Assembly (NCBI GenBank): GCA_963968885.1
Contig: CAXAGT010000002.1
Location: 843 to 64,842, forward strand
Reading direction: 5' to 3'
Length of the DNA stretch: 64,000 nt
DNA from: an uncultured Candidatus Poseidoniales archaeon
GTDB lineage: Archaea > Thermoplasmatota > Poseidoniia > Poseidoniales > Poseidoniaceae
How positions within the stretch are numbered: the stretch's first letter is position 1; every line of letters starts with the position of its first letter. Positions 1-64,000 of the stretch are shown one piece after another. Below the pieces are notes generated by a model. That model made no database searches. It worked only from the letters and a program-made list of their open reading frames with translations, and had not been told where the DNA came from. Made by a program: the position numbers and the translations under genes.

Positions 1-3000
1 TTCTTCATCACCGTATCCTTCAGGCACTACCTCAAAGTAGAATCTGTGCTTATCAGAGAACTTGCCTGCTCCATCGAACACAATTAGCTCCACTCTGATT
101 TGATTTCTTACCTCACCAGTAGAATCAGATGTTACGTTGGAGAAGATGTAGGTCCAGTCTCCGTTTGAAGCTGCACCTTCAGTGAAGGTGTGTCCTTGAA
201 GATCAAAGGAATCATCACCATATGGTGCATCATACAGTACCTTCCATTCATATGTTTCAATTCCAGATCCATCGATTGCATCCTGGTCGGAAGAATCGCT
301 TGCGTCAAAGTTAACTTGGACTGCACCTGTATCATCCATTGTGATTTGGTAAACATCCCATTCTACATCGCTTACTGTCTTTGTGTCAATCTTTTCGATA
401 ACATCTTCTTGACCATCTGTAATAACCACAGCTGATGCAGTTGGTCTAAACTCATCTGCATATACGTCGTTGGTTCTTACGTTGACATCAATCGTTCTTG
501 AGTGTCCAGCAGCGTCGTGTAGAATCAATTGAACATTCCACTCAGCATCGGTTCTACATCCTGTTGCTTCTGACAAGTCAATTTGACAGAATGTTGAGGT
601 TACTGTAGCACCAGTTTGTGTGCTCTTACCAGTTGTTGATTCTCCGCTCCAGGTTGTTGGTCCATCCAAAACCCAGTTAGCCGTGAGTGTCTCAGTTGTA
701 GTCGTGGTGTATGCGAAAGTCAATTCTGCATTCGATTTCATGTATCTCAATGCGTATCCACCTGTAGAAGGGTCGATTGCAAGGCTATCGCCGTTAATTG
801 TCAAATCAAGTCCATTTCCAAGTGTTCCAAATCCAGTTGGGTAAGGTGTTACTTGGTAATCCAGCATGTTTCCTAATAGAGGGAATGTACTACTGTCTGC
901 TCTCTGAGAAACAGTAGCGACGTCAATAGTTGAAAGAATCAATCCACCGTTGTAGTAGGAACATACACCAAGAACTGTGTCTTGGTTGTCATCCACATCT
1001 GAGATTATTCTTTGGAAGTAACCTCCGTTTTCGCTGTATCCGTTACATACCATTGGAACTGCTGTTGCAGATACAGACTTGGTATTAACAACCGCATTAG
1101 CGACTGTAAATCCTTGGAAGGAGGAAACTTCCACATTGTCCATTAATGGATGATATGGATCTTGTAGGTTCATGTCTGCGTATGAGATTGAAGTCTCTGG
1201 AGTATCTCTGTTTTGCACATCGATACCAAATGGCAGTCTACCTTCCAATCCTTGGTCAAGACCATAGATTGCTGATCCGTGTGGGGCAAGGTGCATTTGC
1301 ACAGTACCACCAGCTTGCATGAATCCTTCCAGAATTTGTCTGTTCTGAGTATTTCCTAGTGCCTGGTAGTATCCCTTTCCACCGTCATCGATATCTCTTG
1401 CTGCAAGAGATGATTGCCATGGTAGGATAATCTTGTCATAATGAGTCATCCATCCTCCGTCTAGGTATTCGTTCCAATCCTTAATTTCGTAAAGCGTGTA
1501 TGTCATTCCAAGAATTTCCATGTCGTCCTTGATAGTGTTAACACGAGAAGAATCATCACTCAGAATTGCAATGTCAATCTTGTCGGCAAAGGTTGCGTGG
1601 AAGTACCTAACGTTACCTGATTCTGAACCGTCTGAAAGTGTTGCATAGTAACTGATGTTGTATGTGTGCCCATCTTGCCATCCGTTCCACGGAGTGAAGC
1701 TAACTTCGACTCTTTCTTGAGAATCAAGTGTTTGACTTGCCCCTGATGTTGTAGAGTGAACATCTGTTGGATTAGCAGAATCTGTGATGTCTTCAACGTT
1801 CATGTGGAAGGTGTAATCACCAGCCAATACCCCGTTTGTAGCAAAGAATGACCAATCGTGAGTCAATGAACTGTCGATTGGCAGAGTACATGGGAATGAC
1901 TCGTCATTCATACAGGACAGAACCTCTGGTCTTCCTAATGAAATGTCAACAGACTCTACACGGAATAGAACTCTTTCGATATTGTTTGCAACTGAGACCT
2001 CGTTATCACCAAACCATGGCTTACCGACTGTAGTGTTGTCAAAGAACAACTCAGTTTCTATTCTGTATACACCGGCAGTGAATTCGTGTGATCCAACAAT
2101 TGTTGAAGCAACTTCTTCAGCATCGACATTTGTTCTAGTAACAGTGTATGTTGCATCTTCAGTAAATGTGAATTCTTCTAGGGTTATGTTGTTGAAACCA
2201 ACACCAAGGAAACCATCATTCTCACCGTTTCTTCCATCGTCATCGGATTGGAATTCAAAGTTCAAACTAGCTGTTGAGCCAGCCAATGAGATACACTCTC
2301 TTGTCCAGTCTAATGAACTAGCAGAAGTTGTGTTTAGGACATATAGGTGGGTAAGGTCAAGCGAAATCGAGGATACAAGTCCATCTGTATTGAAGAAAAC
2401 GTTGTAGTTACCACCAGTTCCGTCAGTTGTAGAAGGATCTCCGATGAAATCAAGTTCAATCTGGTCAAGTGGCTCGCTTGCGTTGACAAGTCCATCTCCG
2501 TTTTCATCGACCTGGCAGGTTCCGTCATCGTTGTAGTCATTCCATTGACCGAATACCACAGCATTGTAGTCAGTTCCATCTCTTGAGAAATCAACGGTTA
2601 GAGCGACATAATCGTTTACATCTTCAATGGATGTTCCGTCAACACCGATTGTGTAGAATGTGTCAGCGTAATACTCGAAGTTCAGAGATACGAAATCACC
2701 AGACATGCTTGTCAAATCAATATCTGGGATTGTCATTGTTTCGTTTGCCCAGTCATCAGTGTATCCATTATTTGCTGTATCACATGGATGACCGAACCAG
2801 TATCCGTGACTGTTGAATATCTTGTCAGTACATGCTGATTCGTCGTAAACTGCTCCTTGTGGGTTACCATCGTCTGAATATCTGTAACCTTCTGAACCAC
2901 CCTCGAATGTTTCAACACAAACTGCAGAAGGCGTACCACAGTAAACATCGCTAGGTGTAGCAGATGATACTGTTGAGTTGATTTGGAAGTCAACCGGCGT

Positions 3001-5715
3001 ATTACCCCAGTTATTTGTTTGAACTTCTATGTCAAAGATTCCCTCAGCGTACAACTGACCAGGAAGGAAAGTGCTGTAGCCTTCCATTGCAGGGTCGTAA
3101 AGGTTGAATGGTGTCAAGTAACCAATCAATTCATCGTTCAGTGGTTGTTCATCCCAAGCGTTGTTGGATATACTTGCAGAAACTCTGTACGTTGTGTCGT
3201 TGACTAAGTTAACGCTTGCACTTGTAGTGTATTCTTCTCCTGGTGCAAGGTTGTTGAGGTTGATTTGTACTTGTTGAGTTTGAGGATTGGGGAAGAAAGA
3301 TGTCGTTTGCTTCCAGATCAGTACATCGTCAACTGCAAACCCGTCTCTTCCACTCCATCTTGATTCATTGCTGTCCGAAGTTGAACCCTCAAATCCTGTT
3401 CTAAACCTGAATCGGAGGTCTACTGTCTCACCTGCCCATTGAGATAGGTCAAATGCTCCTAAATCTTGTTCAGTAAAGTTGTCCCATCCATAGTATGTTC
3501 CAAACTGCCAAACGCCGTAGTAAACGATGTTCTCAGGCGCTGCTCCGAATTGAGCTTTTGCAACTCTGTCTCCGTCAAATCCTCCCCAAATGGAAGCGCC
3601 TGATGGGCATGCTCCATCTAGTCGAGCTTGATTTGGACAGCCGATTACACTCCATCCAGTTTCTACAGAACCTACTTCGACAATAGCAAGGTCATCCCAG
3701 ACATCTTGAACAATGAATCCTTGACCGTCACTACCACCCAATGCACCAAAACCAAGGTGCCTGAACAAGTCAACGGACATGAATGCCCTGTCTGAACCTG
3801 TCAAGTCCACGTCTTCTAGAACCATCGAGTCGTCCCAGTTGTTATCATATCCAGACCAAACATCACCGCTGGAGTTAGTCTTGTAGTTTCCAGCCCACAT
3901 GAAATCGGTCGGATTGATGTAGTTTGCAGATACATTCGCAGCGTTGTTACCTTCAGTGGTAGCTCCTGTTGATTGATTGGACTCCAAATGCCATTGAGTC
4001 GCTCCGTCTATGTATTCATAATATTCCCAAACACATGACGGGCAATTCGTAGAGTCAACATTTCCATCGAAATCGTTGCTGTAAACAGTAGTGTTAGTAG
4101 AGTTGGCTTCATCGACTATTTTTAATTCAACATCTAGAGTTGCGGTTTGTCCATTCAGGATATCCATACCAGTATTGGTTACTGTTACATTCAAATCTCT
4201 GGTTCCTTCGCCAGCAATTCCGAAAGCACGGTCGACTGGGGTGATTTCCAAACCAGTTACTGACAGGTCTTTGTTGTCCATTTCAACAACGGTAATTGTA
4301 TCATACTGTCCTTCCCATCCGAAGTTGTCTATCCAACTTCCGAAATCGTAGGATGTGTGCCCAACTGCTAGATCTACTGCAGAAGAGGAGCCACCGGCTA
4401 ATTGTCCGACAGCAACCATGGAAGGTCTTCTTCCTGCTTGGTAGGAAAGAGGGTTCACGTGACCACCGGATCCATCAGAAAGAGTCACTTGTACTGTTGT
4501 TGGGAAGTTCAGGTAATAGGAAGATGCGGAACCGCCAGCAGAATCTGATGAATTTAGTTGGTATGCAACTGTTGGTGATGCAAAATCAGGTTCACCGTCT
4601 CCGTTGATGTCAGCAACTGTTACCTCGTATGCGATGTAAGGCCCGAAATATGCCGATGATTTCGCAGACCAAGTTCCAACTGTCGATGATGTAACATAGG
4701 TCACGTTCTCAACGTTACCATCAGTTTGAGCGATCACATCGATTACGCCATCATTATCGGAGTCTCCTATGTCAAAGCCACCAAAGTCGTTGCCCATTGT
4801 TACAACGTGAGAGTTGATAGGAGGGCTTTGTTGGTTGAATGTGAAGGTTGTAGGGAATGAATTCGTGTTACAGTTGTACTCAATGATTGTAACGTTGTCG
4901 TCCTTTCCTGGGTTTGTTGTTTGACCAGTGCTGTAATCAACACCTTCGCTTCTGAGGAGCCATAGGTCTTGGTCGAAACAAGAACCGAGCGGAGATGGCT
5001 GGGATTCTCCCCAATCACCAATATCGAATGATCTGTAGGCACTTGTTCTAGCAGAACCAAGGGCGGTGATTTGTCCTTGAGATGAACTTGTAACTGGACC
5101 GTTGTAGACGACTACTCTTTGATTGTCTATGTCCGCTAGCAGGTCTAGTACTGCTATGTCGTCATTTCCGTCGTCATTGAAGTCGCCGACCTTAAGGTCC
5201 CAAACCCAGAAATGGGTGAATCTTGCTCCAATGCTGAAAGATTTTGTGCTGCATCCATCATTTTCAATGATTGTTGCGTTACCTGGTTCACCTGCTGGAG
5301 CACCACTGTCGTCAGTTTTGAAAGGATTATTTCTTTGATAAATAACGATGTCAGGGGCGCTGTCTCCGGTGAATTCCCCGACTTCGATTTCCTGAACATT
5401 GGAGAATTCATCCCAATCTGCCCTTCTTGAATTGTTTCCAGAAACCCAAATGTCTGATCTTTCTGAAAAGTCTCCGTTTCCGTCATTCCAAAGAACGGTG
5501 ATGGTGTGTGTTCCATCAGTTGCGATTGCCATATCGTTGTGACCATCGCAATTAAAATCAGCTATTGCGATGTCAAGAGGGTCTTTTTGTGTGGTGTAGG
5601 AACGGGCAATCGATGCACTTCCTGTACCGGCAATTGCAACAGTTGTGCTCAAGACCATTATCATTACAAGTAGCAAACTTCGGGCTTTATTTTGATGATT
5701 GTTATTAGACAGCAT
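1..5715 (-). CDS. Giant secreted/cell-surface protein, C-terminus cut off by the window edge (signal anchor, FG-GAP/VCBS-like repeats, beta-rich jelly-roll-like modules)
   Basis: The six-frame track has no ORF over 154 aa in 1..5700, and every listed minus ORF there is in a different frame. That fits a minus frame open from the ATG at 5715-5713 to base 1. My translation starts MLSNNNHQNKARSLLLVMIMVLSTTVAIAG (signal/TM). It is followed by DFNCDGHNDMAIAT, VGEFTGDSAPDIVI, VGDFNDDGNDDIAVL, IGDSDNDGVIDVIA and VADINGDGEPDF (FG-GAP/VCBS-like), then about 1500 aa of acidic beta-rich sequence ending ...EGYGDEE at base 1. Confidence 0.8.
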   Translation of the reverse strand, partial: MLSNNNHQNKARSLLLVMIMVLSTTVAIAGTGSASIARSYTTQKDPLDIAIADFNCDGHNDMAIATDGTHTITVLWNDGNGDFSERSDIWVSGNNSRRADWDEFSNVQEIEVGEFTGDSAPDIVIYQRNNPFKTDDSGAPAGEPGNATIIENDGCSTKSFSIGARFTHFWVWDLKVGDFNDDGNDDIAVLDLLADIDNQRVVVYNGPVTSSSQGQITALGSARTSAYRSFDIGDWGESQPSPLGSCFDQDLWLLRSEGVDYSTGQTTNPGKDDNVTIIEYNCNTNSFPTTFTFNQQSPPINSHVVTMGNDFGGFDIGDSDNDGVIDVIAQTDGNVENVTYVTSSTVGTWSAKSSAYFGPYIAYEVTVADINGDGEPDFASPTVAYQLNSSDSAGGSASSYYLNFPTTVQVTLSDGSGGHVNPLSYQAGRRPSMVAVGQLAGGSSSAVDLAVGHTSYDFGSWIDNFGWEGQYDTITVVEMDNKDLSVTGLEITPVDRAFGIAGEGTRDLNVTVTNTGMDILNGQTATLDVELKIVDEANSTNTTVYSNDFDGNVDSTNCPSCVWEYYEYIDGATQWHLESNQSTGATTEGNNAANVSANYINPTDFMWAGNYKTNSSGDVWSGYDNNWDDSMVLEDVDLTGSDRAFMSVDLFRHLGFGALGGSDGQGFIVQDVWDDLAIVEVGSVETGWSVIGCPNQARLDGACPSGASIWGGFDGDRVAKAQFGAAPENIVYYGVWQFGTYYGWDNFTEQDLGAFDLSQWAGETVDLRFRFRTGFEGSTSDSNESRWSGRDGFAVDDVLIWKQTTSFFPNPQTQQVQINLNNLAPGEEYTTSASVNLVNDTTYRVSASISNNAWDEQPLNDELIGYLTPFNLYDPAMEGYSTFLPGQLYAEGIFDIEVQTNNWGNTPVDFQINSTVSSATPSDVYCGTPSAVCVETFEGGSEGYRYSDDGNPQGAVYDESACTDKIFNSHGYWFGHPCDTANNGYTDDWANETMTIPDIDLTSMSGDFVSLNFEYYADTFYTIGVDGTSIEDVNDYVALTVDFSRDGTDYNAVVFGQWNDYNDDGTCQVDENGDGLVNASEPLDQIELDFIGDPSTTDGTGGNYNVFFNTDGLVSSISLDLTHLYVLNTTSASSLDWTRECISLAGSTASLNFEFQSDDDGRNGENDGFLGVGFNNITLEEFTFTEDATYTVTRTNVDAEEVASTIVGSHEFTAGVYRIETELFFDNTTVGKPWFGDNEVSVANNIERVLFRVESVDISLGRPEVLSCMNDESFPCTLPIDSSLTHDWSFFATNGVLAGDYTFHMNVEDITDSANPTDVHSTTSGASQTLDSQERVEVSFTPWNGWQDGHTYNISYYATLSDGSESGNVRYFHATFADKIDIAILSDDSSRVNTIKDDMEILGMTYTLYEIKDWNEYLDGGWMTHYDKIILPWQSSLAARDIDDGGKGYYQALGNTQNRQILEGFMQAGGTVQMHLAPHGSAIYGLDQGLEGRLPFGIDVQNRDTPETSISYADMNLQDPYHPLMDNVEVSSFQGFTVANAVVNTKSVSATAVPMVCNGYSENGGYFQRIISDVDDNQDTVLGVCSYYNGGLILSTIDVATVSQRADSSTFPLLGNMLDYQVTPYPTGFGTLGNGLDLTINGDSLAIDPSTGGYALRYMKSNAELTFAYTTTTTETLTANWVLDGPTTWSGESTTGKSTQTGATVTSTFCQIDLSEATGCRTDAEWNVQLILHDAAGHSRTIDVNVRTNDVYADEFRPTASAVVITDGQEDVIEKIDTKTVSDVEWDVYQITMDDTGAVQVNFDASDSSDQDAIDGSGIETYEWKVLYDAPYGDDSFDLQGHTFTEGAASNGDWTYIFSNVTSDSTGEVRNQIRVELIVFDGAGKFSDKHRFYFEVVPEGYGDEE

Positions 5716-5830
5716 TAACATCACTCATCTTAGCGAGTCATCATTGCACTTTAACACCTTTGGAAGAATGATTGTGGATTTCATTTCAAAGTCCCACTCA
5801 GTGCTACGATTTGTAAATAATTAACTGAGT

Positions 5831-5836
5831 AAAAAA
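5831..5836 (-). terminator. Oligo-T (T6 on the minus strand) downstream of ORF 5887..6564, next to a 7-bp inverted repeat (5796..5802 / 5824..5830)
   Basis: Plus strand reads ACTCAGT-21nt-ACTGAGT-AAAAAA. Archaeal termination commonly uses oligo-T tracts. The position lies between two co-oriented minus genes. Confidence 0.3.
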
Positions 5837-5886
5837 CAACTCGGATATTATTTCAAAAATTAAAGATTAATACCTTGATTCCAGAA

Positions 5887-6564
5887 TCAAATTTTACCTT
5901 GAAGCCACCTTGGAGAAGGACCCCATCCAACGGCATCGCCACCATGGATTTTTACCAATTTACCTTGTTTGAACAGGGAATCCAACCAGACATCCAATTC
6001 TAGTCTTGATTTGTTACCCATTTTTGCCCCGGCGACTTCCTCTATAACTTCTGTAGCAAGAGCCGTGGAGCCATACTCGCGGACAACTATTTCCATTAGC
6101 AATCTAAGCCAAGCTTCACCCATTGGGTCAACACTAATGGAGGATTGTACCGGTCTTGGTTCATCTGCCTCTTCAAGCATATCCATCAAGTCGATTGGAT
6201 CTGGACGCTCTGGTCTGGTCAACCCTGCTTTTGCTATCGCTTCTTCGATATTCAATTCACCTATTGGTCTTCTAACAACAGGAATTGAGGATGGGTCAGG
6301 AGTAGGACCCATATCTTGCGGTTTATCACCAAGAGGCTCGAGTTCTACCTTACGGGAATTTTTCTTTGCTTTTTCCTTTGAGACGTCTGATAAATTAGAA
6401 GCAAATGTTGCAGTCCCAATTGGCATAGTGAATCCTACGCCACTCAGTCCAAGTTGCTCAACTTTTGATTCGACCCAATCTGCATCCCCTTCAATAACGA
6501 GGCTGAGGTCACCATCTTCATCCTTAAACCGATAGCGAACTACCCCTCTAAGTCTCGCCATCAT
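5887..6564 (-). CDS. Hypothetical protein (225 aa), small N-terminal beta-rich domain, acidic linker, C-terminal possibly winged-helix-like domain
   Basis: Complete ORF starting MMARLRGVVRYRFKDEDGDLSLVIEGD. Its composition looks like a real protein, unlike the Ser-rich antisense ORF 5969..6535. It lies 44 nt downstream of acnA on the same strand. I recognise no family. Confidence 0.6.
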   Translation of the reverse strand: MMARLRGVVRYRFKDEDGDLSLVIEGDADWVESKVEQLGLSGVGFTMPIGTATFASNLSDVSKEKAKKNSRKVELEPLGDKPQDMGPTPDPSSIPVVRRPIGELNIEEAIAKAGLTRPERPDPIDLMDMLEEADEPRPVQSSISVDPMGEAWLRLLMEIVVREYGSTALATEVIEEVAGAKMGNKSRLELDVWLDSLFKQGKLVKIHGGDAVGWGPSPRWLQGKI

Positions 6565-6608
6565 AACATTGCTGAAACTTCAATGTATTCAAGTTGGCGA
6601 TTCAAGAA

Positions 6609-9278
6609 TTAATTCTCGCTTGCCATTTGCCTTAGTACTGTGTGTAGAATTCCACCATTGCGGTAGTACTCTACTTCAACAGGAGTATCTAGCCTAACTT
6701 GGGCTTCGAATTGAAGTGTTGAGCCATCCTTTCGAGAGGCTGTTACTGTAATATTCTGCAAAGGAGAGACAGAATCGTCAACAGGGATGTTAAACGTTTC
6801 AGAACCATCAAGACCTAGAGATTCATGTGTGTCACCATCCATAAATGTCAGAGGAAGTACTCCCATGCCCACAAGATTTGAACGGTGAATGCGTTCATAG
6901 GATGTTGCAATCACTGCCTCTACTCCCAAAAGGTAGGTCCCTTTTGCTGCCCAATCTCTGCTGGAACCTGTACCATATTGGGATCCTGCAAGTACTACCT
7001 TCGGACCTTCGTATCTCTGAGCGGCTTCGTAAACCGAGACAACCTCTCCCGTATCATGGTCAATCGAAAAACCACCTTCAGTACCAGGTGCGAGTTGATT
7101 TCTTATTCTTACGTTAGCAAATGTCCCCCTCATCATTACTTCGTGATTGCCTCTTCTGCTACCAAAAGAATTGAAGTCAGATTCAGAGACTCCATTTTCT
7201 TGCAACCAAATTCCTGCTGGACCATCTGGAATAATTGAGCCGGCAGGGGAAATGTGATCGGTAGTTATCGAGTCTCCTAGTTTTAGCAATACTCTTGCAT
7301 CGTTTATCGATGATATTGGTTCTGGTTGAGCCGACAATCCCGAAAAGAAGGAAGGAAGGCGAATGTAAGTTGAGTCCTCTTCCCAACCGTAAAGCGGAGA
7401 CTGCTCACTTTCAATAGCATTCCATCTATCCTCATTCATCACATCTGCGTATCTATCTCTAAACATTTTAGGAGTAATTGCTGAGAGAGCCTGTTGAAGT
7501 TGCTCATCATCCGGATAAATTTCTGAAAGATAAACTGGGTTCCCATCATTGTCCTTTCCAAGAGGTTGAGTGGTTAAATCGATTTCAAGCGAACCAGCGA
7601 TGGCGTATGCAACAACCAAAGGAGGACTAGCAAGATAGGAGGCTTTGACTTTACCGTGAACCCTACCCTCAAAATTTCTGTTCCCAGATATTACTGAGCC
7701 TACGATTAGATTTGCTTCATCAATTGCGGCCTCTATCTTTTCTGGTAATGGACCTGAATTCCCTATGCATGTAGTACAACCATAACCAACCGTGTTGAAT
7801 CCAAGAGCGTTTAGGTCCTCATCCAAACCATTTGCTTCATAGTATTCAGTCACAACTCTACTGCCTGGCGCAAGGGAAGTTTTCACCCATGGTTTGACAG
7901 TTAATCCTCTGAGTCTTGCATTTCTTGCAAGTAAACCAGCTGCAAGCATAACTCCAGGGTTTGAAGTGTTTGTACATGATGTAATTGCAGCAATAACGAC
8001 ATCACCATGATTTAGATCATATACACCATTTTCATCTTCCACGATGGCTCCGTTAACCAAATCATTCTCACTTAGTCCGTGCCCATGAAGACCCAATTCA
8101 TGGGTTAGAGATTTCTTGAAGTGTGGAACCATATCTGATAATTCCACTCTGTCTTGAGGTCTTTTTGGTCCAGCCATAGCAGCATTTACTGTGCTCATAT
8201 CCAATTCCAAAAGAGTGGTGTATGATTTCTCAGCAGCGCTTGGATCATACCATAGCCCTTGTGCTTTTGTGAATGCTTCAACACCTGCAATAGCATCTTC
8301 TTCTCTTCCGCTCAATCGTAAATAATCCAATGTTTTGCCATCTACTGGGAAGAACCCACAAGTTGCACCATATTCAGGAGCCATGTTTGCAATAGTTGCC
8401 CTATCTGCTAAGGAAAGTTTTGCCATGCCTTCTCCAAAGAATTCTACAAATCTACCAACTACACCAACTTCCCTCAGCATTTCTACTATTCTCAGGGTAA
8501 GGTCTGTTGCAGTAACTCCAGATTTCATATCACCAACCAAACGAACCCCAACAACATCGGGTGAAAGCATGTAGATAGGTTGTCCGAGCATCACTGCCTC
8601 AGCTTCGATACCTCCAACACCCCAACCTAGGACACCTAATCCATTGATCATGGTCGTGTGAGAGTCAGTGCCGACTAAAGAATCAGCCAACCAAACGCCA
8701 TCCTCTTGTCTTGCTACACTTGCTAGATATTCGAGGTTTATTTGGTGTACAATTCCTCTGGAAGGTGGCACTGCACTAAAATCTTGAAGAGATTTTTGCC
8801 CCCACTTCAAGAATTTATACCTCTCCATATTCCTGTGATATTCAATATCTAAATTCAAATCCAATGCGTTAGGGTCAGCACCAGAAACATCCACTTGAAC
8901 TGAGTGATCGATTACCAAATCTACTGGAACTTGAGGGTTTACCTTGCTGGCATCTCCTCCCATCTCAACCATCGCATCCCTTAGAGCAGCTAAATCTACA
9001 ACAGCAGGAACTCCAGTAAAATCCTGAAGAATCACTCTACTGGGCCTAAATGGTATCTCACCTCTTTCGCCATCAGCAGTCCATGATGCGATACCTTTGA
9101 CATCATCCTCGCTGATCAAGAAACCATCAAGATTTCTTAATGCACCTTCCAATAAAACACGGATAGAATAAGGTAGAGAGGATGTATTTATACCAGCATC
9201 ATCAAGTGCATCTAGAGCGAAATAAGTCCCTAATTCACCTAGTTCTCTTCTGGCATTGAAAGGGTCGTTCTCGGTCAT
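6609..9278 (-). CDS. acnA: Aconitate hydratase A
   Basis: 889 aa with the hallmark motifs DSHTTMINGLGVLGWGVGGIEAEA, ITSCTNTSNP, GCTTCIGNSGPL and NRNFEGR. Confidence 0.97.
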   Translation of the reverse strand: MTENDPFNARRELGELGTYFALDALDDAGINTSSLPYSIRVLLEGALRNLDGFLISEDDVKGIASWTADGERGEIPFRPSRVILQDFTGVPAVVDLAALRDAMVEMGGDASKVNPQVPVDLVIDHSVQVDVSGADPNALDLNLDIEYHRNMERYKFLKWGQKSLQDFSAVPPSRGIVHQINLEYLASVARQEDGVWLADSLVGTDSHTTMINGLGVLGWGVGGIEAEAVMLGQPIYMLSPDVVGVRLVGDMKSGVTATDLTLRIVEMLREVGVVGRFVEFFGEGMAKLSLADRATIANMAPEYGATCGFFPVDGKTLDYLRLSGREEDAIAGVEAFTKAQGLWYDPSAAEKSYTTLLELDMSTVNAAMAGPKRPQDRVELSDMVPHFKKSLTHELGLHGHGLSENDLVNGAIVEDENGVYDLNHGDVVIAAITSCTNTSNPGVMLAAGLLARNARLRGLTVKPWVKTSLAPGSRVVTEYYEANGLDEDLNALGFNTVGYGCTTCIGNSGPLPEKIEAAIDEANLIVGSVISGNRNFEGRVHGKVKASYLASPPLVVAYAIAGSLEIDLTTQPLGKDNDGNPVYLSEIYPDDEQLQQALSAITPKMFRDRYADVMNEDRWNAIESEQSPLYGWEEDSTYIRLPSFFSGLSAQPEPISSINDARVLLKLGDSITTDHISPAGSIIPDGPAGIWLQENGVSESDFNSFGSRRGNHEVMMRGTFANVRIRNQLAPGTEGGFSIDHDTGEVVSVYEAAQRYEGPKVVLAGSQYGTGSSRDWAAKGTYLLGVEAVIATSYERIHRSNLVGMGVLPLTFMDGDTHESLGLDGSETFNIPVDDSVSPLQNITVTASRKDGSTLQFEAQVRLDTPVEVEYYRNGGILHTVLRQMASEN

Positions 9279-9356
9279 ATCTCAAGCCAAATGCTAGTAA
9301 CCTATGAACATCACTATCAGGTTTTTTCGTGAGCATTTATGACCGTTTAGTTCAAG

Positions 9357-9367
9357 AATAATATATG
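9357..9367 (+). promoter_or_regulatory. TATA-box-like element upstream of tRNA-Gln
   Basis: AATAATATATG is centred about 22-27 nt upstream of the tRNA 5' end at 9384, the spacing expected for an archaeal TATA box. Confidence 0.35.
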
Positions 9368-9383
9368 ACCGGATTGAATTAAC

Positions 9384-9456
9384 AGTCCCTTAGTGTAGAG
9401 GTCCATCATGAAGGATTCTGGTTCCTTCGACCCCGGTTCGAATCCGGGAGGGACTA
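9384..9456 (+). tRNA. tRNA-Gln (anticodon CUG), no encoded CCA, no intron
   Basis: Acceptor stem AGTCCCT/AGGGACT (A1:U72, archaeal/eukaryal style). Anticodon stem AAGGA/TCCTT with loop TTCTGGT. T arm CCCGG-TTCGAAT-CCGGG. 73 nt. I could not fold the D arm cleanly by eye. Confidence 0.85.
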
Positions 9457-9457
9457 C

Positions 9458-9462
9458 TTTTT
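9458..9462 (+). terminator. Oligo-T (T5) directly after tRNA-Gln
   Basis: GGGACTAC-TTTTT-G follows the discriminator base immediately, a typical archaeal termination signal. Confidence 0.45.
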
Positions 9463-9465
9463 GAA

Positions 9466-10347
9466 TCACTTGATTGTAAAAGAAGTAATTACCTGCATCC
9501 TCTGTCTCTTTTTTATGATACCAGTATACTCTCTAACTACTCCCTTGATGGACACACGAAGCCTATACCTAGATTCTTTCTTAGTACCACCTTTCTTGTG
9601 ATGTCGGTAAAAGTGAACGACTACCTTGTATTTCCCTTTTGGTGGCGAATTTTTCCAGACAACATTCTCTACTGGGGTTTTCGATTCTGGTTTAACGTTC
9701 ATATCAACATCTAATTCTCCACCACAACTTGACTTCTTTTTGTTAAAGAAAATTCTCTCCTTTTTTGGCGTGTACACATGGAGGTCCAAATCATTGTAAT
9801 CATCCCACGCAAGGGTAATTTGTACATCTCCTTCGTCCCCGCCTTCACGTTGTACCCTCTCTACAATTTCATTGTCATCGGTGTTTTCAACGACCATTAC
9901 ACCATGTCCCAAAGTTGATTCAGAAACCACTTCTGCTAGTTCTGTGTATACATCTAAATTTTCTGTAACCCACTCATCTCTTTGTCGCAGTAAATTATCT
10001 AAATCCGGAGCGGAAGCTATCTCATCATAATTTACATCCAAAGGTATGGATATATGCTCTAGGGACTTTTCTCTTATTTGTTCTAGTTCTTCTTCTACTA
10101 ATTTTTCAATAATATGATATTCTATTTCAACCCCAAGTTCAGTCATTTCGTCCCTGTAATCTTCAAATGCTTTTATTGCGCCCATAGGCTCCATATCTCT
10201 TGGATCTATTCTCGTATAACCATATTTCATTCGTGCAAAAATATCAGTCAAATACTTTTTTTCTGCCTGCCTTTTTATTAGAATAGCAAACATCAACAAT
10301 AGCCCTAAAAAGATGAATATGATGATTTGGCTATCGCCAATTTCCAT
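9466..10347 (-). CDS. N-terminally membrane-anchored protein with C-terminal DUF2135 (YfaP)-like domain
   Basis: TM segment IIIFIFLGLLLMFAILI followed by KRQAEKK. The C-terminal ~120 aa read VQITLAWDDYNDLDLHVYTPKKERIFFNKKKSSCGGELDVDMN...PPKGKYKVVVHFY. From memory this matches the DUF2135 pattern (W.D..DLDLHV.eP.Ge.....N....GG.L..D......G.Y.V.V.Y). Confidence 0.55.
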   Translation of the reverse strand: MEIGDSQIIIFIFLGLLLMFAILIKRQAEKKYLTDIFARMKYGYTRIDPRDMEPMGAIKAFEDYRDEMTELGVEIEYHIIEKLVEEELEQIREKSLEHISIPLDVNYDEIASAPDLDNLLRQRDEWVTENLDVYTELAEVVSESTLGHGVMVVENTDDNEIVERVQREGGDEGDVQITLAWDDYNDLDLHVYTPKKERIFFNKKKSSCGGELDVDMNVKPESKTPVENVVWKNSPPKGKYKVVVHFYRHHKKGGTKKESRYRLRVSIKGVVREYTGIIKKRQRMQVITSFTIK

Positions 10348-10403
10348 GTATGTTTATTGTCACCACTAGTATTCAAAACTAATGATGGATAATCTTCTCG
10401 AAA

Positions 10404-11450
10404 TTAAGCAAGGAATGCTGCGTTGATTTCATCTAATGAAGCCTTGCTAGGCCTCATTGCTTCAGCAGGAGTATCCAAAAGCGGGATATCAGGCAGGTTC
10501 AAATCCTCAGCAAGACTTGGTTTGCTTGAGTCAAAATACAGTAATCCTGTGACGTGCTTTTTGCCTTGTTCAGCGCCATGAAGTGCTGTCAAAGCTGCCA
10601 TTGCATCGCTTGGGTCATGGTCTTCGGAAATAGTTTCTAGCCTGATAGTAGAACCATCATGAAGAGTGATATCACGGAAGTGTCCTTCTGGGACTTCGAT
10701 CTCTTCCATTGGTTGTCTATTGTCGATATAATCTGTCATGTGAAGTGTTATCTCATTTTCCTTAACGTATTGATAGGATTTTAGCGAACCATCGTTATTA
10801 TTGAAGGTTACACATGGTGAAATTACATCGATAAGGGCAAAGCCCTTGTGAGACATTGCTGCTTTTAGCAAGGAAGTTAGCTGCTTCTTAGATCCAGAAA
10901 ATGATCTTGCAACAAAGGTGCAACCAAGGTTAATTGCCAGTGCTGCAAGGTCGATTGGTTGTTGTTCATTAGGAGCCCCTTTCTTTTTCTTGGAACCAAT
11001 GTCAGCAGTTGCTGAGTATTGTCCTTTTGTCAAACCATATACTCCATTATTCTCAACGATGTAGACCATATCCATGTTCCGCCTGATTGCGTGAATTAAT
11101 TGCCCTATACCAATAGATGCAGAGTCTCCATCACCTGATACTCCGAGATAGAGTAAATCCTTGTTGATAGTGTATGCACCTGTTGTTACTGAAGGCATTC
11201 TACCGTGAACCGTGTTAAACCCGTGGGATTGCCCTAGGTAGTAAGCAGGAGTTTTACTTGAACATCCGATTCCGGACATTTTTGCTATCTTGGTGGGGTC
11301 AATTCCATTTTCCCAAGCAGCGTTGATGATAACGCTTGAAATTTGATCGTGCCCACATCCAGGACAGAGTGTAGATTTTCCTCCAGTGTAGGAATCTTTT
11401 GGCTCGTTAATTACATTCAGTTTTATTGCTCTTGCAGGTCTCTCTCTCAT
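10404..11450 (-). CDS. korB: 2-oxoacid:ferredoxin oxidoreductase, beta (TPP-binding) subunit
   Basis: LCPGCGHDQI motif and TPP motif GDGDSASIG...ENNGVYGLTKGQ. 4-nt overlap with the upstream alpha subunit gene. Confidence 0.93.
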   Translation of the reverse strand: MRERPARAIKLNVINEPKDSYTGGKSTLCPGCGHDQISSVIINAAWENGIDPTKIAKMSGIGCSSKTPAYYLGQSHGFNTVHGRMPSVTTGAYTINKDLLYLGVSGDGDSASIGIGQLIHAIRRNMDMVYIVENNGVYGLTKGQYSATADIGSKKKKGAPNEQQPIDLAALAINLGCTFVARSFSGSKKQLTSLLKAAMSHKGFALIDVISPCVTFNNNDGSLKSYQYVKENEITLHMTDYIDNRQPMEEIEVPEGHFRDITLHDGSTIRLETISEDHDPSDAMAALTALHGAEQGKKHVTGLLYFDSSKPSLAEDLNLPDIPLLDTPAEAMRPSKASLDEINAAFLA

Positions 11451-13351
11451 TGTGATGCCTCCTGTAGTTTTGTTAGGATGAGGTCGGCGAATTTAGACCC
11501 TGATGGTGGCATTCCATCGCTGTACGCGACCGAACTTACTCTTGATACCAATTCATCAGGAAGCTCTTTTCTCAAAATCCCCCAAAGTTGAGCATCCCTG
11601 TTAATCTCCATGACGATTACATGCTTATGTTGGCGAACAAATTCCTCAACGTCGTTGTGAAGCGGTAGTGCCCTGACCCTTAGTTGACTCATTTTGTATC
11701 CTTTAGATTCGACAATATCGTCTATTTCTTGGATAGAGTTTTCCATACTTCCAAAGTAGATTACGCCAATTTCACACTCAGGCTCTTCTCTGACTATAGG
11801 GGCAGGTAAGTGGTCTCTTGTACCATCAATTTTTCTCTTCAAACGCTCCATTAGGTCGTGATAGATGTGAGGTTTTTCAGAGTATACGCCATACTTGTCG
11901 TGGCCAGTTCCACGATATAGGATTGGAGCCATTCCAGATCCAGGAAGGGTCCTGTAAGGAACACCATCGCCATCGACATCCTTGTAGCGTCCGAAATCTT
12001 CCATTGCTTCAAACAGGTCTTTGTCTCGAATTGTCTTGCCACGATTCATATCCTCAGCAGGATATTCAAAGCCTGTTGTAGCCCATCTATTCATTCCTAG
12101 ATCCAAGTCGCTCAAACCGAATACTGGGGTTTGGAATTGTTCTGAAATATCAAATGCTCTCCAACCAAACTCGAAGCACTCCTCGACTGTGCCAGGAATT
12201 AGAACAATGTGTTGCGTATCTCCGTGAGATCCTTCATACAGCATCTGCAAATCTGATTGTTGAGTTCTTGTTGGCAATCCAGTCGAAGGACCGACACGGC
12301 AGACATCCCAGAAAACGCAAGGAACTTCAGCGAAATATGCTAGTCCGATAAATTCCTGCATAAGAGAAATACCAGGTCCGGATGTAGCAGTCATCGCTCT
12401 TCCACCAGCCCAGCCAGCACCGATAATCATACCAGCTGCAGCCAATTCGTCTTCGGCTTGTACAACTGCACAGTTGTCGCTTCCATCATCATCTCTTCTA
12501 AGTTTAGGAATCCAATTGATGATCCCTTCAGCAAGTGATGAGGATGGAGTAATTGGATACCATGCGAGCAGTTGAACTCCCCCGTAAATAGCACCTAAAG
12601 CCGCTGCCTCATTGCCTTCGATGAAGAATTGCTTTTGGTCCCTAACTCTAGCCTCTAAAATGAATTCGTCCTGCTTCTCAAGCTCGTCTCTTGCGTAATC
12701 TCTGCCTAGAGATAGTGCCTTGGTATTCAGTTCGATAGCGCTTGCTTTTCCTGAAAACTGTTTTTCAACTGCTGATTCCAAAGCGCTTTGGTCGATACCA
12801 AGCATTTCAGCAAGAACTCCTACATAGATGATATTGGTTACCAACTTTGCGAGTTTTGGATTGAGTGTTCTAGCCATCTTTGTCATAGGAACAGGATAAG
12901 AAATCACATCTTCCCTGTCCATTACCATTTTGGCATCAGAATTCCAAACTACAACGGTTCCTGATTCAACTGAAGCCAAATCCGCTGCCCATGTATCTTT
13001 GTTGACTAATACCTGGATATTTGTAACATCGCCAGGTGCTTGATAGCCATGATCACTTATTCTCAGAATGTACCAAGTTGGCAGACCAGAAATGTTTGAC
13101 GGGAAAAGATTCTTTCCACTGATATTTATTCCCATATCAAAAATAGATTGAAGGAGAATTAAATTGGCAGACTGAGAACCTGTACCGTTTGCAGTAGCGA
13201 TGTTTATTGTGAAGTCATTGACGACTTTTCCCATTTCGTTTTTCCCCTTCAAATTGATGCGAGTTGTGATTCGCATTTCATTGATGTCCCCCGGGTATGA
13301 AACCACTCTTTGAACATGTTGCCGATGGGTTCTGTTAATTTTACCTTGCAA
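11447..13351 (-). CDS. korA: 2-oxoacid:ferredoxin oxidoreductase, fused gamma-alpha subunit (true start probably ATG at 13234)
   Basis: The N-terminal gamma-like domain (INIATANGTGSQSANL) is fused to the alpha domain (AWYPITPSSSLAE). The first 39 codons (MQGKINRTHRQHV...) look non-native. MGKVVNDF at 13234 is preceded by AAGGGGAAAAACGAA. Confidence 0.93.
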   Translation of the reverse strand: MQGKINRTHRQHVQRVVSYPGDINEMRITTRINLKGKNEMGKVVNDFTINIATANGTGSQSANLILLQSIFDMGINISGKNLFPSNISGLPTWYILRISDHGYQAPGDVTNIQVLVNKDTWAADLASVESGTVVVWNSDAKMVMDREDVISYPVPMTKMARTLNPKLAKLVTNIIYVGVLAEMLGIDQSALESAVEKQFSGKASAIELNTKALSLGRDYARDELEKQDEFILEARVRDQKQFFIEGNEAAALGAIYGGVQLLAWYPITPSSSLAEGIINWIPKLRRDDDGSDNCAVVQAEDELAAAGMIIGAGWAGGRAMTATSGPGISLMQEFIGLAYFAEVPCVFWDVCRVGPSTGLPTRTQQSDLQMLYEGSHGDTQHIVLIPGTVEECFEFGWRAFDISEQFQTPVFGLSDLDLGMNRWATTGFEYPAEDMNRGKTIRDKDLFEAMEDFGRYKDVDGDGVPYRTLPGSGMAPILYRGTGHDKYGVYSEKPHIYHDLMERLKRKIDGTRDHLPAPIVREEPECEIGVIYFGSMENSIQEIDDIVESKGYKMSQLRVRALPLHNDVEEFVRQHKHVIVMEINRDAQLWGILRKELPDELVSRVSSVAYSDGMPPSGSKFADLILTKLQEASQ

Positions 13352-13410
13352 ACCTTGATTTCGTCAAAGATTAGGGTGATGCATAAAACTAGGAGAAATT
13401 TCGGAGAATC

Positions 13411-14439
13411 ATGTCCGCCGAGAAAAGGCAAGAGGCTTGGAAGAAAGCAGAAAAGAAGATTTCATCTGGAAAAACTAAGGGAGTTATCGATTCTTTGCTA
13501 GAAGTCGACGAACTTGGCGAGTTTGCAACTACTTGGAGACTTGCTGCTGAAGTTAGAAGAAATGAAGCAGGCAAAGAACCGACTGCAAAAGAATACAGAA
13601 AAATCGCAGAAAATTATCGCAAGGCAGTAAAGATCAACCCTAAGGACAAAAAGGTAAATTCAGGATACAATAACATCCTCAACGAAATGAATGAGAAAAG
13701 AATCTCAGAACACGCTTTCCCACCTCTTGTCCAAGATGGAACACCTACTATCGCAGGAGTAACATTTGGATTTATTGCTCTAATTGCTATCCTAGCGGTG
13801 CTATCTGTATCACAATCTGCTACAGAAGGTACACTAGGCACTGGAGAAGCAAAAATGACGATCACATACACTACAAATGATGGTTTGTTCAAGACTGAAA
13901 CCATTACCATGGACTTGTACAGAGCCGATGCTCCTGTCCACGTTGAAAACTTCATAACATTGGCTGAAAATAAAGATTATGACGATGTGAAGTTCCACAG
14001 AATCATCGATAATTTCATGATACAAGGGGGAGATTTCACTAACGGTGACGGCACTGGAGGTCATGCAGGAAAATGGTATGGTTATTGTAACGGTCAAGAA
14101 ATGGCAGCTTCATCTGGATGCGCACCATCCTCATGGACTATTCCAGACGAGGCTGACAACGGAAGAATCCACACTCCTGGCGCTCTTTCAATGGCAAAAA
14201 CAAGTGCAGCAAACACAGGTGGTTCACAATTTTTCGTCGTCCCATCCGACTCAACACCAGACCACTTAGACGGAATTCACACTGTTTTCGGAATGGTAAC
14301 TGAGGGATTAGATGTAATCACAGAAATCTCAGAGTTGGAAACCGGACCAGGCGATAAGCCAGTAAGAGATGTTACTCTAGTGTCTGTCGAGATTACAGAC
14401 GATGGAATCAGTAACTCTAGATTCAACTTATTCGGATGA
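13411..14439 (+). CDS. Membrane-anchored cyclophilin-type peptidyl-prolyl cis-trans isomerase (cytoplasmic N-domain, one TM, external PPIase)
   Basis: FHRIIDNFMIQGGDFTNGDGTGGH, SMAKTSAANTGGSQFFV and HTVFG. TM segment IAGVTFGFIALIAILAVLSV precedes the PPIase domain. Confidence 0.9.
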   Translation: MSAEKRQEAWKKAEKKISSGKTKGVIDSLLEVDELGEFATTWRLAAEVRRNEAGKEPTAKEYRKIAENYRKAVKINPKDKKVNSGYNNILNEMNEKRISEHAFPPLVQDGTPTIAGVTFGFIALIAILAVLSVSQSATEGTLGTGEAKMTITYTTNDGLFKTETITMDLYRADAPVHVENFITLAENKDYDDVKFHRIIDNFMIQGGDFTNGDGTGGHAGKWYGYCNGQEMAASSGCAPSSWTIPDEADNGRIHTPGALSMAKTSAANTGGSQFFVVPSDSTPDHLDGIHTVFGMVTEGLDVITEISELETGPGDKPVRDVTLVSVEITDDGISNSRFNLFG

Positions 14440-14444
14440 TTCCC

Positions 14445-14642
14445 TTAGAGGTTTACCCTTTTGAAAAGGGCTTGAGTAACCCATGTTAGCATCATGATTG
14501 TAGAGAATGCTGCGATAGAAAATTTAGCCCATCTCCTAACAGGTTTAGGTTCAGGAAACGCGTCTATACCTGCTTCTTCTAGAATACTTACTGCCTCTGC
14601 AAGAGCAGCGAGTTCTTCCTCGATGGTATCGTATCTCTCCAT
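14445..14642 (-). CDS. Small (65 aa) C-terminally membrane-anchored hypothetical protein
   Basis: ATG ORF with an acidic N-terminal helix (MERYDTIEEELAALAEAVSILEE) plus the hydrophobic segment FSIAAFSTIMMLTWVTQALF. It fills an otherwise empty 270-nt gap. No homolog recognised. Confidence 0.45.
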   Translation of the reverse strand: MERYDTIEEELAALAEAVSILEEAGIDAFPEPKPVRRWAKFSIAAFSTIMMLTWVTQALFKRVNL

Positions 14643-14711
14643 GACCGTCCCATGATGCTGAGTTATTCAAAGCCTGCTTTACTGAGCATCATCCGATATG
14701 ACAAAAGTTGA

Positions 14712-16265
14712 ATGCTGGGACAAATTGGTAAAGCCATGTCAGAAAGGCCGGAGGGTATTGAGTTCGCTACTGTTGAGCGTAGACCTCCAAGACCAACAAC
14801 CACGATGACATTAACAAGAATAGGTGAAAATGGAATAGAAGTTCTACTTGGCCTAAGAGCAGATACCATGCCTGCATTTCCCGGATTCTGGGCGTTTCCT
14901 GGCGGTGGATTATCAAGAGTGGATTCCACAAGCGTAGATGAGTTATCGCAACTTGTTGGAGAGCATGCCAAAGCAGTAGCTGCAATGTCTAGAGAGATGG
15001 TTGAAGAACTAGGATTTGCTTGGGATGGTGAAAAACTGATTTCAGTTGACCTAGAATCTAGAAGAATGGTAATAGAGGATAAGGCAAATTGGTTACCTCT
15101 AGTAAAATCAGGAAAAATTCCATGCTCTCAAGAATCGATTAAAGTGATCAGCAGAAGAATCACTCCTCCTTTCGCACCAGTAAGTTTCGACAATGTATTT
15201 TTGCATCTTCACGCTGGTGACAAGAAAGAATGCCCTCAGTTCGATTTAGAGGAGCAAACTGAGTTTGTCGATGCAATGTGGGATACTCCTTCAAACATAT
15301 TTGAAAAATGGATGAGACATGAAATAAAGGTCGCCCCTCCAGTAGTAAGCCTTCTTCATACATTCGTCAAAATGATTGCAAAGCATGGAAATAACATCGA
15401 AGCCATTTCTGCAGAATTATCATTTACCAAACCCGGAAAAAGAGCGATTTGGTTTGCTTATGGTGTCGAAGTCATACCAGTGCAAACCGCAACCCTACCT
15501 CCTGCAACGCACACAAATTGTTACCTAATTGGAGAGCCAAATAGAGAATTTATTCTAGTAGATCCGGCAATTAAACTTAGAGAAGACATGGAAAAACTCG
15601 CAGTTGCAGTAGATAGGCACGGAGGGGAATTGACAGGAATATTGTTCACACATGGACATTCAGATCACTTAGCGGATTGGGATTTATTGAAAGAAGCATT
15701 TGATGCACCGATATGGGCCAGTAAAGAAACTGCACAAACAATTGAGGCTTCGAAAAAGGCAGTCGTTTCAAGGATTATTACAGATGGTGAATTAATTCAA
15801 TTAGGGGATATGACTTGGACAGCATTACATACACCTGGGCATGATCCCGGACACATTTGTCTTCATTCACCTGCAGGTCTGGTTGCTGGAGACATGGTAG
15901 CAGGTATCGGAACGATACTAATTCCCCCATATTCAGGTAATATGGAGATTTATTTAGAACAACTTAAACGGTTAAATCAACTAAACCCGCACTTGATTTT
16001 CCCTTCTCACGGACCGATTATTCCCTTGCCAGATAAAAAGTTGAATTACTATATCAAGCATCGAGGTTTGAGAAATCAAAGAATACTCGAAGCTATGCAA
16101 GAAGGGCTAAACACGATTGGAGATATAGCCACAAAGGCGTATGAAGATACACCCAACGCTCATCCTGGATTAGCCCTAGACCAAACTCTAAGCCACCTGA
16201 TGTCTCTAGAAAGAACCGGGATGATTATTCAAGACCAAAATAGATGGACGATTGGAGAGAGTTAG
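14712..16265 (+). CDS. Nudix-like domain fused to an MBL-fold metallo-hydrolase
   Basis: Divergent Nudix box (FPGGG...REMVEELGF) in the N-terminal half. MBL motif LFTHGHSDH plus later HTPGHDPGH and SHG in the C-terminal half. Confidence 0.8.
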   Translation: MLGQIGKAMSERPEGIEFATVERRPPRPTTTMTLTRIGENGIEVLLGLRADTMPAFPGFWAFPGGGLSRVDSTSVDELSQLVGEHAKAVAAMSREMVEELGFAWDGEKLISVDLESRRMVIEDKANWLPLVKSGKIPCSQESIKVISRRITPPFAPVSFDNVFLHLHAGDKKECPQFDLEEQTEFVDAMWDTPSNIFEKWMRHEIKVAPPVVSLLHTFVKMIAKHGNNIEAISAELSFTKPGKRAIWFAYGVEVIPVQTATLPPATHTNCYLIGEPNREFILVDPAIKLREDMEKLAVAVDRHGGELTGILFTHGHSDHLADWDLLKEAFDAPIWASKETAQTIEASKKAVVSRIITDGELIQLGDMTWTALHTPGHDPGHICLHSPAGLVAGDMVAGIGTILIPPYSGNMEIYLEQLKRLNQLNPHLIFPSHGPIIPLPDKKLNYYIKHRGLRNQRILEAMQEGLNTIGDIATKAYEDTPNAHPGLALDQTLSHLMSLERTGMIIQDQNRWTIGES

Positions 16266-18392
16266 ATGAAGGATGACATGAGTGGATTTGACCTCAGGGC
16301 TATATGCAATGAGCTTCAAGATATTGGATCTGCTTGGGTCAAAAAGGCATACATGCCACACTATGAGCAAGTTGTTTTGCGAATGAATCCAAAGGGCAAA
16401 GATGGATATGACTTAGTTCTAATTAGAGGAGAAAGAATCTACACCTCAAGAAGGGATAGACCAATGCCTATGGTTCCACCTTCATTTGCAATGCTTTTGA
16501 GAAAACATTTGAAAAATGCAAGACTTGAGAAAGTTGAGCAATTAGGATTTGATAGGATACTCAAATTTTCATTTGATTCAAAATTCGGTCCAAGATACCT
16601 CTACACTGAAGTTTTCAACAATGGAAATATAATTCTATGTGACGAAAATGATGTAATCATTCAACCGATTACTCACGTTAAATACAAGGATAGAACACTC
16701 AAGAAAGGTGAGGTATACGCTCCACCTCCCCAATCATTGGATCCAACTTGTGTCACGAAAGCAGAGTTGTCCGATATCCTTGAAAATAGCGAGAAAAATT
16801 TAGCAACTACACTGGCTTCTGAATTAAATCTAGGTGGAAAAATCGCAAAGGAATTATGTAAATTATCAAATTTAGATTCAAAATTGGAGGCGAATAAAGC
16901 CACTGCAGATGAAATAATGCCGGCTTTGGAAGAACTCATGAAACAGTTAACCAACAGAAATGGAGCATATCTAGTATTGAATGGCTCTGAAAAGGTCAAC
17001 CATGAAGAATTGCACAAGGAAATTGCGGCAAGGTGTGTAGAGGCTACGCCAGTTCTGCTACCAAGCCATAATGGCATGACTACTTTCGAAACTGAGTCAA
17101 TGTGTGCTGCAGTCGACTTATGGAAAGGCGAGCATGACTCGCAAGCACACGAAAGAAGAGAAATGGAAAAATTAGATTTTGCTTCTCCAGGAAGAGGTTA
17201 TTCAACGCCAGTAGAAAAATTAGAAAGAAGGCTCAACCAACAAAGAACAGCCTTGTCAAAATTTGATAAGAAGATACAACAGCAACAAGAAATTGGTCAT
17301 GCGATTCAAAATGAATGGTCGCACGTTGAAGGATTAATTGACCAAATCAATTCTGCTGTCGAAGCAAATGGTTGGGATTTCGTTAAACAAAGCATCAAAG
17401 AAATCCCATGGATTTCCTCGGTAAACGCAAAAGAAAAGAAAGCAAAGGTATTCTTGCCAAATGAAGAATCTGAGCCCGGAAAAGAAGTTGAGTTAGATCT
17501 AACTATGAGCGTTTACCAAAACGCACAGACTCATTTCCAATCTGCTCAGAAGCAAAAGGACAAGACAAAAGGGGCCAGAGAAGCATTGGAAGAGACTGAA
17601 AGATTGCTTAAAACCGCAAAGAAAAAAGAAATAAAATCTCAATCTGATGGGAAAGTAATCAAAATCAAAAGAAGTAAGAGGCTTTGGTTCGAGAGATTCA
17701 AGTACGCAATCCTAAGTGATAACAAATTATTGGTAGGAGGCAAGGACGCTAAATCAAATGATGGTCTGGTAAAGAAACATCTCAAAGCAGATGATATGTA
17801 CCTCCACGCTGATTTACATGGAGCACCATCCTGCGCTTTACAATCGATAAGAGGATTTGAGGAGGACCCAACGCCTCTTTCTACAATACCACCAGGAGTC
17901 CGTGCATACCGACTTTCAGATAAAATGAAAGAAATAACACCGATAACCGATGATTTACTCGAAGAAAGCGCACACATGGCAATTTGCTGGTCAAGGGCTT
18001 GGCAGAGCGGGAAAGGACATGGGACCGTTTACGCAGTTAAACCAGGACAAGTGAGTAAAACCGCACAGACAGGCGAATACATTGGTAAAGGTGCATTTAT
18101 TGTTAGAGGGCAGAGAAAGTGGTTCAAAGATTTAGACATGAAAATTGGTCTAGGGCTAGCCAGTGTCAACAACATAGTGATGCTAATCGCAGGAACTCCT
18201 GAAACGATTAAACAAAAATTTAGCAGATACGTAATTCTATCACACGGCTTGAAGAAAAAAGAAACAGTTGCTAATCAAATCTCAAAATTTACCGGATTGC
18301 CAACAGATGATATATTGCCATGCTTGCCAGGCAATCTTCAGATTGAAGAAGAGGTAGGTCTTCTTTCAAAATACATTACTGAGGAGGAATAA
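16266..18392 (+). CDS. NFACT family protein (archaeal Rqc2/RqcH/FbpA homolog)
   Basis: 708 aa with an NFACT-N-like N-terminus, a central coiled coil, and a DUF814/NFACT-R motif DMYLHADLHGAPSCAL. Its start abuts the upstream stop (TAG ATG). Confidence 0.85.
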   Translation: MKDDMSGFDLRAICNELQDIGSAWVKKAYMPHYEQVVLRMNPKGKDGYDLVLIRGERIYTSRRDRPMPMVPPSFAMLLRKHLKNARLEKVEQLGFDRILKFSFDSKFGPRYLYTEVFNNGNIILCDENDVIIQPITHVKYKDRTLKKGEVYAPPPQSLDPTCVTKAELSDILENSEKNLATTLASELNLGGKIAKELCKLSNLDSKLEANKATADEIMPALEELMKQLTNRNGAYLVLNGSEKVNHEELHKEIAARCVEATPVLLPSHNGMTTFETESMCAAVDLWKGEHDSQAHERREMEKLDFASPGRGYSTPVEKLERRLNQQRTALSKFDKKIQQQQEIGHAIQNEWSHVEGLIDQINSAVEANGWDFVKQSIKEIPWISSVNAKEKKAKVFLPNEESEPGKEVELDLTMSVYQNAQTHFQSAQKQKDKTKGAREALEETERLLKTAKKKEIKSQSDGKVIKIKRSKRLWFERFKYAILSDNKLLVGGKDAKSNDGLVKKHLKADDMYLHADLHGAPSCALQSIRGFEEDPTPLSTIPPGVRAYRLSDKMKEITPITDDLLEESAHMAICWSRAWQSGKGHGTVYAVKPGQVSKTAQTGEYIGKGAFIVRGQRKWFKDLDMKIGLGLASVNNIVMLIAGTPETIKQKFSRYVILSHGLKKKETVANQISKFTGLPTDDILPCLPGNLQIEEEVGLLSKYITEEE

Positions 18393-18394
18393 GA

Positions 18395-19036
18395 TTGTCA
18401 AATAAAGTGAAATCATCAGCAGAAATGTGGGACAATAGATTTGCTGGGCAGGGATTTGCTTACGGTAAAGAACCAAATGTATGGCTAGCGGAACGCATAT
18501 CTCAAATTCCTCCTCCAGAACAAAACAAAGCATTGATTCCCGCTGATGGCGAGGGCAGAAATGCAGTCTGGTGTGCTAGACTTGGTTGGAATACTGAGGT
18601 CTTCGACCTATCTGCCCAAGGCAAAATCAAGTGTGAAATGCTAGCAGCAGAACACGGCGTAAGCGTTGATTACGAAATTGCAGATTTGAAAGACTTACAG
18701 CTTGATGAAGAACAGTTTGATTTGATAGCATTTTCATGGTTCCATACCCCAAGTACGCTGAGAAAAGAAAAATTCTGTAACTTCATGCCTGCACTAAAAA
18801 AAGGTGGGCATCTAATCACTGAGGGATACCACAAAACCCAGATGCCAATGGATTCTGGAGGACCAAAATCACTGGATTTACTCTGGGACCTAGATGAAAT
18901 TCTGGAAGAATTCCTGGACTCCCTTCCAGGAGAAGTCAAGATTGAACACGCTGCCGTTACTTCTACCATATTGGAAGAGAGTGAACTACACACAGGTCTA
19001 GCCAGAGTGGTAAGATTGCATTTGAGAAGATCCTAA
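18395..19036 (+). CDS. Class I SAM-dependent methyltransferase
   Basis: Motif I-like ALIPADGEGRNAVWCARLG and motif II-like FDLIAFSW. The TTG start lies 7 nt after GAGGAGG (18381..18387). Confidence 0.72.
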   Translation: MSNKVKSSAEMWDNRFAGQGFAYGKEPNVWLAERISQIPPPEQNKALIPADGEGRNAVWCARLGWNTEVFDLSAQGKIKCEMLAAEHGVSVDYEIADLKDLQLDEEQFDLIAFSWFHTPSTLRKEKFCNFMPALKKGGHLITEGYHKTQMPMDSGGPKSLDLLWDLDEILEEFLDSLPGEVKIEHAAVTSTILEESELHTGLARVVRLHLRRS

Positions 19037-20226
19037 TCTCTAGTGACTAGCATAGCCACAGCGTTCCCTCCACCCAAACAGAGCGAAACAATTCCAGACT
19101 TTGCGTCTTTTCTTCTCATAACACCAAGCATTGTGATTAAGCATCTTGTTCCACTTGCTCCAAGTGGATGACCTAAACTAACTGCTCCACCGTGAAGATT
19201 GAATCTATCATCTGGTATTCCAACTTCTTTAGCTACAGCACATGATGCTGCGGCAAATGCCTCGTTGTGCTCATAGACATCTACATCTAATACCTCGAGT
19301 TTATTCCTCTGCAGTAAATTATTGATTGCAGGAATTGGAGCAGCCATTACCCTCTCTGGCTCCAAACCACTGGTACAATAGTCCTCAATTGTGGCAATTA
19401 TCTCCCAGCCGTTATCTACTGCAGTTTGGTATTCTGCAACCAGTATAGCACTAGCACCATCATTCAATGTGCTTGCATTACCAGCAGTAACTCGCCCATT
19501 TTGTTTGAAGACTGGTCTTAAATTTGCTAATCCATCAGCAGTCGTTCCAGCTCTTACACCTTCGTCGACATTGAACATTAACGGCTCACCTCTCCTTTGA
19601 GGGATTTCCATTGCAAATCTCTCCCAATCAAACCAGCCGTTTGACTCTGCTTCGGTTGCAAGCCTTTGGGATCTTGCTGCAAATTCGTCCATTTGTTCTC
19701 TGCTTATCTCAAACTCATCAGAGACTACCTCGCCTGTATTTCCCATGTGCATGTCGTTGTAAACATCCCATAGTCCATCATAAATCATTGAGTCAATCAA
19801 CATTGAATCGCCCATTTTTTGCCCAAATCTTTGTTTGAATAATAGTTGAGGTGCATTGGTCATAGATTCCATTCCTCCCGCTATTACAACATTGTATTCA
19901 CCTGCTCTAATTGCGTTGGCTGCTAACATTGCTGCCTTGAGTGAGGAGCCGCATACTTTGTTTATTGTTACACATGGAGTCGATACCGGAAGTCCTGATC
20001 CTAAAGCTACTTGCCTAGCAGGATTCTGACCTGCCCCTGCTTGCAAAACTTGACCGAAGATTACCTCTTCAATCAATCCCGAGTCAGGATCTATTCCTGT
20101 TCTATTCATTAATTCCTTCACAGAAGCAACACCGAGGTCAACTGCTGAGAATGGAGATAAAGTCCCCATGAACCTGCCTATAGGAGTTCTAGCAACCCCA
20201 CAAATCACGACTCTCTTCGCTCCCAT
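19033..20226 (-). CDS. Acetyl-CoA C-acetyltransferase (thiolase II)
   Basis: Catalytic Cys in NKVCGSSLKA, then HNEAFAAAS, GHPLGASG and CLGGGNAVA. Confidence 0.95.
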   Translation of the reverse strand: MGAKRVVICGVARTPIGRFMGTLSPFSAVDLGVASVKELMNRTGIDPDSGLIEEVIFGQVLQAGAGQNPARQVALGSGLPVSTPCVTINKVCGSSLKAAMLAANAIRAGEYNVVIAGGMESMTNAPQLLFKQRFGQKMGDSMLIDSMIYDGLWDVYNDMHMGNTGEVVSDEFEISREQMDEFAARSQRLATEAESNGWFDWERFAMEIPQRRGEPLMFNVDEGVRAGTTADGLANLRPVFKQNGRVTAGNASTLNDGASAILVAEYQTAVDNGWEIIATIEDYCTSGLEPERVMAAPIPAINNLLQRNKLEVLDVDVYEHNEAFAAASCAVAKEVGIPDDRFNLHGGAVSLGHPLGASGTRCLITMLGVMRRKDAKSGIVSLCLGGGNAVAMLVTRD

Positions 20227-20322
20227 AAAATCCCGAATTAGAACGAGATATTCAACTTTTCATGCTCTATTATTGGAAAAACAAGCCGATTCATTGAAAC
20301 GGAAGTTATTTTTGGACAGGAC

Positions 20323-21147
20323 ATGGCAAAAATCAAGTCTGGTTTCACCCCAAAAAGAGAAAAAAACGAAATGCGTCATGTAGAAGTTGAATTGGACTTC
20401 ACTCCTAATGCACTTGCGTCTGTTCTTTACAGGCAAGGAGATACCGTCATCCTTGCTTGCGTCACCAAGGAAGCAAGGCTCCCAGGCTGGTTCCCAAGAA
20501 ACGCTACAAAAGGCTGGGTTCATGCCGAATATTCTTTACTACCTGCTTCTACTGATTCAAGATTCAGAAGAGAAAGAAGAGGCGCCAAGGGAAGAACTCA
20601 AGAAATTGAAAGATTGATTGCTCGTTCATTGAGAGCAGCAGTTGATTTGGAAGAATTAGGTCCAATAGCACTGAATGTGGATTGTGATGTGCTAAACGCA
20701 GATGGTGGCACAAGATGTGCTGCAATTACAGCGGGTAATATCGCTTTAAGATTAGCTGTTAGAAGACTTATCGCAAACGGAACATGTATGCCTGCTGACT
20801 TGAGATTAACTGAAGATCAAAAGAAGGAAGGAGTCGCTCCAGCCACAATGACCGATGAAGAAAAGAAATCACATGAAGCAAGAGTGCTTCCACATGAATT
20901 AGCAGCGGTTTCAGTTGGTTTAATCGATGGTGAAGTCTACTTAGACCTTGATTATGATTTGGACTCAAATGCAGATGTTGACATGAATGTAATCAAAACA
21001 AGTGATGGCAGGTATGTTGAAATTCAAGGAACTGGAGAGGAGAGCACTTTCTCTGGAGAAGAATTGATCAAACTCCTATCCGTAGCGGATGGTGGAATTG
21101 ATACCATAGTAGAGGCTCAAAAGATAGCCTTGGAAGGTATTGAATGA
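20323..21147 (+). CDS. rph: Ribonuclease PH, bacterial type, with an internal insertion
   Basis: GWVHAEYSLLPASTDSRFRRE, GRTQEIERLIARSLRAAVDL, DCDVLNADGGTRCAAITAG and DMNVIKTSDGRYVEIQGTGE line up with the E. coli Rph sequence as I remember it. Confidence 0.9.
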   Translation: MAKIKSGFTPKREKNEMRHVEVELDFTPNALASVLYRQGDTVILACVTKEARLPGWFPRNATKGWVHAEYSLLPASTDSRFRRERRGAKGRTQEIERLIARSLRAAVDLEELGPIALNVDCDVLNADGGTRCAAITAGNIALRLAVRRLIANGTCMPADLRLTEDQKKEGVAPATMTDEEKKSHEARVLPHELAAVSVGLIDGEVYLDLDYDLDSNADVDMNVIKTSDGRYVEIQGTGEESTFSGEELIKLLSVADGGIDTIVEAQKIALEGIE

Positions 21148-21206
21148 TTTTTTGATAGGTTTTCCTTATACAAATTATCAATAATAAAACAAATTTTGGT
21201 CCAAGC

Positions 21207-21617
21207 GTGAAGACTAAGCCACTTGTGTTACATCTTGCTGCAATTTTCCTGGGTTTTGCATTTACGTGGGTAGGTATTCAACACTTTACAGACACTGAAT
21301 GGTTTGAGCCCATAGTGCCAAAATTCTTCGATAACCCCCGATTCTGGGTTTTGGTAACTGGATATATGGAGATCGGTTTAGGTCTCGGATTAATTATTCC
21401 AAAAACAAGACGAATTGCTGCTATCGGGACATTTGTTTTCCTTCTCGGAATATACTGGGCCAACCTAAACATGTGGGTCAACGATATCGCTTTGGGTGGA
21501 GTGACATATGGGCAATCATTTCATCTAATCCGATTATCCATTCAGATATTGATGATCATAACCACTCTACTAATTGCAGGTGGAATATATGACGTACCAG
21601 AGAAAATGAGAAGCTAA
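21207..21617 (+). CDS. Small integral membrane protein, DoxX-like (4 TM)
   Basis: GTG-start ORF with four hydrophobic segments. The resemblance to the DoxX family is weak and comes from memory only. Confidence 0.5.
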   Translation: MKTKPLVLHLAAIFLGFAFTWVGIQHFTDTEWFEPIVPKFFDNPRFWVLVTGYMEIGLGLGLIIPKTRRIAAIGTFVFLLGIYWANLNMWVNDIALGGVTYGQSFHLIRLSIQILMIITTLLIAGGIYDVPEKMRS

Positions 21618-21633
21618 GCAAAGAATTTCGAGG

Positions 21634-21705
21634 TGGGTCAGGCCGGACTTGAACCAGCGACCTCCGCATCTTCAGTGCGGCGCTCTCCCACTAAGCTACT
21701 GACCC
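21634..21705 (-). tRNA. tRNA-Phe (anticodon GAA), no complete encoded CCA
   Basis: Reverse complement reads GGGTCAG-TA-GCTTAGTGGGAGAGC-G-CCGCA-CTGAAGA-TGCGG-AGGTC-GCTGG-TTCAAGT-CCGGC-CTGACCC-A. All four stems pair. Confidence 0.87.
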
Positions 21706-21831
21706 CGAGCAATCTCGCCAAAGCCCGCAAGACTTCAATCCTTCGCTATCTGCTACATCGATTTTTGAAAGATAATTACAAAAAATAATCAACATACTGA
21801 AGGTAGATGTTCAAATACTCTCATCAAAATC

Positions 21832-23949
21832 ATGCAAAGCGTTGATGAAATGGAACATACTGGACTTGCCATGGCTGGAGGAGATTCTAAGAAGTCCAGC
21901 CATGATAATCTGAACTATCCAACGAAGGATGCTTCTGTTTCCAAAGACCTTGCGAGCATTCGACGGAGAAGAGCGAATGACAAAGGGAAGAAATTCCCTA
22001 CCCAAGTCGAAGACTTCGTTCTAATCCTCGGTTTTATTTATGGAGCGTTATTTGCACTTCTTCTGTTCTCGATGAGTTCTGGCGTGTTTGGAGATTCGAC
22101 TTGGATGGACCACGCTGCAAGCCAAACCGTTCTAGATCGAGGTGATGAATGCAATGAGATCAGCGAGACTCCGTGGGTTCACTTATACACAGATAACGAC
22201 AATGAAGCAATTGCCATAGGAGGATATAATCTAGACCAAGGAATAGCATTTGTCAACTCAACTTTCTTCGAAATCGTTGATGATAATACTGAAAGATTTG
22301 AATTTAAGCAAGAAGAAAACATGACTGTAAGTAGTTCTGGGACCTTAGAAACCTCGATATCATTCCACGACTTAGAAGAATCCACTTACAAATTACAGGT
22401 TTCTATTGCAGTGGATAAATTGTCTGGTGATGCAGAAAGTGAAATTGCCACTAACTCAATTGTTTTCGAACTAGAAAACACATCTTCACCACTCTCTGGA
22501 CTACCTATGGTAAGTGATGAATCCCATTTGGAAGCGCATGTTATTGAAAGCGGAACTAGAAACTGCTGGACAATGACTGAACTTGGAAACTGGGGATTTG
22601 TGCTTATGGGCGCTGAACTTGGAGGAGGTCGTGAGACTGCAATGCTGAGCGGCGGGGCTGCTGGAATTCCTGCTTGGTGGATGGCTTACATTTCATTATC
22701 ATTATCAGTGGTATCGCTTTTCCTTCTATATCCGTTAATGTACAAAGTGTATCATCAAGATACCGACGATATGCTATCAAGGCACCATATTACACAGCTA
22801 GTTCTAGAAACAGTTGAAAAATCGGCAACTCGACTCAAAATCGAAGTCGATTGGGAACTTTTCAAAGTAGACCCCAGAGACTTATCTGTTGACATAATTG
22901 TACCTTACAAGGATACTGATGACACACTCTCAGATCACATGGATGTTAGGGCTGAAGTGTTAAGAGAAATTCTAGAAGAATTCGCTATTTTTAGAGTATT
23001 CAAACCAGTTCAATTAACCGTTAGAAGTATAGGTTCGGATTCAGGTGCTATCGACTTTGATTCAGGAATAGGAGTAGGAAGATCAGAGAAGGCGGACTTA
23101 TCCAAAGGCATGGATTACACCTCGTTCTTTGATGATTTACACACCCTATCTAGTATCGAAGATAATGTAAGGGAAGCTCTTGACAAATACTTCTCAGACA
23201 AACCCAATCTTACAATGGTCGGCTGTATTGTTACTAGTGATGACAGAAACGTCTTGGTAAACCTAATTTTCCAACCTAACACTAAATTTGCATTCTTCAG
23301 GTTCAAAGAAACAGCGGTAGACATACAGAATAGCCTGCATGAATTCCTGACCAAGGAGATTCCAGAACTATTCGATAGGCAACAGCTTGTAATGAAAGTA
23401 AGAAACCAAGTCTCAACTCTTGCCGATAGATCAGGTGCTGGAAGGGTTGAATCAGATAAGAAATCAAAGGACAGAGTAGCTGCTATCGCAAAACAAGACG
23501 GTTTAGGAGGAAGAGTTCTACAAACAAGATTCGTTGGTAATCTTTTGTCTACAGTGGAATACACTGCCAACGAAAAAAGAGACATGATCAACAAATATGG
23601 TTTCTGGGGTCTAATCGGCTTTGTTTGGATTCCGTTTATGGCCTCTGGTGTAATTGTAGGATCTATGCTAGGAATGCTCTCAAGAATGAAGTTCATGCGA
23701 GTACTGTGGGCTGTTCTCGTGGGCGGTACTGCTGCTTCAGTAACTTGGGCTTACACCGCTGAAGGAATTATTCGATTCATGCACGCTTACAGGTTAGAAG
23801 CATTCATTCCTATCGCTATTGTTGTATTTGTTCTATTAGCAGTAATTCACATGAGAACTACGAAGAATAGACGACAAGCCGAACTCTTCGAAGATACTCT
23901 GTTGGAAAATTTCCACGAAGAATTCTCATCAAAATACGGTACAGAATGA
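21832..23949 (+). CDS. Multi-domain membrane protein with a C-terminal small-multidrug-export-like (COG2426-type) module
   Basis: Predicted order: TM, ~200-aa external acidic domain, TM pair, ~270-aa soluble domain. The C-terminal TM bundle reads YGFWGLIGFVWIPFMASGVIVGSMLGMLSRMKFMRVLWAVLVGG. The family assignment is from memory and low-certainty. Confidence 0.55.
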   Translation: MQSVDEMEHTGLAMAGGDSKKSSHDNLNYPTKDASVSKDLASIRRRRANDKGKKFPTQVEDFVLILGFIYGALFALLLFSMSSGVFGDSTWMDHAASQTVLDRGDECNEISETPWVHLYTDNDNEAIAIGGYNLDQGIAFVNSTFFEIVDDNTERFEFKQEENMTVSSSGTLETSISFHDLEESTYKLQVSIAVDKLSGDAESEIATNSIVFELENTSSPLSGLPMVSDESHLEAHVIESGTRNCWTMTELGNWGFVLMGAELGGGRETAMLSGGAAGIPAWWMAYISLSLSVVSLFLLYPLMYKVYHQDTDDMLSRHHITQLVLETVEKSATRLKIEVDWELFKVDPRDLSVDIIVPYKDTDDTLSDHMDVRAEVLREILEEFAIFRVFKPVQLTVRSIGSDSGAIDFDSGIGVGRSEKADLSKGMDYTSFFDDLHTLSSIEDNVREALDKYFSDKPNLTMVGCIVTSDDRNVLVNLIFQPNTKFAFFRFKETAVDIQNSLHEFLTKEIPELFDRQQLVMKVRNQVSTLADRSGAGRVESDKKSKDRVAAIAKQDGLGGRVLQTRFVGNLLSTVEYTANEKRDMINKYGFWGLIGFVWIPFMASGVIVGSMLGMLSRMKFMRVLWAVLVGGTAASVTWAYTAEGIIRFMHAYRLEAFIPIAIVVFVLLAVIHMRTTKNRRQAELFEDTLLENFHEEFSSKYGTE

Positions 23950-23958
23950 GGTGCTTCC

Positions 23959-24543
23959 TTGGAGAAATTAACGCATGTAAATGCAAGAGAAGGCAACCTT
24001 GGAGACAGGTTGAAATTAGGAATTATAACCGTTAGCGACAGAGCATCTACTGGTGAATATCTAGACGAGGGAGGACCTGCTATCCTTGATTTCTTCAAAG
24101 AAGCATTGCTTAACGAATTCGAAGTAAATTACTCGTGTGTTCCTGATGAACGTGATAAGATCAGGGATGAACTAATTCATTTCTGTGATGTATTGAAGTG
24201 TGACGTGGTAGTGACAACAGGCGGTACTGGCCCAGCAAAGAGGGATGTCACGCCCGAAGCAACAGAGGATGTTATTCAGAAATTACTTCCAGGCTTTGGT
24301 GAACAAATGCGAGCGATATCTCTTGCTTTCGTTCCCACCGCAATCCTATCAAGGCAGCTGGGCGGAGTTAGAAATGAGAGTTTAATCTTCAATCTTCCAG
24401 GACGCCCGAAGGCAATTAGGGAAACAATAGACGAGATATGGCGTGCTGTACCTTATTGTGTTGATTTAATAGGCGGAGGATATATCCATTGCGACAAAAC
24501 AGTATGTAATGATTTCAGACCTAAGTCTGCTATTAGGAAATGA
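23959..24543 (+). CDS. mogA: Molybdopterin adenylyltransferase / MoaB-MogA family protein
   Basis: LGIITVSDRAS and VVTTGGTGPAKRDVTPEAT. The TTG start lies 5 nt after GAGGTG (23948..23953). Confidence 0.85.
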   Translation: MEKLTHVNAREGNLGDRLKLGIITVSDRASTGEYLDEGGPAILDFFKEALLNEFEVNYSCVPDERDKIRDELIHFCDVLKCDVVVTTGGTGPAKRDVTPEATEDVIQKLLPGFGEQMRAISLAFVPTAILSRQLGGVRNESLIFNLPGRPKAIRETIDEIWRAVPYCVDLIGGGYIHCDKTVCNDFRPKSAIRK

Positions 24544-24587
24544 TTTTCATTGAAATAGTTGATTAGCCTAATCCTATTGCAATCACC

Positions 24588-25997
24588 ATGTCAAAAGGTA
24601 ACCTGCTTGTGACAAATGCAAGTATAGTGCTTGAAAGTGAAGTATTGGTCGGAGACCTAAGGATTCAAGATGGAATTATTCATGAAATTTCGACAAACAA
24701 AACAATTGAGGCTAAAGAAGGAGAATTAGTTGTTGATGGAACTGGTTTACATCTTATGCCTGGAATGATAGACCCTCAAGTTCACTTTAGAGACCCTGGA
24801 CAACCAGAAAAAGAAGACCTATACAGCGGAAGTGTAGCTGCCGCAAGTGGAGGTATTACCTCATTCTTGGATATGCCCAACAACGTCCCATCAATTACTG
24901 ATTTGAAAGGCATGCAAGGAAAATTGGATACGGCTGCGAGTAAATGTATCACAAACTTTGGTTTCTTCATAGGAGCCACTCCTGACAACGTAGAAGATTT
25001 GCAGGAAGCGGTTGGAACTCCAGACAAGCCAATCGCAATTCCAGGAATCTGTGGAATTAAAATCTTCATGGGATCCTCAACTGGAACGCTTCTGGTGAAT
25101 GGACAAGATGCATTAGAAGCCATCTTTGCTGGTACTGCAGGTCTAATCGCAGTTCATGCTGAGGATGAAACTAGAATGGACGAAAGGTGGGAGATGCACA
25201 AAGACAGGACTGATATGGCTGCCCATGCAGAATGGCGTGATGACCAAACTGCCCTAATCGCAACAAAAAGAGCAGTAGATTTAGCTCAGAGGCATGGGCA
25301 CAGGCTACACGTTTTGCACCTAACAAGCGGAATAGAAGCAGAGTGGCTTGAAGGGATTACAGGAATGCCAGATTCCTTTGATTCTGGAGCAATAATAACC
25401 ACAGAAACTCTACCTCAGCATCTGACTTTTGATGAAGTTGATGTTGAAAGAGAGGGGACCAGATTGAAAATGAACCCCCCAATTAGATATGCTAAAGACA
25501 AGGAATTGCTTTGGAATGGTCTGAAGAATGGAACAATTCAATGCATTGCCACCGATCATGCACCACATACACTTGAAGCAAAATCACAAGGTTTCCCCAA
25601 AGCACCAAGCGGTATGCCAGGTGTTGAAACCTCCCTTGCAGTAATGCTTACTCATGCAAAGGAGGGAACTTGCAGCATCTTTGACGTTGTCAATTGGATG
25701 TCAGCTGCCCCTGCTGCGCTTTTCCAAATGCAAGGTAAAGGAAAACTAGAGGTAGGTTATGATGGTGACATCATTTTGGTTGATATGGAGAATACTGCGA
25801 TTGTCCAAGATGAGAATTGCTGGTCAAGAGTCGGATGGAATCCAAATCGTGGAAGAGAGTTAACCGGCTGGACACAATTGACTGTTGTTGGAGGAGTACC
25901 TGTTTTCCAAAGAAATCACAAGACTGGACAGAAGGGCGAAGTAATGGTTTCAGCAGGAGATGTAGGAGAAGCATTAGTCATGCTACCTTGGGGATAA
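24588..25997 (+). CDS. pyrC: Dihydroorotase-like cyclic amidohydrolase (first metal-ligand His replaced by Gln)
   Basis: DPQVHFRDPGQPEKEDLYSGSVAAASGGITSFLDMPN, GIKIFMG, VHAED, HVLHLTS and ATDHAPH. Confidence 0.82.
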   Translation: MSKGNLLVTNASIVLESEVLVGDLRIQDGIIHEISTNKTIEAKEGELVVDGTGLHLMPGMIDPQVHFRDPGQPEKEDLYSGSVAAASGGITSFLDMPNNVPSITDLKGMQGKLDTAASKCITNFGFFIGATPDNVEDLQEAVGTPDKPIAIPGICGIKIFMGSSTGTLLVNGQDALEAIFAGTAGLIAVHAEDETRMDERWEMHKDRTDMAAHAEWRDDQTALIATKRAVDLAQRHGHRLHVLHLTSGIEAEWLEGITGMPDSFDSGAIITTETLPQHLTFDEVDVEREGTRLKMNPPIRYAKDKELLWNGLKNGTIQCIATDHAPHTLEAKSQGFPKAPSGMPGVETSLAVMLTHAKEGTCSIFDVVNWMSAAPAALFQMQGKGKLEVGYDGDIILVDMENTAIVQDENCWSRVGWNPNRGRELTGWTQLTVVGGVPVFQRNHKTGQKGEVMVSAGDVGEALVMLPWG

Positions 25998-27494
25998 TCA
26001 AACTAAAGAGTAAAGATCCCCGTATTTCTTTTCAAGATAATCCAAGAAATCATCGCTTGATGGTGGTTTACCCGTTGCGGATTCAATCAATTCACTCGGA
26101 GTAAGTAAACTGCCTTTTTCATGAATTTTTTCTTTCAACCATGAAAGCATTTTCGACCAGTCACCTGATTTTGTCATTTCAGAGACACTACCAAGTTCTT
26201 CCTCAATCTTATTCATAAGTTGCGAAGCATACAAATTACCCAAAGTGTAAGTCGGGAAGTAACCAAAAGCCGACATTGACCAATGTATGTCTTGTAAGCA
26301 CCCTTCAGTATCGTTGCTCGGTGTTATCCCAAACCAATCTTGGAACATTTGATTCCATACTTTTGGAATTTCTGAAACTTCAAGACCCTCATTGAATATT
26401 TTCTTTTCAATTTCATATCTCAACATTATGTGAAGATTGTAAGTGACCTCGTCTGCCTCCACTCTAATGAAAGAAGTATCAACTTGATTTGCAATAAGAT
26501 TTAGCTCAGCACTTGTCCAATCAGGGCTGTCTGGAAACTCTTCTTTGAACCAAGGTAGTGCCACATCCCAAAACTCGCTAGTTCTTCCAATCTGATTTTC
26601 CCAAAAACGAGATTGGGATTCATGGACTCCTAATGATATTGCAGAACCTCTGGGCGTAAGAGAATGGTTTGGATGGAGCCCTTGTTCATACAATGCGTGT
26701 CCAGTTTCATGCATTACTGCATACAAACAAGAAAACGGATCCTTTTCATCAAATCTTGTAGTGAATCTTGTGTCTCCTTTCCATAAACCCGCTGAAAACG
26801 GGTGGGTTGATGCATCCATCCTACCATAATCAAAGTCAAAGCCCATCGCTTTGCTAACTTTATGACAGAATCTGGTCTGTGCATCCTCTGAAAATTTCAT
26901 TTCTGGAGGTAATTCGGGAATTGACATATTCTTTTTGGCTTCTATGATTTTAGCCAATAGAGGAACTAATCTTACTCTAAGTCCCTCAAACAGTTCGTCA
27001 TAGTCAGCAACGGTCATACCAACTTCGTATTCGTCAAGTAAAGTGTCGTATGGTGTGGCTTTCTTAGGTAAATATTCGATTTTTTCTCTAGTCATTTCAA
27101 CCAAGTTTTCCAATGAAGATTGAAATAACGAAAAGTCTGAATCTTGCCTTGCTTTTTGCCAAGTCAATAAAGCCTCAGAACGTGCTTTTGCGAATTCTTG
27201 TACAAATGACTCGGGAAGTAAAAGTGCTTTGTCAACCTCTCTTTTCATTTCCCTGAGATTTGACGAAAGATCTTCATCGGTTTTTGATTTGAGAAGTTCT
27301 GTTATCAACTCATTCAATTCAGAATCAGTCATTCTCTTGTGCACTTCTGCTGCTAACCACGAAAGTATGTCAGACCTAGATTCTGCACCACCTTTGGGCA
27401 TGATTGTTTCTTGGTCCCATCCTAAATGACCCCTAATCCCGTTAAGCCTGTAGATATCCTTGACCTTTGAGATGAACTGTTGTTCTTTCGCCAT
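25998..27494 (-). CDS. Carboxypeptidase Taq-type metallopeptidase (family M32)
   Basis: HETGHALYEQG (HExxH), HESQSRFWEN, DIHWS and GYFPTYTLGN. Confidence 0.93.
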   Translation of the reverse strand: MAKEQQFISKVKDIYRLNGIRGHLGWDQETIMPKGGAESRSDILSWLAAEVHKRMTDSELNELITELLKSKTDEDLSSNLREMKREVDKALLLPESFVQEFAKARSEALLTWQKARQDSDFSLFQSSLENLVEMTREKIEYLPKKATPYDTLLDEYEVGMTVADYDELFEGLRVRLVPLLAKIIEAKKNMSIPELPPEMKFSEDAQTRFCHKVSKAMGFDFDYGRMDASTHPFSAGLWKGDTRFTTRFDEKDPFSCLYAVMHETGHALYEQGLHPNHSLTPRGSAISLGVHESQSRFWENQIGRTSEFWDVALPWFKEEFPDSPDWTSAELNLIANQVDTSFIRVEADEVTYNLHIMLRYEIEKKIFNEGLEVSEIPKVWNQMFQDWFGITPSNDTEGCLQDIHWSMSAFGYFPTYTLGNLYASQLMNKIEEELGSVSEMTKSGDWSKMLSWLKEKIHEKGSLLTPSELIESATGKPPSSDDFLDYLEKKYGDLYSLV

Positions 27495-27594
27495 GACTGC
27501 CCCAATTCATGATGTGTCAAGAATGCTTGTGATTCCAAATCTCGAATTAAAATAACTGCCACAAATTGAATAGAGATGAAATCTTGGACTAACC

Positions 27595-28734
27595 ATGGTC
27601 CTACCATTCCGCAGGAAAAATACTCCAGTGGAAGGCGAACAGGTTCCAGATGATAGCGAAATTTTAGAAATCGTCGACCAAATTGAAGAAGAGTTTACGG
27701 CAAATCGTAATGCTTCGCTGGAGACGGAAAGACCCGAGGATGATTCAGAGCTCACACAGAAACTAAATTCATCAGCAAAGACCGTGACTAGAATTTGTAT
27801 GGACATAAGGCGAAATGAAAATGTTTTGATTATCTGTGATCCAACCACAAGCGAAATTGGTGCGGCACTACATGAAGCAGCACTTACATTAAGCGATAGA
27901 GTGCTCCTTATGATGATGCCAAAAGGTAAGCATCATGGTGATGAGCCACCTACACCGGTTACCAATCTGATGAGACAACAAAACGTAATCATAGCACCAA
28001 CAAAATATTCGATAACCCATACCAAAGCAGCAAGAAATGCGCTTAACGAAAGGGCGAGAATTGCAACAATGCCAGGAATTACAACTAAACTATTCACTGA
28101 AGGGGGGATAACTGCAAATTTTGAATCTATCAAAGATGAAATCTCCGAGAAAGCAATAGCTCTTAGAAGAAAAAGATTCATTTCAATCAGACATGAAAAT
28201 GGCACTGATCTTAGTTTTGAGGTAGGTTGGAGAGATTGGAATCAAGATGATAATGGCATTTGTAACCGTCCAAAGATGATTACAAACTTGCCGGCTGGGA
28301 AAATCTTTGTTATGCCAAAAGAAGGAAGCATGAACGGGACCCTAGTTATCGATGGTTCATGGGATTCGAATTTAATTGAAGAAAATCTTGTCCTTCAAGT
28401 CGAAAATGGTCTTGTCATGGATATTTCTGGAGGAGACCTTGCAGTCAGAATAAAGAATGATTTTTCTCAGCATGCTCTCAAGTTACCAAAGAAAGATCAA
28501 GATTTAGTATGGACAATAGCCGAGTTCGGGATTGGTTTGAATCCAATGGCAAAATTGGTAGGAAACGCCCTTGAGGATGAGAAGTGCTATGGTTCCTGCT
28601 ACTTTTCAATGGGAGATAATTCTGCATTTGGTGGAAACGCAAATGTTGGAATAAACATGGTAGGGATAATGAAATCAGCCAACATTTATGTTGATGACAA
28701 ACCGTTTTTAATCGATGGAGAATTCAAATCTTGA
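27595..28734 (+). CDS. Aminopeptidase, M29 (AmpS/PepS-like) family, with an acidic N-terminal extension
   Basis: NVLIICDPTT near the N-terminus and TIAEFGIGLNPMAK near the C-terminus resemble M29 signatures. Assigned from memory. Confidence 0.72.
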   Translation: MVLPFRRKNTPVEGEQVPDDSEILEIVDQIEEEFTANRNASLETERPEDDSELTQKLNSSAKTVTRICMDIRRNENVLIICDPTTSEIGAALHEAALTLSDRVLLMMMPKGKHHGDEPPTPVTNLMRQQNVIIAPTKYSITHTKAARNALNERARIATMPGITTKLFTEGGITANFESIKDEISEKAIALRRKRFISIRHENGTDLSFEVGWRDWNQDDNGICNRPKMITNLPAGKIFVMPKEGSMNGTLVIDGSWDSNLIEENLVLQVENGLVMDISGGDLAVRIKNDFSQHALKLPKKDQDLVWTIAEFGIGLNPMAKLVGNALEDEKCYGSCYFSMGDNSAFGGNANVGINMVGIMKSANIYVDDKPFLIDGEFKS

Positions 28735-30396
28735 TTACTGATTTCTAGTTCCACAGATAGGACAAAATCTCCACTGTGGATCAACTCCAATTCCACATCC
28801 GCGGCAGTACATTCCAGACATAATTGTTGGTTGGAATCCTTGATTCATATTTTGATTGAAATTCTGGTTTGGAGCAAAGCCTTGGTTAAATTGTTGATTT
28901 TTGAATTGTTGGTTGAACTGTTGGTTCTGGTTCTGAAAGGCTTGGTTCATATTTTGTTGATTCATTTGATTTTGATTGAATTGTTGTTGGTTAGGATTTT
29001 GACCTTGATTAGGTAAACTCATTCCACCATGAACCGCTTGATTTTGTGACTGATTTGAAGGGGAATTTGAACCTATAGGAGGTCTTACAGGAGCAGCTCT
29101 AACTGGTTTTGGAAGATTGATCGTATTCTCTGTAGCCTGACTTGCAATAACTTCACCTAGGCTGACTGAGCCATCTCCGTCCAAATCTGCTGATTCGTGT
29201 ATATCTTTGGCCTGCTCAACTGAAATTTCCATAGCAGTTGCTATTTCTTCAACATCCAAGGTTCCGTCCCCATCAGCATCTGCAGCCTCGAACTTCTCAG
29301 CAATGCTGACAAAGTCGTCAGGGAAATCTTCGACGCTGGGTTCTTCGTCAATCACAGGTTCAGCGATCTGCTCTTGGATGATTTCTTCTGTTTCTGAAAC
29401 AACCGGGGTTTCCTTTTCTTCAACAACCGTATTTGCTGGAGCTGGTTGCCCGGTAAATGCACTAGCAAATGCATTCAAAGTAGCTTTTTCCAGTTCTCTT
29501 TCGTCTGGAGCAGGTTCCACTCTTTTCACCTCTGGTGCAGGAGTTACGCCTGTAGGCAAAGGAACAGATTCTGTTTTTTCTATATCAATTTCTTTTTCAG
29601 GCTTTGATTCTACGACTTTTTCTTTACCTGGCAATGGAACTGATTCTGTCTTTATTTCAGGTTCTTGCTTCTTTGGTTGTTGCACAGGTTTAGCGGATTT
29701 TTCAGGTTTGGGTTTTTCTTCTAGTTTAGGGACGCTAACTACTGATGGTTTGGCAGTCCCACTTGCAAGAGCAGAAACCGGAGTCAGATTTCCTGAGGAT
29801 TCAAGATTTGCTTTCAATTCTGTGGCTACTGCGGAAAGAGACTCTAGGTTAGATTCGGGATTAGAGAATAATATCTCTAATTGCTCGAGATACTTGCTGA
29901 CTTCGTTTGAGTCTCCAGTGGAGTTTGCAATTGCAAATAATTTAAGCAATTTCATTGGATCACATAATGATGATAATGAATCAATTTCGTCCTTTGAAAG
30001 ATTAGAGTTACCGGCTTTTGTATCTCCTTGAGAATTAGGAAGACCAAGATAATCACACAGATTATCTGCCATCGACATAATTCCAAGGTGACCTGCTACA
30101 AGATAGTAAATCTCTCCTCCTTCACAATTCAATGATTGACTTGCAAGTTCGAAGTCGAACTCCCCCGGCTTAAGGACTACATCACCGAGTAATGAAAAGA
30201 ATTTTTGGAATGCTCCTGCCCTTTCCATTGCCATCATAGAGTGGACTATGTCTGAAGATTCCGTTGCACCAAAATATGCTGCAGCATCATCTACATCTAT
30301 TCCATCTGGGATGGAAGCACCGGTTACCTCTCCTGCCATCTTCTCACGCCTGTCTGCCGGTATCAAGTACCCTTCTTGAGGATAGTGCCTATACAT
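28735..30396 (-). CDS. Cytoplasmic protein: unknown N-domain, Pro/Glu/Lys-rich linker, EF-hand pair, Q/N-rich tract, C-terminal zinc ribbon
   Basis: Canonical 12-residue EF loops DADGDGTLDVEE and DLDGDGSVSLGE (29152..29280). Q/N-rich tract at 28831..29064. CRGCG-x11-CPICG at 28756..28806. I saw no TM or signal sequence. Confidence 0.8.
   Translation of the reverse strand: MYRHYPQEGYLIPADRREKMAGEVTGASIPDGIDVDDAAAYFGATESSDIVHSMMAMERAGAFQKFFSLLGDVVLKPGEFDFELASQSLNCEGGEIYYLVAGHLGIMSMADNLCDYLGLPNSQGDTKAGNSNLSKDEIDSLSSLCDPMKLLKLFAIANSTGDSNEVSKYLEQLEILFSNPESNLESLSAVATELKANLESSGNLTPVSALASGTAKPSVVSVPKLEEKPKPEKSAKPVQQPKKQEPEIKTESVPLPGKEKVVESKPEKEIDIEKTESVPLPTGVTPAPEVKRVEPAPDERELEKATLNAFASAFTGQPAPANTVVEEKETPVVSETEEIIQEQIAEPVIDEEPSVEDFPDDFVSIAEKFEAADADGDGTLDVEEIATAMEISVEQAKDIHESADLDGDGSVSLGEVIASQATENTINLPKPVRAAPVRPPIGSNSPSNQSQNQAVHGGMSLPNQGQNPNQQQFNQNQMNQQNMNQAFQNQNQQFNQQFKNQQFNQGFAPNQNFNQNMNQGFQPTIMSGMYCRGCGIGVDPQWRFCPICGTRNQ
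28831..29064 (-). repeat. Coding low-complexity region (Q/N/F/M-rich, about 78 codons)
   Basis: Protein reads SPSNQSQNQAVHGGMSLPNQGQNPNQQQFNQNQMNQQNMNQAFQNQNQQFNQQFKNQQFNQGFAPNQNFNQNMNQGFQ. The plus strand shows degenerate TTG/ATT-rich periodicity. Confidence 0.8.
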
Positions 30397-30400
30397 TCAT

Positions 30401-30405
30401 CTCCT
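30401..30405 (-). promoter_or_regulatory. Shine-Dalgarno-like AGGAG overlapping the stop codon of the giant gene, 4 nt before the ATG at 30396
   Basis: Coding strand reads TAG-GAGATGA-ATG, so TAGGAG spans the stop codon and the spacer. Confidence 0.5.
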
Positions 30406-33400
30406 AATTATTTCTTGCAATCGAAATTATTGCTCTAGATTGTTCAGCATTCCATCCTGTTTGTTGCAATTGCATCAAAATTACTCGTTCTTGCTCTCCT
30501 TGACTTATTGCTTCAATAGTCCAATCCACCGCTAGTTGTCTATCTGCATCTTGACCTGAATCAAATACAGACATATCTACCTTGATATTGGCTTTTCTTA
30601 CTTTTTTACCCGCAACCTTCACGCTCTTTTTCTTGGCTACTTTGGAAGGTTGCGATTCTGCTGCTTTAACCGCTCCAGGAGGACCACGCCCTGCCGGACT
30701 AGTTGCCGGCTTCCTATTTTCAATAAACGAACTCTGCCTTTCCTTAGATGGTTGCTTTTGAGGTAATTTATTTCTTGTTTGACTACCCGGTGGGCCCCTT
30801 AGTTGTGGACTTGATTTAGGAGGACCGCCAGCAGGACCATTAGGTCTACCAGGTGGTCCGGAAGGAGACTTAGGAGAATTTCTAACAGGTGGTCTGGAGT
30901 CTTGAGAAGAGGTATTTCGCGATGGCATTGGTTTTGTTGATGAGTAAAAAGATGACATGAAATCATCCTCATCATCATCATCGTAGTAGTCGTCATCCTC
31001 ATCATCGTCATCTAAATCATAACCTCCTGAGAATACTCTTCGAATTACAATTAGAAGAAGAACCAGTCCCAACAAGGCACCTCCACCTGCTGCAAGTAAC
31101 GTTGCTAGATTTAATCCCAATAACTCGAAACCGTCGTCTCCTTGAGTTTCAGCAGGACAACCATACGGACCATCTTCCTCTTCAGGTTCAAGCGGGCATG
31201 GATCAATGAAGTCATTTAGTCCATCATCATCTGTATCTCTTTGATATGGTGCACAGCCGTTTTCATCAACAAGGGAAGCGTTATCCTGTTTTGTATCCAA
31301 ACAAAGGTCGGGATTAGTTCCGTTTGGGTTATCTCCTACAAAATCAAAGTCTCCGTCCTCCCATTGAGTGGGTTCGTCTGGAAAAGCGTCTTTGAAATTC
31401 CAATGACCATCTTGGTCATCATCAGGGCATCCAATGAAATCAACAGTTGAGTTTCCGGATTCAGATGGACAATAATCAGAATTTGAACCGTATGGATTAT
31501 CACCAAAACCGTCACCATCAGTATCATTCCATTGACTAGAATCTGCTGGGAAAGCATCTCCTGTTTGGTTTTCTCTAAGACCAGATTCTGAATTGAGTTC
31601 GTAAGTATAATTTCCGAAATAACCGTCACCGTCTAGATCCTGATCTAACTGCGATTCATCTAGACAACCAGTTGAATCAACAGGATAACCATCGGGCGTA
31701 TCGGGGCATAAATCAGATGAATCAACAACACCATCTCCGTCTGTATCCCTTTGGTTAACCGAGCAACCATTCGCATCTACAGTTGCATTAACCTCTGTTT
31801 GAGGGCAAATATCAACTGGATCTAGTACTCCATCTCCATCAGTATCTGCTTGATTTTGCTGGTCTGTACAACCAGATGAATCAACTTGGATTCCTGCTAA
31901 ACTTTCCGGGCACAAATCGATATCGTTTGTAACTCCGTCATTATCGTCATCAAGTTGGCTTTCTGCACATCCATCTAGGTCTACATTCGAACCAGCAGGC
32001 GTACCAAGGCACAAATCAAGGGAATCATAAACCCCATCTCCATCTTCATCATCAGCAATAATTAGTGGACAACCATCTCCATCAGTGCCATTCAAGACAC
32101 CTAAGACATATGGGCAAGCATCGGGATTAACTCCAGCTGGATTATCACCAAATCCGTCACCATCATAATCCCAGAACTGAGTGGATTCGAATGGCATATC
32201 ATCAGCAGCATTCGACCAACCATCTCCATCTGCATCAGGACAACCAGGATTGGAAACTTTGGAGATTACCATCTCTAATTCTTGTACATAAAATGAAACT
32301 GAGTTAAATGTTGATTCACCGTATACGGCAGGGCATCCATCTAATTCCAGTCCGCCGGAATTATTGCCTGAGTAGTTACTAGTCCAAGCATCGGGATAGC
32401 CGTCGTTATCATCATCAACTGCCGCAGCAATATTTGTTGGGAATTTGTCAGGGTTTGTAGCCCCATCACTGGAGTTATCACCGAATCCATCGCCATCAGA
32501 ATCAGACCATTGGGTTGAATCATTTGGCCACATGTCTGCACCATCTTCGACTAACCATGGGAAGGGGAATCCGTTTGGTTCGGGATCACTTGAGCCATCG
32601 CCATCACTATCAATGCAACCTCTCCTATCCCTAAACGAAACGCCGTAGTCCCAAGGGCATTCATCTCCTTCTAAACCACTCTTGTTATCACCAAAGCCAT
32701 CCCCGTCTGTATCTCTATACTGGCTGGGGTTGTAAGGGAATAAGTCAGGGACTGCATCGTCTTGGGAGGAGTGGCTGGTTACACAACAATCTGGTCCGGA
32801 GTTGTCACCATATCCATCACCATCTGAGTCAAACACCTGTTTCCAATTTCGGTCAAAGAAATCACCATTGTACCATGAACCTCTGTTGCTAGACCATCCA
32901 TCTTGGTCGGTATCTCTACATCCAAGCCTGTCAAAATAAGATAGATCACTTTCTGTAGGACAGTCATCTATCGTGTCAGGGAATCCATCGTTATCTGAAT
33001 CAGGACAACCTATCCCGTAGAAAGTGGAGGGGCCTGGCGAAGAAGGGCAAAGATCGGAGTACGGTCCGTTAGGATTGTCGCCTGCTCCATCGCCATCAGA
33101 ATCCTGCCATTGATTTCCTAAGAAAGGCAAATCATCGATTTCATCGAAGACAAGATCCCTGTCTGCGTCATGATAGAACCTCAACAAGTCCACATCCATA
33201 TCCGTTGGATCGAATAGTGTTGTGAATATCGACTGGTTGTAAATCTCAGGATGAACATCATTGCCAGCTCTAAGGTCTCCAAACTCTATGCTTCTCCAAG
33301 AATTCAATCTCAGGTCAAAGGAATTCCAAACTAAATTATCAGAGCTTGAAGAAGTGAACAAGATTATCGTATTATCATCTTTGACGACATTGAAAACACC

Positions 33401-36400
33401 ATTTGTCGAGGGAGTTGGGGCTTTGTGTGAGGTCCAAGTTTCGTCGAATGTGTGTAGAGGATACTCATTGCTGGAACCTTTTACTGCAATTACGACATCA
33501 TTGTGAACTGCTAGATCTGCTTGGAAACTACCAATAGAACCATTCGCTCTTGGTAGTGATGTTTGTGTCCAGTTTATTGAACTTGAATTCTTGTGATACA
33601 CATTTAGATTACCTAATGAATCGAGGCATGATACAAACATTGTGCCGTTGTTATCGATTGCCAAGTCTATATCACTCTGTAAATCAGTCATATCGGTAAT
33701 AACAGAAGAATTAAGTTGGTTATGGTCAAAACTCCAGACGGATAGTGTTGAATTTACTCCATCTGATTCGATTAAAGCGGTTGATATCGTTCCGTTTTCT
33801 AAAATCAATGATGGGCTAGAATCTGATACTGCATGACCGCTGCCACCTAAGTCATCAATTGCCCATGCTGAACTTGATTTGTAAAGTACTTTCAGTTGAT
33901 TAGAGGTTGTATCTCGATATGTGATGTATATTGTTCCATTATCGGCAACCATTACACTGGGATTTTCAGAAAGGGTGGTTTGAGAAATCACAAGTTCGCT
34001 ATTCCAAGAAGATACGCCCCTTGTGAACATGTAGATTTGTTGGGCAGCACTCGATGCTATTGCGATATACTGATTCCCGTTATCATCAATTGTTGAGCCT
34101 ACGAAATCCCCAAAGGATCCAGAAGAGACTAGTTCCTGTTCCAAAGCCACATAACCACTGGCCGTGACAAGGTTGATTCCATCCTCGTTAGATGATGTGA
34201 GAATCAGTGGCTTTCCTGCCGAGGTTACTGCATAAGATATATTTCCAGAGGTTTGGAATTCATATGGGTGATATGAAACCCATTTTCCGGTTGGAGTTGT
34301 ATCTTCTGTATGCTCGTAATGGGTCAAAATTGTTTGATTTTCTACCTCGCTAGTGTACAAAAGGCTAGTTTCTCCTCTGGAGGCGATTCCTACTTCAAGT
34401 TGCAAAAGTTCTCCTTGTTCTGTAAATTCAATGGAATCCCAATCTCGCTTCTCGTGGAACTGATAGGTCAATGCAAACGAACTACCTTGTGTGGTATCTC
34501 GCTTAGAAAGAGCAATTTCAGTCAGTCCATCTCCGTCTATATCAAACCCAGGCGCTATCACCATTCCAAGCATCTCTTGTTGATTTGCTCCGCTGATGAT
34601 AGTTTGAACATCCGTCCTAAAACCGTCAGGTCCGCCCAGAATTAGGTCAACTCTACCTGAACTATCTGCTTCTAATGCCATAATCAACAAATCATCATAG
34701 CCATCTTCATTGACATCTCCTGCAGGCATGAAATTCGTACCCAGTCTCTCATTTGCAGTGGAACCTGCTTTCATCCAGTATTGCGAAGTTGGCAAGGTCT
34801 CTCCTCCTTCAATCATCAAAACAGTTCCAGAGTTATATGCATCAGGATTTGTTTGATTGTACAACTCTGAAATGAATAAATCATCGTAACCATCCGAATT
34901 TATGTCACCGATGATTTCAGCTTGCCCACCAAGTAATCTCCCTTGTGCATTAGACTGAATTGTGTAGTCGGGTGTTCCATTGAAACCTGAGCCGCTAGAA
35001 TAGAATATTTCGATTGAAGAATATCCAAGTGAATTAGATTGTGTTCCTGTGTTTGTAATTACTAAATCGCCGAAACCATCTCCATTTAGGTCTCCACCAC
35101 CAGCAATACTTCTACCGAAAAATGGTCCAAATCCAGTTTGAGTTATGTTTCGCCCAAATGTTAGAGATTGACCTCCATAGTAGACCGATACTTGCCCAGT
35201 ATGATCATCTCCCGGAAGGCTGATAGTAACATTGCTTGAAAGAATTGCAAGTTCATCATCACCATCACCGTCTGCGTCTGAAAGACGTTCTAAGTCTGAG
35301 CCAAATTCATCACTAGAGTTTCCGCTTAGCATTTGATTTGAAATATTGGAAAGACCGTTTTGACTTCCGAAATAAATCTCCACTCTGGATTCACCAGGAG
35401 AACCGATTGCTAAGTCGTCAAAGCCATCTCCATTGAAGTCCCCAACAGCTAATCCTTTGCCGTAGTGAGCGTTATCCGATGAACCCTCAAGAGCGATTAC
35501 ATTTGGAGTAAGTCCACTTGAGTTTGTTTTGGTAATGAAAACTATACCTGCAGAAGTATTGTTGGAAGTATCAGCCATTGGATTTGATGCAACCACTTCA
35601 GTAAATCCGTCGCCGTCGAAGTCTGCTGAAAAGAAATTAGTTTCTTCAACATCATCCCCTAAACTGTAAGTGTCCATTTCAGAAGGAGAGATTCTGCCTG
35701 TGTCTTGACCTTCTAAAGAACGAAGTAACTCGATATTAAATGAACCATTCAGTTGATTTACAGTAGCTACTTGCTCGACATTGTCACCGTCTAGGCTCAT
35801 TCCAATAACATCAGAAAGGGTGTCACCCCTAGATAGGACCGAGTTAGTAACAACTTGCCCATCGACCTTTATCGAGCGAACTTCGTTTAAGTCCTGTCTG
35901 AAGTAAACAATGTGCACAACAGAGTTTGAATCTGATCTTAACTCAAAATCCTCTCCGACAGGACCTCGATCTAGGATTCTATCCATCCAGAAAATTCCTG
36001 TGAAATTGACCCTCCAAAGTTTTCCATCAACATCTCTGACAACAGACCATTCTCTGTCATCAACATTTACCATTTCAATATGAGTTGCATTGATGTACTC
36101 TCTCATCGTCCTAATATTCCAGCCATCCGAAGTATAAATTGAATCTTGAACGACATACCGTGCTGATTTCAAATGTGGACCATCTGCATAAACAACTCTA
36201 GGTTTTCCGTGCTCGGTCAACATCAAAGCACAATCGACTAAGCCATTTTGGAAAGTAACTGTATCCACTAGCCATGATGAAACATTGCCATCGGTTGATA
36301 CATGCGCATACATGATATCACCATCGGATTCAGACCAACACATACTCACTGATTCATCTTCGTTTAAAGCGATGTCCGGATTTCCGATTTCGGTGTTATT

Positions 36401-36673
36401 TTGATTCGGATAAAGATTACTTTCCATCCAATAATCCAAACTACCTTCGTCACGAACTGTTGCTTGGATTAATCCCTCATAATCCAAATTATCACCTGCG
36501 AATTCATGGGAATTGCCATCGCTGAATGAAACGACTAGATTAGTAGAAATCGAATCACTGAGTTCGCTTTCAGTTTCAAAGTCTATGATTGCTGGAACCA
36601 AAATTTGGATTAATAAGAGCAGTGTTAAAATTCCGCACGCACCACGGCTCTTGCTGAAATGCTTGGCGCGCAT
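30404..36673 (-). CDS. Giant single-pass surface protein: signal anchor, seven FG-GAP repeats, beta-rich region, ~20 thrombospondin type-3-like Ca-binding repeats, TM, 208-aa cytoplasmic tail
   Basis: The track ORF runs to 36853, but Met61 (ATG at 36673) precedes the signal-like MRAKHFSKSRGACGILTLLLLIQILVPA and avoids overlapping the divergent gene that starts at 36786. Repeats and tail are detailed in separate entries. Confidence 0.9.
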   Translation of the reverse strand: MRAKHFSKSRGACGILTLLLLIQILVPAIIDFETESELSDSISTNLVVSFSDGNSHEFAGDNLDYEGLIQATVRDEGSLDYWMESNLYPNQNNTEIGNPDIALNEDESVSMCWSESDGDIMYAHVSTDGNVSSWLVDTVTFQNGLVDCALMLTEHGKPRVVYADGPHLKSARYVVQDSIYTSDGWNIRTMREYINATHIEMVNVDDREWSVVRDVDGKLWRVNFTGIFWMDRILDRGPVGEDFELRSDSNSVVHIVYFRQDLNEVRSIKVDGQVVTNSVLSRGDTLSDVIGMSLDGDNVEQVATVNQLNGSFNIELLRSLEGQDTGRISPSEMDTYSLGDDVEETNFFSADFDGDGFTEVVASNPMADTSNNTSAGIVFITKTNSSGLTPNVIALEGSSDNAHYGKGLAVGDFNGDGFDDLAIGSPGESRVEIYFGSQNGLSNISNQMLSGNSSDEFGSDLERLSDADGDGDDELAILSSNVTISLPGDDHTGQVSVYYGGQSLTFGRNITQTGFGPFFGRSIAGGGDLNGDGFGDLVITNTGTQSNSLGYSSIEIFYSSGSGFNGTPDYTIQSNAQGRLLGGQAEIIGDINSDGYDDLFISELYNQTNPDAYNSGTVLMIEGGETLPTSQYWMKAGSTANERLGTNFMPAGDVNEDGYDDLLIMALEADSSGRVDLILGGPDGFRTDVQTIISGANQQEMLGMVIAPGFDIDGDGLTEIALSKRDTTQGSSFALTYQFHEKRDWDSIEFTEQGELLQLEVGIASRGETSLLYTSEVENQTILTHYEHTEDTTPTGKWVSYHPYEFQTSGNISYAVTSAGKPLILTSSNEDGINLVTASGYVALEQELVSSGSFGDFVGSTIDDNGNQYIAIASSAAQQIYMFTRGVSSWNSELVISQTTLSENPSVMVADNGTIYITYRDTTSNQLKVLYKSSSAWAIDDLGGSGHAVSDSSPSLILENGTISTALIESDGVNSTLSVWSFDHNQLNSSVITDMTDLQSDIDLAIDNNGTMFVSCLDSLGNLNVYHKNSSSINWTQTSLPRANGSIGSFQADLAVHNDVVIAVKGSSNEYPLHTFDETWTSHKAPTPSTNGVFNVVKDDNTIILFTSSSSDNLVWNSFDLRLNSWRSIEFGDLRAGNDVHPEIYNQSIFTTLFDPTDMDVDLLRFYHDADRDLVFDEIDDLPFLGNQWQDSDGDGAGDNPNGPYSDLCPSSPGPSTFYGIGCPDSDNDGFPDTIDDCPTESDLSYFDRLGCRDTDQDGWSSNRGSWYNGDFFDRNWKQVFDSDGDGYGDNSGPDCCVTSHSSQDDAVPDLFPYNPSQYRDTDGDGFGDNKSGLEGDECPWDYGVSFRDRRGCIDSDGDGSSDPEPNGFPFPWLVEDGADMWPNDSTQWSDSDGDGFGDNSSDGATNPDKFPTNIAAAVDDDNDGYPDAWTSNYSGNNSGGLELDGCPAVYGESTFNSVSFYVQELEMVISKVSNPGCPDADGDGWSNAADDMPFESTQFWDYDGDGFGDNPAGVNPDACPYVLGVLNGTDGDGCPLIIADDEDGDGVYDSLDLCLGTPAGSNVDLDGCAESQLDDDNDGVTNDIDLCPESLAGIQVDSSGCTDQQNQADTDGDGVLDPVDICPQTEVNATVDANGCSVNQRDTDGDGVVDSSDLCPDTPDGYPVDSTGCLDESQLDQDLDGDGYFGNYTYELNSESGLRENQTGDAFPADSSQWNDTDGDGFGDNPYGSNSDYCPSESGNSTVDFIGCPDDDQDGHWNFKDAFPDEPTQWEDGDFDFVGDNPNGTNPDLCLDTKQDNASLVDENGCAPYQRDTDDDGLNDFIDPCPLEPEEEDGPYGCPAETQGDDGFELLGLNLATLLAAGGGALLGLVLLLIVIRRVFSGGYDLDDDDEDDDYYDDDDEDDFMSSFYSSTKPMPSRNTSSQDSRPPVRNSPKSPSGPPGRPNGPAGGPPKSSPQLRGPPGSQTRNKLPQKQPSKERQSSFIENRKPATSPAGRGPPGAVKAAESQPSKVAKKKSVKVAGKKVRKANIKVDMSVFDSGQDADRQLAVDWTIEAISQGEQERVILMQLQQTGWNAEQSRAIISIARNN
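31190..33175 (-). repeat. Array of thrombospondin type-3-like repeats (D-x-D-x-D-G-x-x-D)
   Basis: DSDGDGAGDN, DSDNDGFPD, DTDQDGWSS, DSDGDGYGDN, DTDGDGFGDN, DDDNDGYPD, DADGDGWSN, DEDGDGVYDSLD, DDDNDGVTNDID, DTDGDGVLDPVD, DTDGDGVVDSSD, DTDDDGLNDFID and others, often flanked by Cys (CP...GC). Confidence 0.78.
34502..35640 (-). repeat. Seven FG-GAP repeats (integrin-alpha-like beta-propeller blades)
   Basis: ADFDGDGFTEVVASN, VGDFNGDGFDDLAIGSPG, LSDADGDGDDELAILS, GGDLNGDGFGDLVITN, IGDINSDGYDDLFISE, AGDVNEDGYDDLLIMA and GFDIDGDGLTEIALSK, spaced roughly 50-65 aa apart. Confidence 0.8.
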
Positions 36674-36785
36674 AAGCCTTTCACATCCACTAACATTCAA
36701 AATGCTTGTCCGTAATCGTCTAATTTGACAGAGAAGTAATTGGGTTTCAGCAACCTTCATTTCAAGGAGATTTTTCGATTTATTT

Positions 36786-37418
36786 ATGGCAACTAATTCC
36801 AAACGCGCTTTGGTAATCGCTAACGGCGAAATGCCATCTTTAGAAATTGTCAAAAATTTACTCCAAACAGCGGATTTTGTCGTCGCATGCGACGGTGGAT
36901 ATCATCATTGCAAACAATTGGAAATTTCTCCGAACCTTCTGTGTGGAGATTTTGATAGCATAGATTCTGAATTACTAAATACTGTTAACTCTGAATTTAC
37001 TGAAGTGATTCATATGCAAGATCAAGAAAAAAGCGATCTCTCAAAGACCCTTTCACATCTGAAGAATGAAGGATTTACATCGATTGATGTAATTGGAATA
37101 GACGGAGGAAGATTGGATCACCAGTTTGGAACATGGTCGTCCTTGATAGAATCGAATTCTTTTGCGACCTTGCACTACGATGATTTTATCCTTAACAGAG
37201 TTCCTGACGACACGGTTCAATTCCATACAAAATCGGGAAAAATCGTGTCATTAAACCCAATTATCACTTGTGAAGGAGTCAGCCTCGAAGGATGTAAATT
37301 CAATTTGAATGATGAATCCTTAGAAATCGGAACCAGAGGAATACACAACATAGCCTTGAATGACATAATTGAGATTAGCAAAGTTTCTGGAGAACTGCTC
37401 ATTATGATTGAGCGATAA
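36786..37418 (+). CDS. Thiamine pyrophosphokinase
   Basis: ALVIANGE, VVACDGG, LLCGDFDSI, DQEKSDLSK and GIDGGRLDHQFG. Confidence 0.85.
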   Translation: MATNSKRALVIANGEMPSLEIVKNLLQTADFVVACDGGYHHCKQLEISPNLLCGDFDSIDSELLNTVNSEFTEVIHMQDQEKSDLSKTLSHLKNEGFTSIDVIGIDGGRLDHQFGTWSSLIESNSFATLHYDDFILNRVPDDTVQFHTKSGKIVSLNPIITCEGVSLEGCKFNLNDESLEIGTRGIHNIALNDIIEISKVSGELLIMIER

Positions 37419-38300
37419 TTATCTTGCCTTTTTTGGCAGTTTTTCAGCCAAAAACTTGGAAAAATCTTCCTCCCCATCCCAATCCTGCAAATGTAGGTCA
37501 ATTCGGGCTTTATCTCTGGTTTCTTCATAATCACCCCATCTTTCTAATAGTCCCAAACGGTATCCCATTCTAGCAGAATGCCCCGGTAGAATTACTCTCC
37601 AAATCATGGGGATTTTTATTGGAGAAACCTCATTGATGAGTTTCCTAAGGATTGTTGAGCAAGAATTCGTTAATGAGTGGTAAAAGACTGGCTTATCATG
37701 CAAACTCTGCATTTCTCTAGCGAAGGAAAGTAAGAATGTTTTCTCCCTCCTTTTCGAAGTGACTGTTCTATACCTATGAACTTGATTTCCTCTTTTGAAA
37801 GCTCTAATTCCAAGTAAGTCTTTTTCAGTCCCCATCACAAGATACATCTCATAAGCCCTCCACATGCCATGCCAAGGATGATACGTATCATCTATCGTTC
37901 TGCGGGCTTCAAAGGAGAAAGAAAAACAACGACCATCATCAAACTCGAAAGACAACATAAGATGAGCCACTCCTTTCATCCAAAAGAAGTGATCAACAAC
38001 GAACCAGACATCCTTGATTTCATTGACATTAACAGTGACGTTCTCAAGCCACTTTGGTTCCTTTTCTTTGTCTTTGTGCCAAGTATAATCACGAACATGA
38101 GAAAAGGTGATATCTCCGCTTTCTTCATTGATGACAACGCTAGATTGATGGAGGCAATAATCATTCCAAGGCTTTGTTAGAGATGCAGTTTTTTTCCTCC
38201 AAACCATGAAGAACATCACAAGCCTTATGCCAATGTAAAGGAAAATCGGGGCAATGAAAACCCAAATTAAATTGGGCAGACTTGAGAGTGACACTTCCAC
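37419..38300 (-). CDS. Membrane-anchored DUF4105-like protein
   Basis: N-terminal TM segment (LIWVFIAPIFLYIGIRLVMFFMV). The conserved-looking core ends in YHSLTNSCSTIL, which resembles the Y..l.nNC.t signature I recall for DUF4105. Low certainty. Confidence 0.5.
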   Translation of the reverse strand: MEVSLSSLPNLIWVFIAPIFLYIGIRLVMFFMVWRKKTASLTKPWNDYCLHQSSVVINEESGDITFSHVRDYTWHKDKEKEPKWLENVTVNVNEIKDVWFVVDHFFWMKGVAHLMLSFEFDDGRCFSFSFEARRTIDDTYHPWHGMWRAYEMYLVMGTEKDLLGIRAFKRGNQVHRYRTVTSKRREKTFLLSFAREMQSLHDKPVFYHSLTNSCSTILRKLINEVSPIKIPMIWRVILPGHSARMGYRLGLLERWGDYEETRDKARIDLHLQDWDGEEDFSKFLAEKLPKKAR

Positions 38301-38368
38301 GACCTCTCCTGTACGAACAGCAAAATAACCTTTTCAAGAATCTGAAAGGAATCAGACCAATATGTAAA

Positions 38369-39634
38369 TTAAGATTTTAGCACTGATTTGAAGACTGCTT
38401 CGTAATCCTCGGCATTGTGCTCATAAGTATATTTTGATAGGACTCTCTGCCTACCTTTTTCTGCTTTTTCAATCATAGACTTTCGATCACTTAGCGCACG
38501 CAAAACCGCTTCAGCAAGAGACTTTTCGTTTCCTCTCTCAAACAAATCACCGACTGTTTCGTCAATCATCTCTGTCAGAGGCGGTTGATTTACCGTCACT
38601 ACTGGGGTGCCGCTGGCTAAAGATTCCAGTGGGATAAGTCCTTGACCTTCATAAAATGAGGGATATACTACCAAATCAGCGCTTCTGAAATGTTGTGCTA
38701 ATTCTTCAAAAGACATTCCAGGAATAATCCATACTGCATGACTCACTCCAAGTTTTTCTGCTTGTTTGAGCAGGGTCTTGCGCATGTGACCCCTACCTAC
38801 AATACACAACCTAGCATTTGGTTGATTTTCTAGGATATGAGGCAAGCTCTTCAGCAGGGTTTTGTAGCCTTTCCTTGCAACAAGCCTTCCTACCGCTAAC
38901 AGCAGAGGAGTTTCTGTGTTAACATCCCCGTTTAATGCAAGTTCATCTGCAGCATCATAGCGTTTTCTAACTGCTTCGTGAGCAAGTTGTTCTTCTTCAT
39001 CGTCTTGATTTTTAGGTCTGAAAACTAAGTGATCAACCCCCCAAAGATGAGTAAATACGTTCCAATCCTGAGGTGGTTTGTACCATCGCTTGAATTCTCC
39101 GACAGTAGAGTCTGAATTCGATACACATGCAGCAGATTTCTCTATTCCAAATTGCTCATATCTTGAGTAATATCCACCGGTGGTTAAAATTGCCAAGTCA
39201 TTTGGGTTTTTCCAGGTAGCTGCTTCCTTGTGCTTTGCTGCGAGTTTCATTCCCTCTCTTTCTCCTATCCATGATCCATTTAAGCTCGAGACTACAGGTG
39301 CTATATTCCTCTGTATCTCATCATATTCTTTCCTCTTCCAAGAAACTAGAGGCAGCATAACCAAAATGACGTCGATTTTCTTTTTTTCATGGATTTTGTA
39401 TAATGCCTTTATCGAATGTTTGCCATATGATCTTGTGAAAGCCATTGGAGCCTTTAGCCACTTAACATCCACCACTTCTACACCATCTTGGGAAGGGGCT
39501 TTTTGTTCGTGTTTTCTTGTGATGATAGTAATTTCATGGTCCAATTTGACCAAATGCCCTGCTAAGTGGAAAACCACAGAACCAATACCACCCCAACGTG
39601 GAGGGTATTCGCCGCAAACAATAGCGATGTGCAC
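38369..39634 (-). CDS. Glycosyltransferase, GT4 (group 1) family
   Basis: MHIAIVCGEYPPRWGGIGSVV at the N-terminus and EGQGLIPLESLASGTPVV (E-x7-E) in the C-terminal domain. Confidence 0.88.
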   Translation of the reverse strand: MHIAIVCGEYPPRWGGIGSVVFHLAGHLVKLDHEITIITRKHEQKAPSQDGVEVVDVKWLKAPMAFTRSYGKHSIKALYKIHEKKKIDVILVMLPLVSWKRKEYDEIQRNIAPVVSSLNGSWIGEREGMKLAAKHKEAATWKNPNDLAILTTGGYYSRYEQFGIEKSAACVSNSDSTVGEFKRWYKPPQDWNVFTHLWGVDHLVFRPKNQDDEEEQLAHEAVRKRYDAADELALNGDVNTETPLLLAVGRLVARKGYKTLLKSLPHILENQPNARLCIVGRGHMRKTLLKQAEKLGVSHAVWIIPGMSFEELAQHFRSADLVVYPSFYEGQGLIPLESLASGTPVVTVNQPPLTEMIDETVGDLFERGNEKSLAEAVLRALSDRKSMIEKAEKGRQRVLSKYTYEHNAEDYEAVFKSVLKS

Positions 39635-39737
39635 AGACTACCCGGTTTGATACTCTGTGATGAATTAATCGCAGAAAAAACAAATTTATCCTCCTGAAAA
39701 TGCTTAATTTATCTAATCCAAGCAGGAAATAGTTGAA

Positions 39738-40535
39738 GTGAGAACGAGATTTGGAACTACTATGACCGATGTACTTCCAGTCTCTGTGACTGTAATTCTT
39801 CCTACTAGAAACGAAGAAGAAGCACTTGCAGACACTGTAGATGCTATCCCCCGGGACTGGTGTGAAGATTTGGAAATAATGATAGTCGATGGAAGTTCCA
39901 CTGACAAGACTAGAGAAATTGCATTGGAAAAAAATATACGCGTCCATCTTGAACCTAGAAAGGGGTATGGCAGGGCTTACAGAACTGGTTTTGTTGTGGC
40001 AAAAAATGACATTATAGTCACCATGGACGCAGATTGCACCTATCCTGCTGAATTAGTCCCAAAACTCGTTAAGAAACTTATTGATGATAATTTAGATTTT
40101 ATCACCTGCGATAGGTTGACTTTAGCGGAAGAAGGTTCAATGTCCGGAATTCATGGCTTTGGAAATTGGGGGCTCTCATTTACAGCAAGACTGCTTTTCG
40201 GATATGGCATAAAAGATTCACAATCTGGAATGTGGGTTTTTAGAAAATCGATATTTAATGATGAAAACATGAGACCTACAAATGATGGAATGCCTTTGAG
40301 TGAAGAGATCAAAATCCTTGCTAGAAAACACCTTGGCAAAGAAAAAGCAATTGAAATATCAACACCATACAGACCTAGAGTTGGAGAAGCGGAGATTCAC
40401 ACCTGGGGAGATGGTTGGAAGAACTTCAAATTCCTGTACGCGAAGAGATTTGGCATGAACAAAACACTAACTGACTGGGGACCGTTACCAGACAATCCAG
40501 ATTCAACTAACGGGGACCTTCCAGAACAGAAGTAA
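39738..40535 (+). CDS. Glycosyltransferase, GT2 family (dolichyl-phosphate glycosyltransferase-like); likely start ATG at 39762
   Basis: VSVTVILPTRNEEEAL, IVDGSSTDKT and MDADCTYP (DxD). Confidence 0.88.
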   Translation: MRTRFGTTMTDVLPVSVTVILPTRNEEEALADTVDAIPRDWCEDLEIMIVDGSSTDKTREIALEKNIRVHLEPRKGYGRAYRTGFVVAKNDIIVTMDADCTYPAELVPKLVKKLIDDNLDFITCDRLTLAEEGSMSGIHGFGNWGLSFTARLLFGYGIKDSQSGMWVFRKSIFNDENMRPTNDGMPLSEEIKILARKHLGKEKAIEISTPYRPRVGEAEIHTWGDGWKNFKFLYAKRFGMNKTLTDWGPLPDNPDSTNGDLPEQK

Positions 40536-43500
40536 TCAGACATTATCCCAGTCAAACTTGTTAGGGCTTTTAGGCTCTTCATCCAGTTCGTTTGATGATT
40601 CAGCTAGAACCTCTGCTGTAGAATCTACTGCACCTGAGGCTTTCTTAACTTCTACTGGTTTAGTATCACTGGAGAATGCTCCCCAAGATTCTATCTTCTC
40701 CAATTCTATTTTCAGTTTTCTTCTTCTGGAAAAAATCGTATTCAAAGCCAATATCAGAACGATGAATCCAACTCCTGCTAAGATTATGGAAAGATTTGTT
40801 CCGTCTCCAGAATTACCTGAAACTTGTATTGTGTCACTCAGAATATCAACATAAGCATCATCTCCAGTTCCATCGATTGCAGTAATACGAATGAAGGCAG
40901 TTCCGCCTTGATTAGGAACCACAATTATGGAGCCTTCCCAAACTCCATCATCGTCTTCATCAGTCAAATTGAATTCCCAGGACTGAATTGATAAGGTCAG
41001 AGTCGCTGAAACATCTTGCGTAGAACCGTCAGGATCACTCAATTCAATTTTTACGAGTAATGAATTCTCAACTCCTTGCTCAAGAGTCTCTGGAATGATT
41101 TCCAGAGTATCAGAGAGTAGTCTTGGTAAGCTAGATTGAACGGTGAAATTTAGATGCTCTTCATTTGAATTACCTCTAGCATCTTCGACGTAAAGAGAGA
41201 GATGATGTTCTCCGCTGGGGAGGGTTATTTCTTCACTTGAACTTGATGAAAGAACTTCAAAGTTTAATTCAGATAACCATCTTCGCCATTCCCTGATAAC
41301 CATATCTCCATCCGAATCATATGATTCCTCTGATAAAAGAATCAAATCACCTGCAGGGTAGGAGAACCTATTTTCAGGAGATAGAATTGACACCACAGGA
41401 GCAGATTCCACAACATAAACATTAATTTGTTCAACTCTGGTTAAACCCGTTGAATCTGTTGCCTCTACTGTCAAAACATGGTTTCCTGCTGGTAAAGAAA
41501 ACTGACTTATTGTTTGAGGGTTAACATCTGTAAGAAGGGGATCTGTGAGCAAGTTAGAGCGAACAGATAGTGTGAAAGCGTCTCCATCATAATCTATAGA
41601 TTCCATGGCGTCAAAGTATATTTCATCAGCTGAGGTTGTGCTAAATCCTTCAAATGGAGTTGTTAAATTAATTACAGGTGCTGATTCTACAATGGATAAT
41701 TCAACAGAGGATATTACTGGAGAGTTTATTCCATCATCAAGTTCTAAAGAGATCATGTGAGAACCTGCGCTTAGCCTTTCTTCAAAAATCAACCAATCAT
41801 CTCCCTCTGGCGTTAACCTACCGTCCAAGGACGAGGACCAATTAATCTGAAGGTACTCACTTCCAGCATAAGGCTCGACTGGCGCACACCACCAATTTCC
41901 TATCTCAGGGAATGTATCACAGGCAGAATCCCAATCACCAGAACCATTTGCAGAGAATGGTATTAATTCTGAAGAATCAAAAGAGATTAGTCCAGTTGGG
42001 GTAGAAATAACGCTCATTGGAAGAGAATTTTCTACACTGAGGATCCGTGTAACGGAATTGCTTGAATTGATATGTTCCGGTCTCAAATCTGTCACCTTCA
42101 TCTCAATTGTATGAATGCCTCTGGAAAGAGTACCCATCCAAATCAAATCCGTTTGGTTTGTACCACTGTGAAGTAAACCGTCTAAGTTGGAATGCCACTC
42201 GACAGATATTGCATCTCCCTCTGGGTCAAATGTTTGGGAACCATCAAGAGTAACCACACTTTCTGAGAAATTATTGACTCTTTGAATGGTAAATGTTGGG
42301 CTTGGTATTTCATTGTATAGCTCAACATTGTAAGTTACAGTTGTTGCAGGATTTGTTCCATCATCTGCATACAAGGTAAGTTGAAACACTGATGGAACAG
42401 ATTCACTCATCGAGAGATTAAACCATATCAAATCAGGGCAACCCGAAATTGAGATATCCGAAATTGACTGGTACGAAGCCTTCACGTAACATTGCATTGG
42501 ATCGGATTCAGGGTCCATTGTTCCAGTAAAATTAACCAAAACATCAGCAGTTCTAGGTATGATTAACTCGTTCCAAGGATTTGGTGATGGAGTTAGAGTT
42601 GCTGAAATTATTGGCGGAAGATTAGCTAATTCAATCGAGCGGGTTTCGGTTACACATTGAGAATTGGTATCGCAGACTGTTAGGGTAATGTCGTGTACAC
42701 CATCTGATAATGAAATCTGAGAAGATGATGGATCATTGACTGTGAAATTATCTAGATTCGATAGTATCCCATCTATAGATGATACCCAAGAAAATGACAG
42801 CCCATCATCATCCAAATCCCAAGAGCGGCTTGCGTCAAAACTTACCGAGGATTGAGAGGGGAAAATGTCCTCATCAATTGGAGTATCCCAAATCAAGTAT
42901 GGGGGTTGGTTATCTAATGGCAATACACAATTTTCAATCTTATTTGAATCAAGATCAAATTCTGTATAATTTACAACTCCATCATAAGAGCACGATACAT
43001 TCACTGCGTTCCAAACACTTGCGCCCGAAGCCGTCCATTCTCGAGCTATGAAATCACTAGCCACTAAGGTCCCGATTTCATTAGTTCTTTGTGTAAAACT
43101 TGTGTCAAAATCTGAAAATGAAACGTTGACGTAGGCATTTGGCACACCATTAGAGCGGTTATTCAAGACCCAAATTTGCATATCAAAAGCAAGTTGAATC
43201 TTGCTTTGAGAATCTATGATCGCTGAATTCAAATCAACCCTAGACAGGTCAGGAGTCCTCAATCGAAGATTCGATGAATTGCTGACATAAACTGAATTCG
43301 AGAATGAGGAAGAAGAAAAGTTTGCATTGCTTGAATCCACGTAGAATAAGCCGGAACAAGATTCAGTTAACTCAAGTCCTGAACCAACGATATAGCGGTG
43401 GTTTTTCAATATCAAACATACTGTGCCATTTTCGTTTGAAAGTGATAAATCTGAGATAATTGAGGTCACACTGTTTGAAACTAGATTCCTTCCTTCCCAA

Positions 43501-45317
43501 TAGATTCCATTATTCTCTCCATTTACGACTAACCCATCGATTTCACCATCAGCATCTACTACTTCGATAGCATAACCTTCTCCATTCGTTCGGTTTGACC
43601 AAACCTGTGAATCGGTTAGATGAAACATCCCAGGTACACTAGCTAATCCATCAGAATCAACAAAAATTTCCGGGTGGTCTGGAGAATTATCCATAATTAC
43701 AGAATCTTCAATCCAAATGTCAACTGAATCCTCGATAAAAATTCCCGAACCAAGGTTTTCGTAAACAACACAATTCTTGCACTTAACGTCACCAGAATTA
43801 GACTCTACATCATTTGATTCGATGTAAGTCAAACCAGCTAAGTCTTGAGTCAATACCCCAGATTGACCATTCCTAAAGGATGTTAAATTGTGGAATTCAA
43901 CATATCTTGAATCGAATACTTTTGCACCAGATAATGAGTTATTTTCTAATGTCACGTTCTCGACAACTACCGATGCTGAATCAATATTAATTCCTTGCTC
44001 GCCGCTATTTTCTATGTGCCAATTAACTCCTTGAATCGCTCCTCCACTTGTTGCCCTTACACCAGGTCCGTATGAATTTTCGATGTGCAAATCATGGAAG
44101 CTAGGGGCGAAGTAGGACGACCTTACTGCAATCGATGCACTGTGTAATCCACCACTGGTATCACCAGAATCTTTTATCGTAATATTTCTAAAATTCGTTG
44201 TTGAATCGACAAAATATAATCTTACGCCAGCCGCATCAGCCCCATCTATCAGCGTATTTTCAAACCAAGCACCGCTGGCGTTTACCTCGATTGCCGCATA
44301 AGCAATCCCAGGGGTTTTCGCTCCGCTCAAACCTGTTCCTGTGACGGTTAAGTTGGTGAAATCAGCAGATTCATAATTGGTATAATTTGTATGGTTGAGT
44401 TTGTCAACATATACTCCCCTATACATTGAGTTGCTAATATCCATGTCCTTGATCACTGCTCTAGTCCTAACTGAGTCATCGATGTGCCTAACTACTATTC
44501 CTGAATCGGCACGATCTATTGTAATATTCTGCAAAAGAGGGACGGAATCCTCAACCCAAACTCCAGAAACAAATGCCCACGAAGACCCTGTTATGTTGTC
44601 AATTTCGATATCTCTGAACACACCTCCAGAGGATCCCCATATGTTTAGCGCGCTAGTCAAATGATCCGTGAACCTAGCACCGTTAACAATTGGAACTGAA
44701 CCTGCGCCTACTGATAATCCAATTCCATATCTCCAATCACCCTGCCATGGTAGATTCTTACCTGCTGAGTTCACGAATAAATTAGCGATAACGGGATTGG
44801 CTGAATACAGATCTAAACCTACTCTATCTGGATTAATCACGGTCACATTATCCAATTGAGGATTTGAAGAATAAATTGTCATCCCGTAGATCGACTCACC
44901 TATTGTCAAGTTCCTGATAACGCTCCCGCGTTGATTGGATGATTGATTGAATTGAATACCCTCATGATCACTCAATCCTGATGATGTAAGAATAACTGGA
45001 CATGTTTCACTTCCTTGAATAGTCAATCTCCCGTCAACATAGATCCTTTCACCAGATGGGAGTGTTATGTTAGTGCATGGTTGAACGATGATTTCATCCT
45101 GAACTGAGATTGTATATGATGAGGTTAGAGCAACAGTACCCGACCAGGTGGTTTGTGCTCTAGCCGATACCTCGGAAATATTCTCCTGCTCTCTAAGAGT
45201 ATCATGTGGCAGAACATTTACCAGGGTCGTTGAAAAAATCATCAACAGAACCAATCCAAAAGCGATTCCTGTGGATTTATGAGAGTTCTGCATACCTTTA
45301 GCATGAGCCTCTATCAC
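40536..45317 (-). CDS. Giant single-pass surface protein: signal anchor, parallel beta-helix region, multiple PKD/Ig-like domains, TM, 64-aa cytoplasmic tail
   Basis: Residues ~95-690 show ~22-aa periodic N/G/I-V-rich repeats typical of right-handed beta-helices (NLTIGESIYGMTIYSSNP, NVTVINPDRVGLDLYSANP...). PKD-like units include FDASRSWDLDDDGLSFSW...GVHDITLTVCD, LDGSQTFDPEGDAISVEW and FDAMESIDYDGDAF. C-terminal TM segment LSIILAGVGFIVLILALNTIF is followed by SRRRK. Confidence 0.85.
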   Translation of the reverse strand: MIEAHAKGMQNSHKSTGIAFGLVLLMIFSTTLVNVLPHDTLREQENISEVSARAQTTWSGTVALTSSYTISVQDEIIVQPCTNITLPSGERIYVDGRLTIQGSETCPVILTSSGLSDHEGIQFNQSSNQRGSVIRNLTIGESIYGMTIYSSNPQLDNVTVINPDRVGLDLYSANPVIANLFVNSAGKNLPWQGDWRYGIGLSVGAGSVPIVNGARFTDHLTSALNIWGSSGGVFRDIEIDNITGSSWAFVSGVWVEDSVPLLQNITIDRADSGIVVRHIDDSVRTRAVIKDMDISNSMYRGVYVDKLNHTNYTNYESADFTNLTVTGTGLSGAKTPGIAYAAIEVNASGAWFENTLIDGADAAGVRLYFVDSTTNFRNITIKDSGDTSGGLHSASIAVRSSYFAPSFHDLHIENSYGPGVRATSGGAIQGVNWHIENSGEQGINIDSASVVVENVTLENNSLSGAKVFDSRYVEFHNLTSFRNGQSGVLTQDLAGLTYIESNDVESNSGDVKCKNCVVYENLGSGIFIEDSVDIWIEDSVIMDNSPDHPEIFVDSDGLASVPGMFHLTDSQVWSNRTNGEGYAIEVVDADGEIDGLVVNGENNGIYWEGRNLVSNSVTSIISDLSLSNENGTVCLILKNHRYIVGSGLELTESCSGLFYVDSSNANFSSSSFSNSVYVSNSSNLRLRTPDLSRVDLNSAIIDSQSKIQLAFDMQIWVLNNRSNGVPNAYVNVSFSDFDTSFTQRTNEIGTLVASDFIAREWTASGASVWNAVNVSCSYDGVVNYTEFDLDSNKIENCVLPLDNQPPYLIWDTPIDEDIFPSQSSVSFDASRSWDLDDDGLSFSWVSSIDGILSNLDNFTVNDPSSSQISLSDGVHDITLTVCDTNSQCVTETRSIELANLPPIISATLTPSPNPWNELIIPRTADVLVNFTGTMDPESDPMQCYVKASYQSISDISISGCPDLIWFNLSMSESVPSVFQLTLYADDGTNPATTVTYNVELYNEIPSPTFTIQRVNNFSESVVTLDGSQTFDPEGDAISVEWHSNLDGLLHSGTNQTDLIWMGTLSRGIHTIEMKVTDLRPEHINSSNSVTRILSVENSLPMSVISTPTGLISFDSSELIPFSANGSGDWDSACDTFPEIGNWWCAPVEPYAGSEYLQINWSSSLDGRLTPEGDDWLIFEERLSAGSHMISLELDDGINSPVISSVELSIVESAPVINLTTPFEGFSTTSADEIYFDAMESIDYDGDAFTLSVRSNLLTDPLLTDVNPQTISQFSLPAGNHVLTVEATDSTGLTRVEQINVYVVESAPVVSILSPENRFSYPAGDLILLSEESYDSDGDMVIREWRRWLSELNFEVLSSSSSEEITLPSGEHHLSLYVEDARGNSNEEHLNFTVQSSLPRLLSDTLEIIPETLEQGVENSLLVKIELSDPDGSTQDVSATLTLSIQSWEFNLTDEDDDGVWEGSIIVVPNQGGTAFIRITAIDGTGDDAYVDILSDTIQVSGNSGDGTNLSIILAGVGFIVLILALNTIFSRRRKLKIELEKIESWGAFSSDTKPVEVKKASGAVDSTAEVLAESSNELDEEPKSPNKFDWDNV

Positions 45318-45392
45318 TTGAATCCTTCCTGTAGATGAACAATTATCTCTTTGAGATATTCAATATTTTGAGCAACAAGGCATAATACATAG

Positions 45393-45644
45393 GTGACCAT
45401 GGAAGTAATGATGCCAGAAGCATTTGTGTTATTCAAAACCGAACCTCGTTCTGAACGAGAAGTATATCTTAGACTAGTAAACGATGACTCAATTGTAGAA
45501 GTGCATGCGCTATACGGAGAATTTGATTTGCTTGCTAGAGTACATGCTGAAAATTCCAGCATACTTTCAAAGATGTTGATGCAAGATTTTCGAAGAATTT
45601 CAGGGGTAAGAGAAACCCAAACAATGATTGCAGTGGATTACTGA
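45393..45644 (+). CDS. Stand-alone Lrp/AsnC ligand-binding (RAM) domain protein (start probably ATG at 45399-45411)
   Basis: MPEAFVLFKTEPRSEREVYLRLVNDDSIVEVHALYGEFDLLARVHAEN...ISGVRETQTMIAV is the typical ~75-aa RAM fold pattern without an HTH. Confidence 0.8.
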   Translation: MTMEVMMPEAFVLFKTEPRSEREVYLRLVNDDSIVEVHALYGEFDLLARVHAENSSILSKMLMQDFRRISGVRETQTMIAVDY

Positions 45645-45649
45645 GGTGA
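45643..45649 (+). promoter_or_regulatory. Shine-Dalgarno GAGGTGA overlapping the stop of the first RAM gene, 5 nt before the ATG at 45655
   Basis: Sequence CTGAGGTGAGAAAAATGGCT: TGA stop at 45642-45644 and ATG at 45655. Confidence 0.6.
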
Positions 45650-45654
45650 GAAAA

Positions 45655-45888
45655 ATGGCTATTGGATTCGTATTGATTACAACTGAACCTGGAAGAGAAA
45701 AAGATGTTAGGGAAGCGATTGAAAAAATAGAACTGGTCACAAATCAGTGGCTGCTGTTTGGCGCCTACGACTTAATCGCAAGAGTGCAAGCAGATGATGA
45801 AATCACACTAACTCAGTGCATAGTAGAAGAGATAAGAACCACTAAGGGAATAGCTGATACTAAGACCCTGATTGGCGCTGAACTTTAA
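45655..45888 (+). CDS. Stand-alone Lrp/AsnC ligand-binding (RAM) domain protein, paralog of the upstream gene
   Basis: MAIGFVLITTEPGREKDVREAIEKIELVTNQWLLFGAYDLIARVQADD...TKGIADTKTLIGA. I chose the start at Met10 of the track ORF because of the SD element. Confidence 0.8.
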   Translation: MAIGFVLITTEPGREKDVREAIEKIELVTNQWLLFGAYDLIARVQADDEITLTQCIVEEIRTTKGIADTKTLIGAEL

Positions 45889-48203
45889 TTCTGCAGCATT
45901 GAATGTAGTTGTTTGCCAAGTTTATTTGACGCATTTATGCATCCTCCCTTTCTATAAAGAGAAATTGCTTCCCTTATTGCTAATCCAGGGCTATCACTGA
46001 ACTTTGACTTCAAGACCCACCATCTTGCTTTTAATCGTTGAGCAGAACTACTGGTAAGCAATTGGAGTTTCTTGAAATCTATCTTATCGAAGTATGTCTC
46101 TATGTTATCATCTTCAAGATTGTATAATTTCTCTGCAAGAGATAATTCCAAAGAAATAGTGTGGAGGGTTGATTGATCTAGGCTGGCATAGTTGTAAACT
46201 TCCGAGATTATTGCTTCTCTTTGGCCAAGGTCCATTTGTGCAATTGATGACCTCAGTGATAATCTTCTGATGATTATATCGTTCTCATTAGTTACCATTT
46301 TCAGAGATTTCCTGTACTCCTCTGCTTTAACGAAATCATTTGCTAGCAATGCAGCGGTGTGCTTTATCAAATTCACTGAAAGAAGGCAGGATTGTCGAAC
46401 ATCGGGTTCTAATTTATCATATTCAATATTTTCAATGTAGTTTGAAACCTTGGTTGAAATTATCGAACTTGATTCCAGACTTAGTCTATCATCCAGGATA
46501 TTCGATGCAGCAGATATGCACAGTTGCGCTTTCCTCTTTGGAGAAGAATTTGAGATTTGTTCAAGCAGAGATTTTTCAGATTCAAGTTTATCTCCTTTCA
46601 ATACAGAAAGGCGGTGTCTCAAATCAGATGCTTCCATTTCTCCGAGTTTATCGATGTGCTCAGAGGCGCGAATTAGTTCACCACGTTCCAATGAAACAGT
46701 AGCGGCTAATCGATTAAGTGTTGAATTAAATTCATCTAATTTCAAGGCATTATCCACCACAACGCTTAGACCAGCATTTTGGTCAATAACTAATTCAGTA
46801 ACCTGATCTTGAATAAATTCTAATCGATTTATCTCACCCAATTCCACAGAAAAATGTAGGCTCAATAAAGTCCCTTCTGAAGTATTCTTTGACGACCACC
46901 AATCTGCTGATTCAAGTAGAATCTTTTCTAATCTTTCATCACTCAACATTTCTCGCCTTGTGTTTCTTATCAAATGGTGAAGTTCACACCTCTCTGAATT
47001 TTCATCCCACCTAAGCAATCCATACTCATCTAATTCACCTATTTGGTCAACGTTGATTAATTCGCTAGCGGATATCTTTGTTGGCATGATAGTTAATTCA
47101 TCAAGACAATCGAATGATTCCTGAGATAATCCGGACAATAATACCTCTTGTACAAACTCATGAATTGTCAGATTTGATTCCTGAACATCAGCATCCTCGA
47201 TGTATAATTTCAAAGCTAGTGGATGCCCTCCAAGCATTTGAATTACTGAATTTAGGTTGCCCCCAGCATCGTGTTCACCTAGCATTTTAGCACTGGATGT
47301 TTCATCCAGAGTGTCTACATTCAGAATCTCAAAACCATCTTCAAAAGGTAAAGGAACCCTTCCACAAATTAGCACTTTTTGCCCAAAAGAAGTGATCTGC
47401 TCACAAAATTTCTTTATCTCAGACAGATGCCTAGAATGAATTTGTTCTACATCATCAAGAACCAATAACATTTTTTTCATTGGTTTAATTGACTCTAATA
47501 TATTATCAACTTGTTTTGGAATTATTGTGTTTTCGAATAAATTCCATGATTTAACCATGCTGTGAATATCTGTAAACATTGTAGCACTTGCCCAATGTAC
47601 TGAATGATTATTTTCGACATAATGATTTGAAATATGCCGAGAAAGTGCTGTTTTCCCGATTCCAGCAATCCCTCTGAGAATCAGATTAGATTTCTCGTCT
47701 AACGTTTGAATAGAATTTTCAAGGTCTTTTTGTCTACCATGAATCAACGTTAATTTCGGTGCATCTCCATGCAATACACCAGTCTTCTTTTTTGACTTCT
47801 TTTTCTCTACACTTCCAAAATCATGCCCAAAACTAGAGACAAGTTCTCGTCCTGCTTCTGTAATGTGATGGACATTCCTTCTCCTAGAACCTGTACCGAT
47901 TACATGTGCCATTCTAACCAATATATAGCCATCCGATTGAAGGTTATTTATCGGTGGATTCAAAGCACTGCGGACTAGACCTAATTTCTCTGCAATACCT
48001 GGGAGTGAAAGATCTCTCGGAACATCCCAGGCTTTTTCCAAGGATACTGGAAATTCAGCAAGAAGCCGCAGGATTCTGGCTTGGGCTTCAGTAACCATCC
48101 AAATCCACTCATTCCTATGTACAAAGCAATTTCTTTTTAATCCATACACGAAATTGCTCAAGCAAATGTTAGCAATAATCTTGGAAGATATTTTGAGAGA
48201 CAA
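45885..48203 (-). CDS. STAND NTPase: N-terminal winged-helix DNA-binding domain, NB-ARC-like ATPase, C-terminal helical-repeat region (likely start ATG at 48098)
   Basis: wHTH-like EAQARILRLLAE...LPGIAEKLGLVRSALNPPINNLQSDGYILV. Walker A GIAGIGKT (47649..47672). Walker B LLVLDD (47451..47468). KVLICGR. GGHPLAL (47211..47231) resembles the NB-ARC GxPLAL motif. About 430 aa of helical sequence follow. Confidence 0.8.
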   Translation of the reverse strand: MSLKISSKIIANICLSNFVYGLKRNCFVHRNEWIWMVTEAQARILRLLAEFPVSLEKAWDVPRDLSLPGIAEKLGLVRSALNPPINNLQSDGYILVRMAHVIGTGSRRRNVHHITEAGRELVSSFGHDFGSVEKKKSKKKTGVLHGDAPKLTLIHGRQKDLENSIQTLDEKSNLILRGIAGIGKTALSRHISNHYVENNHSVHWASATMFTDIHSMVKSWNLFENTIIPKQVDNILESIKPMKKMLLVLDDVEQIHSRHLSEIKKFCEQITSFGQKVLICGRVPLPFEDGFEILNVDTLDETSSAKMLGEHDAGGNLNSVIQMLGGHPLALKLYIEDADVQESNLTIHEFVQEVLLSGLSQESFDCLDELTIMPTKISASELINVDQIGELDEYGLLRWDENSERCELHHLIRNTRREMLSDERLEKILLESADWWSSKNTSEGTLLSLHFSVELGEINRLEFIQDQVTELVIDQNAGLSVVVDNALKLDEFNSTLNRLAATVSLERGELIRASEHIDKLGEMEASDLRHRLSVLKGDKLESEKSLLEQISNSSPKRKAQLCISAASNILDDRLSLESSSIISTKVSNYIENIEYDKLEPDVRQSCLLSVNLIKHTAALLANDFVKAEEYRKSLKMVTNENDIIIRRLSLRSSIAQMDLGQREAIISEVYNYASLDQSTLHTISLELSLAEKLYNLEDDNIETYFDKIDFKKLQLLTSSSAQRLKARWWVLKSKFSDSPGLAIREAISLYRKGGCINASNKLGKQLHSMLQN

Positions 48204-48218
48204 GGAAGTGGTGAATTC

Positions 48219-49958
48219 ATGCCGATTGACGTCGATTCGTTGGACCTGCCAGCGAAAGCCGGCGTTTATCTGTTCAAAGACCCAAAAGGTAGGGTGTTAT
48301 ATGTTGGCAAAGCGACTAAGTTAAGTCAACGTATTAAGTCATATTTTGCTAAAAATCCTGACCGGGCAATGATACCAGAACTTGTTGCAAAATCTTCTGA
48401 AGTAGATTTTATCATTACCCCAAATCCTACGCAAGCATTGATACTTGAGCGACAATTAATCAGGCAACATAAGCCTAGGTACAACTCTTTGCTCAAAGAT
48501 GACAAATCCTTTCCTTTCATTGCACTATCGAAACATGAATATCCAAGAATAATGTACACCCGCCATCCTCCAAAAGGTTCTGATGTTTGGGGACCGTTTG
48601 CTAATGCAGGTGCAGCAAAGCAAGTCATCCAATTGATAAGAAAGAATTTCGGAATTAGAGACTGCAAGGAACTCCTCCCTCAAGGCTGCCTTTCAATGCA
48701 CATTGGATTGTGCAGTGGTCCCTGTATTGATGGCACAGGTTACAAGGAAAGCGTCAATGCGGTCAAAAATATACTGAACGGAGATGCTGAGGTACTTATC
48801 TCAGAGTTAGCAGAGAAAATGGATGACTTTAGTCAATCGATGCACTTCGAAGCTGCTGCTAGACAAAGAGATTTAATCAAATCAGTAAGATCTACAATAA
48901 GCCAGAATGTGATTTCTTCTAAACTATACCGAGAATGTGACGCGATAGGTTTCGATAGTAGAGGTGAAGTTGCCGCTATTGCAGTCATACATGCCGATGA
49001 TGGAATCGTAAAAGGACAGGAAGTTTGGCAGATGGTGCACAAGCAGGACACTTTCGAGACAATCGCAGCTTTCATTTCAGATTATTACACAAGTAACAAA
49101 CCTCCAAAACTCATACTATCACCCACTAATATCTCAGATGAAATCCAAGAATGGTTGAATGAAAGAAGAGGAAGCGCTGTTGAAGTTAGAATTCCTCAGC
49201 GTGGAGATTTGGTCAAATTACGAAAACTAGCAGACCAAAATGCAACTGTCAAAGTTGCTAGATTTGTTCTGAAGTCAACTGGCTCTATAGAGCAAAAGGC
49301 TGCAGATGAGGCTGCAGCGGTTTTAGGACTGGAATCTCTTGATAATTTAGTTTGTATGGACATGGCTCAATTCTTGGGTCAAGAAAGGGTTGGTGCGAGT
49401 GTATTGTTCAGGAACGGAAGACCAGACAAGAAGGGATATCGCACCTATACCATCAAGGGTAAGGCAATGGATGATTTGAGAATGATGGCAGAAATTGTCG
49501 AACGTTGGGCTAAGAAGCAAGAGGAATGGCCTGATTTATTGCTTCTTGATGGTGGTCAAACTCACCTTGACATGATAAAACTCAAGCTAAAGGAACTAGG
49601 CTTGTGGAAAAGGTTCCCAGTTGCTGCAATAGCAAAACAAGAAGAAACGCTATTCAGGGATGATCTCGAACCTTTTGTAATGGATAAAAGATGCAGAGTT
49701 CTAATCCACTCCCGAGACGAAGCTCATCGATTTGTCAACACTTTCCACAGGAAACGCAGAGCAAAATCTACACTCAAAGATCCATTGGATTCAGTTCCAG
49801 GGCTAGGTGCTAAAAAAATGCAGGCATTAATCAGATATTTCGGTGGCAGAAAGGGGATTGAAGCAGCCAGCCTGCATGACCTACAAACCATAGATGGAGT
49901 AGGACCTGCATTAGCGACAAGAATTCATGAAGCGTTGCATGGAGTAACAGACGAATAA
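48219..49958 (+). CDS. uvrC: Excinuclease ABC subunit C
   Basis: GIY-YIG motif (GVYLFKDPKGRVLYVGKATKLSQRIKSYF), a central UvrC domain and a C-terminal HhH (VPGLGAKKMQALIRYFG). GGTGA lies 5 nt before the ATG. Confidence 0.95.
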   Translation: MPIDVDSLDLPAKAGVYLFKDPKGRVLYVGKATKLSQRIKSYFAKNPDRAMIPELVAKSSEVDFIITPNPTQALILERQLIRQHKPRYNSLLKDDKSFPFIALSKHEYPRIMYTRHPPKGSDVWGPFANAGAAKQVIQLIRKNFGIRDCKELLPQGCLSMHIGLCSGPCIDGTGYKESVNAVKNILNGDAEVLISELAEKMDDFSQSMHFEAAARQRDLIKSVRSTISQNVISSKLYRECDAIGFDSRGEVAAIAVIHADDGIVKGQEVWQMVHKQDTFETIAAFISDYYTSNKPPKLILSPTNISDEIQEWLNERRGSAVEVRIPQRGDLVKLRKLADQNATVKVARFVLKSTGSIEQKAADEAAAVLGLESLDNLVCMDMAQFLGQERVGASVLFRNGRPDKKGYRTYTIKGKAMDDLRMMAEIVERWAKKQEEWPDLLLLDGGQTHLDMIKLKLKELGLWKRFPVAAIAKQEETLFRDDLEPFVMDKRCRVLIHSRDEAHRFVNTFHRKRRAKSTLKDPLDSVPGLGAKKMQALIRYFGGRKGIEAASLHDLQTIDGVGPALATRIHEALHGVTDE

Positions 49959-52900
49959 TCAGTTGAATTTATTTTCTTCATCCATGTAGTCTGGCAACAA
50001 ACCATCTTCATACAGTCCAACTCCCATGTTAGGAGAGTTCACTCCAATTAGACTATCGAATTGTGAATCAGACATTAGTTTTGAGTTGTCAACCGAACCT
50101 CTTCTTTCTGCTTTTCTTGCCCTTCTAGCATTTCTTCGCTCCCTTCTTCTCTTTCTTCTTATCCTCCAACGAATAACCAACAGAGAGAGTACAATCGCTG
50201 GAATCGTAGGATAATACCAGAATTGCGACCAGAGATAATCGTAACCAATATTAAGCCTATATGAAATCACATCATCGAAATTACCTGGTGGAACTAGGTA
50301 GGTAATTTTCTGTCTTCCATCTTCTGTTTCTGATGTGATTCTTCCTTCTTCTGAGGTAATGCCTTCCATCTCGATTCCCTTAGGCAAAATTATTGTTATT
50401 GGACCTGATATAGATAGATCAATGTCATCTTGAACCGTTGTATCAACTTCTTGCAAGTCGGCTGCAATTGCCTCTTCTTCAGTCGGTGGATAGACTAGAC
50501 CACCGTTGCTTGAGTATCCCGCCGTCACAGATTTTGTTATCAAGGAAGTATAAACAGACATTGCTTGGGCTATTGGAGCGGTCATTGCATCGGTTAAAAT
50601 GTACAATTGAGGATCTAGAGTAACATCATCTGGATTAGAATTTACATCTGAAATTGCTTGGTTAATATCTCCCAGCCCCAAACTCGAACCAAATGTAAAT
50701 TTGACCTTAGGGATTGAAACTCTCATTGTCAACGCTTCTTCATCGCCGATGTTTTGGTCTGGAGCTTCAAAACCATCTAGGGAGAATTCAATTGAGAATG
50801 CAGACATGTCAATTTCGCTGAAGATGGTTATTGTGTCGCCTTCAGGTAACTCGATTTCACCTTCGAGGCTTTCCATCCCTTCTTGTATTATTGAAGTGAT
50901 TATTCCCGATGAATCTTCTGCAAATTGATTCAAGCCATCTAGAGAGAGCTCAAAGGAAATTGTTTCATCACAGATCGGTAGTCCGGTATCTGTAGAATCA
51001 AAACCGGCACAAACTGGCTCGTTTTCAAGTAGCATCAATGGTGGATCCATTCTTGAAGGTAAATCCATTGCTAGCCTAAGTAAATCCGAGGGTATTACAG
51101 GCATCGAAACGTTTCCTGGTCCAAAGTCTAATTCTCCTCCTTCGGGAACCATGATTCTGTGAATACTTAGTTCAGCGTCAAGAGCAAATTCAATTTGCAT
51201 CTCTTTTCGCCACTCTCTGATATTGTATTGTGTAACATCAAGTAAAAGATTTGTAGAAACACATGTTTGTTGCGTATTCAAACAGATAGGATTTCCGTCT
51301 TCGTCATTTATTTGGTGCCTCCAGTCGAACGGAGTTTCTCCTTGAAGACCAACAGCGCTGGGCTCATCACTAGTTATGTCAATCGTGATTGTTCTGTCCC
51401 CATCCGTACTTCTAACCCAATCAGGCAACGTGATAGTAACTCTCATCTCAGCATTTGGCAAACTAGCAGGAATAAAATCTGCAAGTGAGGATGTGTCTAA
51501 TTCTGCGTTTACCAAAAGACCTGAATCAAATATTTTACGTAGGTCATCATCTCTGATTTCTTCAAGGAAACTTTGTGCTGTTTCATTCTCAATTCGCGAT
51601 TCGATTAAATTTAACAAAGACAAATCGAATTCTTCACTCACTGCCCTTAGATAAACTGGATTTTCATATCCCATCGCTGCTTCACCTTCAACACAAAAAT
51701 GTAGATCTTGCCCTGGAGGTGCAGTTTCAATACATCCTTGGCTGTGGGTGAATAATAGTCCACCTGCTGGTCCATCTATCCCGGTTAAGATGGAATCATC
51801 AACCCAAGACAGAGGAGACATTCCAATTGAACCAATTTCATCAATACTATCTGTTACAGAATTTACAATATCTGATATCGGGAATTGGTCTGTGATTAGA
51901 GACAGGTTGGCTATACCTCCTTCATTTGCCAGACGAACTCCATCGGCTGTAACAAACGGGAAGGTAGCCATATCATTGAATTGGACAAATGAGACGCCCC
52001 AAGACTCTAAAGTCGAAGTTTCGAGATAATGTAAGCCAGCAACAATTTCTAGGGTGGTTCTTTCTTCATCTGTCATGTCTAAGTTAAGGTCTATGAAAAT
52101 TGATGTTTGGTCCTCAGGAATTGTTACAGTATTAGTGGTTGATGTGTTCAAATGCCCAATTGTCAAAGAGGCCGTAGCGGTGATATCATCCTCACCATCA
52201 AAGGCATCGAGATTATCCAATGTCCATTCTCCCCCGAAATGAGATACTTCATCTGTCATTGCAACTCTGGTCCCGTTATCATCAACTTGCTTTACATCTG
52301 CAAAGTTAGGTGGCTCGATTTGGAAAGTTGATATATGACCTGCTTGTGAAAATACCTGAAAGTTCGTGGTAATATCTGCTCCCATCACTAAAAGACCCTG
52401 ATATGTTCTCTCTAAATCCATACTGGGATTTCCTTGCAGATTGAAAGTAGAAATATCTAGTTCTACTGTTGCTGTTGTACTAAAGCAAATTGGCGGTTCG
52501 AAGGCATTGTTTATTGAGGCACCTTCATCTTCAGCATCTAAATCAGGATTTTGTGTACATGCAGTTGTTTGTCCTGCTTGGATAACCTGTGCCGCATATT
52601 CTGTCTCCAAGCTAGAGACGGAACCAAATCCTTGGGTCAACAGATCTTGAACTGTCGAGTTAACCTCGCTCATCAATTTCTCTCCGATTGTTGGAGTTCC
52701 CGGTCCGGCAATTGTCTCATCTATGTAATTCCTAAGCATATCAGCAGGAATGCCATCTTGCTCGTCAAGCCCATCAGATGTTAGTAGTGCATTTGTTACA
52801 GAATCATCTAAACCAACAGACGAGCGATTAAACTCCCTAAGTGCCCAGGACAATTCAAGATTAATCGTATTTGTATCTACCATTTTGAATGAATATTGAC

Positions 52901-53111
52901 CTTCTACCCAATCTTGGTTGTTTGGAGTCATATCGTGAGTGTCAGAATAAGTATCACAAATACCGCTACCACAAGAATTCATCCCGGTTGCTGCTGCAAA
53001 TGGCATCATAAGGGGCAACAACATGAAAGCAATAGCAACTAGCACAAAAGATGAATCTAGAAACTTGTCAATACGAGCGCTCATGGTTTGCTGGTAAACA
53101 GGGACATTCAT
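49959..53111 (-). CDS. Large acidic single-pass surface protein with no recognisable domains (signal anchor, ~950-aa ectodomain, TM, Arg-rich cytoplasmic tail)
   Basis: N-terminal FVLVAIAFMLLPLMMPFAAATG. C-terminal YYPTIPAIVLSLLVIRW followed by RIRRKRRRERRNARRARKAERR. The ectodomain is rich in D/E/T/S. Confidence 0.7.
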   Translation of the reverse strand: MNVPVYQQTMSARIDKFLDSSFVLVAIAFMLLPLMMPFAAATGMNSCGSGICDTYSDTHDMTPNNQDWVEGQYSFKMVDTNTINLELSWALREFNRSSVGLDDSVTNALLTSDGLDEQDGIPADMLRNYIDETIAGPGTPTIGEKLMSEVNSTVQDLLTQGFGSVSSLETEYAAQVIQAGQTTACTQNPDLDAEDEGASINNAFEPPICFSTTATVELDISTFNLQGNPSMDLERTYQGLLVMGADITTNFQVFSQAGHISTFQIEPPNFADVKQVDDNGTRVAMTDEVSHFGGEWTLDNLDAFDGEDDITATASLTIGHLNTSTTNTVTIPEDQTSIFIDLNLDMTDEERTTLEIVAGLHYLETSTLESWGVSFVQFNDMATFPFVTADGVRLANEGGIANLSLITDQFPISDIVNSVTDSIDEIGSIGMSPLSWVDDSILTGIDGPAGGLLFTHSQGCIETAPPGQDLHFCVEGEAAMGYENPVYLRAVSEEFDLSLLNLIESRIENETAQSFLEEIRDDDLRKIFDSGLLVNAELDTSSLADFIPASLPNAEMRVTITLPDWVRSTDGDRTITIDITSDEPSAVGLQGETPFDWRHQINDEDGNPICLNTQQTCVSTNLLLDVTQYNIREWRKEMQIEFALDAELSIHRIMVPEGGELDFGPGNVSMPVIPSDLLRLAMDLPSRMDPPLMLLENEPVCAGFDSTDTGLPICDETISFELSLDGLNQFAEDSSGIITSIIQEGMESLEGEIELPEGDTITIFSEIDMSAFSIEFSLDGFEAPDQNIGDEEALTMRVSIPKVKFTFGSSLGLGDINQAISDVNSNPDDVTLDPQLYILTDAMTAPIAQAMSVYTSLITKSVTAGYSSNGGLVYPPTEEEAIAADLQEVDTTVQDDIDLSISGPITIILPKGIEMEGITSEEGRITSETEDGRQKITYLVPPGNFDDVISYRLNIGYDYLWSQFWYYPTIPAIVLSLLVIRWRIRRKRRRERRNARRARKAERRGSVDNSKLMSDSQFDSLIGVNSPNMGVGLYEDGLLPDYMDEENKFN

Positions 53112-54272
53112 GAGGGTTACTATTGTGGGAGAGCCATGAATCGGCGAAAAATTCCTGCTGGTTCAGCCCTTGGTGTTAAGTCAAGAAAAGAGTACTCAGA
53201 ACTGGTAAGAAATGTTCTCAGCGAATCTAAAATTCTCGATATAAGAAAAAAACCGTTGGTCTCAGATACAGAGATATCCTGGCCAACATTATCCAATTCA
53301 ACAGATGAAATTAATGCGGTTTTATCCGATGCAGATTATGATTTCACTGTAGAGAAAGAGGATTATTTTCTAGCTCCACCACCTATCGATCCACATACAA
53401 AGTTAGGCCAAGCGATAGAAAATTGGTTCAATCGAAACTCGATTGATGAATTTAGTATCAAAAATAATATTCCCATAAAATGGGAAAATTTGGGAGATAT
53501 CGCTTTGTTGGCTAGTGACTCTTTTGAGACTGGTTTTGCTAAGCAAGTCAAGGATGGCTCTCTATGGGATGATATTTCACATGCTTTGAATGTGAAATCA
53601 ATTGGACTCCAACAACCTGTTGCAAATGACAAAGTCCGATCCTCACAGGCAATTCTGCTGAACACAGACAATGGTTGGACAAAATTCCTAGACAACGGAG
53701 TAATTTTCACTTTAGATGTTACAAAGGTGATGTTCTCTAGTGGTAACATCACTGAGAGGCACCGCATTTCAAGAATCAACATGAAAGATGAAATCATAGT
53801 TGATTGTTATGCTGGAATAGGATACTATTGCCTACATGCAATAGTGAATTCTGGTGCTAAGCATGTTCACGCTTGTGAAATGAATCCAAATAGCATTCAG
53901 GCGTTAGAGAAGGCATTGAAGTTGAATCAAATCGAAGAAAACTTGACAATTTATCCGGGAGATAATCAAGAAACTTTACCGAAATTAGAATATCTTGCTG
54001 ATCGGGTTTTCCTTGGCTTGCTGCCTAGCAGTGAATCAGTATGGGAAGCTGCGGTAAAGTGCCTAAAGCAAACTGGAGGAGTTCTTCATATCCACATGAA
54101 CGTAGAAGAAGAAAAAATTCCAAATTGGCAAAAACTAACCATTGAAGAAATTGATAAACTTGCTAAGGCAAATGGGCGTGCATTGTCTGTGGTTTCGTCT
54201 CACCTAGAGAAGGTAAAGTGGTTTGCTCCAAGGGTAAGACATGTGGTTCTAGACCTAGAATTAAGACCTTAG
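53088..54272 (+). CDS. tRNA methyltransferase of the Trm5/Taw2 (Met-10+) family (start probably ATG at 53136)
   Basis: SAM-binding IVDCYAGIGYYCLHAI, ACEMNPNS and a C-terminal Met-10+-like core. The first 16 codons overlap the divergent gene. Confidence 0.8.
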   Translation: MLVNRDIHEGYYCGRAMNRRKIPAGSALGVKSRKEYSELVRNVLSESKILDIRKKPLVSDTEISWPTLSNSTDEINAVLSDADYDFTVEKEDYFLAPPPIDPHTKLGQAIENWFNRNSIDEFSIKNNIPIKWENLGDIALLASDSFETGFAKQVKDGSLWDDISHALNVKSIGLQQPVANDKVRSSQAILLNTDNGWTKFLDNGVIFTLDVTKVMFSSGNITERHRISRINMKDEIIVDCYAGIGYYCLHAIVNSGAKHVHACEMNPNSIQALEKALKLNQIEENLTIYPGDNQETLPKLEYLADRVFLGLLPSSESVWEAAVKCLKQTGGVLHIHMNVEEEKIPNWQKLTIEEIDKLAKANGRALSVVSSHLEKVKWFAPRVRHVVLDLELRP

Positions 54273-55279
54273 TCAAGTAATTCGGCAACCAATATTTGGT
54301 CGCTAGATTGTTCATTTTTTCCTTCATCCAAACTAACTGGTAAATCTGTTTTCACCTGCTTTGATAGTACAAATGCAGCACCCAGGGCAATAGATACCAA
54401 CAACAAGAAGCCTCCCGACCTGGCAATGATTTGTCCCATCGTAAGAACATCGTCCTCTTCCTCAACCTCGTCAACTGGAGGAGCTGCAATTCCTATCATT
54501 TCAATACTGGAAATGTGAACCTCATAGATTGGTCTTCCAGCACTAGAGGCAGGATTCTGAATATCTGGATCTCCCGATGGATCGTCAGTAGTCGGTGTTT
54601 CCGCTATTGCCCTTACGTGAGTCATACCGTCCCTAACTACCCCAAATGTCGCATATCCTTCATCGTCTCTATTCTCTGGGTCTAATCCATGGGCTTCAGT
54701 TTCGGCAATGTACCATTGAGAATCTGCTGAATCTGGGTCTTGTGAACGAGCCATACCAATAGCGCCATCCACGTGGGATAGATTTTCGTTGTGTTCAAGA
54801 GGAATTGTTTCGCCAGTACCTCCAGAGCCACAAGAGGCAGTTGTTAGTGGATATGCTCCTTGAGTTGTGCACGTGGGGTCACCTGACTGAGTTACGAAAT
54901 CATCAATTACTCGGTGAAAGAAAATACCATCATAGATTCCTTCTTCAACATGCTCCACCATATTTTCAACTGTTATCGGAGCCCATTGTGGGAATAATTC
55001 AACGATTATCACACCTTCAGTTCTCGAGGAAAAATGTGCGGGAACATAATCTACTGTTATGGCAAAAACAGGGTCTCCGTAGTATGATTCGTCCATAGGA
55101 GAGCCCTCTTTTATCGGACCATCAGTCCATGTCTCGGGATCGATTTCTACACTCCGCCAATCATCAGAAGCAACCGCAGGTGATGGAAGGAAGGAGGTCA
55201 ACATAAACAGAGATACCAAACAAATAGCTTGTGTTATTCTGCCTCCCATGTGCTCCCGTAACAAGGGGTTACTCATCAA
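54269..55279 (-). CDS. Extracytoplasmic cyclophilin-type PPIase with N-terminal signal and C-terminal TM anchor
   Basis: IFFHRVIDDFVTQSGDP, GAIGMARSQDPDSADSQWYI and ATFGVV. N-terminal ICLVSLFMLTSFLPSPAVA and C-terminal GGFLLLVSIALGAAFVL. Confidence 0.88.
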   Translation of the reverse strand: MMSNPLLREHMGGRITQAICLVSLFMLTSFLPSPAVASDDWRSVEIDPETWTDGPIKEGSPMDESYYGDPVFAITVDYVPAHFSSRTEGVIIVELFPQWAPITVENMVEHVEEGIYDGIFFHRVIDDFVTQSGDPTCTTQGAYPLTTASCGSGGTGETIPLEHNENLSHVDGAIGMARSQDPDSADSQWYIAETEAHGLDPENRDDEGYATFGVVRDGMTHVRAIAETPTTDDPSGDPDIQNPASSAGRPIYEVHISSIEMIGIAAPPVDEVEEEDDVLTMGQIIARSGGFLLLVSIALGAAFVLSKQVKTDLPVSLDEGKNEQSSDQILVAELLD

Positions 55280-55335
55280 TAGTGCGATTATTTGAATTCC
55301 AGAACACAGATTCTAAGAATGGCATTATACTTGCA

Positions 55336-55740
55336 ATGAACATGAGCGAAGAGTTCAGAGTAGCAGGTCAATCAATACCAACGATAACAACATTTTATGG
55401 CGCATTTTTAGTGATTTGGGGAATTGCCGTTTCACTACTTTCGGAATCAAATTCTGTTACATCATACTTCCCATCAATCCTTGGTGCACCCTTACTAATC
55501 TCAGGTATTTTGGCTAATAAAATCCCAGAAAAGAGAAAATTATGGATGCATATTGCGGCTACTATTGGTTTGCTGTGCGCACTGGGTGGTACCCGATTTT
55601 TCATGGTCATGGGAGATGGTATCGATTATGCCTCAGGTTCCATGTTAATGCTCCTGTTAACAGGTTCAGGATTCACTTTCATTTGCGTAAAATCGTTTAT
55701 TCACGCTAGAAAGATGAGAGAATCAAGCCAAAATCTGTGA
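55336..55740 (+). CDS. Small 4-TM membrane protein (hypothetical)
   Basis: I chose the start at Met36 of the track ORF (MNMSEEF) because the upstream part overlaps the 54269..55279 gene. Four hydrophobic segments. The stop overlaps the next gene's GTG start (GTGA). Confidence 0.55.
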   Translation: MNMSEEFRVAGQSIPTITTFYGAFLVIWGIAVSLLSESNSVTSYFPSILGAPLLISGILANKIPEKRKLWMHIAATIGLLCALGGTRFFMVMGDGIDYASGSMLMLLLTGSGFTFICVKSFIHARKMRESSQNL

Positions 55741-57710
55741 ACACGAACAAACGACACCCTCTTGAAACCCCCTTGATTAGCATGGTTATGGTCGAAGACG
55801 ACTCTTCCGATGTATTGGAAGCGCTCCTTCTTGACCTACCTGATGAACCGGCACTACCATTCGAAGTTCAGATTGAAAAGAAAACAATCCAAAGAAAAGG
55901 AATCTTACAGATTACAGGAGTTACTATTGCAACCCTGATCGTGGTTTTTATCCTTACTTCTATAACAATTCAAAATCTTACTGTACCTGAAGAACCTGAA
56001 ATAGATTACTCTGAAATTTGGTGGGATACTCCACTAAACCAGAGGCATACCATGGACTTACCAATGGATACAATGAGGGCACAACTACCTGAAAATGGAA
56101 CCTATGAGCCTCTGCCTTACACTGAACACTTCGTGCAGGTGGATTTACCTGCAAGTGAAGAGGATGCTGGTTTCCCTGGCGAGGCTCTAATGCACGTTGC
56201 ACTTTGGTTGCCAGATGTCCCAGAGGGTACAAAAGTCCCTGTGATAATGACTATCCACCCCTACTACGATTTTGGTGGAGAAGGAATGCCGGGCCTCGGT
56301 GATGATTCTGATCCAAACACTGTCCCAGACGGTGGTGTAGGAAAGTGGGTGTATGATACATTTGTTCCACACGGATATGCATTAGCTCAAGCCAGTACCT
56401 TCGGCACTGGTAAATCGACACATTGTCAGGATGTCAAGGGACTAGGAGAGCAAGTTGGAATTCAAGCGGTTGTAGACTGGTTGGGTCAACAAAACTGGTC
56501 TAATGGCAATGTTGGTCTAATGGGTAAATCATATGCAGGAACAACAAATTGGGAAGCAGCGCAAAATCCAAGCCCTCATCTTAAGACAATAGTCCCAATT
56601 TCTGGCTCAATTGGAGTCCAAGAAATGTTCTATAGAAACGGCTCTTCAGAGGCTAGGGCATTCGGATACGATGCGGCTTACCAAGCAGCCACAGCTGATT
56701 TGACTCAGGATGATCTACGAGTGTGCTCAGATGACTTAGTAGGTCCCTTGAATCCCTTTACCACCTGGACTTGGGCTCAATATGGAGGAGCGGAATGGAA
56801 TGATTACTGGGACGAAAGAAGACATCTACCAGATGTGCTTGAAAACTATGAGGGCTCTGTTTACTTAGTTTGGGGGCTACAAGATTGGAATGTTGACCCA
56901 TATCATGCATTCCCAACATATCAATTATTGAGAAATGCTGGAATAAATGCAAAAGCAATTGCAGGACAATGGGCACATAATTATCCAGATCAACCAGATC
57001 GACACAGCACACTTTCAAGTGGTTACGGGGCTGAAGCATATCCTAACATGTCTAGAATGGATTGGGCTGTTGAATTATTTGATTGGTTCAGGTATTACTT
57101 GAAAGGTGAAGGTGAACAACCTGAAAATCATGTTCAGATCCAAACTAATGACGGGAAATGGCATGTCGAGGAAACCTGGCCGCCAGAAGACATGGAATGG
57201 TGGGACATCGGGCTTGATGCGGCAATAGAAGATGGGGGGAGAATTTCTGCTACTAGTTCAGTAACGCTAACGTTCTCACCACTTGAAGAGGACATTCATA
57301 TCTCAGGATTACCTACTTTGCATATTTATGCAAGGACAGGAACATGCGACGGTGGTCAAATTTTTGCTACCCTTTACGATGACGACCTCAGACTAGGTCA
57401 CGCTACAATGGACATCAGGTATAGAGACGGCGGATATGGTGCGAGGCAAGCAGTACCCCTTCAAAACTACCTTATGCTGATGGAGTTTAATCCACTTGAT
57501 GTCAGAGTAGATGCTGGCTCTAGCCTAAGATTAGAACTGACTGAAAGTGGCGAAGATTACGCTCCTAGCCCCTGCGCTGCAGTTGGTCTAGTCGTAGATG
57601 CTAACAACGAATCCATTTTTTCTCTACCATTAATCGACAGACCTGATGATCATGAAAACTGGTTCTTAGCACCTCCTTGGTGGGAACAACAACCAATTCC
57701 AGTACCATGA
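55737..57710 (+). CDS. Membrane-anchored X-Pro dipeptidyl-peptidase / CocE-NonD family (S15) hydrolase
   Basis: TM segment ILQITGVTIATLIVVFILTSITI. Nucleophile elbow GLMGKSYAGT (GxSxxG). Size and C-terminal beta-domain fit S15. Confidence 0.8.
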   Translation: MNTNKRHPLETPLISMVMVEDDSSDVLEALLLDLPDEPALPFEVQIEKKTIQRKGILQITGVTIATLIVVFILTSITIQNLTVPEEPEIDYSEIWWDTPLNQRHTMDLPMDTMRAQLPENGTYEPLPYTEHFVQVDLPASEEDAGFPGEALMHVALWLPDVPEGTKVPVIMTIHPYYDFGGEGMPGLGDDSDPNTVPDGGVGKWVYDTFVPHGYALAQASTFGTGKSTHCQDVKGLGEQVGIQAVVDWLGQQNWSNGNVGLMGKSYAGTTNWEAAQNPSPHLKTIVPISGSIGVQEMFYRNGSSEARAFGYDAAYQAATADLTQDDLRVCSDDLVGPLNPFTTWTWAQYGGAEWNDYWDERRHLPDVLENYEGSVYLVWGLQDWNVDPYHAFPTYQLLRNAGINAKAIAGQWAHNYPDQPDRHSTLSSGYGAEAYPNMSRMDWAVELFDWFRYYLKGEGEQPENHVQIQTNDGKWHVEETWPPEDMEWWDIGLDAAIEDGGRISATSSVTLTFSPLEEDIHISGLPTLHIYARTGTCDGGQIFATLYDDDLRLGHATMDIRYRDGGYGARQAVPLQNYLMLMEFNPLDVRVDAGSSLRLELTESGEDYAPSPCAAVGLVVDANNESIFSLPLIDRPDDHENWFLAPPWWEQQPIPVP

Positions 57711-58072
57711 AATCAAAATTGAGAGTAATGGCTTTCGAGGATGGTTATGACATCGAAGCCATTCTAATTTCAGGCGGAATAGACCTTACTGAAGTAGAAT
57801 TTATTCAAAACTGGGACACGTCACAAGCAATAGAACAAATTCGTGATTTCCAACCAAATATTCTGTTACTTGACTTCTACATCCCGCCAAAAAATGGTCT
57901 AGAGGTATTACTTGAAACTACAAAATTATGCAATTTAGGGGAACTAACTCGGCCAGATGTAATCGTTGGAATGTCGAGTGCAATGAGTAAAAACGAGGCT
58001 ATGCTATCTAATGGAGCAGATTATGGAATCTTGAAATGGGATATTGCAAAATTACCAATTTGGAATCACTGA
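57707..58072 (+). CDS. Single-domain CheY-like response regulator receiver
   Basis: MKSKLRVMAFEDG (acidic pair), ILLLDFYIPPKNG (phospho-acceptor Asp context), VGMSS and GILKW (conserved Lys). The ATG overlaps the upstream stop (ATGA). Confidence 0.75.
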   Translation: MKSKLRVMAFEDGYDIEAILISGGIDLTEVEFIQNWDTSQAIEQIRDFQPNILLLDFYIPPKNGLEVLLETTKLCNLGELTRPDVIVGMSSAMSKNEAMLSNGADYGILKWDIAKLPIWNH

Positions 58073-58758
58073 CCGTGGAATTCCCAGTCTGCACCAGGAT
58101 CTCTAAACCACCAATTTCCATCTTCATCTTCCCACCATTCTACTCCGTCTTCATCAACAACAATTTCATCATCGTTGTCTGATGCATTAGGATCAACTAA
58201 TCCAGATTCTTCAGCGATTTTCGCCTTCACATCGTCTACGTCGTCCGTAACGTCAGCAAAAACCCTGTTTTGTGTTCTAATCTCTCTGTAATGATCGCCT
58301 GCTCTGACCGCTTCATCTGAATCTTCATAGAAATCAGCAGCCATTTTACTCTTGAAATCATCAAACTCTTGTTTACCGAATGTTCCTAAGAATTCATCTC
58401 CGCCTGCTCTCATGAGGTCATCAAGATTCTTCCTTTTGCCGAGTTTCAACTCAGGTGCATCTGGCATGTCGCTATCATAAAACTCATCCACATCATCGGT
58501 TAATTTTGGCCAAGACCTTTCGTTTGGGTCGACCTCTTCGATTGCTTCAATTAAGAGGTCGTGTTCTTCCTCATCAATACCCTCATCCTCGTAATTTTGG
58601 CGAATTACGTCTACCAATTTGTTTAATTGACGAGCTAATTTTTTATCGTCATCTTCATTTTCATCAACTAGTTTGTCAATTTGATTATTTAGACGCTCAT
58701 AAGGCGTTCCAGTCAGGGCGCCGAGGAACCGACTAAACCCACTTTTCTTTCTCGCCAT
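58066..58758 (-). CDS. Highly acidic hypothetical protein with a Trp-rich C-terminal motif
   Basis: Starts MARKKSGFSRFLGALTG and is very D/E-rich. It ends VDEDGVEWWEDEDGNWWFRDPGADWEFHGQ. No family recognised. Confidence 0.6.
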   Translation of the reverse strand: MARKKSGFSRFLGALTGTPYERLNNQIDKLVDENEDDDKKLARQLNKLVDVIRQNYEDEGIDEEEHDLLIEAIEEVDPNERSWPKLTDDVDEFYDSDMPDAPELKLGKRKNLDDLMRAGGDEFLGTFGKQEFDDFKSKMAADFYEDSDEAVRAGDHYREIRTQNRVFADVTDDVDDVKAKIAEESGLVDPNASDNDDEIVVDEDGVEWWEDEDGNWWFRDPGADWEFHGQ

Positions 58759-58848
58759 GATAAATCATGCATGATGAGTATATTCAAAGTTTAGCCCAGC
58801 AGGTGTAAAAAAAACCGAAAAAAACGCTTCTTTTGAAAAGCCAATTAT

Positions 58849-59616
58849 GTGAATTATGGATTAACCCTTGTGCGGATGTTTGAAGTAATTCATACGCTTA
58901 GATTCAATTGCATGGTCGAGGAGTGGTTGGTTGACCTCATGCGCGGATACAATAAGACATCTTTAGAGAGTAAAAATGACTACGCTGCAGTAGTTTTCAT
59001 TGACGGGAAACTTCTAAACCAATTAATTTTAGATGGCTTGAAAGCCCTACCAGACGAAATATTGGTAGGATTAGACTACAACTCAGAAAGAGAAATTCAT
59101 GAATCCTTCCTAGCTGAATTTGCAGGAAATGAATATGCAGACAACCTATTTGCCGGTCAGAAATACATAATCGATGAGGCTATGATTGTGAATAGAGGCG
59201 ATTCATATTCAGTTCATCATCTGCCTGAGGATTGGACTGATGACATGTTCAGTGCAACTAGAGGATCTAGACGTTCAAGATTTACTCACTTCCTTCACAC
59301 ACACCCTAATGCACCTGCAATTCCGAGTCATGCAGATGCAGATGCAGCGCAAGAAACTCCTGGGGTTGATATGATCCTTGGTTTGCGATTTTCACCAGAA
59401 GGCCCTCTACCGTGGTTTGACGATGTAGAGGGAAGAAGGAGATCTTTCGCAGATGCTGAAGCCAGAACTAAGGGAGGTTTGTTTTCAAGAAGGCCTCCTG
59501 TAATTGGGAGAGCTCCTACTGGGCATTTCATTCATGACATTCAATTAATCGCTTTCCACAAAAGAGGATTCGGTGTAAATATCGTTTTAGTCGATGAGAA
59601 CGATATTCCGTACTGA
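58849..59616 (+). CDS. JAMM/MPN+ family metalloprotease-like protein (start possibly ATG at 58876 or 58912)
   Basis: HTHPNAPAIPSHAD (59296..59337) fits H-x-H-x7-S-x2-D exactly. The upstream candidate catalytic Glu lies in PDEILVGL. Confidence 0.7.
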   Translation: MNYGLTLVRMFEVIHTLRFNCMVEEWLVDLMRGYNKTSLESKNDYAAVVFIDGKLLNQLILDGLKALPDEILVGLDYNSEREIHESFLAEFAGNEYADNLFAGQKYIIDEAMIVNRGDSYSVHHLPEDWTDDMFSATRGSRRSRFTHFLHTHPNAPAIPSHADADAAQETPGVDMILGLRFSPEGPLPWFDDVEGRRRSFADAEARTKGGLFSRRPPVIGRAPTGHFIHDIQLIAFHKRGFGVNIVLVDENDIPY

Positions 59617-59622
59617 CTTGAA

Positions 59623-61647
59623 TCAAACTGGGATACCCTGTTTGCTCCATCCACGCAATCGATAGTATTCTGATAGACAATTCTCTTCATCATCATCGTC
59701 TACAAAAGATACCATTCCAGCAGCAATCCCCGTAGGTAAGGGCTCTTTACGGAGCCTCCATGACAGTCTGTCTTGGTCTCTTGGATTCTTGTTTAACCTT
59801 AGCCAGTGGTCACAATTCCATCTCCTTGCCTGATCCCATTGTTTTGATGCTTTTTCTAGTAAGTCCGACCATTCAGCACTATCACCGGTAATAGAATTCC
59901 AAGCCTGTGTCATCACAGAGTCGGGCGTTGCTCCTTTCGCAAAGGCACATAGTATCATTGAATCTCTAATAACGATAGAGTTCTGACTAGAAATGAGCTC
60001 GGGCATAAGGTCAACAGCGCTTGAGTTTGGTAACCCAGTTGGAATTTTGTACCCCGCACGCATGTGTGAAGCACCTACATTCGCAGTCATGTATGCCATA
60101 CCATTTCCTCTAAGCCCTCTAGGATCCCATGCTGGCAAGTCTAAGCCTTTCGAGTGGGCTGTAAGCCTAGTTGCAGGATATCCAGTTAACTTTTCCACAT
60201 ACCTTGCACAAGCAACTGCTCCTCCAGCAAGAGAACCAAACAAAGTTCCATCGCCCAATGTTGATTGGCCTAATAGATGAATAGCAAATGGCGGCAACTC
60301 TGGAATTCCAAACTCCCAATTGACTAATTCTCCTTTCTTGTAATTTCCAAAATCAAAAGGTGCATGGAAATGATTTGCCCAATCTTTTGGAAGCCAATCT
60401 CGGGCATTTAATTCACAGATTAGTGATAGAGCTGCTCCAGCTGAAATCGTATCTATTCCAACCTTGTTACAAGCATCATTACCATCCATTACATGGATAC
60501 TGGATCCTATTCCTAAATTAGAGCCAAGCAAAGCAAGAGTCTCATATTCAGGTCTATCCATTCTTTCAGTATACTGTGGTTTTCCTCTAACTCCCTCAAT
60601 TCTATCACTCGCTTCACACGCTATTGGACAGGGTGCGCAACAACCGGACTGTTTTGCATTGGGCAATTGTTCATGCCAGTGTTCTCCACTGAGTTCCACG
60701 GGATCAATTTCTAGCATTACTTCCAATTGTTTGTCAGGACTTCCTCCTTGTCCGCCGCCCACTTTCAACTGACTTAGTTCTGGTATCTTTCCATCTGTGG
60801 AGGAGTAATTTCCTGTCGGCATCCTATTTGTCGAAGAAGCATAAATTGGGCCTCTACTAGTTCCAAATGAATAGAATGGATCACCGACTTTTCTGCGCGA
60901 GCCCATTTCTTTTCTTTGCTTCCCTATTGCATCTTTTAGAGAAAATTCATCAGACCATTTTACTAATTTCTTTGCTTCCGCAGATACCTTTACAGTGAAA
61001 CATTTCAGATTTTTAAAGCCAAATGATGCTCCAGTTCCGCCTCTTCCAGCTGCCCTCCTACCATCGGTTAATGGGCTTGCAATTCTAACATGATTTTCTC
61101 CTGCGGGACCTATAGATACGCATTTACCATGTTCGTGTAGAGTTTTTTCTACCTCCCAAGTAGTCATTCCGGACATATGGCTGGCATCCTCAATTGTAGC
61201 GATATCATCCTCTATTTTCAACCAAGAAAGTGTATCTGATCTTCCCGTAATGAACAAACCATCCCAGCCTGCTCTTCGCAAGTCATGACCGACATCTCCA
61301 CCTATGTATGTATCAATATACAAATCAGTCAGTGGTGAACGAGTAACGACCACTGCTCTGCCAGAAGACCCAATCTTACTCGCTTGGTAAGGACCTGTCA
61401 TGAACAGTAAAGGTGTTGTCGGATGTCTGGCAACATCAGAGTCACCATCTAGTGGATGTTCCAATTTCATAGCCTTAGAATAATCTGTTGTATCCCATTC
61501 CACCAATAATTTGGTTGCTAGAGATTTTCCCCCCATTGTTTGCATCAACCAATCGTGAGGAATTTCTTTTGATTGACATGTACCTTTGGTAAGATTGACC
61601 CAAAGCACTCTGCCAGGAAATCCATTAAACCTCCATTCCGATGACAT
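59623..61647 (-). CDS. aor: Aldehyde:ferredoxin oxidoreductase (tungstopterin enzyme family)
   Basis: N-terminal GFPGRVLWVNLTKG, [4Fe-4S] Cys cluster CCAPCPIACE, 674 aa, AOR-like throughout. Confidence 0.92.
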   Translation of the reverse strand: MSSEWRFNGFPGRVLWVNLTKGTCQSKEIPHDWLMQTMGGKSLATKLLVEWDTTDYSKAMKLEHPLDGDSDVARHPTTPLLFMTGPYQASKIGSSGRAVVVTRSPLTDLYIDTYIGGDVGHDLRRAGWDGLFITGRSDTLSWLKIEDDIATIEDASHMSGMTTWEVEKTLHEHGKCVSIGPAGENHVRIASPLTDGRRAAGRGGTGASFGFKNLKCFTVKVSAEAKKLVKWSDEFSLKDAIGKQRKEMGSRRKVGDPFYSFGTSRGPIYASSTNRMPTGNYSSTDGKIPELSQLKVGGGQGGSPDKQLEVMLEIDPVELSGEHWHEQLPNAKQSGCCAPCPIACEASDRIEGVRGKPQYTERMDRPEYETLALLGSNLGIGSSIHVMDGNDACNKVGIDTISAGAALSLICELNARDWLPKDWANHFHAPFDFGNYKKGELVNWEFGIPELPPFAIHLLGQSTLGDGTLFGSLAGGAVACARYVEKLTGYPATRLTAHSKGLDLPAWDPRGLRGNGMAYMTANVGASHMRAGYKIPTGLPNSSAVDLMPELISSQNSIVIRDSMILCAFAKGATPDSVMTQAWNSITGDSAEWSDLLEKASKQWDQARRWNCDHWLRLNKNPRDQDRLSWRLRKEPLPTGIAAGMVSFVDDDDEENCLSEYYRLRGWSKQGIPV

Positions 61648-61656
61648 TTTCTCAAC

Positions 61657-62403
61657 TCAAAATTCATGCAATCTTTTCCAACCATCGCTCCACTCATAGA
61701 CTATTGGGGAGCCTGTAGGGACTTCTAACTGAAGTACTTCTTCCCTTGTTAGACCCTCTATTTCCATAATTATTGAACGCAATGAATTTCCGTGTGCTGC
61801 AATGAAAATATTCTTTCCATCTCTGAGTCCGGGGATTATTGTATCCTCTAAGTAAGGAAGAGTTCGCTTTGCCGTTAATTCAAGAGATTCCCCATTAGGA
61901 GGTGGAACATCGTATGATCTTCTCCAAATATGGACTTGTTCATCTCCGTATTTTTCTCTAGTAGCATCTTTGTTTAGACCCTGAAGGTCACCGTACATCC
62001 TTTCATTGAGTTGCCATGATGTGAATACAGGTATGTGAGATTCTGTTGAATCTTTCCCTCTTGGACTAGCCCAATCAATCATCTTAGCCTCATTTTCACT
62101 TACACTGTCGATTCCTTCAGGAGGCATTGGATATTGGAATACTGGAGTCTTGCCGCTGGAGTGTTGGGCTAGAGCAAGCATTGCAGTCATTTGTGCTCTG
62201 ATGAGTGTAGAGACATGTGCTTCATTTATCTCAAGGTGTGAAATTGACTTCCCGCCTGAAATTGCTTCCTCAATACCTTTGTTGGTAAGAGGTACATCGA
62301 CCCATCCTGTGAATAACTTCGAGGCATTCCACATCGACTGCCCATGCCTCATCAAAATTAGCAAAGCCATCCTTTCACCGGTTTGGCTAGGCAAATAAGA
62401 CAA
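61657..62403 (-). CDS. gpmA: 2,3-bisphosphoglycerate-dependent phosphoglycerate mutase (likely start ATG at 62370)
   Basis: LILMRHGQSMWN (RHGxSxWN), FTGWVDVPLT and AAHGNSLR. The track start is a TTG; MALLILMRHG matches the usual N-terminus. Confidence 0.92.
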   Translation of the reverse strand: MSYLPSQTGERMALLILMRHGQSMWNASKLFTGWVDVPLTNKGIEEAISGGKSISHLEINEAHVSTLIRAQMTAMLALAQHSSGKTPVFQYPMPPEGIDSVSENEAKMIDWASPRGKDSTESHIPVFTSWQLNERMYGDLQGLNKDATREKYGDEQVHIWRRSYDVPPPNGESLELTAKRTLPYLEDTIIPGLRDGKNIFIAAHGNSLRSIIMEIEGLTREEVLQLEVPTGSPIVYEWSDGWKRLHEF

Positions 62404-62415
62404 ATGAACCTATGC

Positions 62416-63345
62416 TCATAGAAATTGAGGCAGGATAGCCAATAAAACAATTGGTAGAGCGCCCATGAATGTATCTTTGAAGAATGTATTCAACAGAGTT
62501 TTCCAGCGATCCTCATAGATTTTGTCAAACTCCCTTTGCATTCTATCATCGATATAATCAGAAAATCTTCCGGCACCTATTTTTGCTAGCTCTAACGCTG
62601 AACCAAGGGCTATAGCACCTGCTAGTCCCTGTGGGGTTAGCTTCCTTGCCATCAGAGCACGCCCAGCCCAAATCTGAAGAGATCTCATGCTTATTTTTTT
62701 GCCGGATTCTTTAATCAATCCCTCTCTCTCTTCCTTTCTTTGCTGGACAACTTCTTCTACAGTTTTCTTCTTGAATAATCCTTTTCTTTTGGTTACAGTA
62801 ACTTCCTCTGTCACAACTGTGGTTGGGGCTTTCTCATCCCGACCACTGAATTTTCGAAGCATTCTTCTAGCACCTAAACCAATATCAGCATATTTTTTCA
62901 ACCTATCAACATCTTGTCGATTAATGGTTACTAGCATAGCCCTTACCTGATTGATTCTCATAGCATCAAATGCTATCCAAATGAACAATGCACCAATTAA
63001 TATCGTACCACCAAGCAATGACACCTCAGACCAAGTTTGCCATCCGACTGGATTAATGAATGTGCGAATAGAAAGAACGAACAATGGTGGTAAAACCACT
63101 GCTATTATCTCTGTAGATGCAAGAACTCCTATGCCCTTGATGGGTAATTCAAAAAATTGTTTGACAAGCCATTTTCTGTGTGGACTCAATTGCCTTGTTA
63201 CTTTGATGAAGGGCCTAATCAAAAAGCAAATTCTTAGAATCATTGGGATCCAAATAACGATCAATACATACGCTGCCCAAGGCCCCTCAGGAGGGAATTC
63301 CGGAATGCTTATCGGCGTTACCACAGTTAGTCTGATAACCATCAT
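62416..63345 (-). CDS. Hypothetical polytopic membrane protein with a Lys/Glu-rich cytoplasmic loop
   Basis: 309-aa ORF with several hydrophobic segments plus KRKGLFKKKTVEEVVQQRKEEREGL. The antisense ORF 62951..63391 is less protein-like. Confidence 0.6.
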   Translation of the reverse strand: MMVIRLTVVTPISIPEFPPEGPWAAYVLIVIWIPMILRICFLIRPFIKVTRQLSPHRKWLVKQFFELPIKGIGVLASTEIIAVVLPPLFVLSIRTFINPVGWQTWSEVSLLGGTILIGALFIWIAFDAMRINQVRAMLVTINRQDVDRLKKYADIGLGARRMLRKFSGRDEKAPTTVVTEEVTVTKRKGLFKKKTVEEVVQQRKEEREGLIKESGKKISMRSLQIWAGRALMARKLTPQGLAGAIALGSALELAKIGAGRFSDYIDDRMQREFDKIYEDRWKTLLNTFFKDTFMGALPIVLLAILPQFL

Positions 63346-63411
63346 GCAAATGAATCAAACGGTATTTGAGGAATCAAAAGGTATGTTATAGGGAACCATT
63401 TACCCATCCAT

Positions 63412-63774
63412 ATGGTGTTTACACACAACATGGCAGATTGGCTCGGATTTAATGTAGACAAAGAATGGTTGGAAGAAAACATCCGTTGGAAGGATTTCGG
63501 GACCGGAGTTAGGTTAGGAAGGCTATATCGCGAGGATGCATGCTCTCTTGTTCTGTATGAAGCGGACTCAGAGGTTGAAGTCGATGCTTTCATGCCCCAT
63601 TCTCACCCTGGTGGAGAAGCTTACATTGTTCTAGAAGGTGAGGTTTGGGATGAAGACGGTACATATCCTACTGGTTCATTGGTCTGGATGAATCGAAACA
63701 CAACTCATACTCCAAGAACACGTGGAAAAACCTTGATTCTCGTCCTCTGGCCTGAGGGTGTTAAGTCAGCTTGA
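63412..63774 (+). CDS. ChrR-like cupin domain protein
   Basis: PHSHPGGEAYIVLEGEVWDEDGTYPTGSLVWMNRNTTHTP resembles the ChrR/Cupin_7 pattern (H.H.GGEE..VLeG.f.De.G.Y..G.....P.gs.H.p). Confidence 0.7.
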   Translation: MVFTHNMADWLGFNVDKEWLEENIRWKDFGTGVRLGRLYREDACSLVLYEADSEVEVDAFMPHSHPGGEAYIVLEGEVWDEDGTYPTGSLVWMNRNTTHTPRTRGKTLILVLWPEGVKSA

Positions 63775-64000
63775 TTCTTCCTCTTTTGGAAGTTTTCCAG
63801 CAAATCGCTCATCATCGATCAGTCGATCGAAATATAATGTTCCACCTGGGATGGATGCTGCCATTCCGCCGAAGAAGAAACCTTTGAAGTTCCAGACAGA
63901 ACCTAAACCTAGCAAGAATACCATACAGTATGTAATGTATAAGAATCCATGAATTGGCCCTAGAATGGTAACTCCATGCTCATATCCAAGCAGATACTTA
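63766..64000 (-). CDS. DUF3817-like integral membrane protein, N-terminus beyond the window edge
   Basis: Minus frame is open from the window end to the TGA at 63768-63766. Translation: KYLLGYEHGVTILGPIHGFLYITYCMVFLLGLGSVWNFKGFFFGGMAASIPGGTLYFDRLIDDERFAGKLPKEEESS. GPxHGxxFxxY and iPfgT resemble DUF3817. Confidence 0.62.
   Translation of the reverse strand, partial: KYLLGYEHGVTILGPIHGFLYITYCMVFLLGLGSVWNFKGFFFGGMAASIPGGTLYFDRLIDDERFAGKLPKEEESS

Follow-up and report, generated by a model that had tools for sequence, protein, structure and literature searches.

Homologues of integrin alpha-type proteins with FG-GAP beta-propellers have been described in bacteria (PMC3192720), 'thrombospondin genes' are widespread in the Poseidoniales (Rinke et al. 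2018, PMC6461757), and families specific to MGIIa and to MGIIb that contain calcium-binding domains have been reported (Méheust et al. 2022, PMC9258230). The locus considered here, on the minus strand of a 64,000 nt stretch of DNA from an uncultured Poseidoniales archaeon (hereafter the window), comprises a gene for a giant surface protein followed by one for a small cytoplasmic protein (Table 1); the giant gene, its tail and its neighbour are not described by Rinke et al. The best explanation, towards which the balance tips only slightly, is that the two genes are specific to Marine Group II (Poseidoniales and close relatives), conserved as co-oriented neighbours and expressed as separate units. 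We infer the functions of both proteins from their architecture only.

Table 1. Features of the giant and small genes, by position in the window
Feature	Position	Strand	Details
Small cytoplasmic protein gene	28735..30339	(-)	most likely 534 aa
C-terminal zinc ribbon (predicted)	28738..28824	(-)	QPTI.SG..CRGCGIG.DP.WRFCP.CG
Q/N-rich disordered tract	28825..29049	(-)	59% Q+N over 75 aa
Linear motif LPKPVRAAPVRPP	29077..29115	(-)	family consensus LPKPV..PVR.P
EF-hand pair	29122..29307	(-)	aa 345-406; calmodulin-lobe-like
All-alpha N-terminal domain	29740..30261	(-)	aa ~27-200 of the 534-aa protein
Intergenic spacer	30340..30403	(-)	64 nt, giant's stop to small gene's conserved start
TTGATAC	30360..30366	(-)	-27..-21 from ATG 30339
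Conserved box ATCCTCAAGAAGG	30371..30383	(-)	-44..-32 from ATG 30339
Giant surface protein gene	30404..36673	(-)	2089 aa from ATG 36673; stop TAG 30406..30404
C-terminal cytoplasmic three-helix domain of giant	30407..30580	(-)	alignments; AF2
Acidic D/E/Y run DLDDDDEDDDYYDDDDEDDF of giant's tail	30959..31018	(-)	sequence
Single TM helix of giant	31043..31108	(-)	aa 1856-1877, then RR; hydropathy scan
TSP3-like Ca-binding repeat region of giant	31184..33103	(-)	aa 1191-1830; 18 D-x-D-x-D-G loops
FG-GAP region of giant	34394..35656	(-)	aa ~340-760

The mechanically called reading frame of the giant reaches a TTG at 36853, running into the start of the TPK gene; a TTGAAT box, also seen at other genes in the window, lies 27 nt 5' of the ATG at 36673. 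The product is a type-I membrane protein, with an N-terminal hydrophobic signal that is the only segment besides the transmembrane helix to exceed 1.8 in the hydropathy scan. Pfam finds FG-GAP in five stretches (E 5.9e-17), and D-x-[DN]-x-[DN]-G Ca loops begin at residues 351, 412, 466, 528, 590, 653 and 711, about 60 aa apart; taken together, profile and motif count give seven tandem repeats, which is consistent with a seven-bladed propeller of the integrin alpha type. The giant shares with integrin alpha-type FG-GAP proteins these seven repeats with D-x-D-x-D-G loops, the type-I topology and a cytoplasmic tail. It differs in having a Ca loop in every blade, in the placement of its propeller between other propeller-like regions and 18 TSP3-like repeats, and in its long tail, which ends in an orphan three-helix domain. 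Nor were a beta-subunit partner, an I-domain, Calf/Thigh legs or GFFKR/NPxY-like tail motifs seen; Pfam and NCBIfam searches of the giant and its neighbours returned neither a beta subunit nor leg domains, which sets it apart from integrins proper.

Tandem TSP3-like Ca-binding repeats, in a surface protein of presumed adhesive role, are common to the giant and the TSP3-repeat surface proteins of bacteria (MtsC and TraB of Myxococcus, the PA1041 family of Pseudomonas). The motif count places the 18 loops between residues 1191 and 1813. All matches to the NCBIfam models for MtsC, TraB and PA1041 are sub-threshold, and Pfam TSP_3 is not reported at E ≤ 0.1; because the NCBIfam scores fall far below the cut-offs (40.5 bits against 350 for MtsC), the resemblance holds at the level of the repeat only. 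The anchor differs as well, being a C-terminal transmembrane helix followed by a cytoplasmic domain rather than MYXO-CTERM, a lipoprotein anchor or OmpA. Like archaeal S-layer-type glycoproteins, the giant is a very large, single-copy, putative envelope protein conserved throughout the order, which bears a signal peptide and is anchored by a transmembrane helix near its C-terminus. In a further likeness, its gene has GT2 and GT4 glycosyltransferases and another giant surface protein in its surroundings. Its long conserved cytoplasmic tail, by contrast, has no counterpart in S-layer proteins, and no S-layer domain family was detected in it.

An earlier interpretation of this locus, made from the letters of the window (the sequence-only reading), had described a single-pass protein with a 208-aa tail; the single helix stands, while the tail measures 212 aa. 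The composition of its acidic run is kept in all giants, including those from lineages whose small protein is without EF hands (L087). The end domain, preceded by a basic run, has the consensus FxxxQ..DR..AVDW....GE.ER.ILMQLQETGW.A.QSRAI, is modelled by AF2 as three helices with pLDDT >90, and is an orphan domain, finding no match in Pfam, PDB sequences or Foldseek (best Foldseek E 3.3).

The small protein has no hydrophobic segment (maximum 19-aa hydropathy 1.06), in line with the earlier view that it bears no transmembrane segment or signal. The core of its family is an orphan all-alpha N-terminal domain, a disordered linker and a zinc ribbon. The N-domain carries an invariant CEGGEIYYL.AGHL, is modelled with AF2 pLDDT >90, has no match in Pfam, PDB or Foldseek, and, in a set of 1.84 billion proteins, is represented by no more than 119 clusters. 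In the predicted ribbon four Cys are invariant in 76 sequences, spaced CxxC-x10-CxxC rather than with the x11 first proposed; AF2 gives short strands (pLDDT 70-79), and the score against Pfam Zn_ribbon_3, 18 bits, misses the cut-off of 27.

Two canonical EF-hand loops are indeed present. Each of DADGDGTLDVEE and DLDGDGSVSLGE is a canonical 12-residue loop within one of two helix-loop-helix units, and three Pfam models exceed their gathering cut-offs, given in brackets: EF-hand_5 at 30.7 (25.9), EF-hand_1 at 30.1 (25.4) and EF-hand_7 at 31.1 (30). With these EF-hand matches and that to FG-GAP, profile searches of both proteins bore out the original domain calls. The pair is modelled with AF2 pLDDT >90, its top Foldseek matches are calmodulin lobes, and its profile matches such lobes at E ~1e-9 to 1e-11. 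The two canonical loops in a helix-loop-helix pair are what it has in common with prokaryotic calmodulin-like EF pairs; it differs from them in that a single lobe sits midway along a long disordered linker, flanked by the orphan N-domain and the zinc ribbon, in an otherwise EF-free family. The pair occurs in one subclade only, to which the window belongs, and is absent from distant members of the family, being missing at 46 giant-linked and 19 giant-less loci; EF-less members retain the N-domain, the LPKPV motif and the ribbon. The Q/N tract, disordered in the AF2 model, had been called prion-like. Its composition is as described in the window but is not kept in relatives, where the equivalent tracts are Q/W/P-rich, Q/A-rich or P/A-rich. 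The proposed Ca-binding, Q/N-rich adaptor is hence a description of features of a subclade, not of the family.

The giant lies directly 5' of the small gene, on the same strand, at 79 of 80 GTDB species loci in the Poseidoniales, the 80th having no upstream DNA, and the two are adjacent at 150 of 169 interpretable loci when relatives are included; within the Poseidoniales the pair thus holds up in the synteny check first suggested. Long contigs with a match to the tail domain have their genes in this order too. This order belongs to a collinear block that runs LnbN, TPK, giant, small gene, M29-like (peptidase), M32, amidohydrolase and beyond, in which the unrelated TPK and M29-like genes hold their places no less tightly than the pair, and as the whole block is collinear, adjacency is not specific to the giant and the small gene. 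The giant is lacking at 19 loci, which represent two lineages or more; there the small gene directly adjoins TPK and retains its slot, N-domain, LPKPV motif and ribbon. In such lineages the giant might lie at another place in the genome.

The alternative with most in its favour is a true receptor-adaptor module, in which the small protein would dock on the giant's tail, through the three-helix domain and/or the basic and acidic runs, and link a Ca-dependent ectodomain to cytoplasmic processes; Ca2+ would modulate this in the EF subclade, and a separate promoter would only tune stoichiometry. We treat such a partnership as a candidate only, possible though rather doubtful. Adjacency and co-orientation persist, at the 150 loci, down to N-domain identities of ~40%, the pair is kept in lineages with different outer flanking genes (L087, L089), and the folded domain that closes the giant's tail is so strongly conserved that it must have some partner. 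Residuals of the N-domain distance matrix correlate with those of the ectodomain at r 0.69, against 0.10 for the M29-like protein and 0.25 for TPK. Moreover, both families are restricted to one shared clade; together with co-orientation and an always-short spacing this is as expected of a functional pair, and counts against an explanation by separate units. However, a branch-based test of rate covariation gives r 0.38 between N-domain and ectodomain and 0.06 between N-domain and tail, neither of which exceeds the 0.44 of the control, N-domain and LnbN. The equal synteny of TPK and the M29-like gene and the persistence of the small gene, with all its family motifs, at giant-less loci also argue against the module, as does the tail itself, in which no feature co-varies with the presence of EF hands, basic runs being found in both EF-bearing and EF-less classes. 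No NPxY, FERM, PTB or other known receptor-adaptor element was found. A system of the integrin-talin type was rejected, the small protein having no FERM/PTB-type domain by Pfam, PDB profile or Foldseek, and the likeness to eukaryotic adhesion receptors and their adaptors survives as an analogy.

A more elaborate proposal, which we regard as improbable, is that Marine Group II has an outside-in transmembrane link, whereby a Ca-stiffened, integrin-like giant would recruit an orphan scaffold through its three-helix end domain, and the scaffold of the Poseidoniaceae-type subclade would have gained a calmodulin-like Ca2+ switch. It also seems unlikely that the small protein is a zinc-ribbon protein with a nucleic-acid-binding or regulatory role, or another general cytoplasmic factor, unrelated to the envelope, and that the giant gene simply entered, or stayed in, the interval from TPK to the small gene within a stretch of genome that is very stable. 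The small gene does lie between TPK and the M29-like gene whether the giant is there or not, it has a conserved upstream box of its own (see below), and the four-Cys ribbon is its most conserved element besides the N-domain; furthermore, the giant-less cluster is basal in the N-domain tree, though this tree is midpoint-rooted and its root uncertain. Against this, the giant-less L083 lineage is nested among giant-linked forms, a position more in keeping with loss of the giant than with its absence from the ancestor. No domain for binding DNA or RNA was detected in the small protein, and its net charge of -44 argues against direct binding of nucleic acids.

The manner in which the two genes are joined can be judged from the junction, which reads TAGGAGATGAATG on the minus strand. 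As the sequence-only reading stated, the giant's TAG (30406..30404) is followed after 7 nt by an ATG (30396..30394), with AGGAG 4 nt ahead of it. This +7 ATG occurs only in the window, and is missing even from the 84%-identical relative L001, while the AGGAG overlaps the giant's stop codon and is not conserved. At 57 related loci and in the window, a conserved start codon lies 13-19 aa ahead of an invariant VD[DE]AAAYFG and 51-89 nt after the giant's stop; the relatives' start is the equivalent of M20, the ATG at 30339 in the window. At many loci the reading frame is closed 5' of this start, and the 19-codon extension from ATG 30396, which alone covers residues MYRHYPQEGYLIPADRREK, overlies a conserved non-coding box. 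By comparison with relatives, the small gene most likely starts at ATG 30339 (MAGEV, 534 aa), and the 553-aa product proposed earlier is a probable over-extension; with 30396 unconfirmed as a real start, the 7-nt distance between the genes is likewise unconfirmed. Nor do the genes show the stop/start overlap, or gap of a few nt kept in relatives, that marks translational coupling, the conserved start being behind a promoter-like box.

Equivalents of this box in relatives are CATCATCCTCAAGAAC, GGGCTTAAATGG, AAGCCTCAATAAGGAG and ATATACTCAAGAAG, giant-less loci included, and it is also present where a divergent TPK, not the giant, adjoins the 5' side. The box and a G-rich, SD-like run stand at fixed distances across 96 non-redundant regions 5' of the gene: a strict form of the box occurs in 28 of them at -52..-34, compared with 1.06 expected from shuffles, the position of the best A/T hexamer has its maximum at -45..-36, and G reaches 0.46-0.58 at -15..-6. 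For the small gene the box may act as a TATA-like promoter or other regulatory element, although it could be the site of a regulator rather than a TATA box. The TTGATAC nearer the start appears to resemble the TTGAATA box found at about -27 ahead of many genes in the window. The spacer holds no T-run terminator, and read-through or co-transcription from the giant's promoter is therefore possible. A single operon, with the small gene translationally coupled through the 7-nt TAGGAGATGA-ATG junction and its EF hands, prion-like tract and ribbon forming a Ca-dependent, self-associating adaptor, would suit the junction as it stands, the shared strand and the want of an obvious terminator, but is very improbable and already largely refuted by the comparison with relatives, in which the +7 ATG and AGGAG are missing from all other loci, the frame is often closed, the extension lies over the box, and neither the EF hands nor the Q/N composition is general.

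Under the explanation by two neighbouring but separately expressed genes, the giant would be a core envelope or adhesion protein, exported by its N-terminal signal and anchored by its single helix. Its ectodomain would consist of several beta-propeller-like regions, the seven-bladed FG-GAP propeller among them, and a stalk of 18 TSP3-like repeats; in sea water, Ca2+ would occupy the ~25 predicted loops and stiffen the ectodomain for binding particles, polymers or other cells. Within, the tail would pass from the acidic run through a P/G/S-rich disordered stretch and the basic run to the three-helix domain, a putative docking site for a cytoplasmic partner. The small gene would be transcribed mainly from its own TATA-like box ~40 nt 5', with a short SD-bearing leader and possibly some read-through from the giant. 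Its product would be soluble, very acidic and largely disordered, and its core of N-domain, two short conserved motifs and C-terminal ribbon suggests a multivalent scaffold or adaptor as its probable role. The EF-hand pair, apparently inserted in the window's subclade, may add Ca2+ responsiveness; the core function of the small protein would need neither the giant nor Ca2+.

The Poseidoniales are the most abundant planktonic archaea of surface oceans, and are uncultured; to our knowledge, essentially nothing is known of their envelope and attachment biology. As a single-copy, syntenic protein found throughout the order, with a conserved, putative docking domain in the cytoplasm, the giant is a prime candidate for a main envelope or adhesion component, and the small protein, of a clade-restricted family built on a domain of no known fold, is a concrete candidate partner for its tail. 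If the two interact, they would represent a rare prokaryotic surface receptor wired to a cytoplasmic scaffold, and an outside-in link, if true, would give the archaea their own analogue of adhesion receptor-adaptor coupling, assembled from domains without known relatives. Should they not interact, the gene model is still corrected, with regard to the start codon and the small gene's own promoter, and two orphan domains worth structural study are defined.

The gene for the giant FG-GAP/TSP3-like surface protein and the smaller gene downstream of it form a neighbour pair that is conserved across the order, in a region of the genome that is very stable and envelope-related (see table). Orthologues of the giant, 37-45% identical over ~1850-2100 aa, are found directly upstream of the small gene and on the same strand in 79 of 79 GTDB loci with upstream DNA. 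When these loci were extended by targeted look-ups and by a metagenome scan seeded on the remotest family members, the conserved domain ending the giant's cytoplasmic tail immediately preceded the small gene in 150 of the 169 loci that could be interpreted, and the gene order was identical in both of the tail-domain matches on long contigs that were checked (n = 2). The proposed constant adjacency therefore stands for most loci, but the whole block is equally collinear, comprising LnbN, thiamine pyrophosphokinase (TPK), the giant, the small gene, an M29-like peptidase, an M32 carboxypeptidase, an amidohydrolase and genes beyond. In L087 and L089, two related loci whose outer genes have changed, TPK and the M29-like gene are held as tightly as the giant. 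Furthermore, 19 loci have the order TPK, small gene, M29-like gene, with the giant absent from between. In a neighbour-joining, midpoint-rooted tree of the N-terminal domain (N-domain) of the small protein, 15 of the giant-less sequences form one basal cluster. L083/L084, a lineage that also lacks the giant, branches within the giant-linked forms, implying that the giant was lost or relocated at least once. The giant-less proteins retain the N-domain, the LPKPV-type motif and the C-terminal ribbon, and no feature of the small protein dependent on an adjacent giant was found. That the two genes are separately expressed neighbours, with a partnership that is optional or absent, is somewhat favoured. 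On its other side, the small gene converges with the M29/NicX-like peptidase gene with zero spacer between the stop codons, such that the 3' ends of both must overlap or abut; this is observed in every locus examined, giant present or absent.

Coordinates of the features discussed, in the window unless a related locus is named
Feature	Locus	Position	Strand	Remark
Giant, mechanical ORF	window	30404..36853	-	TAG stop 30406..30404
Giant, from ATG 36673	window	30404..36673	-	TTGAATA-like box upstream
Box before small gene	window	30371..30383		ATCCTCAAGAAGG
Small gene (-) / M29/NicX-like gene (+) convergence	window	28734/28735		
M29/NicX-like peptidase gene	window	27595..28734	+	TTGAATA-like box upstream
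Other gene	window	5887..6564		TTGAATA-like box upstream
Other gene	window	9466..10347		TTGAATA-like box upstream
Other gene	window	19033..20226		TTGAATA-like box upstream
Other gene	window	58066..58758		TTGAATA-like box upstream
ORF antisense to small gene	window	29207..30031	+	274 aa
Second giant surface protein	window	40536..45317	-	1593 aa
STAND/NB-ARC-type NTPase	window	45885..48203	-	772 aa
Second co-oriented pair	L083	5300..9279		
Second co-oriented pair	L085	5590..9226		
Second co-oriented pair	L087	1..2569		
Second co-oriented pair	L089	1..2281		

The most plausible start of the giant is ATG 36673 (MRAKHF...), for a predicted product of 2089 aa; this codon is preceded at 27 nt by a TTGAAT box, and many genes in the window have a similar box at equal distance. 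The N-terminus is a hydrophobic signal, FG-GAP repeats are detected (Pfam E 5.9e-17), and seven D-x-[DN]-x-[DN]-G loops are spaced by ~60 aa between aa 351 and 711, as would be expected for a seven-bladed propeller. Another 18 TSP3-like loops occupy aa 1191-1813, and a single TM helix (aa 1856-1877) is followed by a 212-aa tail. The hallmarks of an FG-GAP propeller are thus present, whereas those of an integrin proper are not; integrin-type FG-GAP propellers have been documented in bacteria (PMC3192720). The putative TSP3 assignment is based on the number of motifs and on NCBIfam matches under threshold, such as MtsC at 40.5 bits against a cut-off of 350; the Pfam TSP_3 model reported no match on the giant.

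The small protein is without a hydrophobic segment, has a net charge of -44, and contains two canonical EF loops, a tract of 59% Q+N and four cysteines arranged as CxxC-x10-CxxC, rather than with the x11 spacing originally read. Three Pfam EF-hand models exceed their gathering scores, and the pair qualifies as a genuine EF-hand domain; the predicted zinc ribbon is supported by invariant cysteines, yet falls under the Pfam threshold. Hundreds of homologues (40-46% identity over most of the length) were identified, all in Candidatus Poseidoniales/Marine Group II MAGs, and when one genome per GTDB species was scanned with a pattern, 224 genomes had a relative. Their alignment reveals a conserved order of N-domain (with invariant CEGGEIYYL.AGHL), proline-rich linker, ..AF.GAF motif, acidic linker, EF pair, LPKPV..PVR.P motif, Q-rich repeat tract and the invariant ribbon QPTI.SG..C..CGIG.DP.W.FCP.CG. 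An AlphaFold2 model based on a 76-sequence alignment predicts an all-alpha N-domain (aa ~27-200) and the EF pair with pLDDT >90, a ribbon of short strands with pLDDT 70-79, and ~200 disordered residues. Profile and Foldseek searches of the PDB found relatives of the EF pair only; the N-domain matched nothing in Pfam, NCBIfam, PDB (profile, Foldseek) or BFVD (Foldseek), and an exhaustive HMM search of 1.84 billion cluster representatives with its profile returned only 119 proteins. By these searches the family appears small, clade-restricted and orphan. One homologue, P0061, is labelled 'septum formation inhibitor MinC' by JGI; as no MinC signal was seen in any scan, the label was rejected as an automatic mis-annotation. 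Antisense to the part of the small gene that encodes the disordered middle lies a 274-aa ORF, in all likelihood a mechanical artefact produced by low-complexity coding sequence.

The EF pair is not a general property of this family. It is present in 104 loci with the giant upstream and lacking in 46, and where TPK is upstream instead it is found in none, all 19 such loci being without it. Distant members lacking the pair include both giant-linked (P0135, P0149, P0153, P0156) and giant-less proteins (P0157, P0162, P0165, P0171), and these retain the other conserved elements. The EF-bearing proteins essentially form one clade, and the pair appears to be a late addition gained in one subclade. 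The linker is likewise variable, being rich in Q/N in the window and in Q/W/P, Q/A or P/A in other members. Hence the description of a Ca-binding, prion-like adaptor fits the subclade of the window, not the family.

The favoured reading of separate expression draws on the region upstream of the small gene. A box ~32-46 nt before its start recurs across the family, with CATCATCCTCAAGAAC, GGGCTTAAATGG and ACCTCAAAAAC as equivalents at other loci, and is followed by a purine- and G-rich run at -15..-6 that also recurs family-wide. Across 96 non-redundant upstream regions, the best A/T-rich hexamer peaks at -45..-36 and G frequency rises to 0.46-0.58 at -15..-6; 28 regions match the strict box pattern at -52..-34, where shuffled sequences give an expectation of 1.06 (maximum 5), and the pattern turns up just four times outside this interval. 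Giant-less loci with a divergently oriented TPK upstream also have the box (AAGCCTCAATAAGGAG or ATATACTCAAGAAG), and because it is kept where TPK, not the giant, is upstream, it is an element of the small gene. Most simply, it may be read as an archaeal TATA-like element driving a short, SD-bearing leader. The small gene would then be independently promoted, encoding a protein of orphan N-domain, disordered linker and predicted zinc ribbon to which one subclade added an EF pair. No T-run terminator was found after the giant, so read-through from the giant into the small gene is possible. Elsewhere in the window, a TTGAATA-like box is seen 21-29 nt before the starts of many genes, which suggests that the usual promoter of this genome yields mRNAs with a very short leader or none; before ATG 30339 of the small gene, TTGATAC is found at equal distance. 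In Poseidonia-type loci (L028, L033, L023, L029) a TTAAAT box is followed, at ~-30..-15 from the small-gene start, by a short G+C-rich hairpin (e.g. GGCCA-GCGG-TGGCC). Highly expressed disordered proteins of MGII have been described from a Red Sea 5'-end metatranscriptome (PMC5069720), none of them assignable to the giant or the small gene.

In the giant's tail, an alignment of 50 complete giants reveals a constant order of TM helix, RR, D/E/Y-rich run, disordered P/G/S-rich stretch, basic run and a strongly conserved C-terminal domain of ~55 aa (F...Q..DR..AVDW....GE.ER.ILMQLQETGW.A.QSRAI), which is present even in the remotest giants and is predicted by AlphaFold2 to be a three-helix bundle (pLDDT >90). 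No relatives of this domain were found in Pfam, NCBIfam, PDB-sequence or Foldseek searches (best Foldseek E 3.3), and in a profile search for other architectures each of the 116 matches was a short piece of a giant's C-terminus left by a broken gene call. Where assemblies have low coverage or come from long reads (L092, L173, L174), the giant and its neighbours are split into many short gene calls; owing to such assemblies, public protein collections contain dozens of spurious 'proteins' of 56-140 aa in which the tail domain appears. A domain so strongly conserved at the tip of a long, flexible tail points to a binding partner in the cytoplasm, and the giant may be a core calcium-binding surface protein bearing an orphan cytoplasmic docking domain.

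That the small protein docks on this tail is unlikely. With three housekeeping neighbours regressed out of the distance matrices, the N-domain shows a partial correlation with the giant's ectodomain of r = 0.69, and much lower values with the M29-like protein or TPK. By branch-based rate covariation, judged the more appropriate test, the N-domain gives r = 0.38 with the ectodomain and 0.06 with the tail domain, against 0.44 with the LnbN control. Among 100 EF and 40 EF-less loci, a basic tail motif does not track the presence of the EF pair: K[VIT][RK][RK][AST] precedes the three-helix domain in 87 and 23 of these respectively, and its occurrence, like that of the basic runs, in both classes provides no specific signal. 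As covariation is no better than the control and the motif is not EF-linked, adjacency is the sole positive evidence for interaction. The resemblance to eukaryotic receptors and adaptors, drawn in the sequence-only reading, holds as analogy only, FERM, PTB and NPxY-type elements being absent.

That reading had also joined the genes through a start at ATG 30396, and its observation at the sequence level was largely accurate, the junction from the giant's stop codon to this ATG being precisely as described (TAGGAGATGAATG); the gene model and the tight coupling did not hold. In most homologues the first residue corresponds to M20 of the 553-aa version. Where giant stop and small-gene start could both be placed (57 loci plus the window), a start codon (mostly ATG, sometimes GTG or TTG) is found 13-19 aa ahead of an invariant VD[DE]AAAYFG, and the gap is 51-89 nt, 64 nt in the window with ATG 30339. 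The ATG at +7 is present in the window only and missing even from L001, an 84%-identical locus, and in many loci the frame is closed immediately before the conserved start. Consequently the 19-codon extension is almost certainly untranslated, and the AGGAG overlapping the giant's stop codon is a lineage-specific coincidence. Translational coupling of the small gene to the giant across 7 nt is highly improbable.

"Thrombospondin" genes have been reported by Rinke et al as widespread in Poseidoniales and tied to adhesion (PMC6461757), and Méheust et al described protein families with calcium-binding domains that are specific to MGIIa and MGIIb (PMC9258230); the papers found describe neither this giant gene nor its cytoplasmic domain, and neither the family next to it nor the two together. 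Expectations are not overturned by these results, yet both orphan domains, together with the conserved tail of the giant, are concrete and testable starting points for work on the envelope biology of the most abundant planktonic archaea. A second giant surface protein in the window, with right-handed beta-helix, PKD and Big_13 signals, adjoins GT2 and GT4 glycosyltransferases and an Lnb_N-domain protein, and has a relative at the equal position in the distant L083; together with the FG-GAP giant, these surroundings look like a conserved envelope-related region. The STAND/NB-ARC-type NTPase beside uvrC is unrelated to the giant/small-gene pair. Beyond TPK, distant relatives have another conserved, co-oriented pair: one gene codes for a TSP3-repeat surface protein of 784-900 aa with a C-terminal TM, the other for a single-TM protein of 417-450 aa whose cytoplasmic end carries a conserved W..HPDG..DW.D....W motif.
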